Positions 1-64,000 of a DNA stretch of 64,000 nt are shown here, piece after piece (the stretch's first letter is position 1; every line of letters begins with the position of its first letter). The DNA lies in the IMG/VR virus record IMGVR_UViG_3300042471_000228, positions 28,522 to 92,521 of that record, one strand, 5' to 3'. The translations under genes and the position numbers were made by a program. The notes under the pieces are model-generated. The model searched no databases and had not been told where the DNA came from. It worked only from the letters and a program-made list of their open reading frames with translations. The DNA comes from a virus.

Positions 1-2631
1 TCTCCAGTAATCTTTATACTTCTGAAATAACTCGTCTATTGTTTTATCAAAAATACCAGTTGCTGCACCTGTAGCACCGCTAGTACCAATAGTAGTAAGA
101 TGCTTTTTGAATGCATCATATAGTAACTTTTCAGCTTCATCAGCACGTTCTATATTGTCTTGCTTCTCTTGGTCTGTTAAGTTCTGACCATTTAATAATT
201 TATATGCAGTAACAGCATTCTGTACAGATACAGATAGTGTCTGTAATGTATTTCTTTTTGCAGTTAACTGATTTCTTCTTCTTACAAGTTCTGGTTCGGT
301 AGCTCCTTTTAGATTATCAATTTCTTGTTTTAATAATTCTAATTCTGATTCCATTCCTAGGTTATCAGTAGCACCCATTAGAATGTTACCACCTCGACCG
401 ACACTGAATAAGTTTGCAATATCTCCATATAGCGGATCTAAACCAACAGAACCCATCATAGTTTTGATATCATCCTGTATAGATACCATTCTGTTACCTA
501 CACGATTGTAACTAAAATCATTATACGCAACTAGATCTCTAGCTTCTTCAAAACCTAACCAGTTAAAGAAGTCTGCTTTTGCATCATAAGGATTTGCAAT
601 CTTCTCTACTTCAGTAAGATGTTTATCTACATCATCTATTCTATTAAGTACAGATTGAATTCTTTCTCCTACTGTTTTCTTATCAACAGGATTAGCACCG
701 GGTTTTTCATTGAATGCTTCAGCTAACTCATCATTAGATAATTCTGATAAACCTTGTAATTGCTCTTTGAATAAGTCTAGTGTTCCGCTCTTTCTTAAAG
801 TTTTAATATGAGTGAAAAGAGAATCATCATTTGTATCAATAGCAGTTTTAGTATCATTGTTTAACGCTGCATCTTCAAATACATCCGCTAGATCTTTTTG
901 TTCCTTTACGTTTCTGTAAAGTTTAGAGAAGTATTCTTTTTTATTCTTAGTTAGATCATTAAGTGCTGTAACTACTTTACTATCCCAATCTTTAAACTCA
1001 TTTAGTTTTTTAGTATATGGATTCTCTTTACCTGCATTTTTAGGATCTGCTGTAAATGCTTTCTCTTGACGTTTAAGATTAAGCATTTGTGTATACTGTC
1101 CGGTTTTTGTTACTGCTAAATTTACAGCTTGTATCGGACCCGCCATCAAGAAACCTGATAAGAATACTTCTAAACCTTGACCACTCATTTGTGATTTAAG
1201 TCCGTGTTCCAAAGATTCTTTCATAAAACCTTGATGCGCACGAGAAGGATCATTATAAGTACCTATGTAATACTTCTTCATTGCTTCAGCTACACCTTCT
1301 TGATACACTTCTTGTGTACCTTCCATGACGTTAGCTGACATATATCTTATACCATTCTTAGGAAGATTCTTTACAGATTGTTTTAAAAACTCTTTGTTTG
1401 CAAGTCTTCCTATACCATACAATACTTCATATGGATTCTTTCCACTCTTTAACCAATCAGCATTTTTAATTATACTACCACGAACAGACTTAGAAGCAGC
1501 ATGTTCTACTTGCGCCATACCGGGAATACCTTTAAGTAATCTGTTGAGTACAACTTTATTACTTGCATAGATACCTGCCATGTTAGCGTAACTTGTAGAG
1601 TATCCTGCTTTTAATGCTTGATCATATATCTTCTTAGATTCTTGATCATTAGGATCTCTACCTTCTTTTGCTCTAAATTCTTTTATTAGATCATTAGCAA
1701 CTTCATTCTGTACAAATCCTCCTTCGAGTTTTGCTTCAGATGATACTAAGTTAATCTCACGTAAGTCTCTATAGAATGATCCAAAAGATTTATACGCTTT
1801 TGCAAAATCATCCATTTTATCCCAACCCATTGCAGCTCTCTCACTTTTTCTGAAAAGATCTGCTGTATTTTGAAATGGTAATATAACACGTGATACTTTA
1901 CCTACAGCATCCCATGTTTTTCTTGCTTCGTTTATATTAGAACCTGTTCTAAATACATCTGATAATCTATCAAATGCTTTACCAAGTCTTAATATATTTT
2001 TTGTAGTACCTGCTGCAGCAACACCTGCTCCTACACCAGTCGCTGCTAAACCAGCAAAGACTGCTTCTTCTGCAATAATAGATCCTATAACACCTGCAGT
2101 ATATGCTGAGTTTACACCAAAGTTTACTGCTTTAGCACCGAAACCTTCTCTTGAAGATGAACCGATATTCATATATCTTTCCATCTCAATTGCATTATCT
2201 ACATCAGGTCTTCCTGAAAGAAGATCATCCCAGTTACCAAATGTTCCACTAGCTGCTAATCCTACAAGACGTGGGAACTGTTTAGAAGCTCTTAGAGTAT
2301 CATCCCATAGACTAGACTTTTCATTATATATAGTTTCGTTATCTCTGAATGGAGAAAATCCTAATTGTTTAAACTTAGGATGCGCATAATATCTATCAAA
2401 GTTTTGTCCGTTTACATCTGAGTTAAAAGTATACGGTTTATCATATTTTAAAACATCTGCTTTAGGAGCTTCAGTAAGAAACTTATTCATGTCAGCCATC
2501 GCTCGCTCGCGAGCTTCTGCTGCAGTTTTTGGTGCAGGTTGTGGATTTGGTCCTGTTAATGCGTTACCTACATTTTTTCTAATATCAACATTAAAAGGCT
2601 TACCACTTGGTAAATTATATATTCTACTCAT
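1..2631 (-). CDS. N-terminal 877 aa of a giant virion cargo/ejection protein (partial, runs off the window; missing from the ORF track)
   Basis: ATG at 2631 overlaps the end of the 1053-aa ORF. It reads MSRIYNLPSGKPFNVDIRK... and appears open to base 1. It has a Gly/Ala hydrophobic segment (AGLAATGVGAGVAAAG) and an EGTQEVYQE motif. Its position after the muzzle and cargo genes is where crAss-like giant cargo/RNAP proteins lie. Confidence 0.8.
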   Translation of the reverse strand, partial: MSRIYNLPSGKPFNVDIRKNVGNALTGPNPQPAPKTAAEARERAMADMNKFLTEAPKADVLKYDKPYTFNSDVNGQNFDRYYAHPKFKQLGFSPFRDNETIYNEKSSLWDDTLRASKQFPRLVGLAASGTFGNWDDLLSGRPDVDNAIEMERYMNIGSSSREGFGAKAVNFGVNSAYTAGVIGSIIAEEAVFAGLAATGVGAGVAAAGTTKNILRLGKAFDRLSDVFRTGSNINEARKTWDAVGKVSRVILPFQNTADLFRKSERAAMGWDKMDDFAKAYKSFGSFYRDLREINLVSSEAKLEGGFVQNEVANDLIKEFRAKEGRDPNDQESKKIYDQALKAGYSTSYANMAGIYASNKVVLNRLLKGIPGMAQVEHAASKSVRGSIIKNADWLKSGKNPYEVLYGIGRLANKEFLKQSVKNLPKNGIRYMSANVMEGTQEVYQEGVAEAMKKYYIGTYNDPSRAHQGFMKESLEHGLKSQMSGQGLEVFLSGFLMAGPIQAVNLAVTKTGQYTQMLNLKRQEKAFTADPKNAGKENPYTKKLNEFKDWDSKVVTALNDLTKNKKEYFSKLYRNVKEQKDLADVFEDAALNNDTKTAIDTNDDSLFTHIKTLRKSGTLDLFKEQLQGLSELSNDELAEAFNEKPGANPVDKKTVGERIQSVLNRIDDVDKHLTEVEKIANPYDAKADFFNWLGFEEARDLVAYNDFSYNRVGNRMVSIQDDIKTMMGSVGLDPLYGDIANLFSVGRGGNILMGATDNLGMESELELLKQEIDNLKGATEPELVRRRNQLTAKRNTLQTLSVSVQNAVTAYKLLNGQNLTDQEKQDNIERADEAEKLLYDAFKKHLTTIGTSGATGAATGIFDKTIDELFQKYKDYWR

Positions 2632-5600
2632 TTGTTTGTTCCTGTGATGGTGTTCTCAATAAATCAAAGTTTTGCTTGTATCTAGATGCAAGCTCAAGAT
2701 TAATCTTTTCATACATATCATTTACATCAAAGTCACCGTAGTCACCCATTACTAATTCTTCTAATTGACCAGTTTCAGGATTCATATACTTACGTGTTAA
2801 TGTAAAGGATTTAGTACCGCTAACTGGATCTTTTACAATAGAACCGGTTCCACCAAATTCATTGTAAGCATTTACGTCAACTCTTCCATTATTATGTAGT
2901 AAGAACTCTTGAGGTGTTGGTTCTGTCGATGTAAAGAAAGTTGAACTTACTTTATCTCTATCAAGTAATAGAGAGACTTTATTATCTCCTGATTCTGCAA
3001 GACCTGCTGTAATACCGGGATTGTTCTCACTACCATCATATTTGTTTATGAAGTCTTGATCAATCTCAAATGTTACAGCTACTTTGTTAGGATTATTTTG
3101 TGTAATACCAACTCTTGTAATATCAAACAATGGACGTTTACTATCTTTAGTTTTCCATTTTGTTGACAAAGATTCTTTTAAAAGATTTGAAATAATAGAT
3201 TGTGCTTGTGTAGAGTTGTTAACCTCATCTTCTCCGGTTATGTTTGTAGCATCTCCTAATGTAAACAAAGCACCTTTCATAGTAGGATTACTTAATGCAG
3301 GAGCAATATCTTTCAAGTATAGATCTTTTACAACAGCTCTAAGTGGTCCAGGTTGAGCAGGATCAAAAGAGAATCTGCGATTGTTTCTTCCAACAAGACC
3401 ACCACCTTCACCAACAGTATTTACACCAATACCTAATCCGGGAACTTCACCTCTATCATAAACACGATTGTATCTTTCCATTGCTGTCTCATATACATCG
3501 GCAGCGTCATCCATAACAATATCCATAACAAATGTTGCTGCAGGATTCATCATAGGATTATCAATTGTGTTTCTATATTTTCTAGAATATTCATTGATAA
3601 ATTCCCGCTCACTTCTTCTATGACCAGTCTCATCAATTAATAATTCAGTACCATCATTACCATATAATCCAACAAGTCTTTGACGAATTGCTAAATCATC
3701 TTTACGTGCTTTCTTAAATGCAGATTGACGCATCTGATCAGCTGTCTGAATTCTTTGATTAATTTCAGTAGATCTTGACTTAAATGTTTGCTTTCCTCTG
3801 AAAAGACCATTACCTTCAGTTGCAATAAAACTATCTAGTCGCTTATTAATATTCTGAATGTTATAAGGACTATTAGGATTACTAGCATCTACGTGACCTT
3901 TAACATTTACTATTCTACCAGAATCATCAACATAACCACCTTGTGTTACTGTAGGAGGTACTGTTTCTTCATCATCTGATAGATAGTTATATAAACCTGC
4001 TCCAACAGCAGTTACTCCTGCTGCTACTAACAATCCCCAACCTACTGGGTTCCATGCATTTACTGTACCTGCTGCTGCTAATGGTACAGCTGCACTTGCG
4101 GCAGCTACACCAGCGGTACCTGCTGCTACTGCGATACCTCCTGCAGCTACTCCTGGTGTAAGAGCATCAGTACCTCTTTGAGCTTGTGTTGTAGGTGTTG
4201 ATACAACTTGTGCTTTACCAAATATTTCTTCTTTCTGTCTCTTAGCACTTGCAACTTGTTCTTTAGAATATGCACCTGGGTTATTAATAATGCTATCAAG
4301 TTCAGAAAGTACAAATGTCATCTTCTCTTGAACAGCCATATCATAATCACCCATCTTCGCTTTCACTTGTTGTTGTGCTATTGCAGCAGCACCACCTTCA
4401 GGAATACCTGTTCCACCTGGTCCAGGTTCAACAGGAATACCTTGTTCATTAAAGTCAAGTGTTGATTCACTACCAGGTAGTCCACCATTCTCTAATGTAT
4501 ATTCAAATAATTTTAATTCTTTTTGTTTATCGAATTTAAGCATCTCCATCTCATAATCGATAGCTGCTTTGTATTCGATCTCTTCCATTTTTAAACCATG
4601 ATCAAATGATGCTAGAGCATATTTATCTTCGGTTATCTCTTCTTCCATTGTAAGATTAGCATACTGTGATGCATAATCAAACATTTCAGATGTCAATAAA
4701 CTCTGTGCTTTTGCAGAGTCAACTCTATAACGCATTGACTCAATATCTAAATTCTGAGCATTCTCAGTTTCATTGAGTGCTTGTGTAGAAGCATTTGCTA
4801 CACTATTAGCAGATTCTTCTTGACTATTTAGATTGTTTAAATAATCTAAGAAGTTTTGATCTGCTACATCATTAACGGGAACGTCGTTTATACTTTTCTC
4901 TGCAACTTTATTAGAATCGCTAATAGAAGTTTTAACAGACTCAGCGTCTTTTAATAACTTCTTCTGTTGTTCATTAATCTTAGCGAGTGCATCATTTAGA
5001 TATATTCTCTCAGCTTCTTCATCAGAACCATAAACACTAGCGTTACCTGTAATAAAATCTTTTCTATCTAAGTAAGCTTGTGTTTTATACATCTCTATAG
5101 CCTGTGGATTATTCAGAGTTCTATTCATGAATGTCTGAGTCAAGTCTTCAACAATACCAGGACCATTCTTAACAGTTACTCTATATTTACCATCAGGAGT
5201 TAGAGTTACCTCAGTTCTTTCAAAACCCATTTCTTTTGCAAACGCCATTACGTCTTCGTAAACATTTACATAAGGTGTATATGTAGGATTCTGAAATGAT
5301 AGAGATTGATCAGCTGTAGCTTTTACAAAATCTTCAGCTTGATAATTTAATGCGCGAACACCACCATCCCACCATTTTCCTCCACACTTTTTAGGATCTG
5401 TACAATTTTTAAGTGCTTCAGCACGAGATTGTTGATTTCTCCAATTCTTAGTATAAGAAATATCTTTTTGAATATACTTATCATCTATGATAGGTTGAAA
5501 TACTTTTTGAGCAGCAGATACATTTTGTTCTTTAGATAGATCTAACCCCGCTACCTTTTTTATTTCATTATCAATTTGTGTAAAGAACTGATCTCTTCGT

Positions 5601-5785
5601 TCTATATTATCAGAACGAAGCATTTCTGAGTTTAGTAATGTCCCATAGATGTTACTTAATTTTTCATAACCTGCTTTATACTGAGCTTCTTTTGTTTGAA
5701 GAGCATTAGTATAAAAATTAAAGTCGGGTTTAAAAGGTTGTAACCTAGGTATATAATCTGTTATTCCTTGTATATAGGTAGCCAT
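2624..5785 (-). CDS. Virion cargo/ejection protein with membrane-inserting segment
   Basis: 1053 aa, mostly helical, with a long Ala/Gly hydrophobic stretch containing WNPVGW; synteny. Confidence 0.7.
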   Translation of the reverse strand: MATYIQGITDYIPRLQPFKPDFNFYTNALQTKEAQYKAGYEKLSNIYGTLLNSEMLRSDNIERRDQFFTQIDNEIKKVAGLDLSKEQNVSAAQKVFQPIIDDKYIQKDISYTKNWRNQQSRAEALKNCTDPKKCGGKWWDGGVRALNYQAEDFVKATADQSLSFQNPTYTPYVNVYEDVMAFAKEMGFERTEVTLTPDGKYRVTVKNGPGIVEDLTQTFMNRTLNNPQAIEMYKTQAYLDRKDFITGNASVYGSDEEAERIYLNDALAKINEQQKKLLKDAESVKTSISDSNKVAEKSINDVPVNDVADQNFLDYLNNLNSQEESANSVANASTQALNETENAQNLDIESMRYRVDSAKAQSLLTSEMFDYASQYANLTMEEEITEDKYALASFDHGLKMEEIEYKAAIDYEMEMLKFDKQKELKLFEYTLENGGLPGSESTLDFNEQGIPVEPGPGGTGIPEGGAAAIAQQQVKAKMGDYDMAVQEKMTFVLSELDSIINNPGAYSKEQVASAKRQKEEIFGKAQVVSTPTTQAQRGTDALTPGVAAGGIAVAAGTAGVAAASAAVPLAAAGTVNAWNPVGWGLLVAAGVTAVGAGLYNYLSDDEETVPPTVTQGGYVDDSGRIVNVKGHVDASNPNSPYNIQNINKRLDSFIATEGNGLFRGKQTFKSRSTEINQRIQTADQMRQSAFKKARKDDLAIRQRLVGLYGNDGTELLIDETGHRRSEREFINEYSRKYRNTIDNPMMNPAATFVMDIVMDDAADVYETAMERYNRVYDRGEVPGLGIGVNTVGEGGGLVGRNNRRFSFDPAQPGPLRAVVKDLYLKDIAPALSNPTMKGALFTLGDATNITGEDEVNNSTQAQSIISNLLKESLSTKWKTKDSKRPLFDITRVGITQNNPNKVAVTFEIDQDFINKYDGSENNPGITAGLAESGDNKVSLLLDRDKVSSTFFTSTEPTPQEFLLHNNGRVDVNAYNEFGGTGSIVKDPVSGTKSFTLTRKYMNPETGQLEELVMGDYGDFDVNDMYEKINLELASRYKQNFDLLRTPSQEQTNE

Positions 5786-5811
5786 AATTCTTTGTAAATA
5801 TACTAAATAGT

Positions 5812-8430
5812 TTAACCTTGATCATAATAACCACCATATCCAGCTCCTGTTTGCACAGGATACATTGATGCTAATGATTTCATATAGTCATCTGCGTAAT
5901 TGGATTGAGTATTATCTGACATTAATTTCAAGAGTGTTTCATCATCTTCTTCTGGAAAACGATTTCTCAATAATGCAAAAGCATCCGCTTTCTGTTGACT
6001 ATAAGGATTACTTGGATTTAGTTCATCACCTCCTGTAAATTCTACAAAACCACCAGAAGAAGGATCTGTCATATAGTGATTACCATACACTTCGTTTAGT
6101 GCTTGTCCTTGTGCTCTATTAGTAATGGCATTAATTAGAGATTCTCTAATTCCTTGTCTTGCTTGAGCATTAGCATTATCAAACTGTTGATTAGCAATAA
6201 TAGTTTTATCATAGTAATCTTGCGCAGATGCTGCGTTTGCCATTCCAGTTTGATTGAATATATTTGCTTTTGTCAACTCAAACTGATTTGCCGCACCTAC
6301 ATTTATATTGTTGTATCTACCTAGTGTATCAGCAGTAGCTTTAGCAGCATTACCTTGAATCTGAGAAGCGCGTGCGTTGTATGCTTGTGCAGGTGCATAT
6401 GCTCCAGCACCTTGAGTAGCAATATTTGCTTGCTCAGATATTGCAGCAAGTTCTCTAGTGGGATCGTAAAAAGTTGGTTCTGGTATATACGGTGCTAACT
6501 TAGGTGTCCACGGCATGTATTTCTTTACACGCATTAAATCACCAAAAGCACCTGCTGTAGCAATAGCATCTTGTAACCACCATTCAGCACCAGGTCTTTC
6601 ACGTCTTTGAGTTACATCAAGTTCATTTGTTGGTATTTCTCCTGGTCCTTCTGTTTCATCAACTTCAACATCTTGCATCTCAGGATCAATAGTGTATGCA
6701 TCTAAATGATCTAGACCAATTTTTGCATCATCAGCACTTCTATAAATTTTACCTTCTGCACCTTTAAATGTTCTTTCATTTCTTGCCGTCAATCCATCTT
6801 TAGGATCTGTTACAAACTCTTTAGTATATAGTTTAGATGGATCGTTTACTTTATCTCCTAGTTTCTTTACATCATAACCATACAAACTAAGCATACCTTT
6901 ACGATTTTGAATCTTAGACGAATCATCTAAATTTTCATAATCATCAAAAGTACCATTAGGATTAGTAGCTTGCCAGTATCTGAATTCTAACATATCAGGA
7001 TCAGCAAATCCATAGAAACCATCATCTCTTTTCTTTCCTTTTCCTTTTGGTACATTAGCTTCAGTTGCATTTTCATATTGAGATTGTGAAGCAATTTTAA
7101 ATCCAGGAGCACCAAGATCTTTTAATCCTGTGCCTTTATTGTAAGATGATACTTTTGTAATAAAGTCTTTATCTTTTAAAGACATTGCATCTTTTGCTCC
7201 TGCATAGATGATCCAACCATCATTTGTTTTTTTAGCAAATCCTTTTTTATCTAGATCTTCTAAAAGAGCATTTGCTGCTTTTACATCCTCTTCAATAGAT
7301 CCGTACTGAGGTTTATAATTCTCAGCACCTGAGAAAGACTGTCTTGTAGGAGTATTCTTATAGCCTATTTTAGTTACTTGTCTAAGTTTACCATTAGCAT
7401 CTCTAAAGTAGTCACCAGCTTTTAAACTAGGATCACCTTGTTTTTTTACCTTAGACTCATCAATTTTTGCTTTAGATGGTTTACTCTGACTTACAGTTTT
7501 CTGAGTAGTCTTATTTGTTGTAGTGTTCATTACTGTACCAGGCTTAATAAAATCATTTGGTACACTAACACTTTGCGGCATTGCAACACCTCTTCCGTCT
7601 ACATAATACGCTCTACCTTGTGGATCAACATTTAAGTATATACCACTAGTAGGATCGAACTGTTGCTGTTGTCTTAGTCTATCTAATCTCCTTTGCAAAC
7701 GATTCTGTCTTCTTACATTCATACCAAACTGTGCTTCCGGCATAGTTTCTTCATCTACAAATTCTTGTTCAGAAGGATTCTCCATTTCATACATGTCATC
7801 ATCCAGCATCTCTTCCTGACCAGTCTCTTCAGTTCTTAATGGTAGCATATCCTTAGGATCAATCTGATTTACCATCATATATGGAAGTGCTACAGTAGGA
7901 ATACCATCTGGGAATCCTTTCATAGATTCTTGATATGCAGCAAGCTTTGCTAACTTAATATTGTAGTTAGAAATCATCTGCTCAGCAGTTTCCTTGCTAC
8001 GCTTATCTAAATCAGGATCAGCAAGAATCTCACGATACTTATTGATATCATATTTCTTAGCAATAGCTGCAGGAGTTTTAGATTTAGTTTCTCCAAACTC
8101 TGCAAGAATCTCAGGATCCTTTATAATCATTGCACGAGTGTCACTAAAAATAAAACTCTCATCTGGTACATTTAAGGGTACACCTCCTTGAGCATGTCTT
8201 TTACCTGATATATTAAAATGTGCAGGTAGACCACCAACTTTAGTTAGTACTGTTTCACCACCTTCAGCTTCTATAGTAGCTTGCTTTCTAGGTGCAGCTG
8301 TCAAGTTTTTTCTAACCTTCATAGGTTCTTGACTCATACCATTAGGTATGTACATTGGAGCTAGTTGATTGTAACTAACTCCTCCGTCTTTTTTCTGAGG
8401 TATGCTTTTTATTTTTACTCTTCTAACCAT
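5812..8430 (-). CDS. Virion cargo protein
   Basis: 872 aa; IEAEGGE...GKRHAQGGV...FIFSD N-terminal motif typical of crAss-like cargo proteins; Q/A/N-rich helical C-terminus. Confidence 0.7.
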   Translation of the reverse strand: MVRRVKIKSIPQKKDGGVSYNQLAPMYIPNGMSQEPMKVRKNLTAAPRKQATIEAEGGETVLTKVGGLPAHFNISGKRHAQGGVPLNVPDESFIFSDTRAMIIKDPEILAEFGETKSKTPAAIAKKYDINKYREILADPDLDKRSKETAEQMISNYNIKLAKLAAYQESMKGFPDGIPTVALPYMMVNQIDPKDMLPLRTEETGQEEMLDDDMYEMENPSEQEFVDEETMPEAQFGMNVRRQNRLQRRLDRLRQQQQFDPTSGIYLNVDPQGRAYYVDGRGVAMPQSVSVPNDFIKPGTVMNTTTNKTTQKTVSQSKPSKAKIDESKVKKQGDPSLKAGDYFRDANGKLRQVTKIGYKNTPTRQSFSGAENYKPQYGSIEEDVKAANALLEDLDKKGFAKKTNDGWIIYAGAKDAMSLKDKDFITKVSSYNKGTGLKDLGAPGFKIASQSQYENATEANVPKGKGKKRDDGFYGFADPDMLEFRYWQATNPNGTFDDYENLDDSSKIQNRKGMLSLYGYDVKKLGDKVNDPSKLYTKEFVTDPKDGLTARNERTFKGAEGKIYRSADDAKIGLDHLDAYTIDPEMQDVEVDETEGPGEIPTNELDVTQRRERPGAEWWLQDAIATAGAFGDLMRVKKYMPWTPKLAPYIPEPTFYDPTRELAAISEQANIATQGAGAYAPAQAYNARASQIQGNAAKATADTLGRYNNINVGAANQFELTKANIFNQTGMANAASAQDYYDKTIIANQQFDNANAQARQGIRESLINAITNRAQGQALNEVYGNHYMTDPSSGGFVEFTGGDELNPSNPYSQQKADAFALLRNRFPEEDDETLLKLMSDNTQSNYADDYMKSLASMYPVQTGAGYGGYYDQG

Positions 8431-8436
8431 AATTAA

Positions 8437-10896
8437 TTAGTCTAAGTATTCAACTTGTCCACCCATGTTAATGATCTCCTGAATCTCTTCGTCACTCAAA
8501 TAATATTCTCCACCTTTCTTATAGGATCCTCCATATCTAGCATATGGTGATGTAAAGTTATATCCGGGAAATTGTACAGGTACTTGTTGATCAAGTCTAA
8601 AGTATCCTTGATCATTATAATCACCTCTGTCCTTTTTTGTATTTTTTGTATATACCTGATCGGCAGACATTTTATTATACACTTCCTTTTTCTTCTTTTC
8701 ATTACCCATATTCTGAGTAAAACCTTCTATAAGATTTAAACCTGCCAACATTGTTGGTGCTTCGTATGGATTATAACTTCCCAATTTTTGTCTTACTCTT
8801 GTACGACTCTTTAGTTCAAGATCTTCATTTGCTCCTTCAGGCGCTTCTTCGTAAATAGTATTACCTGCGTAATCTTCACGTTCTGTAGTATCGTATCCAT
8901 CCATACTATAACCAGCTGTTCCAAATGGATCTTCTTCTTCTTCTTCATATTCAGAACCCATTTGATACTGAATGAGACCACCATATTCTTTTATGTATTC
9001 AGGTCTCATATATTGAGAGAAAGTTTCTGCTTCAGATGGTCCCATCATTCCAGGTGCAGGTCGCCAATTACCTATTCTATTATAGCGATTCTCTAATCTG
9101 TCTAGTTTATTGGATTCTCGTCTAGTTAAACCTTGTCCGTATTGCTCTCCTAAATTACCTTCACGTTGATACAACTCATCTATTCTAGAACCTAAATTAC
9201 GTCTTCTATTCTGGAAAGATTGATTACGCAGTTCAGAATATGCATTGTTATAACCTCTTGGATCATACACAGATTTCATAGGAATCTGTTCTTTCTGAGA
9301 TTTCATTTCTCCGACAGACATAGGATTTCCTCTCTCTGTATAATTAATATCACGATTATTTCGTGCAGCTCTATTAAAGATAGAACCTCTTTCACCAGTA
9401 GATTCTGCAGATTCTGCAGATTGAGATCCTGCGGTATTACCTAATGCATTTCCTGAAGGACCATATGTATCAAAATAAAAGTCTATAGACTTAGCTCTGT
9501 TACCAGGTAATAGAGCACGTCTCTTATTGATACTCATACGAGATAAGAAAGTTCTGTATTCAGCTGGTGTCATTCCTGCTGCAGCAGCTTCTTTCTTTTC
9601 TTGTTCACTTCCTGCTGCGGGTGCTCCTGCATTTGTAGAAGTTCCTTCTTTAGTTCCTTCTTTTCTTGCTGCTGCTTCCTCTTCTTTCTTCTTAGCAATA
9701 TCATCTATAGTTTTTTCTACAATAGATTCTTTTTTAGAATCATCTTCTGTTTTTAAAGTAGTAGGACCTTTTGATTGCAATTTAACAGGGGAATCCGTAA
9801 AAATAGGATCAATTATACTAGCATCAATTTCTTGAGGTGCAGCATTAGGATCTATGGGAACAGGTAGATATTCTTCTTCTTCTCCTTCAGGAATTAGTGA
9901 GATATTACGCATTTTATTTCGAAAATCTAATTGAGATTGAATATCAGTAGGATTTTCTGGAATGTATTCGTTATCCGGATATGGTGATAAAGAATTTCTA
10001 TTTATTTCATATTGTGAACGTACTTCAATAGGTGTTCCTGCTCCAGGTACATTTTCTGAAAGAATGTTTTGATTATATGATGGATTCTGAGTAGTAAGAC
10101 CTAATGATGGAATACTTGGAACATAGTTAACTATATTAGGATTAACTCCTTGTGCAGCATTAGGATCTATAGGAATAGGTAAATATTCTTCTTCTCCTTC
10201 AGGAAGTAGTGAGATACCAGAACGTAATATAGGAGGATTCATATGATCAAACGGTAGTGTTGCTTGATCTCTAAAATTACGACCCATCTGTGCAATAGGC
10301 ATCTGTTTAGTCTTTATCTTTTTAACGTACACATCATCAGGTGTACCCGCCCATTCTTCAGCAAGTGTTAAGAAATTATCTTGAAGTTTTCCTATATTAG
10401 CATTATTACTATATGCATCCATCCAAGCATTTGCTTTTGTGAAATCAGGTTGAGGACCAGCAAATCCACCGTATTGGAACATATTAGTCAATTCATTCTC
10501 GTACTCAGAAGCTTCGTTCATTAACTCTTCTTCCATAGTAGACATAGCTTTTTCTTTGACCTTTCTCAAGAAATCAGCTACTCTTGTTGACTTTTGAGAA
10601 CCCATGTCCATGGAAGATCCACCATCCTGCATCTTTCCATAATGCTGCATGTACTGCATATTCATCTTCTGAATATCATTCATTGCTCCACCATCCTGAA
10701 AAACAAAAGGTGTTTTAGGAGTAGGTGCACCATAGTTAAAGAACTGGTTCATAGTAGGTGCTTGTGGAAATGCTTCACCACCGGTTTTTCTAATCCGTGG
10801 TGCAAAACGTGATGGGTTACTATACATAAGGAAATCTCTTAATTCTATTGCAAGAGGATTGTTTTTTTTATTATTACGAGAGTTTCGTCTTTTCAT
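8437..10896 (-). CDS. Low-complexity virion cargo protein with many xxGG motifs
   Basis: 819 aa; FQDGG, MQDGG, FQYGG, KEYGG, ARYGG and YKKGG motifs; internal duplication. Confidence 0.65.
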   Translation of the reverse strand: MKRRNSRNNKKNNPLAIELRDFLMYSNPSRFAPRIRKTGGEAFPQAPTMNQFFNYGAPTPKTPFVFQDGGAMNDIQKMNMQYMQHYGKMQDGGSSMDMGSQKSTRVADFLRKVKEKAMSTMEEELMNEASEYENELTNMFQYGGFAGPQPDFTKANAWMDAYSNNANIGKLQDNFLTLAEEWAGTPDDVYVKKIKTKQMPIAQMGRNFRDQATLPFDHMNPPILRSGISLLPEGEEEYLPIPIDPNAAQGVNPNIVNYVPSIPSLGLTTQNPSYNQNILSENVPGAGTPIEVRSQYEINRNSLSPYPDNEYIPENPTDIQSQLDFRNKMRNISLIPEGEEEEYLPVPIDPNAAPQEIDASIIDPIFTDSPVKLQSKGPTTLKTEDDSKKESIVEKTIDDIAKKKEEEAAARKEGTKEGTSTNAGAPAAGSEQEKKEAAAAGMTPAEYRTFLSRMSINKRRALLPGNRAKSIDFYFDTYGPSGNALGNTAGSQSAESAESTGERGSIFNRAARNNRDINYTERGNPMSVGEMKSQKEQIPMKSVYDPRGYNNAYSELRNQSFQNRRRNLGSRIDELYQREGNLGEQYGQGLTRRESNKLDRLENRYNRIGNWRPAPGMMGPSEAETFSQYMRPEYIKEYGGLIQYQMGSEYEEEEEDPFGTAGYSMDGYDTTEREDYAGNTIYEEAPEGANEDLELKSRTRVRQKLGSYNPYEAPTMLAGLNLIEGFTQNMGNEKKKKEVYNKMSADQVYTKNTKKDRGDYNDQGYFRLDQQVPVQFPGYNFTSPYARYGGSYKKGGEYYLSDEEIQEIINMGGQVEYLD
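9838..10215 (-). repeat. Internal duplication ISL(L/I)PEGEEE(E)YLP(I/V)PIDPNAA, 2 copies (about 9838-9904 and 10153-10215)
   Basis: Visible at both DNA and protein level. Confidence 0.9.
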
Positions 10897-10933
10897 CTGG
10901 CTAATATAGTGATTATATACAAGATACTAAAAT

Positions 10934-13900
10934 TTACTGAGTATTCCTAGGAAGACTCTTGATCTTTACTTTTCTAACAGAACCTCCATTGTTTTTAAAA
11001 TAAAAGTCTCTACCATCAGGATTTGATATACCATCAGGTAGCATGTTTTTAGCTGAGGCTTTATATAGAATTTCTTTTTTAACTTTATTAGGTATAGGTA
11101 ATAACCCAATTGTTGTACCAGTAGCATTATTAAGTATGTCTTCTAATGCTTCTCTTCCTTTATATTTTAATGGTCTATCATCATTAAATATTGTACCTAG
11201 TTCATGTCCTACTCCCATGATGTTTGCACCTAACCAACCTAGTGCTGGAGAAACAATTGGTATATTACCTGTTTTATTTGCTATAGCTTGTTGAGTATAC
11301 ATTCCAGCTAAAGGATGTCTAAAATTATCTACTGGATCTTCTCCAGGTTCTAATCCTTCTGCTGCTTCACGAGCTGCTTTACCCATAGGATCTCCTAATG
11401 ATTTATTTAATCTATCTTCAAATGACATACGTCTACTGCGAATCTTTAGAGGTTTTTCACTATGAGTAGAATCCCAAGTATTATCTTGAGGATCATATAT
11501 CATAGAAAACTTTTGTAATTCAGTAACAGGAATAATATTACCATTTGAATCTAGATATCTAGCATAAGATTTAAAATTAGGATCTAGATAAATACTTTGT
11601 CCAGTAGGTGTTTTATATTCCTTACCTTTAGTAGATCCACCTTCTTGTTTAACAGGTATTGAATCAAGTATCTTTTTTGTAAATGCGTTTCTGCTAACCA
11701 TATCCTTACCTTTAGAGGTTCTCTTATATTCCTTTAGCATTTTCTGATGCGCTACTTCTTTTTCCTTAGGAGTTTTTGCATTACTATACTCATCTATAGC
11801 TGAAGTAAACTTTGTAAAGTCCTTTATTACACCATTGTAAGTATAATCTACTATTAGATCTTTTAGCGTGTCAGGTACTTTATCAAAAGCATTTTTTCCA
11901 TGTCTGTTGTTGTAAACTCTTTCAGCAGTAATTAGATGGTTTGCTAGATCTTTATTAAATAATTCTTCAGCTTGTTTTTCTGTTATACCTTTAGAGTATG
12001 TTCCCTTTCGTACTTCTTCATCAGTCAACTTATGTCCGTAAGCAATAGTTTTATTACCACCTTCTTTTGAAGCATGTGGTAACCACTTTTGAGAATTCTT
12101 ATTAAATCCTTCTCTAATACCGTTCTCCTCTATTTTTAATGCCTTTATGTATTCTTCTGTTGGAGTATACTTTTTACGAAGTTGTTTAGGTGTACTAGGA
12201 ACAGTTGTAGCATTAGCAGCAAATGGTTGGAAGTTTTCTCCCCATTGATAATTACCTATATCTCTAACTGCTCCAATAGTTTTAGGAACTAATGGATTTG
12301 AAGCAGTCTCTAACAATTTTGCTTGCTTTGCAACTTTATTTGCTGCTTTAGTAGCATTAGCTAATTTAGCAGTTTGTTGTGCTGCACGTAACCATTTAGC
12401 AGCACCTGCTGTAGCAATATTTAATCCATCTAATGCAGCTCCTGATAAATCTCCTTCATATAAATTTTTACCTAATCCTATTGCAGATGCTCCCATTCCT
12501 ATATATCCTGGTACAAAAGATGCCGCATCTAATGTTAAATCAAATGCATCAGACGTATCTGTTGATGGTTTGGTATTTCTTTTCCAATTTGCATTTTTAT
12601 ATTCATCAACGGTATTCCATCCCATAGCTTTCGCACGTCTCTCTAATTCTTTTTGATCAACTTGACCTTTAGATTGATACTTTACTAAACCCCCGTCTTT
12701 GAATTCGTACTTACCCAAATAGATACCTTCTACTGCACCACCTTTTTTCATTGTTTGTTTATCATACACGGTAACTAGATCTTCATATTTGAATCTATCA
12801 TTTCCTGCAGCTTTAGCTTGACTCCTTCTATTGTTTATATAGTTATCATAGGAACCAGCATCTACTAGATCTTTTGCAATCTTTCCTACAGACTGATTGT
12901 ATGCAATACCAGAAAGTTTTGCTAATTGATCCGCTGTCAGATTGATACCTTTATTATTAGATATCTCTTTTAAGAATAGATAGTCTTTTGCAATTTTATA
13001 GAAAGTTGGTAAAGCTGCCTTCTCAGGTTTATCTAACTCATAATCAGACTTTATCAGTTTTTTCCTTAACTCTTCATTTAGATTAGTTTCATCTTTAAGT
13101 TTTGTTAAACCCATTGACTTCTCTCTATCCGAAAGGAATGTATCCTGTAATGTTTTTTCAAATGCATTAACTTGTTCAGAACTTTTACCAGCATATGTTT
13201 CAAGTGTAGGTATTGCTCTTGATACACGCATCAATTTATCAAACTCATTCTCAGATATTGGAATATCTTTTAACAAAGCTTTTTTGTTATTCTCAATTGT
13301 CTTCAAGAATTTGTAAGTAGTCTTTCCAGAAATACTTTCAGCTAATCCATCAAATTCATTTCTTGCTAGTGCTCCTTTAGGATTAAACTTACCATATTCA
13401 GTTTGATAATAGTTAACACCTTGTTCAGGAATACCGGATCCATCAGCTAGTGCACCTTCATAATAGTTAGGTCTAGTGATACCAGATATCATTGAAACTT
13501 TGTTCTTTCCATTACCTTTAACCTTTCCTTCTAAGAAGTTAGTTAAAGGATCTTTTTCAACTTTACCGTGTACGTTGTGCTCAACAAATAGTTTACCTTG
13601 GTCATCTGCTTTTACTACACCAACGTGTGTTGTAAATAATCTATTATTTAATGACTTAGTTTGATTGTAAGCTTCTTCTGTATAGTTAGATCCTTCATAG
13701 AATATATTAACAACGTCACCTGGTTTTACTTTACTATCCCAAGTAACACCTCCACCTATAATATCTTTTAGATAAGATGCTTGATTCTGTAAGTTAGATT
13801 TTATAAATGATGCAATCTGATCTTTATTTTTTAAATCAGGAACCTGATCTCTTTCTGGTAAACCTGCAAATACTAATTTACCACCTTTACTTTGAATGTT

Positions 13901-16900
13901 ATCTGATATGTGCCATGCAGAACCACTTAAACCTAGATTCTCACGCGCTTCAAATCCAGCAGCATCTTCGTCACAAATAGTTCCATTAACATACTGAGCA
14001 CACATTCCAAATGGTGTCTTAGAATCAGGGTTTAATTTAAACTTAAACGCAACTCTAGGATTAAACTCAGTTATATCATCCGTGTTAAACTTGGTACCTT
14101 TGAAATAACCTTTACTATTTAGACTCTTTTCAAAATCTCTTATAGCTTGGTTTGAAGCACTGATATTAGCAGAACCATCTTCTTGAATAAATGTATTAAG
14201 ATCTAATGGCGTCTGTATACCAAGTGTGGTTTTAGAATCATTTTGATTTTTAAAATCCTTTATAGCTTTTTTGGTAACGTCATCTAGAACACCTTCTTTA
14301 TAAGGTTTATTATGTTCATTGTATTTCTCAACAGCTTCTCTTGTTTTTTTACCAAATATTCCATCAATACCATCTTTGTTAGGACCGTATTTACCTAACA
14401 TATCCATGAGTCCGTTACTAGCTAGGAACTTCTGAAGCTCAATAACTTCTTCTTTAGATTTATAATTTTTAGGATCAATCTCTTTAGACTCAAATACACC
14501 AGCGTTTTTAAAATTATTCTGTATGCTTTTAATATCATCTTCAGAATAGTCAGACTCATTCATGAATCTTAGTTTATAGTCTGCAGATTTTTTATAGTCC
14601 TTTACTAGATTCTCTTTGTTATTATATAGAGGTTCTGTGGAACTGAACTTTGGAGAAGTTTCATATTGCTTAATTTCTTTTTGAATTGCCGCTTCTTCTT
14701 GTGCAGTTTTTAATGCTGGAAACTTATCTTGAAAATAAGCATCCATGTTTTTCAAATCTACTTGTGGTTTCTGTAGAGCGATCCTTTCTTGTGGTATACC
14801 TAAAGCTTTTTCAAATCTATCTTTTTGAATAGCTTGTGCGTATTTCTCAGAACCACCGTCTACCATTTTCACAAGACCTCCATCTCTAAACTCATACTTA
14901 CCTAGATAGATACCACCATCTCTCATTCCTTCCGGTTCTTGAGATCTATTATATAATTGTGAACCTACATATCCTGCACCTATAGCAGGTACTGCAGCTG
15001 GTAACATTTTAATAAGTCTTCTCTTTTCTTCTAAAGATGTTTCTGGTTTAAAGTGTTTATTAAGATTTCCTGTTTCAATTAAGTAATCTGTAAAATCATC
15101 TCTATCTTGTTTAATAACATCAATAGCTTGTTGCATAGATAAACCATCTCTTTTCATGAGCTCTGATGCTAGATTTGCTCTAGCTCCTGATAACTCAGCG
15201 TGTAATTCAGTAGGAGCAGACGCCCACGTTCGATACGTCTTAGGAGCATTTGGTTGAACCATTGCTCTATTAAAATCTGCAGCAATAGGATTATTTGCAT
15301 GACTTGTAAAATACTCATACTGAGGATCATAACTTTCTAAAGTTGATTCCCACTTTCCTATCTTTTGAGCATCGTGTGCTATTTCATGAGCATTTGTGTG
15401 TCTTATTTTGTTAGGATCAATTAATCGATTTTGATTAACATCAACTAATACATCCTTAGTTTTTGTTTTAAAAGGATTTGATAAACTCCGAGGTAACTTC
15501 TCTTTTGCTAAGTGAGTTGTTAATACAGGACGACCCTGAGTACCTAGTGTAATTGTACTATGCTGAGTTCTTACACCACCTATATTATCAATATTTCCTT
15601 TTAAAAATAGCTTGTCATATTCTGGTAAGTTTTGAAAACTAGGATCATTCTCATCAAAGTATACTAGTTTATTTTTTTTATCATTTGGCAGAACAGTTTC
15701 TAATTTATCAACATCTCTATCAGCATTTGCTCTTTTTAAATCTAATACTTTTCTTTCAAACTCAGGATCATAAATAGAAGTGCTATTTTTTAATTCATTT
15801 ACTTTATTTAGATCTACATCATGAGAAGTAACCCAGTCACTTTCAAGTTTTCTACGATCATCCTGTAGTTTAAAAAACTCATCGGATAAACTTTCAAATC
15901 TTTCAAAGTTATTAGGATCTTTTAATTGCTCACTTATACTCTCTAATTGGTTATCTATATTATCAATATTCGCAGAAAACTCTGAGTCAGCTTTTGATCT
16001 TGCTTTTGAAATTTCATCAAGTTGTGGTTTTACCCTAGTGTTGTAATCATCTAATCCAGCTTGATTATATGTCCATTTTTTTTGAAATTCAGTAGCATCA
16101 TCAAAAGCTTTTTGTTGGTCAACTCTTGTAAAGTTTTCTGAATAACCCGATTCAGGTACTCTATCTATACTTACTCTTTTACGTTCTAAATCCTGTAGAC
16201 CTTCTAACTCTATGTCATCTACACTTCTACCAATATTATTTTCTTTAAAGAATTCATCTATAGTATAATTGTCATATGTTTTAGGAGGTATGCTTTTTGA
16301 AACTTTTTTTGCAAACGATCCAAATGGTAAAAATCCTGCAGTGTTTAATCCTAGTTCTCCAGCACCACCCCAAGTAGTATATGTTTCTTTTTCACCTAAA
16401 TCTCTACCAACTCTTCCTACATCCATTAATACAGATGCTGGATTGAACGCTCCTATTACATCACTCATAGGAGATGATGTAGGATAGTTACCACTTAGGT
16501 TACCTTGTGGTACATAACCTCTTTGCATTAAAGATCCTACTGCATCAAGAGGTTGATCCATTGCGTAAATAAACTGATTCTTTAATCTCTCAGTACCATC
16601 TGTAGCAGGTTTTATTTCTCCTTGATCTAATAGTTGTTGCTTGATTTGTTCTTTCTTTTCTTCCTCAGCAATCTTCTTTTTAGTAGCTGCAGCTTTAACT
16701 TTCTTTGCGGGAGTCATACCATCCCTTTCATCTCTTTTAGCCTCTTCTACTCTAGGATTAGTTACATAAGTATTATCTTGAACAGCTGTTTGAGGTCTCA
16801 GACCTTCCATCATATATTCATCAAAACTAACTTGTCCTTTCTTCTGATACTTTACTAAACCACCATCTTTGAATTCGTAGTCTCCCATATAGATACCACC

Positions 16901-17710
16901 TCCTTGCTGTTTTTTAATAGTACCTTTTTCTCTTTCGTAATCTATCTCTTCTTGTTCTGCTGGTTTGTTTTGCCATCTTTTAAGATCTTTATCGTAATAG
17001 TAAGTTCCTTTCTTTAATTGACCGGACTTCTGTGTATAGTTAGGATCATAAGAATCAAGAGTTCTATTCTTACTAATACTTAAATTAACTGGTTGCAATT
17101 TAGTTTCTGATACTGGTAACTTAGTAATCGGTCTAGGTTCTACTCTTTCTAAAGGTGGTTCAAATACAACAGGTCGAGTTGGTTTTTTATATTGCGGATA
17201 TAGTGTATTAATATCACCCATAGTGGGTTTATTACCATTAGCAAAAAAATTACCAGGATCTAAATAATAAGGTTTATTTCTTGGGGTTCTTATTTCCTCA
17301 CCAAGTTCTCTAGCTCTTTGAGCAACTAAATCATGTGATACAATATTCCAATTTTCTCTTCTAGCATCTTCTAAAAGACCAGGCTCATTAAAAGCGTTAT
17401 ATAAACTTAAACTATCAGCATATGCTTGATTAGCTATTTTAAATTCTTTAGGATCTGATATAACACGTGGCACTTGTCTACCTTTTTGATATTTACCTAA
17501 TGGTACTTCAGTAACATACTTACCAGGAAATTCATATTCTCCACCGGGCATCATCATCTGTTGATTACCAAGATCATCAATACCAAGTATTGGGAACTTA
17601 ACATCCTTCATAGTAATCCTGTTACTAGGAATGATGTTCATGTCATTAAATCTATCAGGACTATCTGGTAAATAACCCGTGTTCGTAATTTTTACTTTAC
17701 GCTTATTCAT
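10934..17710 (-). CDS. Multidomain cargo protein: zincin-like HExxH, PG-binding, CHAP/NlpC-P60-like, lysozyme-like and toxin-like modules
   Basis: HEIAH...PTELHAE; ELQKFL...GIDGIFGKKTREAV; CAQYV...KPGDVV...THVGVV...EHN; EENG...TIAYGH...GITEKQAEELFNKDL; DNFRH...GHE...EDILNN. Confidence 0.75.
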   Translation of the reverse strand: MNKRKVKITNTGYLPDSPDRFNDMNIIPSNRITMKDVKFPILGIDDLGNQQMMMPGGEYEFPGKYVTEVPLGKYQKGRQVPRVISDPKEFKIANQAYADSLSLYNAFNEPGLLEDARRENWNIVSHDLVAQRARELGEEIRTPRNKPYYLDPGNFFANGNKPTMGDINTLYPQYKKPTRPVVFEPPLERVEPRPITKLPVSETKLQPVNLSISKNRTLDSYDPNYTQKSGQLKKGTYYYDKDLKRWQNKPAEQEEIDYEREKGTIKKQQGGGIYMGDYEFKDGGLVKYQKKGQVSFDEYMMEGLRPQTAVQDNTYVTNPRVEEAKRDERDGMTPAKKVKAAATKKKIAEEEKKEQIKQQLLDQGEIKPATDGTERLKNQFIYAMDQPLDAVGSLMQRGYVPQGNLSGNYPTSSPMSDVIGAFNPASVLMDVGRVGRDLGEKETYTTWGGAGELGLNTAGFLPFGSFAKKVSKSIPPKTYDNYTIDEFFKENNIGRSVDDIELEGLQDLERKRVSIDRVPESGYSENFTRVDQQKAFDDATEFQKKWTYNQAGLDDYNTRVKPQLDEISKARSKADSEFSANIDNIDNQLESISEQLKDPNNFERFESLSDEFFKLQDDRRKLESDWVTSHDVDLNKVNELKNSTSIYDPEFERKVLDLKRANADRDVDKLETVLPNDKKNKLVYFDENDPSFQNLPEYDKLFLKGNIDNIGGVRTQHSTITLGTQGRPVLTTHLAKEKLPRSLSNPFKTKTKDVLVDVNQNRLIDPNKIRHTNAHEIAHDAQKIGKWESTLESYDPQYEYFTSHANNPIAADFNRAMVQPNAPKTYRTWASAPTELHAELSGARANLASELMKRDGLSMQQAIDVIKQDRDDFTDYLIETGNLNKHFKPETSLEEKRRLIKMLPAAVPAIGAGYVGSQLYNRSQEPEGMRDGGIYLGKYEFRDGGLVKMVDGGSEKYAQAIQKDRFEKALGIPQERIALQKPQVDLKNMDAYFQDKFPALKTAQEEAAIQKEIKQYETSPKFSSTEPLYNNKENLVKDYKKSADYKLRFMNESDYSEDDIKSIQNNFKNAGVFESKEIDPKNYKSKEEVIELQKFLASNGLMDMLGKYGPNKDGIDGIFGKKTREAVEKYNEHNKPYKEGVLDDVTKKAIKDFKNQNDSKTTLGIQTPLDLNTFIQEDGSANISASNQAIRDFEKSLNSKGYFKGTKFNTDDITEFNPRVAFKFKLNPDSKTPFGMCAQYVNGTICDEDAAGFEARENLGLSGSAWHISDNIQSKGGKLVFAGLPERDQVPDLKNKDQIASFIKSNLQNQASYLKDIIGGGVTWDSKVKPGDVVNIFYEGSNYTEEAYNQTKSLNNRLFTTHVGVVKADDQGKLFVEHNVHGKVEKDPLTNFLEGKVKGNGKNKVSMISGITRPNYYEGALADGSGIPEQGVNYYQTEYGKFNPKGALARNEFDGLAESISGKTTYKFLKTIENNKKALLKDIPISENEFDKLMRVSRAIPTLETYAGKSSEQVNAFEKTLQDTFLSDREKSMGLTKLKDETNLNEELRKKLIKSDYELDKPEKAALPTFYKIAKDYLFLKEISNNKGINLTADQLAKLSGIAYNQSVGKIAKDLVDAGSYDNYINNRRSQAKAAGNDRFKYEDLVTVYDKQTMKKGGAVEGIYLGKYEFKDGGLVKYQSKGQVDQKELERRAKAMGWNTVDEYKNANWKRNTKPSTDTSDAFDLTLDAASFVPGYIGMGASAIGLGKNLYEGDLSGAALDGLNIATAGAAKWLRAAQQTAKLANATKAANKVAKQAKLLETASNPLVPKTIGAVRDIGNYQWGENFQPFAANATTVPSTPKQLRKKYTPTEEYIKALKIEENGIREGFNKNSQKWLPHASKEGGNKTIAYGHKLTDEEVRKGTYSKGITEKQAEELFNKDLANHLITAERVYNNRHGKNAFDKVPDTLKDLIVDYTYNGVIKDFTKFTSAIDEYSNAKTPKEKEVAHQKMLKEYKRTSKGKDMVSRNAFTKKILDSIPVKQEGGSTKGKEYKTPTGQSIYLDPNFKSYARYLDSNGNIIPVTELQKFSMIYDPQDNTWDSTHSEKPLKIRSRRMSFEDRLNKSLGDPMGKAAREAAEGLEPGEDPVDNFRHPLAGMYTQQAIANKTGNIPIVSPALGWLGANIMGVGHELGTIFNDDRPLKYKGREALEDILNNATGTTIGLLPIPNKVKKEILYKASAKNMLPDGISNPDGRDFYFKNNGGSVRKVKIKSLPRNTQ
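12661..16897 (-). repeat. Three dispersed copies of linker GIY(L/M)G(K/D)YEF(K/R)DGGLVK (about 12661-12727, 14867-14914, 16831-16897)
   Basis: Near-identical DNA in copies 1 and 3 (tgatactttactaaacc..c.tctttgaattcgta). Confidence 0.9.
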
Positions 17711-20700
17711 TATCTAGGAGAATATTGATTTTTAACATTGGTGATCTTAAACAACATTTTAACAGGTCCTGATACACTTCTAGATAAAAGGACATGTGTA
17801 GTATAGTGTCTAAATTTCTTTCTTTCAAAAGATGCCTTTTGATAATCTAAGTTATTAATATTTAAGTCTCTTTTGTAACCGTTTAGTTCAGTGTTCCAAA
17901 TTGGTTGTTGTACGTTCGGATATGTGAACTCTCCACGGTCACGAGTGATATCCCAGAACTGATTGAAGCGATACTTCTGTTCTTCTTTACTAAAGATGAT
18001 ATCAATACTTGTGGGATTAATCTTAGGATATTGTAGAGCAGCAATAGGATTACCTTTAGGATTTAGATTTAGATTTAATACCCCGGATACTTGTTCGGTG
18101 TTATGTACAATAGCATGATCAAAGTTAAAGTCAAGCACATGATACATATCTATACCATCAATATCGTAAGTATAACATTCTAAGTCATACTCTAAAGATT
18201 TAAGAGTGTTTACAGTTTGTCCAGTAGCAGCTATAAATTCAATCTCAAAAGGATAACTTATTCCGTAATATCTACAGAACTCATAATCATTATCATTATG
18301 TTTCCATATACCACCAGCTTGAGACTGTAAGGTCTTGGTGGTAATAAAATAGTTCTTACTTGATATAGTTAGTTCTGGATGCCAGTCATGGAAAGAGATC
18401 CACATTTTATTTTTAGGATCATAACTTATTGTCCAACTACAATCTTCAAAGTAATCAGGATCTCCTAATGTGACTTGAATTGAGTCATTTATTAAGAACT
18501 TATTATAGCCGTATTGAGGTGCGTATTGAAACGATCCTGCAAAATCTCTACGTCTCCTAAAATCACGTTTAGAGAAGTATAGTATCTGATTAGTATTATC
18601 AAATACTGATTGACAACCAATACCTACTACAGGATTATCTGTTAAGTAGTAATTAGGAAAATCTTTTATCAACTGATAAGGTAAATATTTGTTGAACCAC
18701 CAACGCATTGCTGCAGCTGATATTTCTTCAATACCATTACCTGTTACAGCAAATACTTTTCCTTGAGACTGACTTAAATAATAAACTCCTGCTGGTGTAT
18801 TTGTCACAGACAATCTATTCTGACAAGATCCATGTTGAAACTCTGCATCAGCATTTGTAAGATACTGTAATGGTTGTGAGAATAATCCACCATCACCAAT
18901 TGTAATCTTAGTTCCTGTATCTGTTTGTAAAGTATCTACACCTAAGAACTGTGCTGGAGATTGTGTTTCAAACAAAAGCAAAGCTCCATTTTTAGAAATC
19001 TGTTTTACACTTATAGGTTTTGATGTAAAGTCTTTATAGTTGTTAGGTAAGAAAACTCTCCAATAATCTTTTACCGCTTCGTCTTGCTGTGGTAAAGAAT
19101 AGATTACTCTATTAGGATAATATGTAAAACATGTTTCTGCTACACTTGGATTATAGTATGTAGGCTGCATGTTTCCCCACGATATAAAATTATTGAATAT
19201 CTTAGATACACTTAATGATATATCATACTTAAAATAATTACCAGATTTAATGTGATCGATATCAAATAACTCTCTTAAATTAGTATATGCATATGGATCA
19301 TAGTGTCTTTCTGAAGGATCTTCTCCCCAGTCTCTTAAATCAATATTGATTTCAGACTCCACAAACAAATCAATAACACCTGACTGGAATAAATAGAAAT
19401 AGGCATTCTTTTTTAAGAACCTCAATCTATTTGCACTTTTCATATTATTAACAGCACTTCCGTCAATAGCATCACTAGCACTATTTATAAAATCTAGCAA
19501 TCCTGAAAAAATACCAGGATCTTCTTCGCTTGATGCATTTATATAAGAACTTACTGTTAGCTGTTCATCCAAATCCAGATTAAACATGTTAGTTGGTAAA
19601 CCTTCTAACATCTGACCAAAGTTTCCATCAACTGCTTTATTCAAAGCAGTATTTAAAAAACTAGTTATATCAAATTTTGTAAAGTCTGCCCAGAATCTAG
19701 GATTAGAAACCATTGTTCTAAGACGATAGTCAAACTCGGTACCATCGGGTTGATTAGATAACCAATCGTAAAAATAAAAGAATGTATTCTTTTCTGTATA
19801 TCTACCTATATAAACATCTCCTCCAAAAACTAGTGAACTTTCAGCAATTACAGGAACTGTATATATATTACTTATATTCAGTAAAGGTTTATATGGAAAT
19901 CTACAACGTGTTGTTAACTGCTTAACAGATGTTAATTGACCATACTGATTTCTAAAAGCTAACTTTAATGCACCATAATACATATAAGAGTTGGAATAGA
20001 AAGGTCTGCTAATACCTTCATCTGTTATATTAGCAGCTGTAACACGATCACTTAATATTTTTAAACTATCATCTGTACCACTAGGATCATTTAGATTACC
20101 TATTAAATCCAGAGCAACAAATCTACCTCTATACAAATTATTAATTGTCTTATCTCCAATACTCTGTAATTGATTATCTATATATCCAGCATCCTTTATA
20201 AATCTTCGGGAGTTGGTAGCAATATCTACATTACCTTTAGATGAATAATGAAAGTATCCATGTGATGTATAAGCTTGAGCATACTGAGTGTAGCTCATAA
20301 TATTTAATAATATATTAAATACAGATTGAGCACCTTCTGCAAAGTAATTTAAATAAGTAACTACACCAACTGCGCCTCGTAATAAAGTAGGTAAATAGTT
20401 TTGATCACTAGGTTCTATAGTAATTTCTCTAGTGGATCCTTCACCGGTTACGCCTGGTGTAAGAAGTGCAGCGTCACCAACCGCATTAGCAATAAGATAT
20501 GTTGTTACTGCAGGATTGACACCTGTTACCGCTTCTGTAAATATTCTAGTAAAACCAGGAAACCTGCTCTCTAATGCTGATTCATCTAATGCTGCTAAAG
20601 CAGGAGCAGGATTTGCTGGAAGAGCTCCAACAAGATTGGAAGTCCTACCTGACTTTAATACACGAGTATGTTTACCGTGCACACTCTTTCCTGCTAAACC

Positions 20701-22908
20701 TAAACCTATTACAGCTGATATAAAGAATACTAGGTTGGTTGGTAACTTCTCTAACGGGTGACCGTCTACAGGTGCAAAAGTTCCTTTGATATTTTGATAC
20801 CTACCTAATTGTTTATATAGATGTAATTCGTTTGCTGATAGAAAAGGATTTTTAAATTGAGTATCTGGTGAATGAAAACTTAAAAAACTTTGACTATAAT
20901 CTGTTAGAAAGTTAGATGGATTGTTCCAAGCACCATCACTACCTGTTGTATACTGAGATGGGTTACCTGAATAGAACGGAAGTTTAGTTAACGACTTATC
21001 AGCACCTCTAAAGTTATAAGGATAGTTTTGATAGTAAATTGTTTCATTATCTACGTTTTTATACGAACGCATATTTTTAACAACACCCTTTGCAATAATA
21101 GATCTATTACCATCACGAGAACTTCTTAGAATTTCATATGCAACAATACCGGGAATTGGATTACCATCGTTATCAAGAGGTGTATATATATTTTTAAAAC
21201 GTACTCCTAATATTCTAATTGCACGCGCAGTGTTTTTAATTTCATATGAAGATGCGTTTAAAACAGGATTTCTTGTTATACCCAATCCTTCTGTTCCTTG
21301 TAAATTAGTTGGTGAATAATCTAATATTTCACCAGGCATCTTATGATGACGAATAGGTTTACCACATAAGTCATGATTAGGATTTCCTGAATTTGACCAA
21401 GTATGATAAGAGGAATTCCATACTTCTGGTTTAGTATCAGGATACTTTTCCGTAGATTCCCAATAACCCATCTTACCAGTAGCTATTGTTTTAAAAGGAA
21501 TCACTTGCTCAGTGTCTTGTAAGTTTACATCTAAAGATGTTACATATGCAGTATTAACACTTCTCCAAAAAGGATCTGTAGTTAAATTTGTTAGATTATT
21601 AAATACAGAAGCTTGATGGGCGACGTCATTAGAACTTCCGGGAGATAATATTTCATATTCAGTTCCGTGATTATCAATTTCTCTACCCACTTCTTTTGCT
21701 CTACCAGGAATATGATAAGAACTACTGTAGTCACCTGTATTATAAACGAATCTAATCCAGAATGCATATTGTTCATCACGCATATAACCGGTAACATTTC
21801 CACCTTTTCTATAATAATCAATAGGTGCTTCTATCATTACCCATTCTGTTTCAATTTTATTAGCAATAGGTTGATAATTAAAATCAAAACGTCCTGTAGG
21901 AGAAGTTCTTAACATGTAAGGACCATTAACAAAAATACCTTCTGACTTCTCAATTACTTGAGATCGTATTGGAATTTGCTCAATAGGTATTGTAGGTAAA
22001 CTTTCATTTATATAATCGATGGCAATTTCTACATCTCCCTTTGTACTATATAGACCGATCCTCTTAGCACTAGTTTGTTGATTTATAGTTCTTACTATAA
22101 CTAATTCAAACTCATCAAATGTTTTAGAATCTAATCCACGGATTGTTAACTCTAAAGATCCTGATGCATTAGCATGAGAAAATAAAGGTTGTACTATACT
22201 AGGTGAGTAATATTCTGTAACCTTCTGTCCATTTACGGAATATGCAATAACTGCATAATAAGATCCATTAAGTAGTGTACCAGAAGATGCTCCTTTCCTA
22301 ATCTCAATACAAGGTGTTGAAATTAATCTAGCGAGTCTTATTTCCTCACAGTCTAGTGTATATGGTGTACTTGGTTGACAATCAACACAATCTGGATCAG
22401 AGTTAACATCTTCACAAATATATGGTACACCAGGCCATGGTTGTTCGAACGGTCCTAATCTAACATCACCTATGTTAAGAGTTCTATCAGGATTAACACC
22501 ATCAGACCAATAAACCTGAAAAGTACAGTCAAAGTTCTCTTTAGATGTTCCTATAATAAGATTCGACTTTTTAAAATTCAAACAAGAGTCATTGACTACT
22601 TTAGTATATAGACAGTTACCTTCTGTAAATATTCCTATTTCTGAATTAAGATCGTTTGTTGAAAAGATTAAAAAGTGATCACTTGTAATTCTAATTTGAC
22701 CTATAATCGTATAGGGTGCTAATGCACATAGTTTATTACCTTGTTCGTTACCTATTATCCCTTGATCACCACCTACCGTAAAGTTTGTTGCGTTACGTGC
22801 ATGTGACCATGTACCTTCTGGATAGAAGATATCATCATAGTCTTTGATCAGACCTTTATTAAAAATTTCTGATTCTTGACTGATGGATGAATCTTTAGAC
22901 TTTGCCAT
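17710..22908 (-). CDS. Tail stabilisation/muzzle protein (crAss-like Tstab)
   Basis: 1732 aa; FNKGL...WSHARNA...GNEQGN N-terminus, YMRDEQYAFWI, CGKPIRHHKMP, WTISYDP...WISFHDW; follows the ring genes. Confidence 0.85.
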   Translation of the reverse strand: MAKSKDSSISQESEIFNKGLIKDYDDIFYPEGTWSHARNATNFTVGGDQGIIGNEQGNKLCALAPYTIIGQIRITSDHFLIFSTNDLNSEIGIFTEGNCLYTKVVNDSCLNFKKSNLIIGTSKENFDCTFQVYWSDGVNPDRTLNIGDVRLGPFEQPWPGVPYICEDVNSDPDCVDCQPSTPYTLDCEEIRLARLISTPCIEIRKGASSGTLLNGSYYAVIAYSVNGQKVTEYYSPSIVQPLFSHANASGSLELTIRGLDSKTFDEFELVIVRTINQQTSAKRIGLYSTKGDVEIAIDYINESLPTIPIEQIPIRSQVIEKSEGIFVNGPYMLRTSPTGRFDFNYQPIANKIETEWVMIEAPIDYYRKGGNVTGYMRDEQYAFWIRFVYNTGDYSSSYHIPGRAKEVGREIDNHGTEYEILSPGSSNDVAHQASVFNNLTNLTTDPFWRSVNTAYVTSLDVNLQDTEQVIPFKTIATGKMGYWESTEKYPDTKPEVWNSSYHTWSNSGNPNHDLCGKPIRHHKMPGEILDYSPTNLQGTEGLGITRNPVLNASSYEIKNTARAIRILGVRFKNIYTPLDNDGNPIPGIVAYEILRSSRDGNRSIIAKGVVKNMRSYKNVDNETIYYQNYPYNFRGADKSLTKLPFYSGNPSQYTTGSDGAWNNPSNFLTDYSQSFLSFHSPDTQFKNPFLSANELHLYKQLGRYQNIKGTFAPVDGHPLEKLPTNLVFFISAVIGLGLAGKSVHGKHTRVLKSGRTSNLVGALPANPAPALAALDESALESRFPGFTRIFTEAVTGVNPAVTTYLIANAVGDAALLTPGVTGEGSTREITIEPSDQNYLPTLLRGAVGVVTYLNYFAEGAQSVFNILLNIMSYTQYAQAYTSHGYFHYSSKGNVDIATNSRRFIKDAGYIDNQLQSIGDKTINNLYRGRFVALDLIGNLNDPSGTDDSLKILSDRVTAANITDEGISRPFYSNSYMYYGALKLAFRNQYGQLTSVKQLTTRCRFPYKPLLNISNIYTVPVIAESSLVFGGDVYIGRYTEKNTFFYFYDWLSNQPDGTEFDYRLRTMVSNPRFWADFTKFDITSFLNTALNKAVDGNFGQMLEGLPTNMFNLDLDEQLTVSSYINASSEEDPGIFSGLLDFINSASDAIDGSAVNNMKSANRLRFLKKNAYFYLFQSGVIDLFVESEINIDLRDWGEDPSERHYDPYAYTNLRELFDIDHIKSGNYFKYDISLSVSKIFNNFISWGNMQPTYYNPSVAETCFTYYPNRVIYSLPQQDEAVKDYWRVFLPNNYKDFTSKPISVKQISKNGALLLFETQSPAQFLGVDTLQTDTGTKITIGDGGLFSQPLQYLTNADAEFQHGSCQNRLSVTNTPAGVYYLSQSQGKVFAVTGNGIEEISAAAMRWWFNKYLPYQLIKDFPNYYLTDNPVVGIGCQSVFDNTNQILYFSKRDFRRRRDFAGSFQYAPQYGYNKFLINDSIQVTLGDPDYFEDCSWTISYDPKNKMWISFHDWHPELTISSKNYFITTKTLQSQAGGIWKHNDNDYEFCRYYGISYPFEIEFIAATGQTVNTLKSLEYDLECYTYDIDGIDMYHVLDFNFDHAIVHNTEQVSGVLNLNLNPKGNPIAALQYPKINPTSIDIIFSKEEQKYRFNQFWDITRDRGEFTYPNVQQPIWNTELNGYKRDLNINNLDYQKASFERKKFRHYTTHVLLSRSVSGPVKMLFKITNVKNQYSPR

Positions 22909-22910
22909 GT

Positions 22911-23816
22911 TTAGACAGCGTTATTTATATTAAACTGAGTAGGGTGAGAATATGATTTGAACATGTCATAGTACTTAGAGTACATTGCTTTTCTATTCAT
23001 CGCCCATACTTTTTGCATTTCGGAGAAGTTCGGTGTATTCACAATACTTAATGCATTGTTTCTTGCTGCACGAAGTTCCGCATTAACCAACTGAAATTGA
23101 TTACTGACTGTAGGATTACCATCCATAAGCATATTCTCTAATATACGTTTCTTAAGAGCATACTCATAGAATTCATTTATCATCGGATGATCCACAACTA
23201 GCAAGTTACCATCATCGTCTTCCATATTACCTTGGTAGTTAATATATAAGTTTCCGGTTTCAATATTCGTAAATATAAAACCATCTTTGATATAACCTTC
23301 ATCTTTTCCTTTATAATTAAGATCTGCACAATCACAATTGATCATGTATGAATTCTTAAATCTTAAAGGTGTTAGCATATCGTAAGTGCGAGTTTCTGTC
23401 CCTATTACTTGAATCAAACTATATGTAGTACCACATTGAGTTAGACAAGTTGATTCTGGAGGAAGTGTTGTTCCTGAACAAAGATTTGATTCAACCCAAG
23501 GTTTATAACTAGGCACTACTTCTTGAATATTAGTACCTTGTGGTACTTGTGTAGTAATACTATATGATCCGCAGATTAATGCAAAGTTCATTACGTGAAA
23601 GTTCTCAGGAAGTCTTGCTCGATAGTGTTCAATCTCAAGGACTTTCTCCATGGTCTTTTCTACACGCAATCCTAGATCATAATTAACCTTCATGGCAATC
23701 TTAATAAGTTGCGCAGGTTCAATAGCACCATCTGTAGCAATACTTCTTAGATCCGTTCTAACGTCTTCTAATAAAGATTCAAATGTTCTATATTTGAGAG
23801 TGTAATTGTAGTTCAT
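22911..23816 (-). CDS. Tail ring/tubular protein
   Basis: 301 aa; YINYQG...DDDGNLLV motif; synteny. Confidence 0.75.
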   Translation of the reverse strand: MNYNYTLKYRTFESLLEDVRTDLRSIATDGAIEPAQLIKIAMKVNYDLGLRVEKTMEKVLEIEHYRARLPENFHVMNFALICGSYSITTQVPQGTNIQEVVPSYKPWVESNLCSGTTLPPESTCLTQCGTTYSLIQVIGTETRTYDMLTPLRFKNSYMINCDCADLNYKGKDEGYIKDGFIFTNIETGNLYINYQGNMEDDDGNLLVVDHPMINEFYEYALKKRILENMLMDGNPTVSNQFQLVNAELRAARNNALSIVNTPNFSEMQKVWAMNRKAMYSKYYDMFKSYSHPTQFNINNAV

Positions 23817-23818
23817 AA

Positions 23819-24484
23819 TTATCTAAGTAAGCTTTGTTTATCAGCTGGTGCAGGATCTGTATTTATCTGCATGCTTCTCATGAAGTCATTTATAACCTGT
23901 TGTTCTATTTGTGCAAATAAATCACCTGGAATATTTAAGTATTGTGATTGAACAGATTGACACTCATTATCACAAGTTAATCCGGAAATCGATCCTTCAA
24001 ATATTCCATCTATCTGAGCACTGTCCCATTCTACATTAGGAATGAATAAGTACCCATCTAATAACCAGTAATACTTTTTCTTATTATATTTGAATCCAGA
24101 TGTTTTTTGTAATGACGTGTATAACTGAGGAGTGGTTCTAAATACTTCAACTGATCCATCTATTGATGCGACAGTTCTTAGTAATGGACCATTAGATCCT
24201 TCTAATATAGAGGGCAGCTTTTCTTTTGACCTTTTAATTTTAACACCAGACTGAACCTCACAACAAGCGGCAACTTTATCCACCTCAATAAGATCAATGC
24301 AAGGTATTCTTTTATATAAAGAATTAAACTTTGCTTGCGATGTTTGTCCATCTTGACGTTTGATAAACATCTTAGCATACTTAAGTATGTTACTGTAAAT
24401 CAAACGGTCTGTGATAAAAGAATCAGCATCAACAGCTTTGATTCCATTACGTACTCGTGATATTGCTTCAGCGATTGTATTCAT
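23819..24484 (-). CDS. Tail ring/neck protein
   Basis: 221 aa; CIDLIEVD...RSKEKLP...YYWLLDGYLFI; synteny. Confidence 0.7.
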   Translation of the reverse strand: MNTIAEAISRVRNGIKAVDADSFITDRLIYSNILKYAKMFIKRQDGQTSQAKFNSLYKRIPCIDLIEVDKVAACCEVQSGVKIKRSKEKLPSILEGSNGPLLRTVASIDGSVEVFRTTPQLYTSLQKTSGFKYNKKKYYWLLDGYLFIPNVEWDSAQIDGIFEGSISGLTCDNECQSVQSQYLNIPGDLFAQIEQQVINDFMRSMQINTDPAPADKQSLLR

Positions 24485-25047
24485 TATTCAAATTCATTAT
24501 AGTCTTCAGAGACATTTGTTTTCTTTCTAGTTTTTTGTTTATGGTAGTTAGATATATAATCCTTACCATTAACCTCTACATACATTTTCCAGTTCTCTGG
24601 AAATACCTTAGCGACCAATCGCTTAAACTCACGAGCTGGTTTAAATATCCACAAAGTACTATCTTCTATTCTATACTTTACATTAGTGTTAGTATAGAAT
24701 ATCTTACCCAATTGACCATCGGTTGTCCAGTTCTTGTGCATTACTTTTACACCGTACTTAATAGACTTTCCAAAGTCAATGTTTTCTTTCTGAACTAAGT
24801 GACAACTTCCTATAAACACTCTACCAATACCTTGTGATAGATCTACTCCTTCTCTCGTATTTATAATAGCATCAACGACTTTCTCTTTGTTAAAGTTGCG
24901 GATGATCTTTGTTATCTCACTCTTCTTATACTTTTTAAACTCAGGATACTTTTCATAGAGTGTCTTGAAAAATGTTTCATCATGCACCATCTTTCTGGGT
25001 ACTCTATATCGAGGTTTATTAAGATTAGGTTTTCTAAAGTTCTCCAT
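24484..25047 (-). CDS. IHF/HU-like basic protein of the crAss-like structural module
   Basis: 187 aa, basic; GVDLSQGIGRVFI...IDFGKS...FKPAREFKR. Confidence 0.65.
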   Translation of the reverse strand: MENFRKPNLNKPRYRVPRKMVHDETFFKTLYEKYPEFKKYKKSEITKIIRNFNKEKVVDAIINTREGVDLSQGIGRVFIGSCHLVQKENIDFGKSIKYGVKVMHKNWTTDGQLGKIFYTNTNVKYRIEDSTLWIFKPAREFKRLVAKVFPENWKMYVEVNGKDYISNYHKQKTRKKTNVSEDYNEFE

Positions 25048-25113
25048 AGTCCTTATTATAATTTACAAAATTTATTCGAGGTTTGAAAGATACAACGCAT
25101 TTAAGTGATATCC

Positions 25114-25142
25114 AAAACGAAAAACCCCAGTTTCCCGGGGTT
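25114..25142 (-). terminator. Intrinsic terminator
   Basis: Minus strand AACCCCGG-GAAA-CTGGGGTT followed by TTTCGTTTT. Confidence 0.85.
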
Positions 25143-25151
25143 CTTCTTTGG

Positions 25152-25181
25152 TAGTCACGCTAAACCAACAAACGTAGACTA
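25152..25181 (-). ncRNA. Candidate 3'-UTR stem-loop RNA with loop UUUGUUGGUUUAG
   Basis: TAGTC-ACG/CGT-A-GACTA stem; the 13-nt loop is complementary to the AAACCAAC leader motif of four genes; directly followed by a terminator. Confidence 0.5.
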
Positions 25182-25182
25182 T

Positions 25183-25731
25183 TTATAAATTAGTTGTAAA
25201 TGATATAACTGCAGTAATACTAAATTGAATATCGCAGTTAGTAGTAAGTCGAGCGTAATAAGTTGTTCCAGCGGTTAAATTCTGAACTGTAATTGAGTTA
25301 TTGGTTATGTTTGAAATAGTACTGATTTCATCAAATGTTGGTGTAGTACTAATTTCCAATGTATATGTATCACCTAATTCTATTGTATTAGTCCAGCTAA
25401 ATACAACAGCTGTAGTACCTAGGTAACTTAAATGTAAGTCTGTAGGACATGGACAAACAGCGTCCCAAGATGTTAAAGACAGCATCTGATATACTTGTTC
25501 TAAAGTAGTATTAGGAGTAATCTCTAAACCTGTAAATCCAAGACCATTTATAGCATTGAAAATAGTATAGTTAGGTCTGTGTTTAACACACGTATCTAAA
25601 ATAGTCTCACTACAAGGACTAGGATCTGGAAACAATGGATCTGGTGGACACTGTGGTACAAATGGTACTACCACCGGAGTGTCTTTACAACCACAAGTGT
25701 TGTTTGATGTATTACATTTAGTGCAAGCCAT
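25183..25731 (-). CDS. Cys-rich protein with C-terminal FN3 domain
   Basis: CPTDLHLSYLGTTAVVFSWT...NLTAGTTYYARLTTNC. Confidence 0.7.
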   Translation of the reverse strand: MACTKCNTSNNTCGCKDTPVVVPFVPQCPPDPLFPDPSPCSETILDTCVKHRPNYTIFNAINGLGFTGLEITPNTTLEQVYQMLSLTSWDAVCPCPTDLHLSYLGTTAVVFSWTNTIELGDTYTLEISTTPTFDEISTISNITNNSITVQNLTAGTTYYARLTTNCDIQFSITAVISFTTNL

Positions 25732-25746
25732 GATTATCTTTAGTTA

Positions 25747-27255
25747 TTATAAAGTTGTTATTGGTATAAATGCTCCGTATCTTACGTATGTTCCGATTTG
25801 AGTACCAATTCTTATGTTATAATTTGTACTAGAAGCTAAACCTAAGAATTGACCAAGTGTCTCTAAAGCAGACTGAGGATTTACAATAGATATTGCAGAA
25901 CCAACAGGTGTAGTTGCTGTAGAATCATATAACTGAACATGGAATGTTTTAGATAATGATGGAGCACCTGGATCTGTAAAACTGAACGCTATATCATTTG
26001 CTGCAGGAATCAATGTCAAAGTTGGAATCATAGCTGCATTTTCAAAGAATACAGATATTGTTGACGTACAAGCTATTGAACTACTTCCTGTTTCAATACA
26101 GTATGTAAGAATAACATTGTAGTCTGTCCATTGTGTAACAGATGATGTACTAAGATTAAGTGAAATAGGTGTAGCATTAATAGTTGAAATAATACTTGGT
26201 GTAGTATTATACATGTTGTTATACATGTCTTTTACTGTAAGTACTGTACCAGTTGTGCAGTCCGTAGATGTAGATGGAATACTACCTAACAAAGGAATTG
26301 TCAATGTAGGTGCTGCATATATTAATGATCCGAAGTATATATCAACAGTGTTACATACTAATGAATCATTACAGCATGTATTTAAAATATTATCTACAGC
26401 GGATCTAAGATCACAAACTGTTAACCATAGATTGTTAATAGCATCTGCTGCAGATGCATACTGACCACCAGCAACCCAACCGGAAATATTAGACATGATC
26501 CCGTTTCCGTATAATGTAGGAGAACTATCTAGATTACTACACTGTTTTTGAATAGCTGAATAAACTTTTGAAGGATCTCCTACAGCACTTTTCAATTGAC
26601 AAAATTGTTGCTCTAGTGTTTGGCAAAATATAGTTACTTGAACTACATTTCCTGGGAAAAGACAATTTGATAAAGCACTTGGAATTACAGGTGCATAGTT
26701 ATTAATCCAGTTTTCAACTGATAATAAACGAGCACCCTGATTAGCAACTGTAGATTGAAGTGCAGAAAACTGAGTCGATAAAGTACAAACTTTTGTTCCT
26801 ATTGCAGCAGCATAGTCTGCAATATTCATGGTTGTTATATTATTTCCAAAGTTGTCTGTGTATTGAAAACATTGTGCTACTGTTATAACACAATCTGGAC
26901 AGTTACCAGTAGCTTGAACATTAGTTGTTAAATTAGTACTTGTTGGAGGTGTAGTTACTACAGTTTGATTACAACAATTATTAAGTTCACATAGCTTGTC
27001 AATCAAAAATTGAACAAGTTGTTGAAAGTTATCAGGTTTAGGACAAACTGGTTCAAAGCATGTTAAGTCATAATTTAATATGTCAGTTTGTTCTAAAACT
27101 GTACACAATTCCAAAGCAAGCTTATAAGTAACATCACTTACAGTATCACCTTTCTGAAGATTGATACACGCGATATCTGGTCCTTGCCAAGTAACACAGT
27201 TACTTGATATAGGATTGCAGTTCTGCTGATTATTTGAAGGTTTTACAGGAGTCAT
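25747..27255 (-). CDS. Cys-rich coiled-coil fibre-like protein with C-terminal FN3-like domain
   Basis: 502 aa; SSNCVTWQGPDIAC; heptad segment; GLASSTNYNIRI. Confidence 0.6.
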   Translation of the reverse strand: MTPVKPSNNQQNCNPISSNCVTWQGPDIACINLQKGDTVSDVTYKLALELCTVLEQTDILNYDLTCFEPVCPKPDNFQQLVQFLIDKLCELNNCCNQTVVTTPPTSTNLTTNVQATGNCPDCVITVAQCFQYTDNFGNNITTMNIADYAAAIGTKVCTLSTQFSALQSTVANQGARLLSVENWINNYAPVIPSALSNCLFPGNVVQVTIFCQTLEQQFCQLKSAVGDPSKVYSAIQKQCSNLDSSPTLYGNGIMSNISGWVAGGQYASAADAINNLWLTVCDLRSAVDNILNTCCNDSLVCNTVDIYFGSLIYAAPTLTIPLLGSIPSTSTDCTTGTVLTVKDMYNNMYNTTPSIISTINATPISLNLSTSSVTQWTDYNVILTYCIETGSSSIACTSTISVFFENAAMIPTLTLIPAANDIAFSFTDPGAPSLSKTFHVQLYDSTATTPVGSAISIVNPQSALETLGQFLGLASSTNYNIRIGTQIGTYVRYGAFIPITTL

Positions 27256-27262
27256 CTTATAT

Positions 27263-27293
27263 ATAATTTAAGTATTTTTAAACGTCTTTCAAA
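27263..27293 (-). promoter_or_regulatory. Bacteroidota-type promoter, TTTG-N19-TAAATTAT
   Basis: Canonical -33 box and spacing with a variant -7 box, just upstream of the 27255 start. Confidence 0.55.
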
Positions 27294-27305
27294 ATTTAAT
27301 TGGGT

Positions 27306-27836
27306 TTATGTACCAGATGGTGTAGGTGTAGGTAACGGTGTTCCGGTTGGTTCTATACATACTTCAGGTTCTGGTGCAGGATCTGGTATGATACACGCAG
27401 AAGCATCATATAACTTTGCAAGATCTATTTCTCTTTTCTTAATAGTTATCTTGTTAAGATCAATATTATCACATCCAGATTCAATACCATGTTTAAGAGA
27501 CTTGAACAATTCCCAATAAGCATTTGCAAACTTAACATTAGTATCTATCTCGCACTGATCTTCTATAGTTTGTGTGAAGTTTTCAAAATACTCTGGTAAA
27601 ACCTTAGGAATGTTTTCAATTACAATATTCAAACATTCAAGACAATTATCAAAAGTTTCTGTAACTACTACAGGTTCTAAAGGTTCGATTATCTCAAAAG
27701 GATTAGGATCAATTGTAAAACAAGAGTCCTGACCAGTGATTTTAATTGTCTTACCTATATAGAACTGAATAGGTTCAGGTGCTTGTAGAGTAGATTGAAA
27801 ATTCTTGCAGTCTATTAAGTTATATCCGTTTGCCAT
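27306..27836 (-). CDS. Cys-rich structural protein
   Basis: 176 aa; YNLIDC...FDNCLECL module similar to the repeats at the end of the upstream 1068-aa protein. Confidence 0.55.
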   Translation of the reverse strand: MANGYNLIDCKNFQSTLQAPEPIQFYIGKTIKITGQDSCFTIDPNPFEIIEPLEPVVVTETFDNCLECLNIVIENIPKVLPEYFENFTQTIEDQCEIDTNVKFANAYWELFKSLKHGIESGCDNIDLNKITIKKREIDLAKLYDASACIIPDPAPEPEVCIEPTGTPLPTPTPSGT

Positions 27837-27842
27837 TTTTTA

Positions 27843-30800
27843 CTAGTTATAGTCAATACAACATTGACAGTCATCAAAAATTTGTTTAATAGTTACCTCC
27901 ATTATATCTCCTGATGTAGCTACTTCCGCAGCAGTCCAACATAAACCTGGTAACTCATTTAATTCAATAGATTTACTCAATGCTGCAGGTTCTGCAAAAA
28001 CTTCATTATCTGTATACAAGAAGATTGTAGGATCATCGCATCTTGAGAGTTTGTATAAGAATCCCGCACATGTTACACAATCTGCAAAAACATCCATTAC
28101 AATAACATCTGAGAAATTTAAAGGATCACAATAGTCTTCAGTAGTACTTTGGAAAATAAAACATCCTTCAACAGGAAGTCCATCTACTTGAATTTTTGCA
28201 ACTTGTCCTGGAACTAAATCATTAGTTGTACAATATAATGGAGTTTCAAATGTTGTGTCATCACAAGCATAAACTTTTGTTATACAAGGACTTATATCTA
28301 AGACAGATTGACAATTACAGCGAACATTGTCACCATCTTGTACAGGTGTGCAATCTCCACAATCTACAGGAATAATTGCTGTACATAGATTAGATGCAAT
28401 TGCAGGTGCCATTATATCAGCTGCATTATCGAAAGTCTCTATGTAAAAATCAGGATTTCCATCAACTCTAAGACTAGTCATTGGAATCCAAGATGGATCA
28501 ATATCTGCGGGATCACAATCCCATATACCAAGGGGATTAAATCTTCCACTAGTGTCCCCCACACAGTTAGTAGTACTACTGGTTAAAGTGATATTATTAT
28601 ATGCTATAGGTAATACTGCCCAAGATCCTACAACACTACTAAAAAGATTATAATCTAATGGATTATTACAGTATTTATACAGGAGTCGTCCAAAAGGTAT
28701 ACCTTCTGCTTGACCTGTTAATCCAAGATTACCTAAGTTTCCTCCAACTATAGGATTAGGTGGTTCATAACCAGATACTACATAATAATCTGCATTTGTT
28801 GGATCTTCTGAAGGTGGAAATATATGAGTCATCTGATCTACGAATCCTAAAATTAGTGCTCTATGTGTCAAGTAAGATTCAACTCCAAAAGCATTACCTG
28901 GATTCTGAGTTGGTGTAAGTAACTGCTGAAATGTATAAGCGGGTCCTCCATTAGGAAGTGATGATAAAAATCCTGCAGTAATAGATACACCATCCAATGT
29001 TTTAATATCATGTGCAACTTCCATTGCAGTTTTAAATGTCATACATCGATCACAATCTGTTAAAGTGGAGGAAATTCTTCCACAAGGTGTATTGTAATCA
29101 TGATACATAGGATAGGTTCTTGTTGGTGTATCTACTTCATATATAATACCTGAAGGAACTACTGTAGCATTACTTGCAAAAACACTACCTCTTAAAGTAG
29201 ATAGATTACTTGCATTAAAATAAGGTGCAGCTGTAACTTTAATTGTAGTACCATCAACAACTTCTAATATAACACCTTCATTATCTATATTAAATTTGTA
29301 TTGAGGAGGCATTCCAGAAAGCAACTTTATAGTCATACCTGCTTCAAGACCTGCTGTAGTATTTAAGGTTAACGTAGCATATTCAGGATAAGATTGTGCA
29401 ACATTACCCAATAGTATATTGGCAGCTGTATTTGTACTATCTGCTGTAGTAGTGTATTGAACTTTTGTACCATCTGTAATAGTTATTAGATTTTCAAATG
29501 GAACAGAACCTTGTGCATGTTCTACACCATTCGGCCAACCATCAGTTAATATTACCATCTTTTTAATACTATTAGGATTGTAATAATTAGTATTAAATAA
29601 AAGATTCCTAGCAGCTGCTAAACCTATTGCAGTATTTGTTCCTCCTGGAGATGAAGCTACAAAAGTATTTATGTGATCAATGCAGCCTTGTAAGTCAGAT
29701 GTTGGTGTTAATTGACTTACTAAATATGTACTAAATGTAATAGCAGCTATCCTAAGTTTGTTTTGATTTATTAAATCTACTATAGCAGCTTGATAAAAGA
29801 ACCCAGAATTAGGATCTGTAAAAAAGTTTTTTAAACCAGCAATTTCTGTTCCATTAACTGAAGGACCTACGTCAATAGCAAACACAAGATCAATAGATGG
29901 ACAATCGCATTCTCCTTCACAAATACACTGCTCTTCATCTGGATCATATGTAAATCCAGCAGGACAGACTAGATCTCCAACACTTGTACCAATACATTGA
30001 TTACTATAAATATCTTGAATATATTGAGGAGGGCATTGATCGCATTGATACCATTCTGTTTTAAAATCTAAAATTTGATTTCCTGTATTTAGTAAATACT
30101 GTGATGTTAAAGCACCATCAAAACTTATATATAGATCTAATCCTTGTGTAAAATACAAACCTGGATAAACAGATGTCTCATCATCAAATCCAATCAGTTT
30201 ATTTACTGGATTTGTTGTATTACCAGTAGGTACTTGAATAACAGACCAAGTGGATCCTAAATCTTCGGATACTATAATTTCACCAGGCACATTGTTTATA
30301 CAAAATAACTTACCTTTAGAAAAAGTAAGTGCTATAGGAAAATTTAATATAAACTGTGAAGGAAACGTATATACAGGATTGAATACAGCGCCATCATTAG
30401 TTGATTTAAATATTCCAGTTCGTGTAACAGTTACAATTGCATCGTTAACAAAATCCGCAAATAAGTTTTGAACTATCGTTCCACTTACAGGTGCAGATAT
30501 TGCATTAGGTAAAAGTTCCCATGTTATACCACCATCTAAAGTTTTAAATAATTGAGGAATAGCTGTTGAAGAACTTAGACAAATGTAACCAGATGAAATA
30601 CTATTAAAAGAAAGAGCTATTTTACTAATCGTAGCTCCTATAAAATACAGAGTAGATAGATCTACTAATAAATCAAATGTTAGTCCTGAATCAGTAGATA
30701 GAAAAATATAATTAGTATCATAGATTAGTATCCTCTCAGAACTAAGATACAAGACACCTGATCCGTTATTTGGATTTAAGTTTATAGTAGAACTATACGT

Positions 30801-31049
30801 AAACCAATCTCCTATAGGAGTATTAAAAGTAAGACCATAATCATTTGATACAGCAATCTGTGTAGTATTTGTAGCCGGATCAGTTCCTGCAAAAATAACA
30901 TTGTTACCATTATTAGGATCTATTCCAATAACAACACTATATCCTGAGAATGCACCAGTTAATGCTGAAGATTCTGTAAAAGATAAACCATCTAAACTAT
31001 AATTACATGATCCTGTATCTTTTAAATGATAATAGCTTTTAATTCCCAT
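27843..31049 (-). CDS. Adhesin-like protein: Asp-box (BNR) propeller + vWA domain + Cys-rich repeats
   Basis: SNDYGLTF, STDSGLTF, TLDGGITW, SEDLGSTW; IDLVFAIDVGPSV...GGTNTAIGL...VILTDG. Confidence 0.75.
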   Translation of the reverse strand: MGIKSYYHLKDTGSCNYSLDGLSFTESSALTGAFSGYSVVIGIDPNNGNNVIFAGTDPATNTTQIAVSNDYGLTFNTPIGDWFTYSSTINLNPNNGSGVLYLSSERILIYDTNYIFLSTDSGLTFDLLVDLSTLYFIGATISKIALSFNSISSGYICLSSSTAIPQLFKTLDGGITWELLPNAISAPVSGTIVQNLFADFVNDAIVTVTRTGIFKSTNDGAVFNPVYTFPSQFILNFPIALTFSKGKLFCINNVPGEIIVSEDLGSTWSVIQVPTGNTTNPVNKLIGFDDETSVYPGLYFTQGLDLYISFDGALTSQYLLNTGNQILDFKTEWYQCDQCPPQYIQDIYSNQCIGTSVGDLVCPAGFTYDPDEEQCICEGECDCPSIDLVFAIDVGPSVNGTEIAGLKNFFTDPNSGFFYQAAIVDLINQNKLRIAAITFSTYLVSQLTPTSDLQGCIDHINTFVASSPGGTNTAIGLAAARNLLFNTNYYNPNSIKKMVILTDGWPNGVEHAQGSVPFENLITITDGTKVQYTTTADSTNTAANILLGNVAQSYPEYATLTLNTTAGLEAGMTIKLLSGMPPQYKFNIDNEGVILEVVDGTTIKVTAAPYFNASNLSTLRGSVFASNATVVPSGIIYEVDTPTRTYPMYHDYNTPCGRISSTLTDCDRCMTFKTAMEVAHDIKTLDGVSITAGFLSSLPNGGPAYTFQQLLTPTQNPGNAFGVESYLTHRALILGFVDQMTHIFPPSEDPTNADYYVVSGYEPPNPIVGGNLGNLGLTGQAEGIPFGRLLYKYCNNPLDYNLFSSVVGSWAVLPIAYNNITLTSSTTNCVGDTSGRFNPLGIWDCDPADIDPSWIPMTSLRVDGNPDFYIETFDNAADIMAPAIASNLCTAIIPVDCGDCTPVQDGDNVRCNCQSVLDISPCITKVYACDDTTFETPLYCTTNDLVPGQVAKIQVDGLPVEGCFIFQSTTEDYCDPLNFSDVIVMDVFADCVTCAGFLYKLSRCDDPTIFLYTDNEVFAEPAALSKSIELNELPGLCWTAAEVATSGDIMEVTIKQIFDDCQCCIDYN

Positions 31050-31050
31050 T

Positions 31051-31191
31051 TTACTTTTTTTGTGTTGTAGGATTTAATAGTTTACTCTTCATGCTATTAA
31101 TACACTTAGAACATCCTACTTTTCCGTCTGGTGTTACTCTTTTTTGACATCCGCAACTCATTGTTGCTTTACAATTTGGACAAGTACTCAT
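31051..31191 (-). CDS. 46-aa Cys-rich microprotein MSTCPNCKATMSCGCQKRVTPDGKVGCSKC... (missing from the track)
   Basis: Fills the intergenic gap; AAACCAACAAAT leader; 6 Cys. Confidence 0.7.
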   Translation of the reverse strand: MSTCPNCKATMSCGCQKRVTPDGKVGCSKCINSMKSKLLNPTTQKK

Positions 31192-31211
31192 ATTTGTTGG
31201 TTTTTAAAGGG

Positions 31212-31769
31212 TTAACATGTTTCACATCCGCAGTTACAACTAAGCTTAGTCAATCTAGACATTACGTAGTTATAGATGTCCATTCCTTGTTTAGGATTGT
31301 GGCAATACTCTACTTTTGCTTTTGCTGCTTCTAACATAGTTTGTAGCAAATTTAGTTCACGCATCTTATCTTTCAAAGGTTGAATAGGTTCACAGTTAGG
31401 AACATCTAAACAACAGAGTATAGTTTGAATCTTAGCTAGTGCTGCAGTAATACGTAAATGATTGTATTCTACATATACGTATTCATTAGGAGCTACGCTG
31501 TATTTAATAGCATATATACCGTCGGGAATACTATTACGAACAGTTGTGCAGTTTGTTGTTTGTAAATCCAAGTCACAAGCTGTAAGACTCAAATTGAATC
31601 CGGAACTTGTTGGATAGTAAGCAACAGCGTTTGTGTATCCTGGTGCAAGAACTTCAAGAGTTAATGATCCAGGAGTCATACTAGGATCGTATGTACTAGT
31701 GTCTACCACTCTGAGAATACAAGTATTCAAAGTGTTAGGCATATCTAAAGATAAAAGATGTTTTGCCAT
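31212..31769 (-). CDS. Cys-rich structural (tail hub-like) protein
   Basis: 185 aa; IPDGIYAIKYSVAP motif. Confidence 0.6.
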   Translation of the reverse strand: MAKHLLSLDMPNTLNTCILRVVDTSTYDPSMTPGSLTLEVLAPGYTNAVAYYPTSSGFNLSLTACDLDLQTTNCTTVRNSIPDGIYAIKYSVAPNEYVYVEYNHLRITAALAKIQTILCCLDVPNCEPIQPLKDKMRELNLLQTMLEAAKAKVEYCHNPKQGMDIYNYVMSRLTKLSCNCGCETC

Positions 31770-31808
31770 ATACTATTAAATTACAAAATTAATCACAATA
31801 AATGAAAT

Positions 31809-31843
31809 AAAAAAGGGTGAGATTTGATTCCCACCCTTTTTTT
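31809..31843. terminator. Bidirectional intrinsic terminator
   Basis: A6-GGGTG...CACCC-T7. Confidence 0.8.
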
Positions 31844-31859
31844 ATAGTCAGTAAATAGA

Positions 31860-33482
31860 TTAAGGAATAATAGGAGCTGCTACGTTAAATGGAGCATAAG
31901 TACAACCATCAGCACAGTTAATAGGTACTAAACGATTACTACTAAATGTAGCAATGCAACCTGAATTAGCATTGTTTAACCAATCTTCCATAAATCCTTC
32001 AAATGTTGCTAAACTTGATTCAACTGCGTCAACAACAAATTCTAAGTAATTACCTGCAACTACTGTTTCAGCATTACCGATAGTAATTTCATACATACCT
32101 TCGTATAAACCAGAAGTATTAGGAGTTGGTGCAATAGCAGTTACGTTAGAACCACTATCAGTACCATCAATATACATAGACTGTCCAATAACAATACCAG
32201 AAGTATTCCATACATATACAGTTGTAGATGCGCTATCTGCAGCAGCATACTTAGAAACTCTTGGTACCAAGATCTCTAACAAATATTGATCGTTATCAAA
32301 AGTACCACTTGGGTTATTAAAACGAGGAACATTATGTTGGATATAGTAACGAGTATAAGTACTAGTACGAGAGATAGCATCTTTAACATCATCACCATTA
32401 GTGATTTCACGAATACGCAAATCAGTTCCAGTATAGAAAGGTTGTTGCATGTAAGCTTCAGTCATGATCAAATCACGAATAGCAGATTCACCGAATCCAG
32501 TACCTTGATTACCAGCACAAACATTAGCTACACAAATTCCACCAAATGCACAAGGATCGCCATTCAAATCTACTTCAGAAGCATATACTTTAACTGGCTC
32601 CAAGAAAGCAATGATAGAATCACTAGGATAGAAAGTACAATCGTTGAAACGAGTATCAACATAAGCACCAGTGATAATCAAACCAGCACGACCAAGACCT
32701 GGAGTAACAGTACCACCTGAAACAGTATCATAGTTTACAACAGCAGGAAGAGGATCAGTACCGTTAATATAATTCTCTAATTGCTCCAAGTTTGCTTTAG
32801 AATTAGTACCATCTGTACCAGCAAGTTCTTGCCATGCTGCAGTTGCAGGATCTGTACTATAAGTAATACGAACTTGAATGAATGGAGCAATCAAAGGAGA
32901 ATTCAACAACTGATAAGCCCATTGTACATAAACAATCAAAGGATTAACTGGTGCTCCGATTCCATCAACACCTTCAGCACAACATCCTGTATAAGCAGCT
33001 GCTGTATAATAAGTGTTACGAGTCAAGAAACGCAATACAGGAGAACCTTTGATATCAACACGCAAGTTGTAAGTGCTGTTACACAAGAACTCACGGTTAA
33101 CAACAGTTCCTGAATTAAGATTGCAATCATAGGTTTCAGAATTACTTCCTACAGTAATTTGCATCTGCTGCAAAGGACAAGGATTAACCTTATAGAATGC
33201 AGAAACATACTTAGGATTAATAGTCTTAGACTTTACAGATTCAGAATAACCACCTGCAAAAGGACCGATTTTATCGTTTTCTAAGTGAATTGATGCTGAC
33301 GCTAATACAAGTGGACACTTCAATGCAGAACTTGTATCTACATCTGCAGGTACTTCCCAAGTTTTAGGGTCAACAAAAGCAAACTGACCAGCAGCCAATT
33401 CACTAGTTTTTGTTCCTGAGGAACTAACAAAACCATTCGTTCCTACGAAAGTTTTGTTAAAGGCATGATTAAAATAACTCAT
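31860..33482 (-). CDS. Abundant structural protein (auxiliary capsid/decoration-like)
   Basis: 540 aa; own promoter and terminator; LRVDIKGSP; location in the capsid module. Confidence 0.6.
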   Translation of the reverse strand: MSYFNHAFNKTFVGTNGFVSSSGTKTSELAAGQFAFVDPKTWEVPADVDTSSALKCPLVLASASIHLENDKIGPFAGGYSESVKSKTINPKYVSAFYKVNPCPLQQMQITVGSNSETYDCNLNSGTVVNREFLCNSTYNLRVDIKGSPVLRFLTRNTYYTAAAYTGCCAEGVDGIGAPVNPLIVYVQWAYQLLNSPLIAPFIQVRITYSTDPATAAWQELAGTDGTNSKANLEQLENYINGTDPLPAVVNYDTVSGGTVTPGLGRAGLIITGAYVDTRFNDCTFYPSDSIIAFLEPVKVYASEVDLNGDPCAFGGICVANVCAGNQGTGFGESAIRDLIMTEAYMQQPFYTGTDLRIREITNGDDVKDAISRTSTYTRYYIQHNVPRFNNPSGTFDNDQYLLEILVPRVSKYAAADSASTTVYVWNTSGIVIGQSMYIDGTDSGSNVTAIAPTPNTSGLYEGMYEITIGNAETVVAGNYLEFVVDAVESSLATFEGFMEDWLNNANSGCIATFSSNRLVPINCADGCTYAPFNVAAPIIP

Positions 33483-33508
33483 AGTTTTTTGTTTTTATAA
33501 ATATATAA

Positions 33509-33540
33509 GTAATATAAGAAAGCTTTCTAAACTTTCCAAA
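33509..33540 (-). promoter_or_regulatory. Promoter TTTG-N20-TATATTAC
   Basis: Bacteroidota -33/-7 spacing upstream of the 33482 start. Confidence 0.55.
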
Positions 33541-33541
33541 T

Positions 33542-33967
33542 TTATTTCAAGAAAATTAACTTGTATTTAGTACTGTTAATCAATGACTTAATCTCATCGA
33601 TTGTGTTTATGATCTCTGAATGTTCACACATATCCTGAACCTTATTGCACATGTCATAAAGACCACGAAGATAAGTAACACATTCTTCCGGAGTACTACA
33701 TTTTGCTAGTTCAGCTGATGTAGGAAATTCTAGTAACTTCTCACTAAGACCTTGCCATTGTTCAGCAAGACTATCAGCAAAGTCACCAACTTCATCATAA
33801 AATGCACCCATTGTCATGTGTGCTGAATAACTTGTTGTTTTTAAATGTGCGATATGAATTTTAGTTACTCCATTTAGTAACTCAAATGTAAGAGCTGTGA
33901 TAGCTCCCGTCATTTGTTTCATTGCATTTCCGGTAGCTCCACCACCTTCAATTTTCAATTGTCTCAT
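33542..33967 (-). CDS. Ferritin/Dps-like four-helix protein
   Basis: HIAHL...SYSAHM...FYDEV...DSLAEQWQG...DEIKSLINSTKYKL. Confidence 0.75.
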   Translation of the reverse strand: MRQLKIEGGGATGNAMKQMTGAITALTFELLNGVTKIHIAHLKTTSYSAHMTMGAFYDEVGDFADSLAEQWQGLSEKLLEFPTSAELAKCSTPEECVTYLRGLYDMCNKVQDMCEHSEIINTIDEIKSLINSTKYKLIFLK

Positions 33968-33969
33968 TA

Positions 33970-34677
33970 TTAACTATTTTCTTGTACTGATTGTTGGGAT
34001 ACTTGATATTGAGTCATGTATTCAATATCTCCGGAAAGAATGTTAACCGCAGCATCTACTAGAATCTCAGCAATATCATCTTTAAATTCACAAAGTACAT
34101 CTGTTGTAGACTGGGTTGTTGTATAAGGATCTACACATCCATTTAATTCCACAAAAGTAGGAAGTCTATAATACATGAGTTTAACCTCATGCATTTCAAA
34201 ATCATTGTTTGTATAGATACGAACTTTGTTACCTACTAGGGTACAGAAGGTTTCTCCCCATTCAAAACTAGGTTTTTTTAACTCGTCTGATAGGAGTAAT
34301 GGAACATTCTCTTCCTCTGCAAGGTATGTAATAGTCATTGCCATAGGATTGTCACAACAACCTTTATTAGCATGACCATTAATACGTTTAAAGAATAAGT
34401 AATCTGCAGGAAGATCATCAGACTCCATATAAAGATCTTTCTTTTTTAGAGTTACGTTCTTTTCCTTTAGTAATCTTTGCAAGTCATCAATGCGCATTTT
34501 AGTTTGCTCATCACCAGTTTTGGTGATATTTACACCTTGTACTTGACGACGTATCCACTCTACTTGAGCTTTATTAAATGCTTCAACGATCTGCCAACAT
34601 TGTAGATTGTCATAATCCTGACTATCTAACTTGTTCAGACGTTGTTTAATTTTTAACTGTAGAGTAGTGTTATTCAT
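33970..34677 (-). CDS. Head-tail ring/adaptor protein
   Basis: 235 aa; LNKLDS...FNKAQ...RIDDLQRLL...LPADYL...YYRLP; synteny. Confidence 0.75.
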   Translation of the reverse strand: MNNTTLQLKIKQRLNKLDSQDYDNLQCWQIVEAFNKAQVEWIRRQVQGVNITKTGDEQTKMRIDDLQRLLKEKNVTLKKKDLYMESDDLPADYLFFKRINGHANKGCCDNPMAMTITYLAEEENVPLLLSDELKKPSFEWGETFCTLVGNKVRIYTNNDFEMHEVKLMYYRLPTFVELNGCVDPYTTTQSTTDVLCEFKDDIAEILVDAAVNILSGDIEYMTQYQVSQQSVQENS

Positions 34678-34679
34678 GA

Positions 34680-34868
34680 TTACTTACGTTTTTTTACAGC
34701 TCCTCCTTTCTTCATAGAGGACTTCTTTGCACCGACAATTCTATCAGCTGCTGTAGGTTTAGGATTATTATCCACACCTGCTTTTACTGAAAGCATTCCG
34801 AAAGATGTAGACCCACCAGATTTCATTTTCTTCATGGATCCACCACATTGCATACATTTCTTTTTCAT
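34680..34868 (-). CDS. Basic microprotein with xxGG motifs
   Basis: MQCGG, MKSGG, MKKGG; Lys-rich. Confidence 0.7.
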   Translation of the reverse strand: MKKKCMQCGGSMKKMKSGGSTSFGMLSVKAGVDNNPKPTAADRIVGAKKSSMKKGGAVKKRK

Positions 34869-34870
34869 AA

Positions 34871-35014
34871 TTATTTATTTTTTGCGATTCGTTTTAAAGT
34901 TTTAGCAAGTGCTTTCCTCTTAGGAGTACACGTAGGTTTAGTCATTGGAGTACAATAACCCTTGTGTTCTGGGTTGATTGCTTTTTGAATCCATTTTTTA
35001 TCTTTCTTCGCCAT
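34871..35014 (-). CDS. 47-aa basic microprotein MAKKDKKWIQKAINPEHKG... (missing from the track)
   Basis: Tiles the gap between neighbouring ORFs; Lys-rich. Confidence 0.75.
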   Translation of the reverse strand: MAKKDKKWIQKAINPEHKGYCTPMTKPTCTPKRKALAKTLKRIAKNK

Positions 35015-35020
35015 AGTGTT

Positions 35021-35272
35021 TTAACACTTCCATTTACGGAGTGACTTATTAATTCTGCTGTTAGGATCATTAGCTGTCTTAGATGAGGTATTCTTCTTCT
35101 TCATACCTTCCATTCTAGCACAGAATGATCTCTTTCTAGGACCACCTTCTGGTTGTGGTGCTTTTAAATCTGAACCAGGATTCTGTCTTTCATAAGACTT
35201 TCTTCCTTTTTCATTAAGACCACCAGAAGGTGACTTACCAGCTTTACGAGTCCATGCAGCAGATTTCGCCAT
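35021..35272 (-). CDS. 83-aa basic protein (DUF6321-like)
   Basis: AWTRKAGKSPSGGLNEKGR...RKRSFCARM...SLRKWKC. Confidence 0.7.
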   Translation of the reverse strand: MAKSAAWTRKAGKSPSGGLNEKGRKSYERQNPGSDLKAPQPEGGPRKRSFCARMEGMKKKNTSSKTANDPNSRINKSLRKWKC

Positions 35273-35418
35273 TACTTCTTTTTCTTACGCATTAGCATTT
35301 TCTCGCGCTTCTCTTCTTTCTTACCCTCAGTCTTTTCATGCTTCATAGCAGCAGACTTAGAAGAATAGCGCTCTTCTGCTTTAGTACCTTTGTACTCAAT
35401 GATCTTTTTCTTTTTCAT
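35272..35418 (-). CDS. 48-aa basic microprotein MKKKKIIEYKGTKAEERY... (missing from the track)
   Basis: TAATG coupling to the downstream ORF. Confidence 0.75.
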   Translation of the reverse strand: MKKKKIIEYKGTKAEERYSSKSAAMKHEKTEGKKEEKREKMLMRKKKK

Positions 35419-35419
35419 A

Positions 35420-36379
35420 TTACAATCCTTCTAAAAATTCAGTTGTTAAATCTTCCCATTCTCCAACACTATTATATTTTTGAAATGATGTTACATCAAC
35501 ATAAGCATTAAATCCATCATCAGTATTTATAAATGTACCACTACAATAAAACACATCTGTATTAGCTGGAACATTTGGGGTAACAATACCACTAGCACCA
35601 GTTAAAAAAGCATCTGAAGCTAATCTTATTTTTTCAGTAGCATAAAACATTTGAGCACCATAAGTTAGTTCAGCTGCAAGATCTGCTTTAAATGGAAATA
35701 ATATATCACATAAGGTATAGTATTGATAATTATTTGGAAACTCTGCAGTATCTGGTGCAGCAACACTACCAGCAACCCAGTTAATAGCTGTTGCTACTGC
35801 ACCACAAGTATTATCTTCAAGAGATTGTTCTTCAGATTTACCTCTTCTCCATATTCTACCTACATTACCAGCTCTTGATATTCCTATATGCGGCATATTA
35901 ATCATAAACAATCCACCCTGCGTAGTGGTTGTAACATGTGATCCCCAAGCTTGTATACCTAGTATACCTGTATGTGGGTAACCAGCTAAACCACCAGACA
36001 TAAATGCACCCAAGAATTGATTTTGAGATGCAGGTGTTTGACCAATGTTTGAGATGTCTGAGTAAATAGGACCATCAACATCATCAGAACAAATTGAATT
36101 TGACAATACAATATTATCAGGAGTATATCCTTTAGATCTAATAAAGTCTTTAGCATGTGTACCGAATATTTCAGCAGAAACAGCATTAGGATAAGTTGAC
36201 TTTACAGTATTATCATAATCTATAGGATTAGGTGATCTTTCAATCAATCCTTCAGTCGATCCTTCAATTACATGAACCCATGGTCCAGGAGCGGGTTGTT
36301 TATATGCTTTTATTAAACTTCCTGGAACAAATTCATCTGTTTTGCGATTCTTTAACGCAAATGCTTTTAGTTTAGTCAT
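35420..36379 (-). CDS. LCIB/LCIC-family beta-type carbonic anhydrase-like protein
   Basis: SICSDDV, GGLAGYPHTG, WGSH, PHIGIS..G.VG and CGA (Cys-His-Cys Zn set). Confidence 0.75.
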   Translation of the reverse strand: MTKLKAFALKNRKTDEFVPGSLIKAYKQPAPGPWVHVIEGSTEGLIERSPNPIDYDNTVKSTYPNAVSAEIFGTHAKDFIRSKGYTPDNIVLSNSICSDDVDGPIYSDISNIGQTPASQNQFLGAFMSGGLAGYPHTGILGIQAWGSHVTTTTQGGLFMINMPHIGISRAGNVGRIWRRGKSEEQSLEDNTCGAVATAINWVAGSVAAPDTAEFPNNYQYYTLCDILFPFKADLAAELTYGAQMFYATEKIRLASDAFLTGASGIVTPNVPANTDVFYCSGTFINTDDGFNAYVDVTSFQKYNSVGEWEDLTTEFLEGL

Positions 36380-36708
36380 TATTTCTTCTTTTTTACTGAA
36401 CCACCTTTTTTAAGTTCTTGTTCAGCGAGTTTCTGATTTCTAGTTTTACTACCAGTAAGTCTTGCTTTTTTATCTTTAAGCATCTCAGCTCTTTCAGATA
36501 ATCTTTGAGATTTTTCTGTTTGACCTATTGCTCTATTTTCCCAGTATCCAGCAGACGTATCTCCTTTTGAACTAGTTTGATTATACATATCAAGAGCACT
36601 TTTAGCTTTAGATTTAGCATTACTCGCTCGGTTCTCTACTCGATTGATTCTATTTTCAATGCGAGTAACTTTACCACCACCTTGTTTTTTAACTAGTTGT
36701 TTTGCCAT
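36379..36708 (-). CDS. Basic coiled-coil protein MAKQLVKKQGGG...LKKGGSVKKKK (start revised to 36708)
   Basis: The track's 36765 start overlaps an upstream microprotein; the 36708 ATG follows that gene's stop. Confidence 0.7.
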   Translation of the reverse strand: MAKQLVKKQGGGKVTRIENRINRVENRASNAKSKAKSALDMYNQTSSKGDTSAGYWENRAIGQTEKSQRLSERAEMLKDKKARLTGSKTRNQKLAEQELKKGGSVKKKK

Positions 36709-36709
36709 G

Positions 36710-36862
36710 TTATTTCTTTTTAGCGGTTTTTGCTGATTTAACAAAGTCTTTCTTAGTAGGTGCACCTTTAGTTCCAGGTGTTCTCATTGTTTCACCAGAG
36801 CCCGCTTTAATGCGAGCTCTCTTTGCGTGAATATTTGCGTATAAACCTTTCTTTGCTACCAT
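36710..36862 (-). CDS. 50-aa basic microprotein MVAKKGLYANIHAKRARIKAGSGE... (missing from the track)
   Basis: Clean ORF after a TATATTAT box; I recognise the GLYANIHAKR family from other aquatic phages. Confidence 0.75.
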   Translation of the reverse strand: MVAKKGLYANIHAKRARIKAGSGETMRTPGTKGAPTKKDFVKSAKTAKKK

Positions 36863-36874
36863 ACTAATAATATA

Positions 36875-37888
36875 CTAATTATTCCAATACTTTTCTACAG
36901 TTTTTGTAACTTCCATCAAAACTGATTCATTTAAAGGATTCTTCATATACTCAACAACTTCTGCAATATTACGTCCTAGTAATGATCCGGTCTTTTTATC
37001 GTAGATCATACCATCAGCTTTTGCTGTAAATACTTTATAATAAATTGCATCTTTAACAATACACTTCAATTTCAAAGTCTCCATGTCAAGATTACAAGTA
37101 TCGATAAACTCTTGAGCAGCACGCTTAGCATTACGCTCAGCACCATCACCCATTACAAACTTATCCATCATATCATAGATAACATCAATAGGAGTTGACT
37201 TACGATAAGTAGCACCAGCAACGTCCACCAACTTACCTACATAGAATAACTTATTAGTATTCTTGTCAGAAAGTTTTTGAAGTTCTGCAAGAGCTTTGTT
37301 ACGAAGTTTCTTAAGCTCTGTTCTTGTAGAAGCTGTATCTTCGTATCTATCTAAATAGAATTTAGGAGCACGTGGTCTAGATTTTGCATCTTCATATGAC
37401 TTTGAAATAATACTAAAACCACCTGCTTCAATTGCAAATATTTTAATAAGATCATAAGGATCTTTTGTAGGATCAAGATTTACTGGAGTATTACCACAAC
37501 GCATTGTGATCTTTGACCAGAAGTCGTCATTATCCGGACGTAGTAATTTTACTTTATTCCAGAATTCCACATCGTCAGGATTAATAACATTTGCTGCAAG
37601 TTGTTTCTCTAACTCACATACAACGTTTCTGATTTCTCTAACTTTAGCTTCTTTTACTTCAGGATCCTTAATCAATTTGATCTCAGGAGCAAATTCATTA
37701 AGACCTGTAACATAACGCTTGATTCCGTTATGCTCAATACAAGCTAATTGTTCTTCGTGATAAACACCTTCAAATAGTGCTAGTCCATAATTTTGAAGAC
37801 CCATATTATCAACGGACTGATTGATGTAAGGTTTAACTGCAATAGGACCGCGTTTAGAGATCGGTTCCTGTACCATTGTGAAACTCAT
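36875..37888 (-). CDS. Conserved crAss-like protein downstream of the major capsid gene
   Basis: 337 aa; synteny with the capsid gene. Confidence 0.65.
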   Translation of the reverse strand: MSFTMVQEPISKRGPIAVKPYINQSVDNMGLQNYGLALFEGVYHEEQLACIEHNGIKRYVTGLNEFAPEIKLIKDPEVKEAKVREIRNVVCELEKQLAANVINPDDVEFWNKVKLLRPDNDDFWSKITMRCGNTPVNLDPTKDPYDLIKIFAIEAGGFSIISKSYEDAKSRPRAPKFYLDRYEDTASTRTELKKLRNKALAELQKLSDKNTNKLFYVGKLVDVAGATYRKSTPIDVIYDMMDKFVMGDGAERNAKRAAQEFIDTCNLDMETLKLKCIVKDAIYYKVFTAKADGMIYDKKTGSLLGRNIAEVVEYMKNPLNESVLMEVTKTVEKYWNN

Positions 37889-37923
37889 AATTTTGTTGGT
37901 TTTTTATGTTTGACAAATATAGT

Positions 37924-37952
37924 AAAAAAGGGGAGAGTTTTACCCCTCCCCC
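37924..37952 (-). terminator. Terminator after the major capsid gene
   Basis: Minus strand GGGGAGGG-TAAAA-CTCTCCCC followed by T6. Confidence 0.8.
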
Positions 37953-37970
37953 ATTTTACATTTTTTAAGA

Positions 37971-39593
37971 TTAGAATGAACCTCCGGTGATCGGGTTACG
38001 CATAACAATCTTCAACACCTTGGTTGGGTCTTTAACCCAGATAGCAGGCATCATTTGAGTCATGAATACGCGATATCCATTGAATTGACCAGAAGACTGG
38101 AATCCTTGAGTACGTCCCATGTAATCCATGGTTCCGTTTTGGTACCACCACTTCAATTGATTATCCCAACCCAACTTCAACATATAGATGTTATCGTTAG
38201 TATTGTCAGTGATATCAAAGATAATGAAGTTATAAGAAGACAATGGGAAACCATCGATGATTGGGTTTTCAATGTCGTTAGTATGCAAGTTGTCGAACGC
38301 TGGGTTCAATACAAACTTAACGTTTGCCAAGAATGGGATAACGTAAGAAGTGTAAGCAAAACCGAAGTTCAAATCCATACCTTTACCAGTGATTGCACCG
38401 ATATCAGCAGCTTGGATCAACAAACCAGAATTGATTGCTTCTTTCTTAATAGCTTCGTTAACCATGCGCATACCACCCATACCAGTTTGTACGATCAATT
38501 GACGCTTAGGATCTGGTCCTTGGAAGTCAACTTTACCAGCATAGAAGTTATAGATTTCAGAACGGAACAAGTCCAAAGTGAAACCAGATTTGTTGTATAC
38601 ACGCTTGAAAGAGTTATCCAACTGTCTCCACAAACCGACAGACAAACGCAAATCGTCTGGACCATCTTGACGAACACGACCACCTTGTCCCCACATCAAG
38701 TAAGTCTCGATGTCAGATGCAACTTTGGTCAAGTGAGCTGCTTCCATAGCAGTCAAGAAAGTACGAGACAATGAACCGTTACCCATTGCACGCTTAACAT
38801 AATCCTTACCCATCTTAGATACCATAGTATCCATAGAAGTAATAGAAGGATCAGTAGTTTTATCAAAGTTTCTCCAGATCTCTACAACAGGAACAGTACC
38901 ATCAGCGTTCATACCACCTTTGATCATCAAGTCAGCACGAGATGAAACAGAATAGTGAACGTGAGCTTCAGCACCACCTACGAAGTTGTAGTATTCACGG
39001 AAACCAGATTGGATTTGAATGTCAGAGAAACGCTCTCCGTACTCACCACGTGCAGAACCTTTACGGAACAATTTGTCACCAGGTTGCAAATACAAAGTGG
39101 TGTCAATACCTGCTGTGTTGTCATTATTAACCAACTGAACAGTGTAGATAAATCCATCACCTGTTGGGATGATATCATCTACAGTGATGTACATTTCCAT
39201 TCCGTTGTACTTATCATAAGTGATAATATCACCATGACCGAACTCACGACGTGAGATCTTAACTTGGAATGTTGTACCATCAGTACCTACGTTAGTACCT
39301 TGAGTGGTTTCAACGGTGTCAATAACGTAAGGAAGATCTTGTACAACTGGTGTTTGCCACTTGTACTCTCCACGAGCGTTATCGACTGTGATTACGTTCT
39401 TTCCACCGAAGCTAGACATTTGATACAAAGGCATTTCTACTTTCTGAACCATTGCCCACAAGTCAACTGGTCCTAGATCCATAGGTTCTGCATTTCTCAA
39501 CATGTTAACCAAGTGGTAAGAATCTACGTGTGAACTAGCTGCGTAGTTGGTATCTCGTAGAAATATACCATTGTTTAAAACTGGAGTTGCCAT
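37971..39593 (-). CDS. Major capsid protein
   Basis: 540 aa, two genes after the portal; strong codon bias; GEYGERFS...; own terminator. Confidence 0.9.
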   Translation of the reverse strand: MATPVLNNGIFLRDTNYAASSHVDSYHLVNMLRNAEPMDLGPVDLWAMVQKVEMPLYQMSSFGGKNVITVDNARGEYKWQTPVVQDLPYVIDTVETTQGTNVGTDGTTFQVKISRREFGHGDIITYDKYNGMEMYITVDDIIPTGDGFIYTVQLVNNDNTAGIDTTLYLQPGDKLFRKGSARGEYGERFSDIQIQSGFREYYNFVGGAEAHVHYSVSSRADLMIKGGMNADGTVPVVEIWRNFDKTTDPSITSMDTMVSKMGKDYVKRAMGNGSLSRTFLTAMEAAHLTKVASDIETYLMWGQGGRVRQDGPDDLRLSVGLWRQLDNSFKRVYNKSGFTLDLFRSEIYNFYAGKVDFQGPDPKRQLIVQTGMGGMRMVNEAIKKEAINSGLLIQAADIGAITGKGMDLNFGFAYTSYVIPFLANVKFVLNPAFDNLHTNDIENPIIDGFPLSSYNFIIFDITDNTNDNIYMLKLGWDNQLKWWYQNGTMDYMGRTQGFQSSGQFNGYRVFMTQMMPAIWVKDPTKVLKIVMRNPITGGSF

Positions 39594-39614
39594 TTTTATT
39601 TATTTATATAAGGG

Positions 39615-40856
39615 TTATCTTTTAAAAAAGTTGTCGTTTCTTGGAATTCTACGTTGACGTGTTTCTTCGCGCTCCACTACAGGAGTACTAGATTGCATCT
39701 TCGCTTGTTCCGTTTTTAATTGTCTCACTGTTTTCTCTACAGTTTGTTGTTGACCTTGGTTTCTAATTTTACCTTTGTAACCATCTGGATCAGCTAACAA
39801 CCATAAAGCTTCAGCAATCAAATCGTGGCGAGGTTCAACATACTGATACTTCTCTAGCAAGTGACCTAACAAATTAGTAGGTCTTCCTGACATAGAGGGG
39901 TACTGAGGTTGAACCAAACCTGAATAAAGCATAGATTGTGTTTTCTTATCTAGCTTTACACCGTTTAACTCACCGGGTTGTAGTGTAGTGTAAACATTCT
40001 GCATATAGTGTTGTGCAGCTGCTTCTTGTTGCTTACGGATTTTCTCCTGTTGTGCAACTTTCTGAGCTACTACTTGCTCCTGCATTTTGTCCAACTTTGG
40101 TTTGAACTTCATAGCTTTCGCTTCAAGTTCACCTCTGTCTTTCCAACCTAAGATCTCTTCATCAATATCATCATCGTTTCCAAAGTTAGTTGCTCTCAAA
40201 TACTCACGTAGAATTACTTCTTGGTCACGCTCGTTTTTAGGATTCAACTCTCTATGTTCTTCAACCTCTGATAAGATCTTAAACAAACCTTTTAGATCCT
40301 GACCTCCATCTGATACATACTTTGCAGCATATAACAGTTCATCAGGAAGAGAGTCATAAAACTCTTGAGGAGTTTCTTGACGAATTCTGTTCTCAACTTC
40401 GTTAAAGTTTGCATCAAGCAACTCTTCAAAGTCTTTTACAGAATACTCTTCTAAAGGTTTGTCATCATCAAATGGTACAATTTTACCAGCTTCGATCATT
40501 TTATTGAAAACTTCTGCAAGTCCACTCTTTTCGATCTTTGGTCTACCTGCTGATTTCTCAACAGGAGCATCGTCTTTAGGACCAGAGAAGTCATCTTCAG
40601 GATCAGCTTCTTTGATGATAGCATCTACATCTACCTTTTTTTTCTTTGACTCATCGTCATCATCGTCTGAGTCGTTGTCAATAAATGATAGATCTGGTGA
40701 AGTTGAACTGAAGATATTTGGTTTAGCTTCAGTCTTCTTACCATCTCCATCAGGAAGCATCACGTTTTCTGCTCCCGGGGTTCCTAGAATTTCATCTAGG
40801 TTGATTTCTACTTCTTCTACAGAGGTAGAATCATTGTTTTGGTCTGTCGTACTCAT
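39615..40856 (-). CDS. Acidic scaffold-like protein
   Basis: 413 aa; very acidic N-terminus then helical; lies between portal and capsid genes. Confidence 0.7.
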   Translation of the reverse strand: MSTTDQNNDSTSVEEVEINLDEILGTPGAENVMLPDGDGKKTEAKPNIFSSTSPDLSFIDNDSDDDDDESKKKKVDVDAIIKEADPEDDFSGPKDDAPVEKSAGRPKIEKSGLAEVFNKMIEAGKIVPFDDDKPLEEYSVKDFEELLDANFNEVENRIRQETPQEFYDSLPDELLYAAKYVSDGGQDLKGLFKILSEVEEHRELNPKNERDQEVILREYLRATNFGNDDDIDEEILGWKDRGELEAKAMKFKPKLDKMQEQVVAQKVAQQEKIRKQQEAAAQHYMQNVYTTLQPGELNGVKLDKKTQSMLYSGLVQPQYPSMSGRPTNLLGHLLEKYQYVEPRHDLIAEALWLLADPDGYKGKIRNQGQQQTVEKTVRQLKTEQAKMQSSTPVVEREETRQRRIPRNDNFFKR

Positions 40857-40958
40857 AAAGTTGGTTTAGCTTTACATTAATAATATACACAAAATTATAA
40901 CTTTAAACTTTATAGATTAACCATATAAAAAAATTAATCTAGATACTATAGCTAAAAG

Positions 40959-43709
40959 TTATTTTTTCTTAGTTTTGTCACTGTCTTTTTTGTCGAATTT
41001 GTTCTTGTTTTCACGTGCAATCTGTAATTGAGTCTGTGCAATTTGCTGTTGAGTTGCTAATTTTTGCTGCTCAATGTTCATCTTATCACGATGTTCAGAT
41101 TGCTTAGTAATTTCTTTTTGTCTTTCAAAATTCATTGTTTGCTGATACTCATCAGAACTTTGAATTTGTTTAAGAGCATCCATATAATCTGACTGTTGAT
41201 TCTGATTCTGATCTTGCATAGCACCGTAACCAGCTGATCTAATCTGTGATTCAAGAATACGAGCTTCTCTATCTTTCTGATTTTCAGATGCTTCAAACTC
41301 CATTTTCTGACGTTGTTCTTCAGCTTTAGCTTGAAGTGCTTGTTCTTGCATTTGTTGTGCTTGTTGCATTTCAGCTTGTTTCTGTTCTTGCATTTTAACC
41401 TCAGCTTTCTTAAGAACATGTGATACTTCAGCAACCGATTCAGATTTAAGAACATTACCTAGATCATATATAGATGCACCAGTAGTGTTATTCTGAATAG
41501 CCATTTGCTTTAACTGTTCTAGGATAGCACGTTGATTTGCTTTAGTAGCTACAAATATATTTAGATCTCTAAGTAGTAGATCTGTTCCGTTAATCTCAAA
41601 GTTAGTACGTTCGTCCTCAGTGATCATATACTGCAAACGACTTGATGGTTTTGTAGAATGATAGAACTGTGCTAGGTCTGTGCGCATCTGATGCACGCGC
41701 GGCATTAAATAATCACAGTGTTGAATGAAGTAAGTCTCAGTTTGTGCATATGATGCATTGATAGACTGTTCTATACCAGTAGCTGTTTGCTGACCAATCT
41801 GTTGACCTAGACGCTGTGGGGTAATACCAATTACTTCAAATGCTTGCATCTTAAAGTAATTAGCTAACTGAATACGTGACATCAAACGATTAGTCTGATC
41901 TAGATCTAGTTTTTGATAGTGTTGAAACGCAAGTGCATTTTCTGTATTAGTAATTGATGTATCTAAAGGTAGCATCTGGAAGTTCTTCATAGCAACATAA
42001 GCTTTCGCTAAGTTGTTCTTACCCCAGTCCTCACCTAGAGAATGTTTCGGTAATGCATTCTGATCAAGCATGATTACAGTACCTAATTCATCTACTAAGA
42101 TATCAGCAATCTGATTATTTACAATGTTGTAACCAATTTGGAAAGGTTTCATCAAGTCTACCAAAGATACAGATCTTGTATTTCTATCTGAGAATACAGA
42201 ACCTTCTACAGGTAGTTTACATCCATATAGAGATGACTCTCCTTTAAATTGGAATTTAAGAGGTTTGATATTATTCTGATTAACACCTAAGTAGATAGGA
42301 TTAATACCACCTGGATTATTACTACCCCAGAATGTAGGTCTGTTTGGTCCGATCTTTACACCACCCCACACTTCATTAATCCAGATCCAGTCAATGTGCT
42401 CACCGAAGATCAAGTTATCCTTAGTCTTATTTTTAATAAGTGCTGTATCATACTGAGGTTTATCAGTTACCTTATATGACTCATCTACAATGTCTTGCAT
42501 TACATCACCATTATCATTGATCTTGGTAAGATGTCCTACTTTACGTTGTGACTTCCAATATGCTGTGGTAACACGAAGCATATTAGACATACCCATATCA
42601 AAGTAGTCTTCATCTTGTGTCATAATCCAGTTTACAATATCACCACCATATGCAGTGTTGTCCCACATAGATGTGAACTGACGATACCCTAATGATGGTA
42701 AGTTAGTATTCCATTCATAGGATTTAGTAGCATCATAGTAGCTACCATCGTTTTGGTAACCTTGAATAGGATAACCAGCAGATCTAACTGGATAAATAAG
42801 TTCTAATGATTCTAACTGATCTTCAGTCATTAACCATCCGTATTTATCAATGACGTCTGCAACAGTCATCATATCAAATTTACCAACCCATTGACCTTGA
42901 GATATATAGCGATTGTCTGGTGACTTCTGATAGAATGTAAGAACAGGATTCCATAATTCTACATCATAGTCATCTTCCATCATCTTGAAGTGCCAGAACT
43001 CACGGTCTGTAATCAACATATCACGGAATGCACGCTCCTCTAACTCATCTATTTTAAAGCGATCAACATCAACTTTATGCTGATGTTCTGCCCATTGCTC
43101 AACCATACTCTTGTAACTCTTTGAGAAAAAGTCTTGAATTTCTGGTAAAGTCTTTAATTTCTCTGGTGCCATTGCTTGTTGAAATTCCTCAGAATCTTGA
43201 GGATATCCCATTTCAGCAAGCTTCATCATCATCTCTTGCTGTGCATTAAATAGAAGAACTTCTTCTACCTGAGCACGTTTTTGTTCCATCATCTCGTTAT
43301 AAGAGATGTCATCTACACCCGAGTAACTAACTCGAGTATTACGTTTAGCAAACTCAGAAACTAATGTATTTATTACATTAGGAATAATAGGATAGAATTT
43401 TAATTCTAGTGCTGATACGTCGTCTTGTGTAAGAGTTTCAATGAGATCTGCATACTCATTATCTTGTTCGACAATGTAGTCACCACGATCTATGATACCT
43501 TTTGCCAGTTTGTAGTTCTTCATCAAACGACGCGCGTTGCGACGAATTTGTTTCAAACCTTCCCATTCTAACCAGTCTAGATTCCACGCTGTCCAGTCAT
43601 TATCTTTCTTCGCTCTTGGAATAAACTGAATAGGTTGATTAAGGGTACCCATTCGGTTAGTTTCCGCTTTCGCACCGTTTTTTAATTGTATTGCGTTATA
43701 GACTTGCAT
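40959..43709 (-). CDS. Portal protein
   Basis: 916 aa after TerL; NYKLAKG, FYPIIPNVINTLVSE, SLVDLMKPFQ, GITPQRLG; Q-rich C-terminal barrel. Confidence 0.92.
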   Translation of the reverse strand: MQVYNAIQLKNGAKAETNRMGTLNQPIQFIPRAKKDNDWTAWNLDWLEWEGLKQIRRNARRLMKNYKLAKGIIDRGDYIVEQDNEYADLIETLTQDDVSALELKFYPIIPNVINTLVSEFAKRNTRVSYSGVDDISYNEMMEQKRAQVEEVLLFNAQQEMMMKLAEMGYPQDSEEFQQAMAPEKLKTLPEIQDFFSKSYKSMVEQWAEHQHKVDVDRFKIDELEERAFRDMLITDREFWHFKMMEDDYDVELWNPVLTFYQKSPDNRYISQGQWVGKFDMMTVADVIDKYGWLMTEDQLESLELIYPVRSAGYPIQGYQNDGSYYDATKSYEWNTNLPSLGYRQFTSMWDNTAYGGDIVNWIMTQDEDYFDMGMSNMLRVTTAYWKSQRKVGHLTKINDNGDVMQDIVDESYKVTDKPQYDTALIKNKTKDNLIFGEHIDWIWINEVWGGVKIGPNRPTFWGSNNPGGINPIYLGVNQNNIKPLKFQFKGESSLYGCKLPVEGSVFSDRNTRSVSLVDLMKPFQIGYNIVNNQIADILVDELGTVIMLDQNALPKHSLGEDWGKNNLAKAYVAMKNFQMLPLDTSITNTENALAFQHYQKLDLDQTNRLMSRIQLANYFKMQAFEVIGITPQRLGQQIGQQTATGIEQSINASYAQTETYFIQHCDYLMPRVHQMRTDLAQFYHSTKPSSRLQYMITEDERTNFEINGTDLLLRDLNIFVATKANQRAILEQLKQMAIQNNTTGASIYDLGNVLKSESVAEVSHVLKKAEVKMQEQKQAEMQQAQQMQEQALQAKAEEQRQKMEFEASENQKDREARILESQIRSAGYGAMQDQNQNQQSDYMDALKQIQSSDEYQQTMNFERQKEITKQSEHRDKMNIEQQKLATQQQIAQTQLQIARENKNKFDKKDSDKTKKK

Positions 43710-43710
43710 C

Positions 43711-45918
43711 TTATTTTAAATTTCTAAAAGGTTGTTTAGGTATTTTCATACTAAATGCTGAACCATGCGATCCGATGTGACGGAATGGGCTCATATTCAA
43801 TTTACTGAAATTATCTCGCTTATCCAACTTTTTCACCTTATCTGTCTCCTCATAACGCTTTTTATAACCGCGATTTGCTTGTTGAACTTTTGCAAAAGCA
43901 ATAAGTGCTGCAAATGAAACAAGTCTATCGACGTTTAATCCTTCTTGATATGCTGCCATTTCAGTAAGCAACATAGAATCTGGTATACGTTCTACCCCAT
44001 ATATAGTTTTTACAACCTCACCATCTGGTTTAACTTCTTGATCTAATTCTTCTTTTAAGAAGTCAATAGCATAACTTAGCATATGACTCTTAAATAGTGT
44101 ACCTGTGTTTTTCCACCCGTATTCTTGGAATACATTAGCATTAGCACCTAGATCCTTTAAGAATAATATCTGAGATCTTTGAACTAAATACTTTTGTTTC
44201 TTCCTATAGATCATATGATTAATAAATTGGGAGATATTACTCTCCACAATTGTCCAGGCGTTATACCATTCTATAATCATCTCTAGGCGCTCATGTGTCT
44301 TATTGATATCATCAAATCGACCACACCATGCGGCTACAATCTTATCACGCTCTATAAAAGTCTCTACCTTTTCACCATCATTACGGGTTACCTCTACTGC
44401 AGTTTTGTATACATATATAGAACATAGAGATTCTGATGTAGTTGTCTTACCTTCACCTACGGGGTCAATAGATGCATAGTACATCCCAAACTCCGGATTC
44501 TTAACAGGTCTCTCATAGCATACAAACACACCTGTTTTATCTTCCTGCTTCTTATCCACCGGGAATGTCATAATTGGTAGTTTAGATGTAGGTTTAACAT
44601 CCACATCTCCTTTCTCATCTCTGTAGATATCTAGATATTCTGTAGGATATGTCTTATCTTCTATCCTACGCATCTGTGCACCAATTAAATTTAGAGGAAA
44701 GATTGATACCTTTCTATAAGCAAATGCTTCTTCGATATTTCTAGGATGCTGAGAAATACGTAACTGATACTGTTCCGGACTAAGATCTTTCTTCCACTTC
44801 TCAAATTGTTCATCTAACGCTTTAAGAGCTTCTTCTACTAAAGAATTACCAAACTCATCAATGAATGGTGGCATCGACCACTGCTCAGGAATAAATAATC
44901 CTGATTTACCTATAGTACCTTTTGAGTCTATAAGATTTGTTTCTACTGCATATATATCATTTGGTTCTGGTCTAAGTGTCATCTCTTTTAGAGGTTCGCA
45001 CTGATCCAAGTCACCCACAGATCCTGCTGCAATGAACATACCTGTAGTTACAAAACCTGATCGCATCGCAGGACGGATATACTCAAATGTTGTATCCATC
45101 TTAGGAGCAATACCAGCTTCCTCGTGGAAGAAGTACTTACAAGGTCCACCGACTCCATTTGTAGGATCTTTTTCAAATGACATACCTTGTAGTACACCTT
45201 TAAGACCTACTTCTGTTTTACGTTTTTGAGTACCTTGTACAATCTCAATCTTTTGTTGCCATAGTAATACTTTACCAGGATTCATCGGACGATACCATGC
45301 AGTATGTTTATTTAAGAATGCTTCGTACTCATTTAAGAATTTCCAAGAACCTTTATCATTGATGTAGTCTTTAAGACTAGCACCAACCTTTAGAGTGATA
45401 CCTTCTTCAAACCAGATCTGATTAATCATTTTACCCATGTGGTAGTATGATGAAGCTATCTGACGTTTCTTAAGTATAGAACTATGTTTATAGTGTAACT
45501 CTGCTAATAGTTCGTACAGTGCCATATGGTACTGTGCGTCGCGCACGTCCGCGAAACCAAACCTTTGAATCTCTTTATTGAAGATAGGTAAGAAGTTCAA
45601 CCACATATAGTAATCTCTTGGTAGGTACCAAGTATTACCAGCATTTTTATAGATTGTACCATATCGGCACTTATTCTTTTCGTGATCCCAATATATTCTA
45701 TAGTCTTTACTTCCTTGAGGTGATGTGCAGTAAACACCGTTCTTATTAAACAATCTAGCTTGTTCATTAAATAGAAAACTGGTATCATCAAAGTTATACT
45801 GACCTGGTTCCTTAAATATAGATAATACAAAATCAGTATACTCTTCTCTTGTAGTAAAGGATGTTGTAGTCCAGGTACCGTTATCCCAGGTAGGTATGTC
45901 TATAAAACTAGTATTCAT
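43711..45918 (-). CDS. terL: Terminase large subunit
   Basis: LKKRQIASSY (Walker A-like), FFHEEAG (Walker B), YYASIDPV nuclease motif, NVDRLVS. Confidence 0.95.
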   Translation of the reverse strand: MNTSFIDIPTWDNGTWTTTSFTTREEYTDFVLSIFKEPGQYNFDDTSFLFNEQARLFNKNGVYCTSPQGSKDYRIYWDHEKNKCRYGTIYKNAGNTWYLPRDYYMWLNFLPIFNKEIQRFGFADVRDAQYHMALYELLAELHYKHSSILKKRQIASSYYHMGKMINQIWFEEGITLKVGASLKDYINDKGSWKFLNEYEAFLNKHTAWYRPMNPGKVLLWQQKIEIVQGTQKRKTEVGLKGVLQGMSFEKDPTNGVGGPCKYFFHEEAGIAPKMDTTFEYIRPAMRSGFVTTGMFIAAGSVGDLDQCEPLKEMTLRPEPNDIYAVETNLIDSKGTIGKSGLFIPEQWSMPPFIDEFGNSLVEEALKALDEQFEKWKKDLSPEQYQLRISQHPRNIEEAFAYRKVSIFPLNLIGAQMRRIEDKTYPTEYLDIYRDEKGDVDVKPTSKLPIMTFPVDKKQEDKTGVFVCYERPVKNPEFGMYYASIDPVGEGKTTTSESLCSIYVYKTAVEVTRNDGEKVETFIERDKIVAAWCGRFDDINKTHERLEMIIEWYNAWTIVESNISQFINHMIYRKKQKYLVQRSQILFLKDLGANANVFQEYGWKNTGTLFKSHMLSYAIDFLKEELDQEVKPDGEVVKTIYGVERIPDSMLLTEMAAYQEGLNVDRLVSFAALIAFAKVQQANRGYKKRYEETDKVKKLDKRDNFSKLNMSPFRHIGSHGSAFSMKIPKQPFRNLK

Positions 45919-46570
45919 TCAATAATCTTAGGATCTCATTCAATGATTCGTGTCTATGATTATCATGTAGAACAATTTTATTTACCCATTGTGACTTATC
46001 TAACTTTGCTATATCGTGAATAGCTGAATCATTTTTAAACTTTAAATCTATCTGTTGAGAATCACCTGTAAAAATCATAGTAGCATTTTTACCAAGACGA
46101 CCTATACACATTTGCAATTGTGCTTTAGTTAAGTTCTGAAACTCATCTATAATACACACGCAGTCTTCAAAGGTTCTACCTCTAAAGTGTGTAAGTGATA
46201 CCAACTCTAGCGCTTCATTCTCTTCTAACTTAGTAAGAATCTCTGGTTTGTTATAGACCTTACGGATGTTAGACTTAATAGGAACTAACCACGGTTCCAT
46301 TTTTTCTTTCTCAGAACCTGGTAAGAAACCATTATCTTCAGTAGAAACAGTTGGTCTTGTAATAACAATCTTATTAACTTTACGCTTAAACAACATATCT
46401 AATGCTATCTGTACAGCTAAGAGAGTTTTACCAGATCCTGCTTGACCTATTAAAAAGTTAAACGGTCTTTGTAAGATTAACTCTTTAGCACGTTTTTGTT
46501 CTTCAGAAAGAGTCAACGAAAAATTAATTTCTCCTTTTGGTGGAGTCTTCTCAATGTTTTGCTTTGCCAT
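45908..46570 (-). CDS. phoH: PhoH-family ATPase
   Basis: GQAGSGKT, ITRP, GFLPG, RGRTF, IIDEFQN, GDSQQID. Confidence 0.92.
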   Translation of the reverse strand: MAKQNIEKTPPKGEINFSLTLSEEQKRAKELILQRPFNFLIGQAGSGKTLLAVQIALDMLFKRKVNKIVITRPTVSTEDNGFLPGSEKEKMEPWLVPIKSNIRKVYNKPEILTKLEENEALELVSLTHFRGRTFEDCVCIIDEFQNLTKAQLQMCIGRLGKNATMIFTGDSQQIDLKFKNDSAIHDIAKLDKSQWVNKIVLHDNHRHESLNEILRLLNEY

Positions 46571-46727
46571 CTTCTATCCTTTTAATCAAAGATACGACAT
46601 CTTTATGAGAACTCGGCAAAGAAGCATCATTCATAAACTCAGCAACCTTATCTCTTGGTATCGCTAACCACTCTTTTCTGAACTCATTATAGTACAAAAA
46701 GAAATCTGATAAATTACATTTGATCAT
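46551..46727 (-). CDS. Small hypothetical protein (start revised, about 58 aa)
   Basis: The track's longer version overlaps the upstream gene; MIKCNLSDFFLYYNEFRKEWLAIPRD. Confidence 0.45.
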   Translation of the reverse strand: MIKCNLSDFFLYYNEFRKEWLAIPRDKVAEFMNDASLPSSHKDVVSLIKRIEDGKAKH

Positions 46728-47232
46728 ATGCGAGTCCTTGTCCACCTCTAACGTGGCTTGTTTGTTCATCTTGTAAGTCTTTGTATGCTCCTTTATAGCT
46801 CTCTCTAATTTGCTGGAATTTTGAAGCAGCAGAGACCAAAGCGGTAATGTTCCCATCTCGTCCGTGTGTAATTGGTGTTTTATCCATATAGTCAGCAAGT
46901 TTATCTAGCATCTTCTTGATACCATTATAAGCTCGTGACGTAGGTGTTTCATATAACTTTCTACAAAAGTGTAAAGCCGCAGGAATACCATTATCTTCTG
47001 GTGAAAACTCAGCTTGTATTTCTGCTAGTATAATCTCTTCCTTATCTTCTTCCATCATATAAAAAAACGGATTAAGATCGGGATTAGGACATGTCATGTA
47101 GAATAAATACTGGTATACTTTAAGATAGTCTTCTGGATACTTTTCCATTAGATCTTTTAAAGTACTAAGAGTGTAACAGTGTTCTGTTGGAATCACTACA
47201 CCATTTTGTATATCGAATAATTTAATTGTCAT
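46714..47232 (-). CDS. Conserved helical protein upstream of TerL (possible small terminase)
   Basis: 172 aa; position only. Confidence 0.45.
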   Translation of the reverse strand: MTIKLFDIQNGVVIPTEHCYTLSTLKDLMEKYPEDYLKVYQYLFYMTCPNPDLNPFFYMMEEDKEEIILAEIQAEFSPEDNGIPAALHFCRKLYETPTSRAYNGIKKMLDKLADYMDKTPITHGRDGNITALVSAASKFQQIRESYKGAYKDLQDEQTSHVRGGQGLAYDQM

Positions 47233-48037
47233 TTCTTAAGTGATTAATTATACTTATGACTTCAGATTTTAAATAAGGTAGTTCATAAGATACTATATTT
47301 TCTACAATAGGTTCTCCAAACTCATCATAGTAAACAACTCTATTACCATACGCATCTTTACCAGCTTCTTTAAACTGTATATGTTCTATTACAAGTTTTC
47401 CCGGTTTTAATTTAGGATTGTGTTTTAGAATCATATACATATACAAACTCAACTGAATATTGTAGTGATTAAGATTGCAATCATCAAGATGACTGAGAGG
47501 ATCCACCATTTTATCAGAGATACCTTCCCAATTAATATAAGATTCTGTTTTGATCTCTTTGTTAGTTTTATAGTCATAGACATTTACTACACCATTAATT
47601 ACTTCAATGCGGTCAGCCTGACCACATATACCAGCAGACTTAAGATAAACCAAATGCTCAGGATACACACCATTTCCAAGCTTTTGTTCAGGAGCTTTTT
47701 TAAATCCATTTTCTTCTATAGGTTTTATTATGGGAACAATTACATCTTCTCGACTTATAGTTTCACAAGACAATAAATCTTTTTCTCTCTGGTTATGATA
47801 CCATGTACCAAGATTCATTGCTTTCTGTGATTCATTTTTCCAAGCTTCTTTAATATCTTCTGGTGACATACCATACCATTTACCCTTCTTATTCTTAGAA
47901 GATTTAATAGCAATAGTCTCAGCATCAAAAGGTTTCTTAAACTTAGATATAACACTAGTTACACTAGTCCATATGATATTCTCATTAGGATCTATACTTA
48001 CGTAACTATGTGTTTCGGGTTTAAATATCAGTGCCAT
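47222..48037 (-). CDS. PD-(D/E)XK exonuclease
   Basis: SVTSVI, GTWYH, PE...GQAD...DYKT, QLSLY. Confidence 0.85.
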   Translation of the reverse strand: MALIFKPETHSYVSIDPNENIIWTSVTSVISKFKKPFDAETIAIKSSKNKKGKWYGMSPEDIKEAWKNESQKAMNLGTWYHNQREKDLLSCETISREDVIVPIIKPIEENGFKKAPEQKLGNGVYPEHLVYLKSAGICGQADRIEVINGVVNVYDYKTNKEIKTESYINWEGISDKMVDPLSHLDDCNLNHYNIQLSLYMYMILKHNPKLKPGKLVIEHIQFKEAGKDAYGNRVVYYDEFGEPIVENIVSYELPYLKSEVISIINHLRNDN

Positions 48038-48371
48038 CTATATATGCATTTAGTTTATCTTCGTCTTCTTGAGACATTATAGCTTCCCAGTGTTCTTCTG
48101 GACAAGATGATGACATACTATGTATTTTATAATCTAAAGAGCATCCGCAGTTACCACAACAAGGTTGAGTACCTGGTACTAAACACTTGGTTCCTACTAT
48201 ATCATATAGAGGACATCTTTTGCAGATCTTCTTTCTATAGTCTGCAATTTTCTTGTGTTTCTTCTTGGTGAAGTAATAACCTATCACTCCTTCAAGAATT
48301 AACCACTTATTCTTCCAGATTGTTTTGATCTTGTTTATCACTGTGTTTTTGTTTAAATTCTTTTTTTGCAT
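48021..48371 (-). CDS. Small Zn-binding Cys protein
   Basis: CKRC...C...CCGNCGC...CP...W. Confidence 0.65.
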   Translation of the reverse strand: MQKKNLNKNTVINKIKTIWKNKWLILEGVIGYYFTKKKHKKIADYRKKICKRCPLYDIVGTKCLVPGTQPCCGNCGCSLDYKIHSMSSSCPEEHWEAIMSQEDEDKLNAYIDGTDI

Positions 48372-48693
48372 TTACAACATCGTAACTCTTGCTAAGTAAT
48401 TCTTTATAAGTCTTCAATCTAAGTTGAAGATCTGTATACTTAGCAATTCCAGTGTAGTCTTTCTTATCTAATTGATCAATATATGCATAAGTTTGAGCGA
48501 TCTTCTTTGTAAGTTTCTTTCTATTTATTGAGAACTCACCAAGACCAACTAGAAAGATATAAGGATCTTCTTTCTTAACCATCAGTTTTCGAGTATGTGA
48601 CCAGTATAGAGAAAGCATATCTTCTATTTCTTCTCCATACTGTTTTTCTTCACAGTACTCTTTTATTAACTGATTAACTGTTCTCGCTTTCAA
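48307..48693 (-). CDS. HU/IHF-like protein
   Basis: IFLVGLGEFSI motif. Confidence 0.55.
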   Translation of the reverse strand: MKARTVNQLIKEYCEEKQYGEEIEDMLSLYWSHTRKLMVKKEDPYIFLVGLGEFSINRKKLTKKIAQTYAYIDQLDKKDYTGIAKYTDLQLRLKTYKELLSKSYDVVNAKKEFKQKHSDKQDQNNLEE

Positions 48694-49045
48694 CTCTTAC
48701 GAATTTATAGTCCAACAGTATGTTACCAGAAGTCTGAATTCTTAAATCAGGATTCAACTTGATCAGTTTATTATAACCTCCGTTTTTAATAACTAGATCT
48801 TTCTTTTCTGCTTTAGTAATGGCACTTCTAACAGATTGACTGCTACCAAAAATCTTGTTCTTGGTAGCAGCATCACAAAATTCTGTTAGTGGTTGTTCAC
48901 CACCTAAAGCTAAAAAAGTTAAACAGTTCAAGTCTAAATCTGATACGTTCAGCTCTCTTAACGTGCAGTGGGTAGCTATTTGAAAACGAACAATGTTCCA
49001 AAGATCCATCCGCACGGTTTTACGTACCTGATTTACTTTAGCCAT
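48674..49045 (-). CDS. Winged-helix DNA-binding protein
   Basis: SSQSVRSAITKAEKKDLVIK...IKLNP. Confidence 0.6.
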   Translation of the reverse strand: MAKVNQVRKTVRMDLWNIVRFQIATHCTLRELNVSDLDLNCLTFLALGGEQPLTEFCDAATKNKIFGSSQSVRSAITKAEKKDLVIKNGGYNKLIKLNPDLRIQTSGNILLDYKFVRVESENS

Positions 49046-49305
49046 TACTTCTGTTTTTTAAGTGAGCGCGGTTTAGATTCTTCTTCAATCTCTTCTTCTT
49101 CTGGAGTAGGTGCATAAATAGAAGCAAGTTTTTGTTGAACTAATGCTCTACGTAAACGTTGTTCATCAATATCAGAGATAAGAGTTTCGTACTCTTTCTG
49201 AACATTTAGAAATTCCATTTCTTTTTTGTAGTACTGAAGCATTTCAGTTTTTCTTGCTTCGTACTCCTCCTGACTAATTTCAGGATTCATTGATTCAGTA
49301 TTCAT
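49045..49305 (-). CDS. Coiled-coil hypothetical protein
   Basis: 86 aa; own promoter and AAACCAAC leader. Confidence 0.6.
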   Translation of the reverse strand: MNTESMNPEISQEEYEARKTEMLQYYKKEMEFLNVQKEYETLISDIDEQRLRRALVQQKLASIYAPTPEEEEIEEESKPRSLKKQK

Positions 49306-49328
49306 ACAGTTGGTTTTAAAGTTTAATA

Positions 49329-49359
49329 CAAATATATGTATAAAACTTTAAACTCCAAA
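49329..49359 (-). promoter_or_regulatory. Consensus Bacteroidota promoter TTTG-N19-TATATTTG
   Basis: Exact TTTG/TAnnTTTG match. Confidence 0.8.
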
Positions 49360-49386
49360 ACATTAATAAACCTTTAGAGTTAAGGT

Positions 49387-49701
49387 TTAATCATCTTTCT
49401 TTGCTTTAATGTATCCTGTAAGTTCAGCAAGACTTGTGCTGATTGTATTCATATGCTGATTTAAAGTGTCTATCTTAACAGAAAGTTTTTCATGATCTGA
49501 TTTCTGTTCATCCTTGATCTCTGACATACGCTTATAAATTATAGTTTCTTTGTGTAATAACTGAGTATCAATCTCTTTAATCTTAGTAACAGCTTTTTCT
49601 ACATCTTTCTTTAATGCAAAGTAAGCACCTAGAACTGATACAGCTAATAGGATTATACCTATAACATCTTTAGCTGTGAACATTAAACTTTCTGCTTCCA
49701 T
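49387..49701 (-). CDS. Single-TM coiled-coil protein (holin-like)
   Basis: VIGIILLAVSVLGAYFAL followed by a coiled coil. Confidence 0.5.
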   Translation of the reverse strand: MEAESLMFTAKDVIGIILLAVSVLGAYFALKKDVEKAVTKIKEIDTQLLHKETIIYKRMSEIKDEQKSDHEKLSVKIDTLNQHMNTISTSLAELTGYIKAKKDD

Positions 49702-50147
49702 TACGCTTTATATAATCTTATTTCAAAAGAAAAAGGAAAATCTTTTCCAGCACCTAAACCTCTTGAATCAAGATCACCATTTAAATTTACTGATCTATAT
49801 GTCAATACTAAATCAGGACTATCATCTATAAGCTCACAACTTACAAGATTAGTTGGATGCATAGAAGCACTACTGATTACTTGAATTTTTTCATTTGAGT
49901 AAGGGGATGCTTCGTCAAAAGCATTTAATAATGTAAGTTCCACAAAGCTATCAGCTATTGCACCTTTTTCTAAGATTAACCCTGTCTCATTAATAGCTTC
50001 TATTAGCTCTATATCCCAATTAACACCATCATAACTAAGTCTGAAAAAACCACTTATAATATCGTAAGGTTTGCTACCTATATTATCGTAAATACCTTTT
50101 AATAGAGATATTACATTACTTTCAAATTGTGGATCTACTGAATTCAT
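49701..50147 (-). CDS. Structural/fibre-associated protein with N-terminal FxxxVIxLLxxIY helix
   Basis: 148 aa; ends FSFEIRLYKA. Confidence 0.55.
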   Translation of the reverse strand: MNSVDPQFESNVISLLKGIYDNIGSKPYDIISGFFRLSYDGVNWDIELIEAINETGLILEKGAIADSFVELTLLNAFDEASPYSNEKIQVISSASMHPTNLVSCELIDDSPDLVLTYRSVNLNGDLDSRGLGAGKDFPFSFEIRLYKA

Positions 50148-50212
50148 AGTTTTACCTTATTATAGATTCCTTTTAGAAGCTCTATCACGTATTTTTTGAA
50201 TGTTTCGCTCAT
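50144..50212 (-). CDS. 22-aa peptide MSETFKKYVIELLKGIYNKVKL (missing from the track)
   Basis: TATATTAT box upstream; ATGA overlap with 50147; homologous to the next gene's N-terminus. Confidence 0.6.
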   Translation of the reverse strand: MSETFKKYVIELLKGIYNKVKL

Positions 50213-50231
50213 ACTATAATATACAAAAAAG

Positions 50232-50435
50232 TTAGGTAAGTTGGTCAGTGAACTTCAAAAATGCTGTGTTACTATCTTCAATAAGTAAGTCAACAAAGGC
50301 ATCAATACCTTTCTCAATTAGTGCGTTCCGGAATGGTGCGTAATCTTCGGATGCATCGAATCCAAAGAATATATTTTGCTCAATGACGTGAATAATAGTC
50401 ACGTCTTGCTTTTCAGTTATTGTATATCTCATCAT
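50232..50435 (-). CDS. Small hypothetical protein (fibre chaperone-like position)
   Basis: 67 aa; overlaps the stop of the upstream gene. Confidence 0.5.
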   Translation of the reverse strand: MMRYTITEKQDVTIIHVIEQNIFFGFDASEDYAPFRNALIEKGIDAFVDLLIEDSNTAFLKFTDQLT

Positions 50436-51082
50436 ATTTCAGCCGTTACTGATACCGCTACAATTGCACCGCTTGATGTTGCTGCATTATTCGTTATCTT
50501 ATATTCTAAAATTCCTTGCGCTGGAACACTTAATGAACCTGATGTATTTTGATAAACACCAGTAACACTACCCGCAGCGACTGTAATTGTATATGCAGTA
50601 TCAACCAAGTCTAAACGCATCGTAAATACAAGACTACCAGTTGCAGGTTGAGCGCCTACATATACAGACCAATTACGCAACGTGCAGGCTTGAGGCATTA
50701 CAGTTCTTACGTTAAAAGCCTGTGCAGCACTTGTTAAAAGATTTTTGACGAAACCACCATAACTTGTCACTCCAGTTGCCACCGTGCTCGCTCCGTGATT
50801 GCCCAGTAAAAATGATTTTGAAACACCAATTTTAGAATTGAACGTAGACCAATCAGTTGAACTAAGAAATCCATTACTTGATGAGGATGCTTGATTTATT
50901 GTAAATACGCCTGTACTACTTGAATAAGTTAATGGTGTTGTAGCAGATAAATCTGATGGATTTAAAAAATTAGTATCAACATAAGACTTTATAGCTTTCT
51001 GTGACGGTACTAATAAATCACTGTCAGCTGCTAGTGTGGAATCCACATCTATAGGTACTCCTTTAGTTGTTCCTTGTGCCAT
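50432..51082 (-). CDS. Fibre protein
   Basis: LAADSDLLVPSQKAIKSYVD; ASSSSNGFLSSTDWSTFNSK. Confidence 0.65.
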   Translation of the reverse strand: MAQGTTKGVPIDVDSTLAADSDLLVPSQKAIKSYVDTNFLNPSDLSATTPLTYSSSTGVFTINQASSSSNGFLSSTDWSTFNSKIGVSKSFLLGNHGASTVATGVTSYGGFVKNLLTSAAQAFNVRTVMPQACTLRNWSVYVGAQPATGSLVFTMRLDLVDTAYTITVAAGSVTGVYQNTSGSLSVPAQGILEYKITNNAATSSGAIVAVSVTAEI

Positions 51083-51084
51083 AA

Positions 51085-52329
51085 TTATCTACTTATTTCC
51101 TCCCAATCTAATGATGCAACAACTGTATCACTAGCACTATCAGAAGCAATTATAAGCGTAAGTTCATAAGGTGTTGCTGTTAATCCATTTCTTTCCAACT
51201 GAAACTTAAACAATGCTTCTTTTAAAATATCTACTTGACCTGCTCCCTGATTTGTAGCATTAAAAAATCCACTAGCAAGTATTCTTCCACCTGTAGTAGA
51301 GAAAGAAGTTCCTGTTATATTATATTCTACACAAGAATTTGTTCCTGCACTAGTCCAAGTTCCTCCTGTAGTGGTACCTGTTGCTACCACCTGCCAATTA
51401 TAATTACCTGTAGTAATTGGCATTGCAGAAAGAGCAGTGAGAATAACTATACCATCTAATCTAGCTGTCTTTAAACGTAAACTCACTATGGGATAGAATG
51501 TTCCTGCAGTTCCTAATGTTCTTGGAGAATTAATGGGAATACCAATAGCTTGTTGTAATCCAACAAGCTCATATCCTCCTTCAGATAGAACAGTGGAACA
51601 TATTTGTTTTAATGTACTAGCTCCACTTGTAGCACTTGTATTTGTTATTTCATATCTTAATGGTAATGAAGCTGATGTGATGTATGTAGATATAATTATG
51701 TTAGCATGATGAAAGTTATGACAAACATAGAAGTTACCATTTATAACAAAACCCATTCTAACTGTTCCCACACCTAACCACTCAAGATCCATAAATAAAA
51801 TCTGAGCTTTTGTAAGATCAAGAGTAATACCACTAGGACCTGAACCATTCATAGGATCTACATTCCAACTTGCTTGAGCAACAGGTGAATTCACTAATGA
51901 TCCTGAAACAGAAGTTCTTTCTACAAAACTTACTGTGCTGTCATTCTGCTCTAGATAGTATCCATTAGCTGCTCCATAATATCCAACCCTTTGTCTAAGA
52001 CCTGTTTTAGTAGCATTCATTACAAATGTGTTTAGAACAAGAAGACTTTTACCAGGCTGATATGAAAATATTTTTGTAGTTTCTCTAACCACCTCAGAAC
52101 CTGATGCTGCTGTTACAGCTAAATCAACTAATCCTTGAGCAGTATTAAATGTAGCAGATCCACTTGTAGCAGTAGCTGTAGACCATAATCCATTATCTGC
52201 ATATCTATGACTTGAGTCAAACAATGTAAAGGGTGTACTAACTCTTAGTCTACCAAACGCATCTATATTTGGAGAGTTAGCATATGAAATAGCTGGACTT
52301 ATTATACTGTATCCTGAATATCCTTGCAT
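51085..52329 (-). CDS. Beta-rich structural protein (DAFGRLRVS family)
   Basis: 414 aa; YQPGKS, EWLGVG. Confidence 0.6.
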   Translation of the reverse strand: MQGYSGYSIISPAISYANSPNIDAFGRLRVSTPFTLFDSSHRYADNGLWSTATATSGSATFNTAQGLVDLAVTAASGSEVVRETTKIFSYQPGKSLLVLNTFVMNATKTGLRQRVGYYGAANGYYLEQNDSTVSFVERTSVSGSLVNSPVAQASWNVDPMNGSGPSGITLDLTKAQILFMDLEWLGVGTVRMGFVINGNFYVCHNFHHANIIISTYITSASLPLRYEITNTSATSGASTLKQICSTVLSEGGYELVGLQQAIGIPINSPRTLGTAGTFYPIVSLRLKTARLDGIVILTALSAMPITTGNYNWQVVATGTTTGGTWTSAGTNSCVEYNITGTSFSTTGGRILASGFFNATNQGAGQVDILKEALFKFQLERNGLTATPYELTLIIASDSASDTVVASLDWEEISR

Positions 52330-52333
52330 ATTA

Positions 52334-52663
52334 TTAACTTATTTGGGTACCCCACACTTGAAATGATAGATTACTACTTCCTGAGTAAACTCTAATTTTA
52401 TCTGTTGCTGCCAAAGTTACACCAATAGTAGCAATAAATGTATCATTACCTGCTAAAGTAACATCATAGTAAAGATAATCTTGATTTGCTGTAGCAGCAC
52501 CTCCTTGTGATATACTTACTCTGAATGTAGTTTGTGAACTACCTCTATTACATATAGAAATAGAGCTACAAATTGCAGACGTAGCTGCTGGAACAGTATA
52601 TAAATCTGTTGGAGTTGTCGCAGCTGGACTAGATTGTCCTAATATTTTATATACGTTTGGCAT
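52334..52663 (-). CDS. Small beta-sandwich structural protein
   Basis: YKILGQ..P.A...DLYTVPA. Confidence 0.6.
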   Translation of the reverse strand: MPNVYKILGQSSPAATTPTDLYTVPAATSAICSSISICNRGSSQTTFRVSISQGGAATANQDYLYYDVTLAGNDTFIATIGVTLAATDKIRVYSGSSNLSFQVWGTQIS

Positions 52664-52665
52664 AG

Positions 52666-52932
52666 TTAAGCTCCCATTAATAAAAAGTTTTGTTCAAAAC
52701 CTACAGAACCAGTAGTAGGAAGAGTAGCTAAAGTTCCATCTCCTCTAATATATTCAGAAGTAGTTCCAGTAGGATTATTAAACTTAGCATTGAGAGCATT
52801 CTGTAAATCAACCTGTAGCGCTAACGTACCAGTAATAGAACCCCAGATTGCAGAACCTGGAGGATAACTAATAATAAGATCATAAATCTTACGTAATAGT
52901 GCTAAGACCTTTATATCAAAACCCGGAATCAT
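52666..52932 (-). CDS. Short fibre-type protein with N-terminal FxxxVLxLLxxIY helix
   Basis: WGSITGTL..QVDLQNALNAK; GTTSEYIRGDG. Confidence 0.6.
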   Translation of the reverse strand: MIPGFDIKVLALLRKIYDLIISYPPGSAIWGSITGTLALQVDLQNALNAKFNNPTGTTSEYIRGDGTLATLPTTGSVGFEQNFLLMGA

Positions 52933-52997
52933 GGTGTTAGAGCATCAATAATTTTATTGAGTAATTCTAATACTTTTTGTTGAAAATTTTGAACCAT
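52929..52997 (-). CDS. 22-aa peptide MVQNFQQKVLELLNKIIDALTP (missing from the track)
   Basis: TAATG overlap upstream and ATGA overlap downstream. Confidence 0.6.
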   Translation of the reverse strand: MVQNFQQKVLELLNKIIDALTP

Positions 52998-55900
52998 TAG
53001 CAAGGTCTATTAAACATTATATTATACAAAGAATTTGCAAAGTTATCAGCATCAAAATCTCCAGAAGGTGTTTTTGGTATTTTATAATAGTTCTCATCTT
53101 CAGATGGTACACTAAAATATCTTATACCTGGTACATAACCTTTTAAAGATACAATCTCACCAGCGCCATTAGGAGTTTCTGTACTCATACCAAATGTTTT
53201 ACCCAAAGTATCTCCAAAATTGGGAATTGTTCCTGCAACGTGGGTATTGGTTGATAAATCTGGAAAATTACTATCAATTGATAATCCAGGGATACCATTA
53301 TTTGGCATAATATTAATTGTAGTACTTTGTTTTATAGTTGATGTACTTGATAGAAATCTAGCATCTGTACCAGTTAAAATGTTATTAGAGTAATTACCAG
53401 AACCCATTCGAAGATTTCTACCATTAGGTAATGAAATATTAAAGCTATAAGTTCCAGCAACTGAACTACTAATATTAGATGTTCCAGTTACATGACTAAT
53501 ACTTTCTGTTACAGGATCAAAAACCAGTATTCCATAATTTGATAATCCTGGTGCAGGAACAACGGTTCCTGAACTAAGTGTTCTATACAAATAAACTTTT
53601 AATCTAGTAAGATCTTGCTTTGCTCTAATAACCGACCCAATTTGAGGAGGATTCGCTATATTATAAGGTGTAGAACCTTCTTTATTTTTTACATTTACAG
53701 TTATTACTGAGTTTGTTACTGATATAGAATTTACATAGGGTGTTCCGTTAAATATGCCATCATCTGATTCTAATAACATATACTGAAAAACTTTTTCAGA
53801 ATTCATATTATACCGATCGATTTTAAACTGCATGGTTGTGGCATCTAATACTGTAAAAGCTTGTGTGGGTTCAGTTTGTATTTCTAAAGTTACAGGTACA
53901 GCTATTAGACCGCAAGTTGAATTACTATATAAATAAATTCTAACTGTCTCATTGTATGTGCTGTTCAAAGTAATACCAGTTGCTGCATTATTTTTCGCAT
54001 AGACTCTGGTTAAATCCGAAGACATTGCGTAAATATAACCACCGGAACCTTTAATAGTATAGGTTTTACCAATCTCAACATCTATTTGTTGATATTGACC
54101 AGCTTTAAAAAATGAATATCTCTGTAAATTATTAAAGTATAGATTTTTAGCGTTATCTATAGATGCCTGAGCTCCTACAAAAAATGTAATATTATCAATA
54201 GCTTTAATACTATTATATATAAATGTACTTGTAGCACCTGTAGATCTTTTTGTAATTGTTAATCTATATTGTGTAGGCTGTATTCTTTTTACATCTATCA
54301 ACATAGCATTAGTACCAGGTTGATCATCAATTATATTACTTTGTGCTTCACCAGTAGCTACAATATTATCTGAAGAACCATTAACTATAGCTAATACAGT
54401 AGATTGTCCAGATTTAAAGTAAACACCTTTGCTACCATCAATACCACTGTTGTCATTTATACCTATATAAAATGATATACCCTCACCTACTTCTAATGGT
54501 GTAATTAAATCTCTTGAGAAATAACCAAATGCTGTATTAGATGATTGGATTGCAAAAGCTGTTGTTCCAATATTTGCAGTATTAATACCACCTGTACTAG
54601 GATTTTGAATAAGTGTATTTATTCCGGATGGCTTTGTAAATACCCAAGGTTCAAATCCAGAACCAAAGTTAGAAGATGTTATCCAAGTTGCTGTTGTATA
54701 ATTTATAGCATTATCCGTAGATTGTTGTATTGTAGCTGGAATTGTTTCAAAAACATTACTTAAACTTGGTGTAAATGTTGTATTAAACTCTCCATATGGA
54801 GCTCCTTCGCATGTATATGTGGTTCTATTTTCTGAAGGTACTATTCTTGTTTCAACTGTGTCTAGTGGTTTTTCAAAAGCATTTGACCAAAAAGTATTTG
54901 CAGTAGTTACCGAAACTGTATTAGGAACACCTAAAGATGTTTTTGATACATATTGTCTGTTTGTTGTCCAACTATTTGCATTAATATCATGATAAAAAGT
55001 AAACTGTCCAACACTTGGATAATAAATTTTACCATTTGGATGATAAAATGCTGAAGCAAAGACAGATGATACAGCTGCTGAATTTGGTAAAGTTACACCA
55101 GATGGAGGAACTACATCAATTCCGTTTTCATCAATTGGATAATAAATTTTACTTGACAACGATGGTGTAGTAGTATTAAGATTTGTAAGAACCCTACTTG
55201 GACTAGACGCATTATAATAACCAAACTCATAAATATCTGTTGTAGTACTTGTGTTATCTGGATTAGTCCATGTAGCACTAGATCTAGGAATGATTCTACA
55301 AGTCTTAGCAGCATTTCCAAAATTTTGAGGTGACTTTGTAGGTGTTAAATATATTTTATTGTCTCCTGCTAACACACCTCCATTATATTTATCAAATCCA
55401 TTTCTTAAATTAAGAAAGGGTGATACAAACTCCCATGTACAATCAGGAAACGGAGATCCTGTTATAGGGACTGCAACGGCTATTGTTGCAGAATTACTTA
55501 TAACATAAGTTCCAGCACTTCCTCGACCTGTATCAAATCTTGTAATTGTAGTATTAGATGGAATACCAACACCTGTAATAGTTTGACCCACTCCAAAAGA
55601 ACCTGATGTAGGAGCTACTGTAATAGTTAAAGTTGTACCAGAAATTGTTCCTTGAGCACCTGTGCAAGAGACTAATCCTGAACCAGGATTCAAAACAACT
55701 AGACCGGGTAATCCGACTGTAGATGGTGCGTAAGGAGTAAAACATGTAAAATATAATAAACCATTAGGTGCAAGAATACCTTTAGAATTATATTGTGCAT
55801 CAGATGCTGTACCAGATTGCAATGGAAATTGAGGTCTGTTGGTATAGTTATCACCTACCCAATATGATTTTACAGGTTCCCATGATTCTAATACACCGTC

Positions 55901-56134
55901 TGAGTTTCTACCGTTTGTTTTACCAGGATCCAGTACAAGAATAACAGAGTTTTGAATAGGGGCTGCTGTGTTTGTCCGAGATCTTGATACACTATAAGAA
56001 AGACCATTAGGTGCTAAAGATGGTGCTGCGAATCCCTGATTAGTTCCTGCAAAAGGATATCCAAAATAGGAACTGCTAATTTTTGAATCAAATGCTCTTA
56101 CAGAGCTGCTATTACCAACTAGACTACTAAACAT
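52997..56134 (-). CDS. Large receptor-binding/structural protein with beta-propeller-like repeats
   Basis: 1045 aa; LAPNGLSY, LAPNGLLY, LAGDNKIY, HPNGKIY. Confidence 0.55.
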   Translation of the reverse strand: MFSSLVGNSSSVRAFDSKISSSYFGYPFAGTNQGFAAPSLAPNGLSYSVSRSRTNTAAPIQNSVILVLDPGKTNGRNSDGVLESWEPVKSYWVGDNYTNRPQFPLQSGTASDAQYNSKGILAPNGLLYFTCFTPYAPSTVGLPGLVVLNPGSGLVSCTGAQGTISGTTLTITVAPTSGSFGVGQTITGVGIPSNTTITRFDTGRGSAGTYVISNSATIAVAVPITGSPFPDCTWEFVSPFLNLRNGFDKYNGGVLAGDNKIYLTPTKSPQNFGNAAKTCRIIPRSSATWTNPDNTSTTTDIYEFGYYNASSPSRVLTNLNTTTPSLSSKIYYPIDENGIDVVPPSGVTLPNSAAVSSVFASAFYHPNGKIYYPSVGQFTFYHDINANSWTTNRQYVSKTSLGVPNTVSVTTANTFWSNAFEKPLDTVETRIVPSENRTTYTCEGAPYGEFNTTFTPSLSNVFETIPATIQQSTDNAINYTTATWITSSNFGSGFEPWVFTKPSGINTLIQNPSTGGINTANIGTTAFAIQSSNTAFGYFSRDLITPLEVGEGISFYIGINDNSGIDGSKGVYFKSGQSTVLAIVNGSSDNIVATGEAQSNIIDDQPGTNAMLIDVKRIQPTQYRLTITKRSTGATSTFIYNSIKAIDNITFFVGAQASIDNAKNLYFNNLQRYSFFKAGQYQQIDVEIGKTYTIKGSGGYIYAMSSDLTRVYAKNNAATGITLNSTYNETVRIYLYSNSTCGLIAVPVTLEIQTEPTQAFTVLDATTMQFKIDRYNMNSEKVFQYMLLESDDGIFNGTPYVNSISVTNSVITVNVKNKEGSTPYNIANPPQIGSVIRAKQDLTRLKVYLYRTLSSGTVVPAPGLSNYGILVFDPVTESISHVTGTSNISSSVAGTYSFNISLPNGRNLRMGSGNYSNNILTGTDARFLSSTSTIKQSTTINIMPNNGIPGLSIDSNFPDLSTNTHVAGTIPNFGDTLGKTFGMSTETPNGAGEIVSLKGYVPGIRYFSVPSEDENYYKIPKTPSGDFDADNFANSLYNIMFNRPC

Positions 56135-56135
56135 A

Positions 56136-57290
56136 TTAAATAACGTTTGTTAAATCACCTGTTAAATGCCATACTGTAGCTCCTCCGCTATAACTAATTT
56201 TAGTTAAAACTGCAGCACTCTGAATAGTTCTTAAATAGAGCATACTATCAGCAACCTTAATCGTGCTTGATGATCCTGCTGAAAAATTTATAGTAGTTGT
56301 TAAAGGTCCATCATACCATACAAACATAACCTGAGCACCCACTGGAAAAGCTGTATCATCTAAAGTGGGTATAGTAATTGTGATTGATGCTGCTGTTGTA
56401 TCAAGTAAATACATATTACCTTTTGTTCCAGCTGATAATGTAAAAGAACCACCTGCAGGAGGAAAAGCATTTACTGTAGAAGTTCCATCTTGACCAGCAT
56501 AAGTAATAGATTCAGATGATGATGCTGTCCATGATATTGAAACACTAGGATCTATAAGATTATCTGTATGAATCATTTTTACTTTCCATAAAAACTGACC
56601 CGCTACAGGTGCTGGAATAGTTTGCGACCAACTGTTTAATGTAGGAGGAGGCGTCCATGAACCTGTAGACCATGTATATACAGAAGCACCAGATGGATAT
56701 GTAGCAGGTGCTGTTGCAGACCATCTATACATTTCTAATACAGCTGTTCTATATCCATTATCACCTTTATCACCTAACTGACCCCAATCTGTATTAGAGT
56801 ATCCTGATGTAGGAGGAGGTGTGGTATTTGGAATAGTTTGATCAGTTCTTGCAAACCATGTAGTATAAGAACTACCATTATCTACATATACAACATCATT
56901 TATTAAATACGGACCTAATGCATCCGCGGGTGCAGTAGTTACATACTCACCTCTCCATCTTAAACCATTAGGTACACTGATAACATTAATTCCTACGGTA
57001 CTATTTTCAGTAGGCGTAAAAGGACCTGTTTGAGGAATCTCGTTAAGAGTTAACTCTATATAAGTACTTAGAGATTCTAACTGAAAGTTTACACCACCTC
57101 CGGTACCACCACCACCACCGATAGCAGCAGCTAGATCAGCTAGTGTCATCGCATAAGGTTGCCATGTATCTTGTTTCTTTAAACCACCAGGAGTATTAGT
57201 ACCAATGATTACTAAGTCATTATCTAAGTTTCTTGGTGTTTTTGCAAGTCGCTTACTCTTTAAGAGTTCTGACCAGTTATTAATTTGCAT
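56136..57290 (-). CDS. Fibre protein
   Basis: 384 aa; WRGEY, GDKGDNG; typical ...FPVGAQ...WHLTGDL C-terminal domain. Confidence 0.65.
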   Translation of the reverse strand: MQINNWSELLKSKRLAKTPRNLDNDLVIIGTNTPGGLKKQDTWQPYAMTLADLAAAIGGGGGTGGGVNFQLESLSTYIELTLNEIPQTGPFTPTENSTVGINVISVPNGLRWRGEYVTTAPADALGPYLINDVVYVDNGSSYTTWFARTDQTIPNTTPPPTSGYSNTDWGQLGDKGDNGYRTAVLEMYRWSATAPATYPSGASVYTWSTGSWTPPPTLNSWSQTIPAPVAGQFLWKVKMIHTDNLIDPSVSISWTASSSESITYAGQDGTSTVNAFPPAGGSFTLSAGTKGNMYLLDTTAASITITIPTLDDTAFPVGAQVMFVWYDGPLTTTINFSAGSSSTIKVADSMLYLRTIQSAAVLTKISYSGGATVWHLTGDLTNVI

Positions 57291-57310
57291 ATATTTTGAT
57301 TTTTAAGTTT

Positions 57311-60070
57311 TTATACAGCGTATGGAGCACAAAATTTAATTATTTTAGTGGGATTTCCACCACTTGAATAAATGAAAGGATACAATGATCCTCCATCTAT
57401 AGGTGGTCCATAACTGAAATTACTAAGTATGGAATTAACAAAATACGATTGACCCGAAGATGTACCTGCAATAATATCGCCTAAAAATTCATCAGTAGTT
57501 AAATTATAACAACTAAAAGCTGTAGTCAAAGATGTTGTTACTTCTGACCAAGTATTTTTTCTATAGAAAAGAATTCTATTACCATTAACCTGTCTTTCTA
57601 TCATGAATCCACAATTTCCTATAGTTCTTGTTAATAATGGTGTAAAGCTAGTATATTCCATTTCATAAAACTTCCCTTCTAAAGAATTAGTTACAAAATA
57701 AGTACCTTCTTCGGAAGCTGCAATTGTTAGTATACTACCTACAATTGTTGGACCTGTACCCATGTCAGGAATAACTTCTGTACCAAACTCACGTTTTGAG
57801 TATGTTCCATCAGTTAAATTAACCAAATATAAATATGGTATTTCTCCTACAGAATATCTTGATGGTCTAATTAACATATTTCCTGTTTGGTCAGCAAATT
57901 CGTACTTAAAACCTGCATCACTTGCTGCATCAACACCAGTCCCAATACCTATAAATGTTACCTCTGCAGTCATATTAGTACCCTCTATATAATCTATAGA
58001 ATCTAAAGTTTCTAAATCATGTATTATTATATTTAATGATCTTTGATTATTTACAAATGGAGCAAGCGAATTAGTGATACCATATAAAGAACCATCGTAA
58101 ACATAAAACTGGTATCTACTATATGATGTTGCTGGATCTTCATAAGTAACTATATCATTTTGAACAATACTTTTTACAGTTGTTGTATTTGCTGTTATAT
58201 CGTACTTAACTATATGTTCAGCATTTCCTAAATAGCTTTCTACACCAGTTCCATCAGTTCCTGCTGTTTCACCATACGTAAAGTATAAACAATTGTTTGC
58301 ACTATTATAAGCAAGACCCATACCCATAGTAAAACCTCTATCGGGAGCTAATCTTGGTAAATTATCTTCATTAAGAATAACTGTAAACTGTTCTGTTGAT
58401 ATATCAAAAACACCTAACGATCTATCACCACCACTAGTTAACATATAAACTTTATTACCTAATCTTGCGGTATTTGCTGGAAAAATACCTGGTGTTACTT
58501 CAGTAATACCACCATTAGGGAATACACACTCAGGAGCAGGAGTAGGAGCAGTACCACAACATGTGTCAAACCAAGCAGTACCACTAAACATAAACAACTT
58601 GTTCAATGTATTATTAAAGTAGATGCTACCTGGTTCTGGATTTGCAGGGTGTGTTGGTTCAACTGGAATACTTAATCTACCAGGAACATTCAATTGATTA
58701 ACTCTAACATGCTCACCAGCTTCAGGATTAGCTATGGTTACTCTAAGACCGGTCCAACTATTAGAATAAGCGGCATCTCCAAAAACATTATTACCACCTT
58801 GATCTAAGATCTGATTTACGAAAGTCATTGATCCATCAGGTGATTCTGTTGGATTCTCAGGATCATAAGTATTTACTAAATCATCAATATGGAAATTATA
58901 TACGTCCTCTAAACGATATAAGTACTTAGTAGTTGAGGTACCAGCCGCTTTGAAGTTATCCATGTTAACTTTTGTAGTACCGTCTACTCCATGAATATGA
59001 GCTGTATACTTACTAAGAAAAGTTGGTAAACCTGCACGATTACCAGGATCTTTAGAATAACAAGATATACCAGTAATATTCTCACCACCGGTAAACAAGA
59101 AACTTGTACCTTTAACGAATCCAGCATTATCTGATCCAATATCATTAATGGTAACAGTACCAGCTTGAGCAGGTAGAGTTATACCTAGTGAGTTAGGAAT
59201 ACTTGTTCTTACTTGGTTAGCTTCTGCTCCACAACTTGACATTGTTACAGAGTTAGCATTTCTCATCCAGTAACCAAGACCATTTGAATCTGATGCACAG
59301 TTACTAAGAGTAGAGTAGGTTGTATTATGAATAGAGAAACCAGCTAAGTAACAACCTGAAGCATAACATGTATCCAAGCTAGTACTAGTTGTAGAACCAG
59401 CAATATAGAATCCGTGACCACCTGCATTTCTAACACGAGTGTTTTGGATTTTAGATGCCATTCCACCATACATCATGATACCATGACGACGAGCTCCATC
59501 AATAAGAACTTCATTAATCCAAATATTGTTCAAGTTAGAACCAGATGCGTCAGGATTACCTTCAGTCAATAAGATACCACCAGAACCTTGTGTAGAATAT
59601 GAAACTGTTCCACCAGAACTAGTATAAACAGACTTAACACCTACAAGATCTACATTCATAATAGTAAGAGAATCAGACGATGTCCAACCATTACCTGAGT
59701 CAGGTGTTGTTATAATATGATAACCACCATTGGTACTAGTCATAACAAAACGAGTAGAACCATTTGTAGACAAGCTGTCTTTTGCAGATCTACTAACACC
59801 AGTGATTGTAACATTGGGAGCTTGAATGTCAAACATATTTTGACCACTGGCAGACATTGTAAAGTCTCCTTCTCCAAATAGGAAAGTGGTACCTGCTCTG
59901 CGAATAATTACAGTACTATCAATAGTTGCTGTCTTATAAGCACTGCAGTCAAATACTGTTCCTTCTGGATATACAGCACTAGATCCTGCATTTTGAAGTT
60001 TTGCAGTAAAAGTACTACCTGTAACATTCTGTATAGGAATTGTACCTTTTTGATTAATTGATAAAGCCAT
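57311..60070 (-). CDS. Tailspike/depolymerase-like protein: parallel beta-helix + hinge + propeller-like domain
   Basis: Beta-helix rungs (GGHGFYI, LAGFSI, NGLGYWM); PANPEPGSIYFNNTLNKLFMFSGTAW hinge. Confidence 0.7.
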   Translation of the reverse strand: MALSINQKGTIPIQNVTGSTFTAKLQNAGSSAVYPEGTVFDCSAYKTATIDSTVIIRRAGTTFLFGEGDFTMSASGQNMFDIQAPNVTITGVSRSAKDSLSTNGSTRFVMTSTNGGYHIITTPDSGNGWTSSDSLTIMNVDLVGVKSVYTSSGGTVSYSTQGSGGILLTEGNPDASGSNLNNIWINEVLIDGARRHGIMMYGGMASKIQNTRVRNAGGHGFYIAGSTTSTSLDTCYASGCYLAGFSIHNTTYSTLSNCASDSNGLGYWMRNANSVTMSSCGAEANQVRTSIPNSLGITLPAQAGTVTINDIGSDNAGFVKGTSFLFTGGENITGISCYSKDPGNRAGLPTFLSKYTAHIHGVDGTTKVNMDNFKAAGTSTTKYLYRLEDVYNFHIDDLVNTYDPENPTESPDGSMTFVNQILDQGGNNVFGDAAYSNSWTGLRVTIANPEAGEHVRVNQLNVPGRLSIPVEPTHPANPEPGSIYFNNTLNKLFMFSGTAWFDTCCGTAPTPAPECVFPNGGITEVTPGIFPANTARLGNKVYMLTSGGDRSLGVFDISTEQFTVILNEDNLPRLAPDRGFTMGMGLAYNSANNCLYFTYGETAGTDGTGVESYLGNAEHIVKYDITANTTTVKSIVQNDIVTYEDPATSYSRYQFYVYDGSLYGITNSLAPFVNNQRSLNIIIHDLETLDSIDYIEGTNMTAEVTFIGIGTGVDAASDAGFKYEFADQTGNMLIRPSRYSVGEIPYLYLVNLTDGTYSKREFGTEVIPDMGTGPTIVGSILTIAASEEGTYFVTNSLEGKFYEMEYTSFTPLLTRTIGNCGFMIERQVNGNRILFYRKNTWSEVTTSLTTAFSCYNLTTDEFLGDIIAGTSSGQSYFVNSILSNFSYGPPIDGGSLYPFIYSSGGNPTKIIKFCAPYAV

Positions 60071-60073
60071 TTT

Positions 60074-60523
60074 TTATATTTTAAAGTAATTATATAACGT
60101 ATACCATTGTGCTGCTAGTGTATTATCTGCAATATAAGTAGCACTTGTTATTACACCAGCAGCAATTCCGTTTGCTGGTTTGATTGTTTGAGAATATGCA
60201 ACATCACCGTCTACAGCTGAACCAGCTGCGGGTTCTACAATAACATCATCAACACTCATAGACTGGATACTAATTTTATATCCGGAGTTACCATCACCTA
60301 CCTGGGGTAAATAAATAGTAACACTTCCTGCACCAACTGTAACAGTATTAGCAACAATAAAAACAGTCTCTAATGAAGTTAAGTCTGTCCATGTAATATT
60401 ATAACTTGTAACCGCTTCCGCATAAGGATCTAGTATAACCACTCTGGGTACACTAGGATTGGGTGGTGGTTCAAATGGTAGTTGAATCGTTCCACCTCTT
60501 ATTAAAAACGGATTGTTCGGCAT
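60074..60523 (-). CDS. Small fibre-type beta protein
   Basis: VTIYLPQVGDGNSGYKISI motif. Confidence 0.55.
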   Translation of the reverse strand: MPNNPFLIRGGTIQLPFEPPPNPSVPRVVILDPYAEAVTSYNITWTDLTSLETVFIVANTVTVGAGSVTIYLPQVGDGNSGYKISIQSMSVDDVIVEPAAGSAVDGDVAYSQTIKPANGIAAGVITSATYIADNTLAAQWYTLYNYFKI

Positions 60524-60528
60524 ATACT

Positions 60529-60560
60529 ATAATATACAAAAGTACAAAGATATCTACAAA
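60529..60560 (-). promoter_or_regulatory. Promoter TTTG-N20-TATATTAT heading the late block
   Basis: Bacteroidota-type spacing, 5 nt before the ATG. Confidence 0.6.
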
Positions 60561-60574
60561 TATAAAAGCATAAT

Positions 60575-60840
60575 TCGGACAATCAACATACTGTCGTATA
60601 TATCATGCATTAATACACCTTTCGGGGTATAATGTCCGTTATAACATACATAATCATACCTCAACGGGTGTTATATGACACATTATATTTATACCAGTGA
60701 GTATTATACCCCCGGGTACATCTGGTAGCACGTGTACCCCCGGTATAACCGGTGAACGTTTTGTTATAGGGGAGAGAGGGTGATGGGGTATATACGCATC
60801 ACTCCCCCGTGCGCACGCGGAACCGGGGTACCCCCCTTGA
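60575..60840. other. Non-coding strand-switch region with nested inverted repeats (candidate genome end/packaging site or origin)
   Basis: CGGACA/TGTCCG; GGGTACA/TGTACCC; GTGATG/CATCAC; GGGGTACCCC. Confidence 0.5.
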
Positions 60841-60892
60841 TTCTGTGACTCTTTGTCTATCATTAACACCGTAATAGTAAAAATTCTACACC

Positions 60893-61027
60893 ATGAAAAC
60901 AGATAAACAATGCACATGCAAAGGTGCAAGAACACTCACCTTTGACAAGAGCACACATGAACTTACATGTACTGGATGCTCGAAGCAAGTCGTTCGTGAA
61001 GATGATACTGATGACCTTCCATTCTAA
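60893..61027 (+). CDS. 44-aa Zn-ribbon-like microprotein ending DDLPF (missing from the track)
   Basis: MKTDKQCTCKGARTLTFDKSTHELTCTGCSKQVVREDDTDDLPF; ATG 17 nt after motif copy 1; followed by a hairpin. Confidence 0.8.
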   Translation: MKTDKQCTCKGARTLTFDKSTHELTCTGCSKQVVREDDTDDLPF

Positions 61028-61095
61028 TATGGGGGTCATCACCCTTCGGGGTGATTCAGCTATGAGTAACACCTTAATAATTAAAATCTATACAC

Positions 61096-61293
61096 ATGAA
61101 AACAATTAAGTTATTTAGTTGGTTCTTCGGAACCTTTTTCGCATCATTGTTAATACTATCAATGTGCATCGCTCTTGTCACGTGGACACCTGTCTACAAC
61201 GTAATTCACTCTGGTTGGAGTGTGTTCACAGTATTGACCTCGTTATGTATGGGGTTATTCGTCATTGCTGAGTTGGAGGATACCATCTCGTAG
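61096..61293 (+). CDS. Early two-TM membrane protein
   Basis: 65 aa with two hydrophobic helices. Confidence 0.75.
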   Translation: MKTIKLFSWFFGTFFASLLILSMCIALVTWTPVYNVIHSGWSVFTVLTSLCMGLFVIAELEDTIS

Positions 61294-61368
61294 TGTGTAG
61301 AGGAGAGAGCACCCTTCGGGGTGCTTTTTTAGCTATCAATAACACCTTAATGCTTCAAATTATACACT

Positions 61369-61674
61369 ATGCAAAACAATCAGCCCATTCTATCCTGCGC
61401 GGGTAGAGACAGTGTCAACATCGACGCTGTATTACTTCAACAGTTGTTGGAGAATTTCACACCAAATCTCATCGGTGCCAAACAACGTGCGGGTCTACTC
61501 GAACTTGATTTGCGTCTAATTGCCAAAGGTGAGTATGGTGATGATTCCTTGAAAGTATTCAAGGATATTATTACTAAAGAGTTCCTTTTCATCCAACTAA
61601 TGGAAGCATCTCGTCTTGCGAGACAGGTACCTGCGGGTTGCGAAGAAGTTCCATCTGTTGAAGATGATTTGTGA
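61369..61674 (+). CDS. Early hypothetical protein
   Basis: 101 aa; cassette leader; acidic tail VEDDL. Confidence 0.75.
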   Translation: MQNNQPILSCAGRDSVNIDAVLLQQLLENFTPNLIGAKQRAGLLELDLRLIAKGEYGDDSLKVFKDIITKEFLFIQLMEASRLARQVPAGCEEVPSVEDDL

Positions 61675-61873
61675 ACAAACTAAAAACAAGCGAGGCACCC
61701 TTAATTGGGTGTCTTGTTTTTTTATCTACTAATAACACCTTAATGATTAAAAATTGATCAAAAATTGATTAAAACAAACCCTAGAAGCGGGGTTCAATAG
61801 AGATATAATGCGAAGTGAAACTCTATTATTTTTATCTAATAAGAACACCGTAATAGTTTAAACTCTATATACT

Positions 61874-62074
61874 ATGGAACCAACACCATTATCACCAGCA
61901 GAACGCGCAGAGTTATTGCGCAACATTAACATGAAACAGGAGATGTTATTCGGTATACCGATTACTCCTGAAATGTACGACGAGGTGTTGCACGACGCAA
62001 CAGATTCTGCGCTGTTCGGAATCGCACTCGCGTTAACGCTAATGTTAATGACTAAGAGAAGAGAGGGGATGTGA
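61874..62074 (+). CDS. Early small protein with C-terminal hydrophobic helix
   Basis: 66 aa; cassette leader. Confidence 0.7.
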   Translation: MEPTPLSPAERAELLRNINMKQEMLFGIPITPEMYDEVLHDATDSALFGIALALTLMLMTKRREGM

Positions 62075-62164
62075 TCCCCTTTTCTCAAAGGTTACGCAAA
62101 GAGAGTACACTAATGTGCTCTCTTTTGTCTACGAATAACACCTTAATAATTCAAATCTATACAT

Positions 62165-62374
62165 ATGATAATTGTAACTGAATACAGAAAGATTTTCATC
62201 TTAGCAATGCTTGATGAAAATGAAAAAATTGTAGACACTCGTCGTTATACTGACTATGGTCTGGCAATGCACTGCAAAAAGAAATTTATCGAAGAAAGTG
62301 CTTATCATTCCGTAACACTAATTACGAAAGAAGTTCCTCATAGAGGATTCACGATTCAAGCAACTCCGTGGTAA
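62165..62374 (+). CDS. Early hypothetical protein
   Basis: 69 aa; cassette leader. Confidence 0.7.
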   Translation: MIIVTEYRKIFILAMLDENEKIVDTRRYTDYGLAMHCKKKFIEESAYHSVTLITKEVPHRGFTIQATPW

Positions 62375-62438
62375 CAACAGCACCCCTTAGGGGGTGCCTT
62401 TGTCTATAACTAACACCTTAATAATTCAAATATACACT

Positions 62439-62816
62439 ATGATTAAAACAATCACTATTGAGTGTTCATTAACGGATTTAATGGACGTACTCAACGCAAC
62501 AGGTAACGCGAAAGTTGCCACAGAAATCTTGAATGGTACTTATGTAGCACCTGATTATCCCAAGGAAATCATCGGTGAGTTCGAGACCAAGAAAGAAATA
62601 CATATCGTAAATGGTGATGAAGAAGCGATAGAAACCAAAATACCTGTTATATATACAGCAATTGGTTTAAATCCATTCAACGAATCAATAGGCTATCTGT
62701 ATGTAGATAGGTGGAATCAAACGTGCAATCGTGAAATGAGTCTGCGTGCATGGATGAAACTTGATGCAAAACACGGTTCACCGTATGCATTAGCAGCGTG
62801 TGACGACTGTATGTAA
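62439..62816 (+). CDS. Early hypothetical protein (start revised to 62439, MIKTITIEC...)
   Basis: The track's start lies inside the hairpin and motif; the 62439 ATG fits the fixed leader. Confidence 0.75.
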   Translation: MIKTITIECSLTDLMDVLNATGNAKVATEILNGTYVAPDYPKEIIGEFETKKEIHIVNGDEEAIETKIPVIYTAIGLNPFNESIGYLYVDRWNQTCNREMSLRAWMKLDAKHGSPYALAACDDCM

Positions 62817-62996
62817 TGTAATGAAAAGCACCCCTTAATTGGGGTGTTTTTCTATTATCAAAATGCGATTCTGTCACCGGTAGAATACCAGTGTTTACGG
62901 GAAAAACACCTTTTGTGTGGTGTGCCTGCGTAACCAGTATTCTAATCTACTCTTTTTTGTCTATTAATAACACCTTAACGATTAAAATTATACATT

Positions 62997-63464
62997 ATGT
63001 TCTACAAAATCAATTACACAGGGATTACTGTTCCGGGAGGAATGGACCCAATCACGAAAGAGCGTCGTGACGCAAAGCATTATTTCACAATCGTCGGTAT
63101 GGACGAGGAAACCATCGCACTATTCGCATCAGAGCAGATAGATAAGAATGGTTCCAATTTCTACAAGACCGACGAAAAGACGGGTTTACCGTTGTTCATT
63201 TCTCACGGATTTCAGCACGACGGAGAAATGTACGTCACACGTGCAAGCAAACCCAATAAGAAGGGTGTTCACAGTTGGTATGCGATTTCTTCGGAGGAAG
63301 AATTCGATACACTGTGTAAGGAACGTCCGCATATGCTCGTGTCCGAATTCGGAGGTAACGAACTGCGACGTCTTGCTGTGAAACGAATCAGAGACCGTGT
63401 GAGAGCGGTAAACACAACGGGTACAACCGTCGTGACCGAGAACACCGCGGAAGACGCGCTGTAA
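62997..63464 (+). CDS. Early hypothetical protein
   Basis: 155 aa; cassette leader. Confidence 0.8.
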   Translation: MFYKINYTGITVPGGMDPITKERRDAKHYFTIVGMDEETIALFASEQIDKNGSNFYKTDEKTGLPLFISHGFQHDGEMYVTRASKPNKKGVHSWYAISSEEEFDTLCKERPHMLVSEFGGNELRRLAVKRIRDRVRAVNTTGTTVVTENTAEDAL

Positions 63465-63505
63465 CGGAGATGCACTGCACCCTAACGGGTGTGGTGCATT
63501 TTTTA

Positions 63506-63685
63506 TCTATATGGGAAATTATCCTTAACACCTTATATATATGCGTGCAGTGGTCAGTGCTATAACCACGTAACACTAATATACCGAAAAACGTAAGTGC
63601 GTCCAGTGCGATAGCGCGATAGCACTATAATACTCGCTTTTGCGTTTTTGGTGTTTTTTTGTCTATTTGGGAAATTAACCTTAAT
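63506..63685 (+). promoter_or_regulatory. Second early motif TCTAT(A/T)TGGGAAATTA(T/A)CCTTAA (63506-63528, 63662-63684)
   Basis: Two near-identical copies, each after a hairpin and T-run. Confidence 0.7.
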
Positions 63686-63722
63686 AACGAAAACAAGTTT
63701 AACCATTTAATAACTAAAAACA

Positions 63723-64000
63723 GTGAAAGCAGTATCACTAAGTAGCTACACAAAGATTAGCGACAAGACCGGTAAACCCTACGATATGTTCGTATATGGT
63801 ATTACCAAAAGCACGGAAGATGAGATGAACGCGTATAAAGCGTTTATGAACAGCAAGAACTATGAAATCCGCGAAGAGGATGGAATGGTTATCTTCCAAT
63901 CACCGTCATTCGGTGGTGAAAACATCGATGTTAAGATATCACCTACCACAGGTATACCTTATATTGATAACAGTGCAGTGAAGAAAGCACGCAGTATCGC
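63723..64000 (+). CDS. Early protein, partial (GTG start, MKAVSLSSYTKISDKTGKPYDMFVYGI...)
   Basis: Open to the window end, after a class-2 motif and an A-rich leader. Confidence 0.7.
   Translation, partial: MKAVSLSSYTKISDKTGKPYDMFVYGITKSTEDEMNAYKAFMNSKNYEIREEDGMVIFQSPSFGGENIDVKISPTTGIPYIDNSAVKKARSI

Follow-up and report, generated by a model that had tools for sequence, protein, structure and literature searches.

Control of the phage's own genes by a phage-encoded structured RNA is known from the c4 RNA of phages P1 and P7, the exposed loops of which pair with the translation-initiation region of phage genes and exert their control after transcription (PMC12197685). The c4 RNA belongs to the immunity region of temperate phages, it is cut from the leader of the operon that it controls, and its two loops are directed against one target region. 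A second type is represented by the bacterial 3'UTR-derived sRNAs (CpxQ, SroC, DapZ, MicL type), which are host-encoded, mostly Hfq-dependent and act through linear single-stranded seeds. Their usual layout is a seed-bearing 5' hairpin followed by a terminator. CisR is a recent phage-related example of such 3'UTR-derived sRNAs (PMC13250501). In the RNA-OUT/RNA-IN pair of IS10 and the CopA/CopT pair of plasmids the two partners are cis-encoded and show long, full complementarity. CrAss-like phages count among the most abundant Bacteroidota phages, and their presumed hosts start translation without Shine-Dalgarno pairing. Initiation in Bacteroidota was described to depend on unstructured, adenine-rich leaders, with A favoured at positions -3, -6, -12 and -13 (PMC6847099).

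The stretch of DNA analysed here, hereafter the window, is the right-hand 64 kb (64,000 nucleotides) of a 92,521-bp phage genome of 35% G+C, the genes of which are located nearly all on the minus strand. At the end of its tail-module operon, comparative sequence analysis identifies a new conserved structured RNA motif, absent from Rfam, and, at four virion genes, a conserved tag complementary to its near-invariant loop, both spread over a large family of phages. The features of this locus are the following:

25183 to 25731, minus strand: open reading frame of the 182-aa gene, the last gene of the tail-module operon, with the hairpin in its 3' UTR
25152 to 25181, minus strand: conserved RNA hairpin with an 8-bp stem, one bulge and the 13-nt loop UUUGUUGGUUUAG, 1 nt past the stop codon of the 182-aa gene
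25114 to 25146, minus strand: intrinsic terminator with a GC stem, a GAAA loop and a U-run, 5-11 nt past the hairpin, with an A-rich spacer between the two
24484 to 25047, minus strand: 187-aa gene, the next gene, which starts at 25047 behind a promoter-like AAATTTTG box

The 182-aa protein has a Cys-rich N-terminus, a fibronectin type III domain (Pfam fn3, 1.7e-6) and a weak PHROG tail match. Its gene ends with a TAA codon (25183-25185, minus strand), and in the relatives, too, the hairpin comes after an orthologue of this gene (177-188 aa, 40-74% identical). The hairpin reads TAGTCUACG-UUUGUUGGUUUAG-CGUGACUA on the minus strand, where TAGTC-T-ACG (25173-25181) pairs with CGTGACTA (25152-25159), leaving one bulged U, and the loop occupies 25160-25172; two extra weak pairs are closed within it by RNAfold, so that 9 nt stay open. 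The folding energy of the 25100-25190 region is -32.2 kcal/mol (z = -5.1). The first-pass annotation had placed a hairpin with a 13-nt loop and a terminator right after the stop codon of the 182-aa gene on this strand, which is borne out by both sequence and fold. In the window and similarly in the relatives, the hairpin is found between the stop codon of a gene and the intrinsic terminator of the same mRNA. All relatives likewise have, past the hairpin, a terminator which differs in sequence and shows compensatory changes, and the one at 25114-25146 would supply the 3' end of the hairpin RNA.

Other identities of the hairpin were considered as well. It was rejected as an intrinsic terminator, since it is followed by an A-rich spacer without U's and only the second hairpin fits this role. 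A 3' hairpin of a DGR target gene was rejected because the template repeat is absent (blastn of 25100-25760 against the whole genome returned the self match only), and a plus-strand ORF or promoter at this site was rejected because there is no conserved ATG. No conserved TAnnTTTG box was found directly upstream of the hairpin, either in the window or in the relatives. Scanning of 24000-26500 against Rfam with cmscan at E values up to 10 gave no match apart from three weak, unrelated ones. It was also observed that the bases past the 3' arm (25141-25153 on the minus strand of the window, and the corresponding bases of relatives) are A/C-rich (ACUAACAA, ACAACAAC, CAAACG) and resemble the target tag described below; in 5 of 24 relatives RNAfold prefers the pairing of the loop with this flank. 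This fold could be a self-masking alternative structure or simply a consequence of the terminator A-tract.

More than 550 relatives of the capsid protein are present in IMG/VR. Among the cultured phages the best capsid match is that of Leptolyngbya phage Lbo-JY46 with 27% identity, and a DNA search of the cultured-phage collection with 24484-27255 found no relative. In the nearest whole genome (G001), where the flanking proteins are 74-81% identical, the hairpin is 100% identical over 36 nt and the adjoining terminator has diverged with compensating changes. In the genomes G002-G006 the flanking proteins are 36-48% identical to those of the window, the gene order is the same, and the hairpin stands at the same place with a single change, which affects the bulged base. 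An apparent second copy of the hairpin in G006 falls within coding sequence and was rejected for this reason.

Since the G001-G006 set had been found through the loop sequence itself and was therefore biased, 80 loci were fetched by a profile of the neighbouring 187-aa protein. Approximately 75 of these 80 loci carry the hairpin at the syntenic site. By a strict test, 65 loci have a hairpin with this very loop and then a terminator upstream of the 187-aa gene, about half of them directly upstream and the others about 1.4 kb upstream, an extra gene being inserted. Five more were recognized by the covariance model R1, with slightly different loops, and a further five, with the hairpin farther upstream, were seen in whole records; of the remaining five loci four were incomplete at their ends and one was left unassigned. 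Judged from these comparisons, the loop is conserved far more strongly than the flanking proteins are.

The stem behaves differently from the loop. Altogether 37 distinct stems were found in the hairpins of the relatives, such as GUCUACG/CGUGAC, GUCGCAG/CUGUGGC, GUGGUGG/CUAUCAC, AGAGGG/CCCUCU, GGUGAUAA/UUAUUGCC and GCUGUGA/UCGCAGC. In a chimera test the native arms paired with a mean energy of -7.4 kcal/mol, against -2.3 kcal/mol when arms were swapped between hairpins. As stem lengths differ, the R1 and MAFFT alignments of the hairpins were misregistered, and a second covariance model was built from a gapless subset. In the alignment fitted to this second model (30 distinct sequences), which favours pairing somewhat, standard pairs occupy 89.4% of the cells compared to 59.3% after shuffling; the chimera test is independent of this alignment. 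The covariation score is 0.853 against 0.284 for shuffled alignments, none of 500 shuffles reaching the native value, and against 0.10-0.34 with slid partners. All seven stem pairs change on both sides, and the covariation of the stem, which the first-pass annotation had put forward as a check, was thereby found. Nearly all hairpins share the loop core UUUGUUGGUU(U), a few clades having the variants UUAAGUUGGUUU, UUUAGUUGGUUU or GUUGGUAU. A stem that varies with compensation around a fixed loop indicates a folded RNA in which the stem need only exist and the loop is read by its sequence; the hairpin is, from the covariation of its stem, a real RNA-level structure which displays its loop and is under strong selection.

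The complement of the loop was located on the minus strand in front of four genes:

40860 to 40870, minus strand: leader tag GCUAAACCAAC; the AUG of the 413-aa scaffold-like gene (40854-40856) follows after 3 nt; duplex energy -13.2 kcal/mol
37892 to 37902, minus strand: leader tag AAACCAACAAA, 11 nt; the AUG of the 337-aa gene behind the capsid gene (37886-37888) follows after 3 nt; -13.1 kcal/mol
31193 to 31203, minus strand: leader tag AAACCAACAAA, 11 nt; the AUG of the 46-aa Cys-rich peptide gene (31189-31191) follows after 1 nt; -12.9 kcal/mol
49309 to 49316, minus strand: leader tag AAACCAAC, 8 nt; the AUG of the 86-aa gene (49303-49305) follows after 3 nt; -10.1 kcal/mol

In the tag of the 413-aa gene, which precedes the capsid gene, 11 nt are complementary to the loop together with its closing base. 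Counting the flanking bases that match the loop, the gap between tag and ATG is 1-3 nt at the four sites, and the earlier claim of a loop complement 1-3 nt before four AUGs is exact in sequence (11, 11, 11 and 8 nt). The tag of the Cys-rich peptide gene lies inside an operon, in a 20-nt gap, and has no promoter box of its own. A count of the motif near start codons against the background had also been suggested as a check; on the coding strand of the whole 92.5-kb genome AAACCAAC occurs five times, and four of these copies sit 3-6 nt before an ATG. Positions within 6 nt of start codons make up less than 1% of the genome. The count of the 8-mer in the window is raised only mildly (7 against 2.7 expected). 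Chance placement of the tags is unlikely, and it is their placement at start codons, not their number, that constitutes the strong signal.

When the loop was compared by RNAduplex with the start regions of all 74 ORFs called in the genome (median -5.25 kcal/mol), the four sites ranked 1, 2, 3 and 5. The site ranked fourth, at the plus-strand gene at 61874, was a candidate fifth target and is not conserved in the nearest relative G001. Shuffled loops matched the native number of hits at a cut-off of -9 kcal/mol in 28% of trials, by which control a U-rich loop pairs loosely with any A-rich leader. Searches of the four target proteins against PHROGs and Pfam gave nothing except one sub-threshold SHOCT match, and the structure models of the 337-aa and 413-aa proteins are of low confidence (pLDDT 47 and 49). 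The 413-aa gene is called scaffold-like by its position and its helical prediction; the mostly helical model would fit a scaffold without proving one.

Three of the tags have a promoter-like box on their upstream side:

37914 to 37921, minus strand: TATATTTG box (TAnnTTTG); the tag of the 337-aa gene lies 11 nt downstream
40890 to 40897, minus strand: similar TAnnTTTG-type box, 22 nt upstream of the tag of the 413-aa gene
49329 to 49336, minus strand: similar TAnnTTTG-type box, 12 nt upstream of the tag of the 86-aa gene

TAnnTTTG is the -7 promoter type of Bacteroidota. From this known consensus the boxes are regarded as putative promoters, and a Bacteroidota host is presumed solely from the boxes and from leaders lacking Shine-Dalgarno sequences. 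Other genes behind TAnnTTTG-type boxes (24484-25047, 31212-31769 and 60074-60523, minus strand) have their ATG about 18-20 nt after the TTTG and carry no tag, and the leaders of the four tagged genes are longer than theirs. A second motif, TAACCCTT(A/T), was seen just upstream of the capsid start (39594-39614, minus strand) and of the tag of the Cys-rich peptide gene (31204-31212, minus strand); before the capsid gene it is kept in G002 and G004-G006 (AACCCTTAA). On the plus strand, six small genes at 61096-63464 of the window each stand behind a near-identical leader of about 32 nt (AATAACACCTTAATAATTCAAATCTATACACT, then ATG), which looks like the separate signal of an early-gene cassette.

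The conservation of the leaders was surveyed on 80 loci anchored on the capsid gene, these being the best 80 of more than 550 relatives and 81-96% identical. Among these best 80 loci, 54 of 62 distinct leaders of the scaffold-like gene and 42 of 52 distinct leaders of the gene behind the capsid gene have AAACCAAC at most 20 nt from the ATG, while none of the 63 capsid-gene leaders has it, which argues against the tag being a general signal of high expression. Taken together with the hairpin in about 75 of 80 loci, this is the co-conservation of loop and leaders which the first-pass annotation had suggested to look for. In G001-G006 the same four orthologous genes carry AAACCAAC by the start codon, with differing surrounding bases, so that a near-invariant loop core faces a complementary tag at four orthologous genes; for the Cys-rich peptide gene the tag is kept in G001 and G003-G006, and an exact copy of AAACCAAC was not found in G002. 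The start of the gene of about 86 aa (49045-49305 in the window) is apparently shifted 13 nt upstream in G002-G006 (MENQQ...), where the tag falls within codons 2-4 (AUG GAA AAC CAA CAA). The same RNA tag is thus non-coding in one clade and coding in another.

The two bases following the tag are A in 76-91% of the leaders, by which the leader consensus becomes AAAACCAACAA and complements the loop consensus along 11 nt. Apart from A, only three C's are conserved in the A-rich leader, and these stand opposite the three loop G's. Variant leaders can still pair by way of G-U wobble, namely AACCAGCAA in G008 and AAACCAAU in G017 and Lbo-JY46. The distance from tag to ATG is mostly 2-8 nt and that from tag to -7 box varies between 11 and 22 nt. 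Since the tag follows the ATG and not the promoter box, and since one copy is promoterless and another has moved into codons 2-4, the tag points to translation initiation and not to transcription.

The elements, their complementarity, their conservation, the pairing of the stem at the RNA level and the link of the tag to start codons were each established directly by the analysis. Antisense pairing of this 3'UTR loop with the initiation regions of four virion genes is the best reading of them, to which we assign a probability of roughly 0.55. According to this reading the hairpin would be a regulatory element of structured RNA, placed in the 3' UTR with which the tail-module operon ends, and its variable stem would serve only to display the invariant U/G-rich loop. 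The loop would form 8-14 bp with the tag (A)AAACCAAC(AA), three of them G-C pairs at the core, at target sites within about 15 nt of the start codons of the scaffold-like gene, the post-capsid gene, the 46-aa Cys-rich peptide gene and the gene of about 86 aa. Pairing would most likely block 30S loading, because ribosomes of the Bacteroidota type rely on an unstructured A-rich initiation region; the translation of the four genes might be turned down in this way as the RNA of the tail operon accumulates, and the tagless capsid gene would be left untouched. The active form could be an RNA of about 70 nt cut from the mRNA, comprising hairpin and terminator, or the 3' end of the full mRNA. We infer the pairing in vivo, its repressive direction, the action in trans and the timing from the arrangement described above. 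It should be emphasized that pairing of at least 11 bp within a closed loop of 13 nt is strained unless the stem opens; as the hairpin abuts the stop codon, terminating ribosomes would melt it.

The first-pass annotation had advanced the seed-loop antisense idea and, as its alternative, a decoy for an ACCAAC-binding protein. The decoy can be discarded, since the loop carries the complement of ACCAAC and not ACCAAC itself. The antisense idea stands insofar as the loop is kept, the stem covaries and the tag is found at the same four orthologous genes, but it meets a difficulty in the outgroup. Lbo-JY46 (PP438436.1, 91613-91641, minus strand) has the hairpin AUAUAAA-UUUGUUGGUUG-UUUAUAU with a terminator and the same loop core, in a syntenic position upstream of homologues of a 221-aa and a 301-aa protein. 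Its scaffold-like leader and its post-capsid-gene leader are without AACCAAC, and only one 73-aa gene upstream of the head genes has AAACCAAU (AAACCAAUAAAAAUG). A loop that is kept while two leaders are tagless suggests that the hairpin may have a function which does not need all the leaders; by this comparison the hairpin is of greater age than most tags or under tighter constraint, and it could have a role in its own right. The gene leaders of Lbo-JY46 are A-rich and lack Shine-Dalgarno sequences, which is unusual for a cyanobacterial host.

The main rival of the antisense reading, which the outgroup favours, is that two separately functional elements are complementary by coincidence; we regard it as unlikely on balance, yet well ahead of the explanations treated after it. 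The tag would then mark some of the virion genes for initiation, as an A/C-rich landing pad free of structure which is perhaps bound by the ribosomal protein bS1 or by a phage protein, and the hairpin would be an unrelated 3'-end element such as a protein site, a signal for RNA processing or stability, or one part of a terminator made of two hairpins. The need of Bacteroidota initiation for A-rich, unstructured leaders (PMC6847099) is compatible with such a pad; moreover, the tag is often in tandem duplicate in distant relatives, as enhancer-like elements can be. The lack of covariation between loop and leader points in the same direction, as no compensatory change was found between them, only wobble-compatible variants and small shifts of the pairing register. 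Compensation is not found because loop and tag are both near-invariant, and two such elements could be conserved for separate reasons. Relatives with tagged leaders and no hairpin, or the reverse, were sought, and both elements proved near-universal inside the family.

Coincidence has to account for several further observations. An exact complement of a given conserved 8-mer within a conserved loop of 11-13 nt has a chance of about 1e-4 (estimated from the genome base composition), or about 1e-3 to 1e-2 when a few dozen noticeable hairpins are allowed for (likewise an estimate), and the agreement extends to the 11 nt over which AAAACCAACAA complements the loop consensus. The capsid gene, presumably the highest expressed, lacks the tag in all 63 leaders. 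Furthermore, the adenine rule (PMC6847099) is about composition and individual adenines, and an invariant 8-mer with three fixed C's at only four genes does not follow from it. It is silent on both the conserved C's and the absence of the tag from the capsid gene. The simplest account is that the loop pairs with the start regions.

Pairing with a conserved host RNA, for instance rRNA, is considerably less probable. The tag could be a non-SD docking site with the loop as an rRNA mimic, or the loop could target a host RNA, and a loop kept down to 27% capsid identity would suit a highly conserved partner in the host. Neither GUUGGUU(U) nor AACCAAC is conserved in the 16S and 23S rRNA of 82 Bacteroidota rRNA operons, a comparison in which the Bacteroidota host is itself presumed, and the sole recurrent match is the D-loop of the spacer tRNA-Ile (AGUUGGUUAGAGC). 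Regarding this D-loop, GUUGGUU recurs in the Bacteroidota rRNA spacers (n=6) as part of GCUCAGUUGGUUAGAGC, to which the loop end of the window, GUUGGUUUAG, is similar; the likeness is probably a coincidence, since the loop ends differ in other clades. The least probable explanation, a DNA-level site at which a phage DNA-binding protein reads AAACCAAC/GTTGGTTT at four near-promoter positions and, inverted, upstream of the 187-aa gene promoter, has in its favour that a TAnnTTTG box stands 11-22 nt upstream of three of the four tags and that the next promoter-like box comes about 60 nt downstream of the hairpin. Against it, covarying arms around a fixed loop denote a single strand that folds, which is not the pattern of an operator; it is from the ATG, and not from the promoter box, that the tag keeps its distance; and one copy is promoterless and another within coding sequence.

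The antisense reading can be extended to the whole family. Across these crAss-like phages, represented by hundreds of environmental contigs, one invariant 3'UTR loop might be a master antisense regulator which ties the translation of head-assembly genes to the output of the tail operon by RNA-RNA pairing on SD-less starts, and which survives to 27% capsid identity; for this wider claim we consider the odds a little below even. If true, it would be the first post-transcriptional regulon described for crAss-like phages; literature searches on these phages found neither an sRNA, nor post-transcriptional control, nor this motif. If the pairing is real, the phage would balance its head and tail components through a single 30-nt element, and this would provide a compact, portable switch for initiation regions of the Bacteroidota type. 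Even if it is not, a conserved structured RNA with a near-invariant loop is left which wants an explanation.

Comparing the locus with the known systems, the hairpin, on the antisense reading, shares the regulatory logic of c4, a loop directed against the start regions of the phage's own genes, and like c4 it is a phage-encoded structured RNA (PMC12197685). It has neither sequence nor model similarity to c4 (Rfam C4), there being no Rfam match up to E 10; unlike c4, it has a single loop, stands in the 3' UTR of a tail operon and has four dispersed targets in the virion module of a crAss-like phage. With the bacterial 3'UTR-derived sRNAs it has in common the position between a stop codon and its own terminator, without a promoter of its own, and a short conserved seed complementary to several start regions. 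It differs from them in that its seed is in a hairpin loop, it is phage-borne with presumed Bacteroidota hosts, and its processing from the mRNA is hypothetical. The display of a loop by a stem, the loop starting the pairing with a start region, is shared with IS10 RNA-OUT/RNA-IN and with CopA/CopT, as is a free stem beside a constrained loop; unlike those systems, the complementarity is here 8-14 nt and the targets are located 6-24 kb away. Finally, the tag resembles the adenine-rich initiation regions of Bacteroidota (PMC6847099) in being A-rich, free of G and U, provided with A near -6 and -12/-13, and compatible with efficient initiation.

Follow-up and report, generated by a model that had tools for sequence, protein, structure and literature searches.

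A row of one-gene units, each with a terminator hairpin and an invariant candidate start signal, opens the putative early genes of an uncultured phage

The early promoters P1–P3 of phage N4 are read by an injected T7-like single-subunit RNA polymerase (vRNAP), and their hairpin, made of a 5–7 bp stem and a 3-nt loop, stands in a fixed register with the start site. T4-like myoviruses of Proteobacteria start the small-gene cassettes known as PeSL (promoter-early stem-loop) from host sigma-70 early promoters. Of the crAss-type phages, only phi14:2 has been studied: its polymerase gp66 is packaged in the virion, as verified by mass spectrometry, and accounts for rifampicin-resistant transcription of the early genes; primer extension revealed no common motif upstream of the gp66-dependent early transcripts, and the purified enzyme transcribed only single-stranded or denatured DNA (Drobysheva et al., 10.1101/2020.03.07.982082). 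For gp96, the single-chain virion polymerase of phage P23-45, a strongly conserved motif was found at 14 transcription start sites (10.1101/2022.12.01.518664). Here we describe, in a distant crAss-like phage, a probable promoter–terminator array of which we found no published description in the literature.

The window, that is, the whole stretch of DNA analysed (64,000 nucleotides, positions 28,522 to 92,521 of the IMG/VR record IMGVR_UViG_3300042471_000228), belongs to a 92,521-bp contig that represents 77% of the genome, about 23% being missing. Capsid, portal, terminase and RNA polymerase point to a distant crAss-like phage, the capsid protein sequence being only a distant relative of those of Crassvirales. 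The pattern KCTA-N5-AACACCKTAAY (KCTANNNNNAACACCKTAAY) occurs in the window in eight exact copies, all on the plus strand between 60856 and 62979 (starts at 60856, 61059, 61332, 61725, 61835, 62128, 62403, and 62960), versus 0 matches in 100 shuffles, and no further copy of the core was found in the whole contig outside the array. Seven of the eight are followed, 16–19 nt downstream, by the ATG of a small ORFan; the fourth (61725) is followed by no ORF and instead begins a non-coding unit of 90 nt. Because two further variant copies, of the form T-run-TCTAT(A/T)TGGGAAATTA(T/A)CCTTAA, are present at 63499–63529 and 63655–63685, the array comprises ten units, whose features are as follows.

60524–60855, no strand assigned: divergent intergenic region at the strand switch, with host-type promoter boxes for the leftward 149-aa gene and GGTACC-centred GC palindromes
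60544–60564 and 60529–60540, minus strand: host-type boxes of the strand-switch region, TAnnTTTG three times and TTTGTATATTAT, respectively
60856–60892, plus strand: unit 1, TCTA box, N5, core AACACCGTAAT, 17-nt leader
60893–61027, plus strand: cassette 1 ORF, 44 aa, Zn-ribbon-like, with a homologue in contig L134
61039–61054, plus strand: hairpin TCACCC-TTCG-GGGTGA after cassette 1, terminator-like, weak T-run
61059–61095, plus strand: unit 2, GCTA box, core AACACCTTAAT, 17-nt leader
61096–61293, plus strand: cassette 2 ORF, 65 aa, family A, in all six contigs compared
61309–61331, plus strand: terminator GCACCC-TTCG-GGGTGC followed by T6
61332–61368, plus strand: unit 3, motif and 17-nt leader
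61369–61674, plus strand: cassette 3 ORF, 101 aa, family C
61688–61724, plus strand: terminator, 13-pair stem and T-run
61725–61744, plus strand: unit 4 motif, no ORF after it
61745–61834, plus strand: non-coding cassette of unit 4, about 90 nt, three small hairpins, 3′ end formed by a hairpin and T-run
61835–61873, plus strand: unit 5, motif with core AACACCGTAAT, 19-nt leader
61874–62074, plus strand: cassette 5 ORF, 66 aa, family B
62098–62127, plus strand: terminator AAAGAGAGTACAC-TAAT-GTGCTCTCTTT, not a CACCC-type stem
62128–62164, plus strand: unit 6, motif and 17-nt leader
62165–62374, plus strand: cassette 6 ORF, 69 aa, only in the window and contig L138
62380–62402, plus strand: terminator GCACCCC-TTAG-GGGGTGC followed by CTTTG
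62403–62438, plus strand: unit 7, motif and 16-nt leader
62439–62816, plus strand: cassette 7 ORF, 125 aa, only in the window and L138
62824–62959, plus strand: terminator GCACCCC..GGGGTG with T-run and TCTAT, lacking the core (family D4), then about 100 nt of non-coding DNA; it looks like a decayed junction
62960–62996, plus strand: unit 8, motif with core AACACCTTAAC, 17-nt leader
62997–63464, plus strand: cassette 8 ORF, 155 aa, only in the window and L138
63499–63529, plus strand: variant unit 9, T-run, TCTA, TATGGGAAATTAT, CCTTAAC (family D5), heading a non-coding unit
63530–63661, plus strand: non-coding unit of unit 9, about 130 nt, 3′ end formed by a hairpin and T-run
63655–63685, plus strand: variant unit 10, T-run, TCTA, TTTGGGAAATTAA, CCTTAAT, with a 37-nt leader to the GTG at 63723
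63723–64000, plus strand: truncated ORF running off the end of the contig; its L138 counterpart has 149 aa

The eight copies reported by the first-pass annotation, which was made from the sequence and its open reading frames without database searches, were thus recovered by the exact pattern scan, and its motif-to-ATG spacers were confirmed as 17, 17, 17, none, 19, 17, 16, and 17 nt. The shared leader that it described is real and reads approximately AnTTnAAAT..TAYACnATG. Its statement that most copies directly follow a CACCC/GGGTG hairpin and a T-run holds for one element of the pair: a T-rich run adjoins the TCTA/GCTA box in seven of the eight exact copies, while the CACCC hairpin precedes four. 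The hairpin of copy 6 is an unrelated GC stem and that of copy 5 is AT-rich, copies 1 and 8 having no directly adjacent hairpin. Searches of the eight early ORFs against PHROGs and Pfam returned only a sub-threshold Zn-ribbon match, for the 44-aa protein. No match was obtained with the curated Rfam models over 60400–64000 (E up to 1) or by blastn of the region against GenBank phages, and a scan of IMG/VR with the exact motif gave at least 119 single chance matches and no second array.

Related loci were found by using the neighbouring 919-aa protein as a query, single early proteins retrieving nothing, and the element is present at the equivalent place in five related contigs (L138, L134, L132, L137, and L133), with 8–11 motif copies per genome. 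These fall into two classes: class I (the window, L138, and L134) has AACACC[T/G/A]TAA[T/C], in 19 copies together, and class II (L132, L137, and L133) has an invariant AAAAACCCTAAT, in 25 copies. In a 91-kb relative, G001, all nine exact cores fall in a single 2.8-kb stretch, on the same strand. Between the classes, every early core differs at two positions (AACACCKTAAT vs. AAAACCCTAAT) and the polymerase cores are 49% identical, whereas the five contigs that cover the minus-strand stretch with the host-type promoter of the strand switch, from both classes, show almost no difference there; blocks of the divergent intergenic region are conserved in all six contigs. The concerted change of all copies could reflect homogenization by recombination among the repeats rather than co-evolution with the polymerase. 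A non-coding unit also occupies the position equivalent to 63530–63661 in L138, L132, L137, and L133, its consensus fold being weak (−6.3 kcal/mol, with few informative pairs). Farther away, the core was absent, bar single chance matches, from phi14:2 and eight more records of the polymerase family, several of which are fragments without the early region. When three distant, near-complete relatives were scanned de novo, in a simple way, for exact 9-mers that cluster, G006 and G007 yielded tRNA arrays and no such motif, and G005 a candidate private motif, ATATTTACTTAAA, in 6–7 copies within 4 kb.

The phage encodes its own polymerase of the crAss type, as the first-pass annotation had supposed. 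A 3342-aa ORF located outside the window (contig positions 13612–23640) contains the DFDID signature at residue 2152, and an alignment of 31 family members shows no variation at D652, D654, and D656 of its 1200-aa segment. The AF2 model of the polymerase core (pLDDT 83.7) has phi14:2 gp66 (6VR4_A) as its best Foldseek match (E 3e-29, probability 1.00, TMq 0.62), QDE-1 coming second. In tblastn searches, matches were found in crAss-like phage genomes, under annotated RNAP genes where annotation exists (E-values 2e-10 for phi14:2 g066 and 1e-14 for Carjivirus gp44); phmmer of the ORF against PDB and PHROGs gave no match, so that homology is detected only by tblastn and fold search. The family comprises 1728 clusters at 50% identity in public data. 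Given its homology to gp66 and its position among giant virion-arm ORFs, the 3342-aa protein may be carried in the virion.

With phi14:2 (gp66, PDB 6VR4), the phage shares a homologous polymerase with DFDID, the position of its gene among those of giant virion-arm proteins, and two opposed genome arms. It differs by the length of the enzyme (3342 vs. 2180 aa) and by the organization of the early genes, which in phi14:2 form operons with few intergenic gaps, the genome showing no such array, whereas here each early gene has its own signal and terminator. P23-45 gp96 is likewise a single-chain two-barrel RNAP thought to be delivered with the virion, with a conserved short motif upstream of many first-expressed small genes that recurs in relatives carrying the enzyme. 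However, gp96 is fused to the tape measure and only remotely similar to the polymerase described here (Foldseek E 0.5), and cappable-seq and ChIP served to map its AT-rich motif, whereas the promoters proposed here are predicted from sequence. The likeness to N4 would lie in an injected polymerase and in phage-specific promoters at the early genes that enter first, as we propose here; the differences are the fixed-register hairpins and T7-like enzyme of N4, as opposed to a two-barrel enzyme and hairpins without fixed register.

We consider it somewhat probable, judging from these sequence features, that the motifs are promoters of the phage's own virion RNAP. In this scenario, the 3.2-kb stretch after the strand switch would be an early region of ten monocistronic units, each consisting of an intrinsic terminator that closes the unit before it (a GC hairpin, variable in sequence, and a T-run), an abutting phage-specific promoter (a TCTA box lying 5 nt upstream of the 11-nt core AACACC(T/G)TAA(T/C)), an AT-rich, semi-conserved leader of 16–19 nt, and one small gene or, twice, a short non-coding RNA. 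The putative promoter would be read by the single-chain two-barrel RNAP, the 3342-aa homologue of gp66, and because this enzyme would be carried in the virion and injected, we propose that the early genes are expressed before, and independently of, the host RNAP. Some homologous cassettes of the relatives have only 5–9 nt between core and ATG, so that transcription probably starts inside, or immediately past, the TAAT in which the core ends, yielding very short leaders. More tentatively, and with chances that we place just short of even, the 11–12-nt core may be the first sequence-defined duplex promoter of an injected two-barrel RNAP of the crAss type, initiating within or just after TAAT, with a class specificity in step with the 49%-identical polymerases.

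The hairpins, which were proposed in the first-pass annotation to belong to an N4-like promoter, bear on two other explanations. Terminator-like sites (hairpin and T-run) number 10 in the region versus 2.8 in shuffles, and since most units are preceded by a strong hairpin and T-run, each gene needs its own start signal. That an extruded upstream hairpin is part of what the polymerase recognizes, as in N4, might be suggested by the GC hairpin located at most 30 nt upstream of many copies and by the CACCC/GGGTG stems common to four of them in the window. Over the class I and II copies, however, between 2 and 33 nt separate stem and core, and the hairpins vary from 8 to 19 pairs in the stem and from 3 to 9 nt in the loop; with a threshold of −6 kcal/mol, 7 of the 44 copies lack a hairpin. 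The enzyme found is a two-barrel RNAP, no T7-like RNAP of the N4 type being seen in the 92 kb. An N4-style promoter is thus highly improbable, and the hairpins are terminators of the upstream genes. An integron attC-like reading was rejected: the hairpins form perfect stems of the terminator type whose sequences are unrelated, and there is no integrase among the proteins scanned or in the array. Alternatively, the element might act in RNA: lying in the 5′ leader of a long early transcript, it would be a site of processing or a translational operator, and the hairpins would serve as 3′ stabilizers after cleavage, which would account for the fixed ATG spacing, the semi-conserved leader, and a TAYAC block anchored to the start codon. 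This is improbable as well, because the invariant 11–12-nt core is far more specific than known RNase sites and also heads non-coding units without a start codon, because the sense-strand hairpins and T-runs look like true terminators, and because no candidate single upstream promoter was identified. The sequence AACACCT presumably resembles the 3′ tail of Bacteroidota 16S rRNA; it has the same sense as the rRNA and is therefore not complementary to it, and this lead was dropped, the class II motif showing no resemblance.

Rather than by the virion enzyme, the motif could be read by the host RNAP, guided either by an alternative sigma of the host or by a specificity factor of the phage, itself injected or the first to be made. 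Hairpins with T-runs resembling intrinsic terminators are typical of bacterial multisubunit RNAPs, TTTG lies just upstream of TCTA in half of the class I copies, and phi14:2 gp66, as noted above, showed no promoter motif. We nevertheless regard this explanation as rather unlikely. The Bacteroidota primary-sigma promoter, tested as a −33 TTTG and a −7 TAnnTTTG 19–21 nt apart, is not what the array contains, in agreement with the first-pass annotation, which had found the motif unlike this promoter: after contig position 89000, TAnnTTTG is absent from the plus strand of the array, three being found on the minus strand at 60544–60564, upstream of the leftward gene. These boxes suggest that the host belongs to the Bacteroidota. 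Where TTTG is present it stands 16 nt from TAAT, and it is lacking in the other half of class I and in all class II copies. A scan for sigma-70-like promoters was at background (11 vs. 11.7), and TTTGTATATTAT-type boxes precede several genes of the structural arm. Moreover, a near-identical strand-switch promoter beside early cores that all differ between lineages is hard to reconcile with one host sigma, and argues for a recognition factor encoded by the phage and not by the host. Such a factor could also be a second, non-virion phage RNAP or a sigma-like protein, the array then being delayed-early or middle. The missing part of the genome could encode a second RNAP or a specificity factor, the contig being only 77% complete, and two-polymerase schemes do exist in P23-45 and N4. 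On the other hand, the array opens the rightward arm with tiny ORFans, as genes expressed first typically do, and has no other promoter-like repeat ahead of it. Neither the 92 kb available nor, in L132, the 10 kb that follow the array showed a second RNAP. We give this explanation a small probability.

The array is plastic between relatives. When the window is compared with L138 (92–94% nucleotide identity), collinearity is broken at two places only, by the replacement of the cassette-1 ORF (60900–61009) and by a 111-nt cassette indel. The 44-aa ORF of cassette 1 is replaced in L138 by an unrelated 74-aa ORF, and the non-coding cassette at 61745–61834 is absent from L138, with a breakpoint inside the motif core, a 34-nt motif region being present once in L138 and twice in the window. 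Over the six contigs, those of class I have the cassettes in the order A-C-B and those of class II in the order A-B-C, with extra cassettes in L133 and L137. Motif and leader are 97.1% identical between the window and L138, versus 93.1% for the ORFs. The suggestion of the first-pass annotation that cassettes are exchangeable by recombination is thus upheld, since content and order differ among relatives with breakpoints at junctions; it survives the comparison of relatives that had been set as its check, the cassettes not being invariant. The repeated 40–80-nt junctions (terminator, promoter, and leader) may act also as homology patches, recombination between which would delete, insert, replace, or reorder whole cassettes. 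PeSL cassettes of T4-type phages similarly have junctions made of a terminator stem-loop and an early promoter that bracket single small ORFans, and from one close relative to another whole cassettes are inserted, deleted, or replaced, the breakpoints falling within the repeated junction (Arbiol et al. 2010, PMC2839356; Comeau et al. 2014, PMC4122927). The early region is plastic in both, but in the present case the promoter-like core departs from the host type and changes with the lineage, and the phage, which is not T4-like, is distantly crAss-like and encodes a two-barrel RNAP of its own.

The candidate signal is unusually clear, being invariant and confined to one place and one strand, with two lineage versions, and because it is in addition present in many copies, it is directly testable with a short synthetic template and the polymerase core. 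If the promoter reading is true, the two classes would provide a natural pair of orthogonal polymerase–promoter systems, and a route to reconstituting promoter-dependent transcription, which was not achieved for gp66. The signal is thus a testable candidate for the still undescribed promoter of the injected polymerase of crAss phages, and the architecture shows how such phages renew their early mini-genes, probably devoted to host takeover or anti-defence, by cassette exchange.

The source record is a linear IMG/VR contig of 92,521 bp, about 77% complete, and the window ends where the contig does. Window positions 1-60523 form a single long minus-strand arm, which includes a run of giant ORFs and the following genes:
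37971-39593, minus strand, capsid gene
40959-43709, minus strand, portal gene
43711-45918, minus strand, large terminase gene
Coding switches strand at 60524-60892, and small rightward ORFs follow from 60893 on. The best match of the capsid protein to cultured phages reached 27% (a Leptolyngbya phage). Because the capsid is thus only remotely related to cultured phages, we call this virus a distant crAss-like phage, on the basis of its polymerase and two-arm layout.

The eight motif copies described in the first-pass annotation were recovered as exact matches, all on the plus strand (60856-62979), and shuffles gave none; the core AACACCKTAA does not occur elsewhere in the 92,521-bp contig. The claim of a fixed-length leader followed by one gene also held, since seven of the eight copies have an ATG 16-19 nt downstream, opening ORFs of 44-155 aa; the remaining one, at 61725, has no ORF and heads a 90-nt stretch. 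By repeat analysis, similarity between copies spans 41-53 nt, namely a T-run, TCTA/GCTA, N5, the core and the leader AATTnAAAT. Two variant copies keep the T-run, TCTA and CCTTAA(C/T), the first half of the core being changed to GGGAAATTA:
63499-63529, plus strand, variant copy heading a second non-coding unit (~130 nt)
63655-63685, plus strand, variant copy heading the last, truncated ORF

The eight early proteins of the array are all ORFans. The 90-nt non-coding cassette (61745-61834), with a promoter-type motif in front, a terminator at its end and a fold z-score of -2.3, is absent from the related contig L138 and is a candidate early small RNA. At 63499-63690, the two variant start signals (T-run, GGAAAT(T)A.., CC[T/C]TAAT) flank a non-coding unit of 130-150 nt, found at the equivalent position in all five genomes reaching it (window, L132, L133, L137 and L138). 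Its consensus structure is weak; abundant early non-coding RNAs are likewise reported for phage phi14:2. Finally, 62824-62959 holds a terminator, a T-run and TCTAT without the core, then ~100 nt of non-coding DNA; a lost cassette probably left this decayed junction behind.

Using the 919-aa protein adjoining the strand switch as anchor, we recovered five related contigs with the region, three from IMG/VR (L132, L133, L134) and two from metagenomes (L137, L138). All five carry a like array in the same relative orientation, starting immediately past the conserved strand-switch region. L138 (92-94% nucleotide identity to the window) and L134 show AACACC[T/G/A]TAA[T/C] behind TCTA-like boxes (class I, 19 copies including the window), whereas L132, L137 and L133 have an invariant AAAAACCCTAAT and no TCTA box (class II, 25 copies); the only differences between the two cores are at positions 3 and 7. 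In the 91-kb record behind L133, all nine occurrences of the class II core share one strand and fall inside 2.8 kb; the record behind L132 has seven of them inside 1.9 kb. Core-to-ATG spacers are usually 15-20 nt across the relatives, the short ones being 5 nt for one L134 cassette and 8-9 nt for early protein family G in class II genomes. Window and L138 are 97.1% identical over motif plus leader, versus 93.1% over the ORFs, and T/G at the variable position accounts for the only changes within the core. The array motif is very probably a promoter of some kind.

Other repeated signals were seen in this group. The distant relative G005 (RNAP 37% identical) has a clustered 13-mer, ATATTTACTTAAA, then nnnnTCCAT, in 6-7 copies on one strand over ~4 kb (~9.4-13.6 kb), which may be a private promoter of like kind. 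In L132, downstream of the early array (~4300-10200 in the reverse complement of bases 1-10200), AACCAAT-type leaders stand right before the ATG of many genes.

The array region contains 10 terminator-like sites versus 2.8 in shuffles. We sought the best upstream hairpin for all 44 motif copies of both classes (threshold -6 kcal/mol): stems of 8-19 pairs carry loops of 3-9 nt, and seven copies lack a hairpin at -6 kcal/mol or better. A CACCC/GGGTG hairpin had been claimed before most copies; such a stem stands at only four of the eight window copies. Nor is the proposal that the hairpin forms part of an N4-type promoter supported. The N4 promoter hairpin stands in a fixed register, whereas here the stem-to-core distance varies from 2 to 33 nt, a poor match to an N4-style element. 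As stem, loop and distance are variable and 7/44 copies lack one, the hairpins fit terminators, and they are the terminators of the preceding units.

As the first-pass annotation had noted, the motif is unlike the host TTTG/TAnnTTTG promoter: no TAnnTTTG lies on the plus strand of the array, and three are on the minus strand (60544-60564), upstream of a leftward 149-aa gene. A TTTGTATATTAT(AGTAT) box, repeated ahead of structural-arm genes and probably the phage's middle/late promoter for host RNAP, lies 10-60 nt upstream of several of them:
60529-60540, minus strand, TTTGTATATTAT-type box
50216-50227, minus strand, TTTGTATATTAT-type box
40880-40891, minus strand, TTTGTATATTAT-type box
25058-25069, minus strand, TTTGTATATTAT-type box
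Among the five relatives that span the leftward promoter, this part of the strand-switch region hardly varies, whichever class they belong to; a few hundred bases from it, the first early core follows the class. That the early cores all changed together while the host-type promoter was kept points, on sequence comparison, to a phage-encoded reader of the cores, although homogenisation among repeats could contribute to such concerted change.

The non-coding strand-switch region at 60600-60850 has blocks shared by 6/6 related contigs that appear more conserved than the adjoining 919-aa protein (46-58% amino acid identity between lineages). It holds GGTACC-centred GC palindromes (CCCCGGGTAC...GTACCCCCGG, CCGGGGTACCCCCC) and the block CCTTTCGGGGTATAATGTCCGTTATA; candidate functions are an origin, a site for packaging or first entry, and a structured RNA.

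A candidate reader lies outside the window:
contig 13612-23640, minus strand, 3342-aa ORF, RNAP homologue with DFDID at residue 2152
Plain sequence searches of PDB and PHROGs gave no match for this ORF. The 1200-aa segment around DFDID matched 1728 representative clusters (50% identity), mostly proteins of 3300-4500 aa, and DFDID and many further positions are invariant among the family members aligned. By tblastn against GenBank phages, matches fell in crAss-like phage genomes and, in annotated records, on annotated RNAP genes, among them phi14:2 g066 and Carjivirus gp44. An AlphaFold model of the segment (pLDDT 83.7) had a sole strong Foldseek match, phi14:2 gp66 (6VR4_A; E 3e-29, TMq 0.62), with QDE-1 and further two-barrel polymerases ranking next. 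In the class II relative G001 (the record behind L133), the orthologue is 49% identical over the 1200-aa segment. The family (1728 clusters) also has a conserved YHEAWHGF block (HExxH-like) in its N-terminal third, suggestive of a fused metallopeptidase-like domain.

The phi14:2 virion contains gp66, which makes early transcripts despite rifampicin; no motif shared by the sequences upstream of these transcripts was detected, and the templates that gp66 transcribed were single-stranded or denatured DNA (10.1101/2020.03.07.982082). The phi14:2 early arm has no copy of the window's core and, unlike the one-gene units of the window, its early genes form tightly packed operons. Thermus phage P23-45 has another single-chain virion two-barrel RNAP, which uses a strongly conserved motif (10.1101/2022.12.01.518664), a likeness to the candidate reader and core here. 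In the literature searched, no early promoter consensus was described for the crAss-type polymerases. Reading of the array motif by an injected phage polymerase is the best option, and one we hold with moderate confidence.

Cassette content and order, which the first-pass annotation had proposed to compare, both differ among relatives. Two events were mapped against L138, the arrays being otherwise collinear. The cassette-1 ORF (60900-61009) is replaced in L138 by an unrelated 74-aa ORF, homology ending 7 nt into the ORF and returning just ahead of the terminator. L138 also lacks the non-coding cassette (61752-61828), and the 34-nt motif region around it, present twice in the window, occurs once in L138, as a copy whose upstream half matches unit 4 and whose downstream half matches unit 5. 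Early proteins were grouped into families to compare orders.

Order of early units (letters, early proteins grouped into families; nc, non-coding)
Window: H-A-C-nc-B-I-J-K
L138: x-A-C-B-I-J-K
L134: H-D-y-A
L132: D-M-A-B-C-F-G
L137: D-nc-A-B-C-z-F-G
L133: D-M-A-u-v-w-B-t-C-F-G

These orders indicate that whole units are gained, lost, replaced and reordered, and cassette shuffling is supported, at the level of sequence, by the two mapped events and the order differences. T4-type phages are described as behaving in this way at their PeSL elements (PMC2839356, PMC4122927), which resemble the array in exchanging whole units. The promoter of PeSL elements is host-type. The system combines known kinds, proposed phage-polymerase-specific promoters and PeSL-like cassettes, and this combination has clear experimental value.
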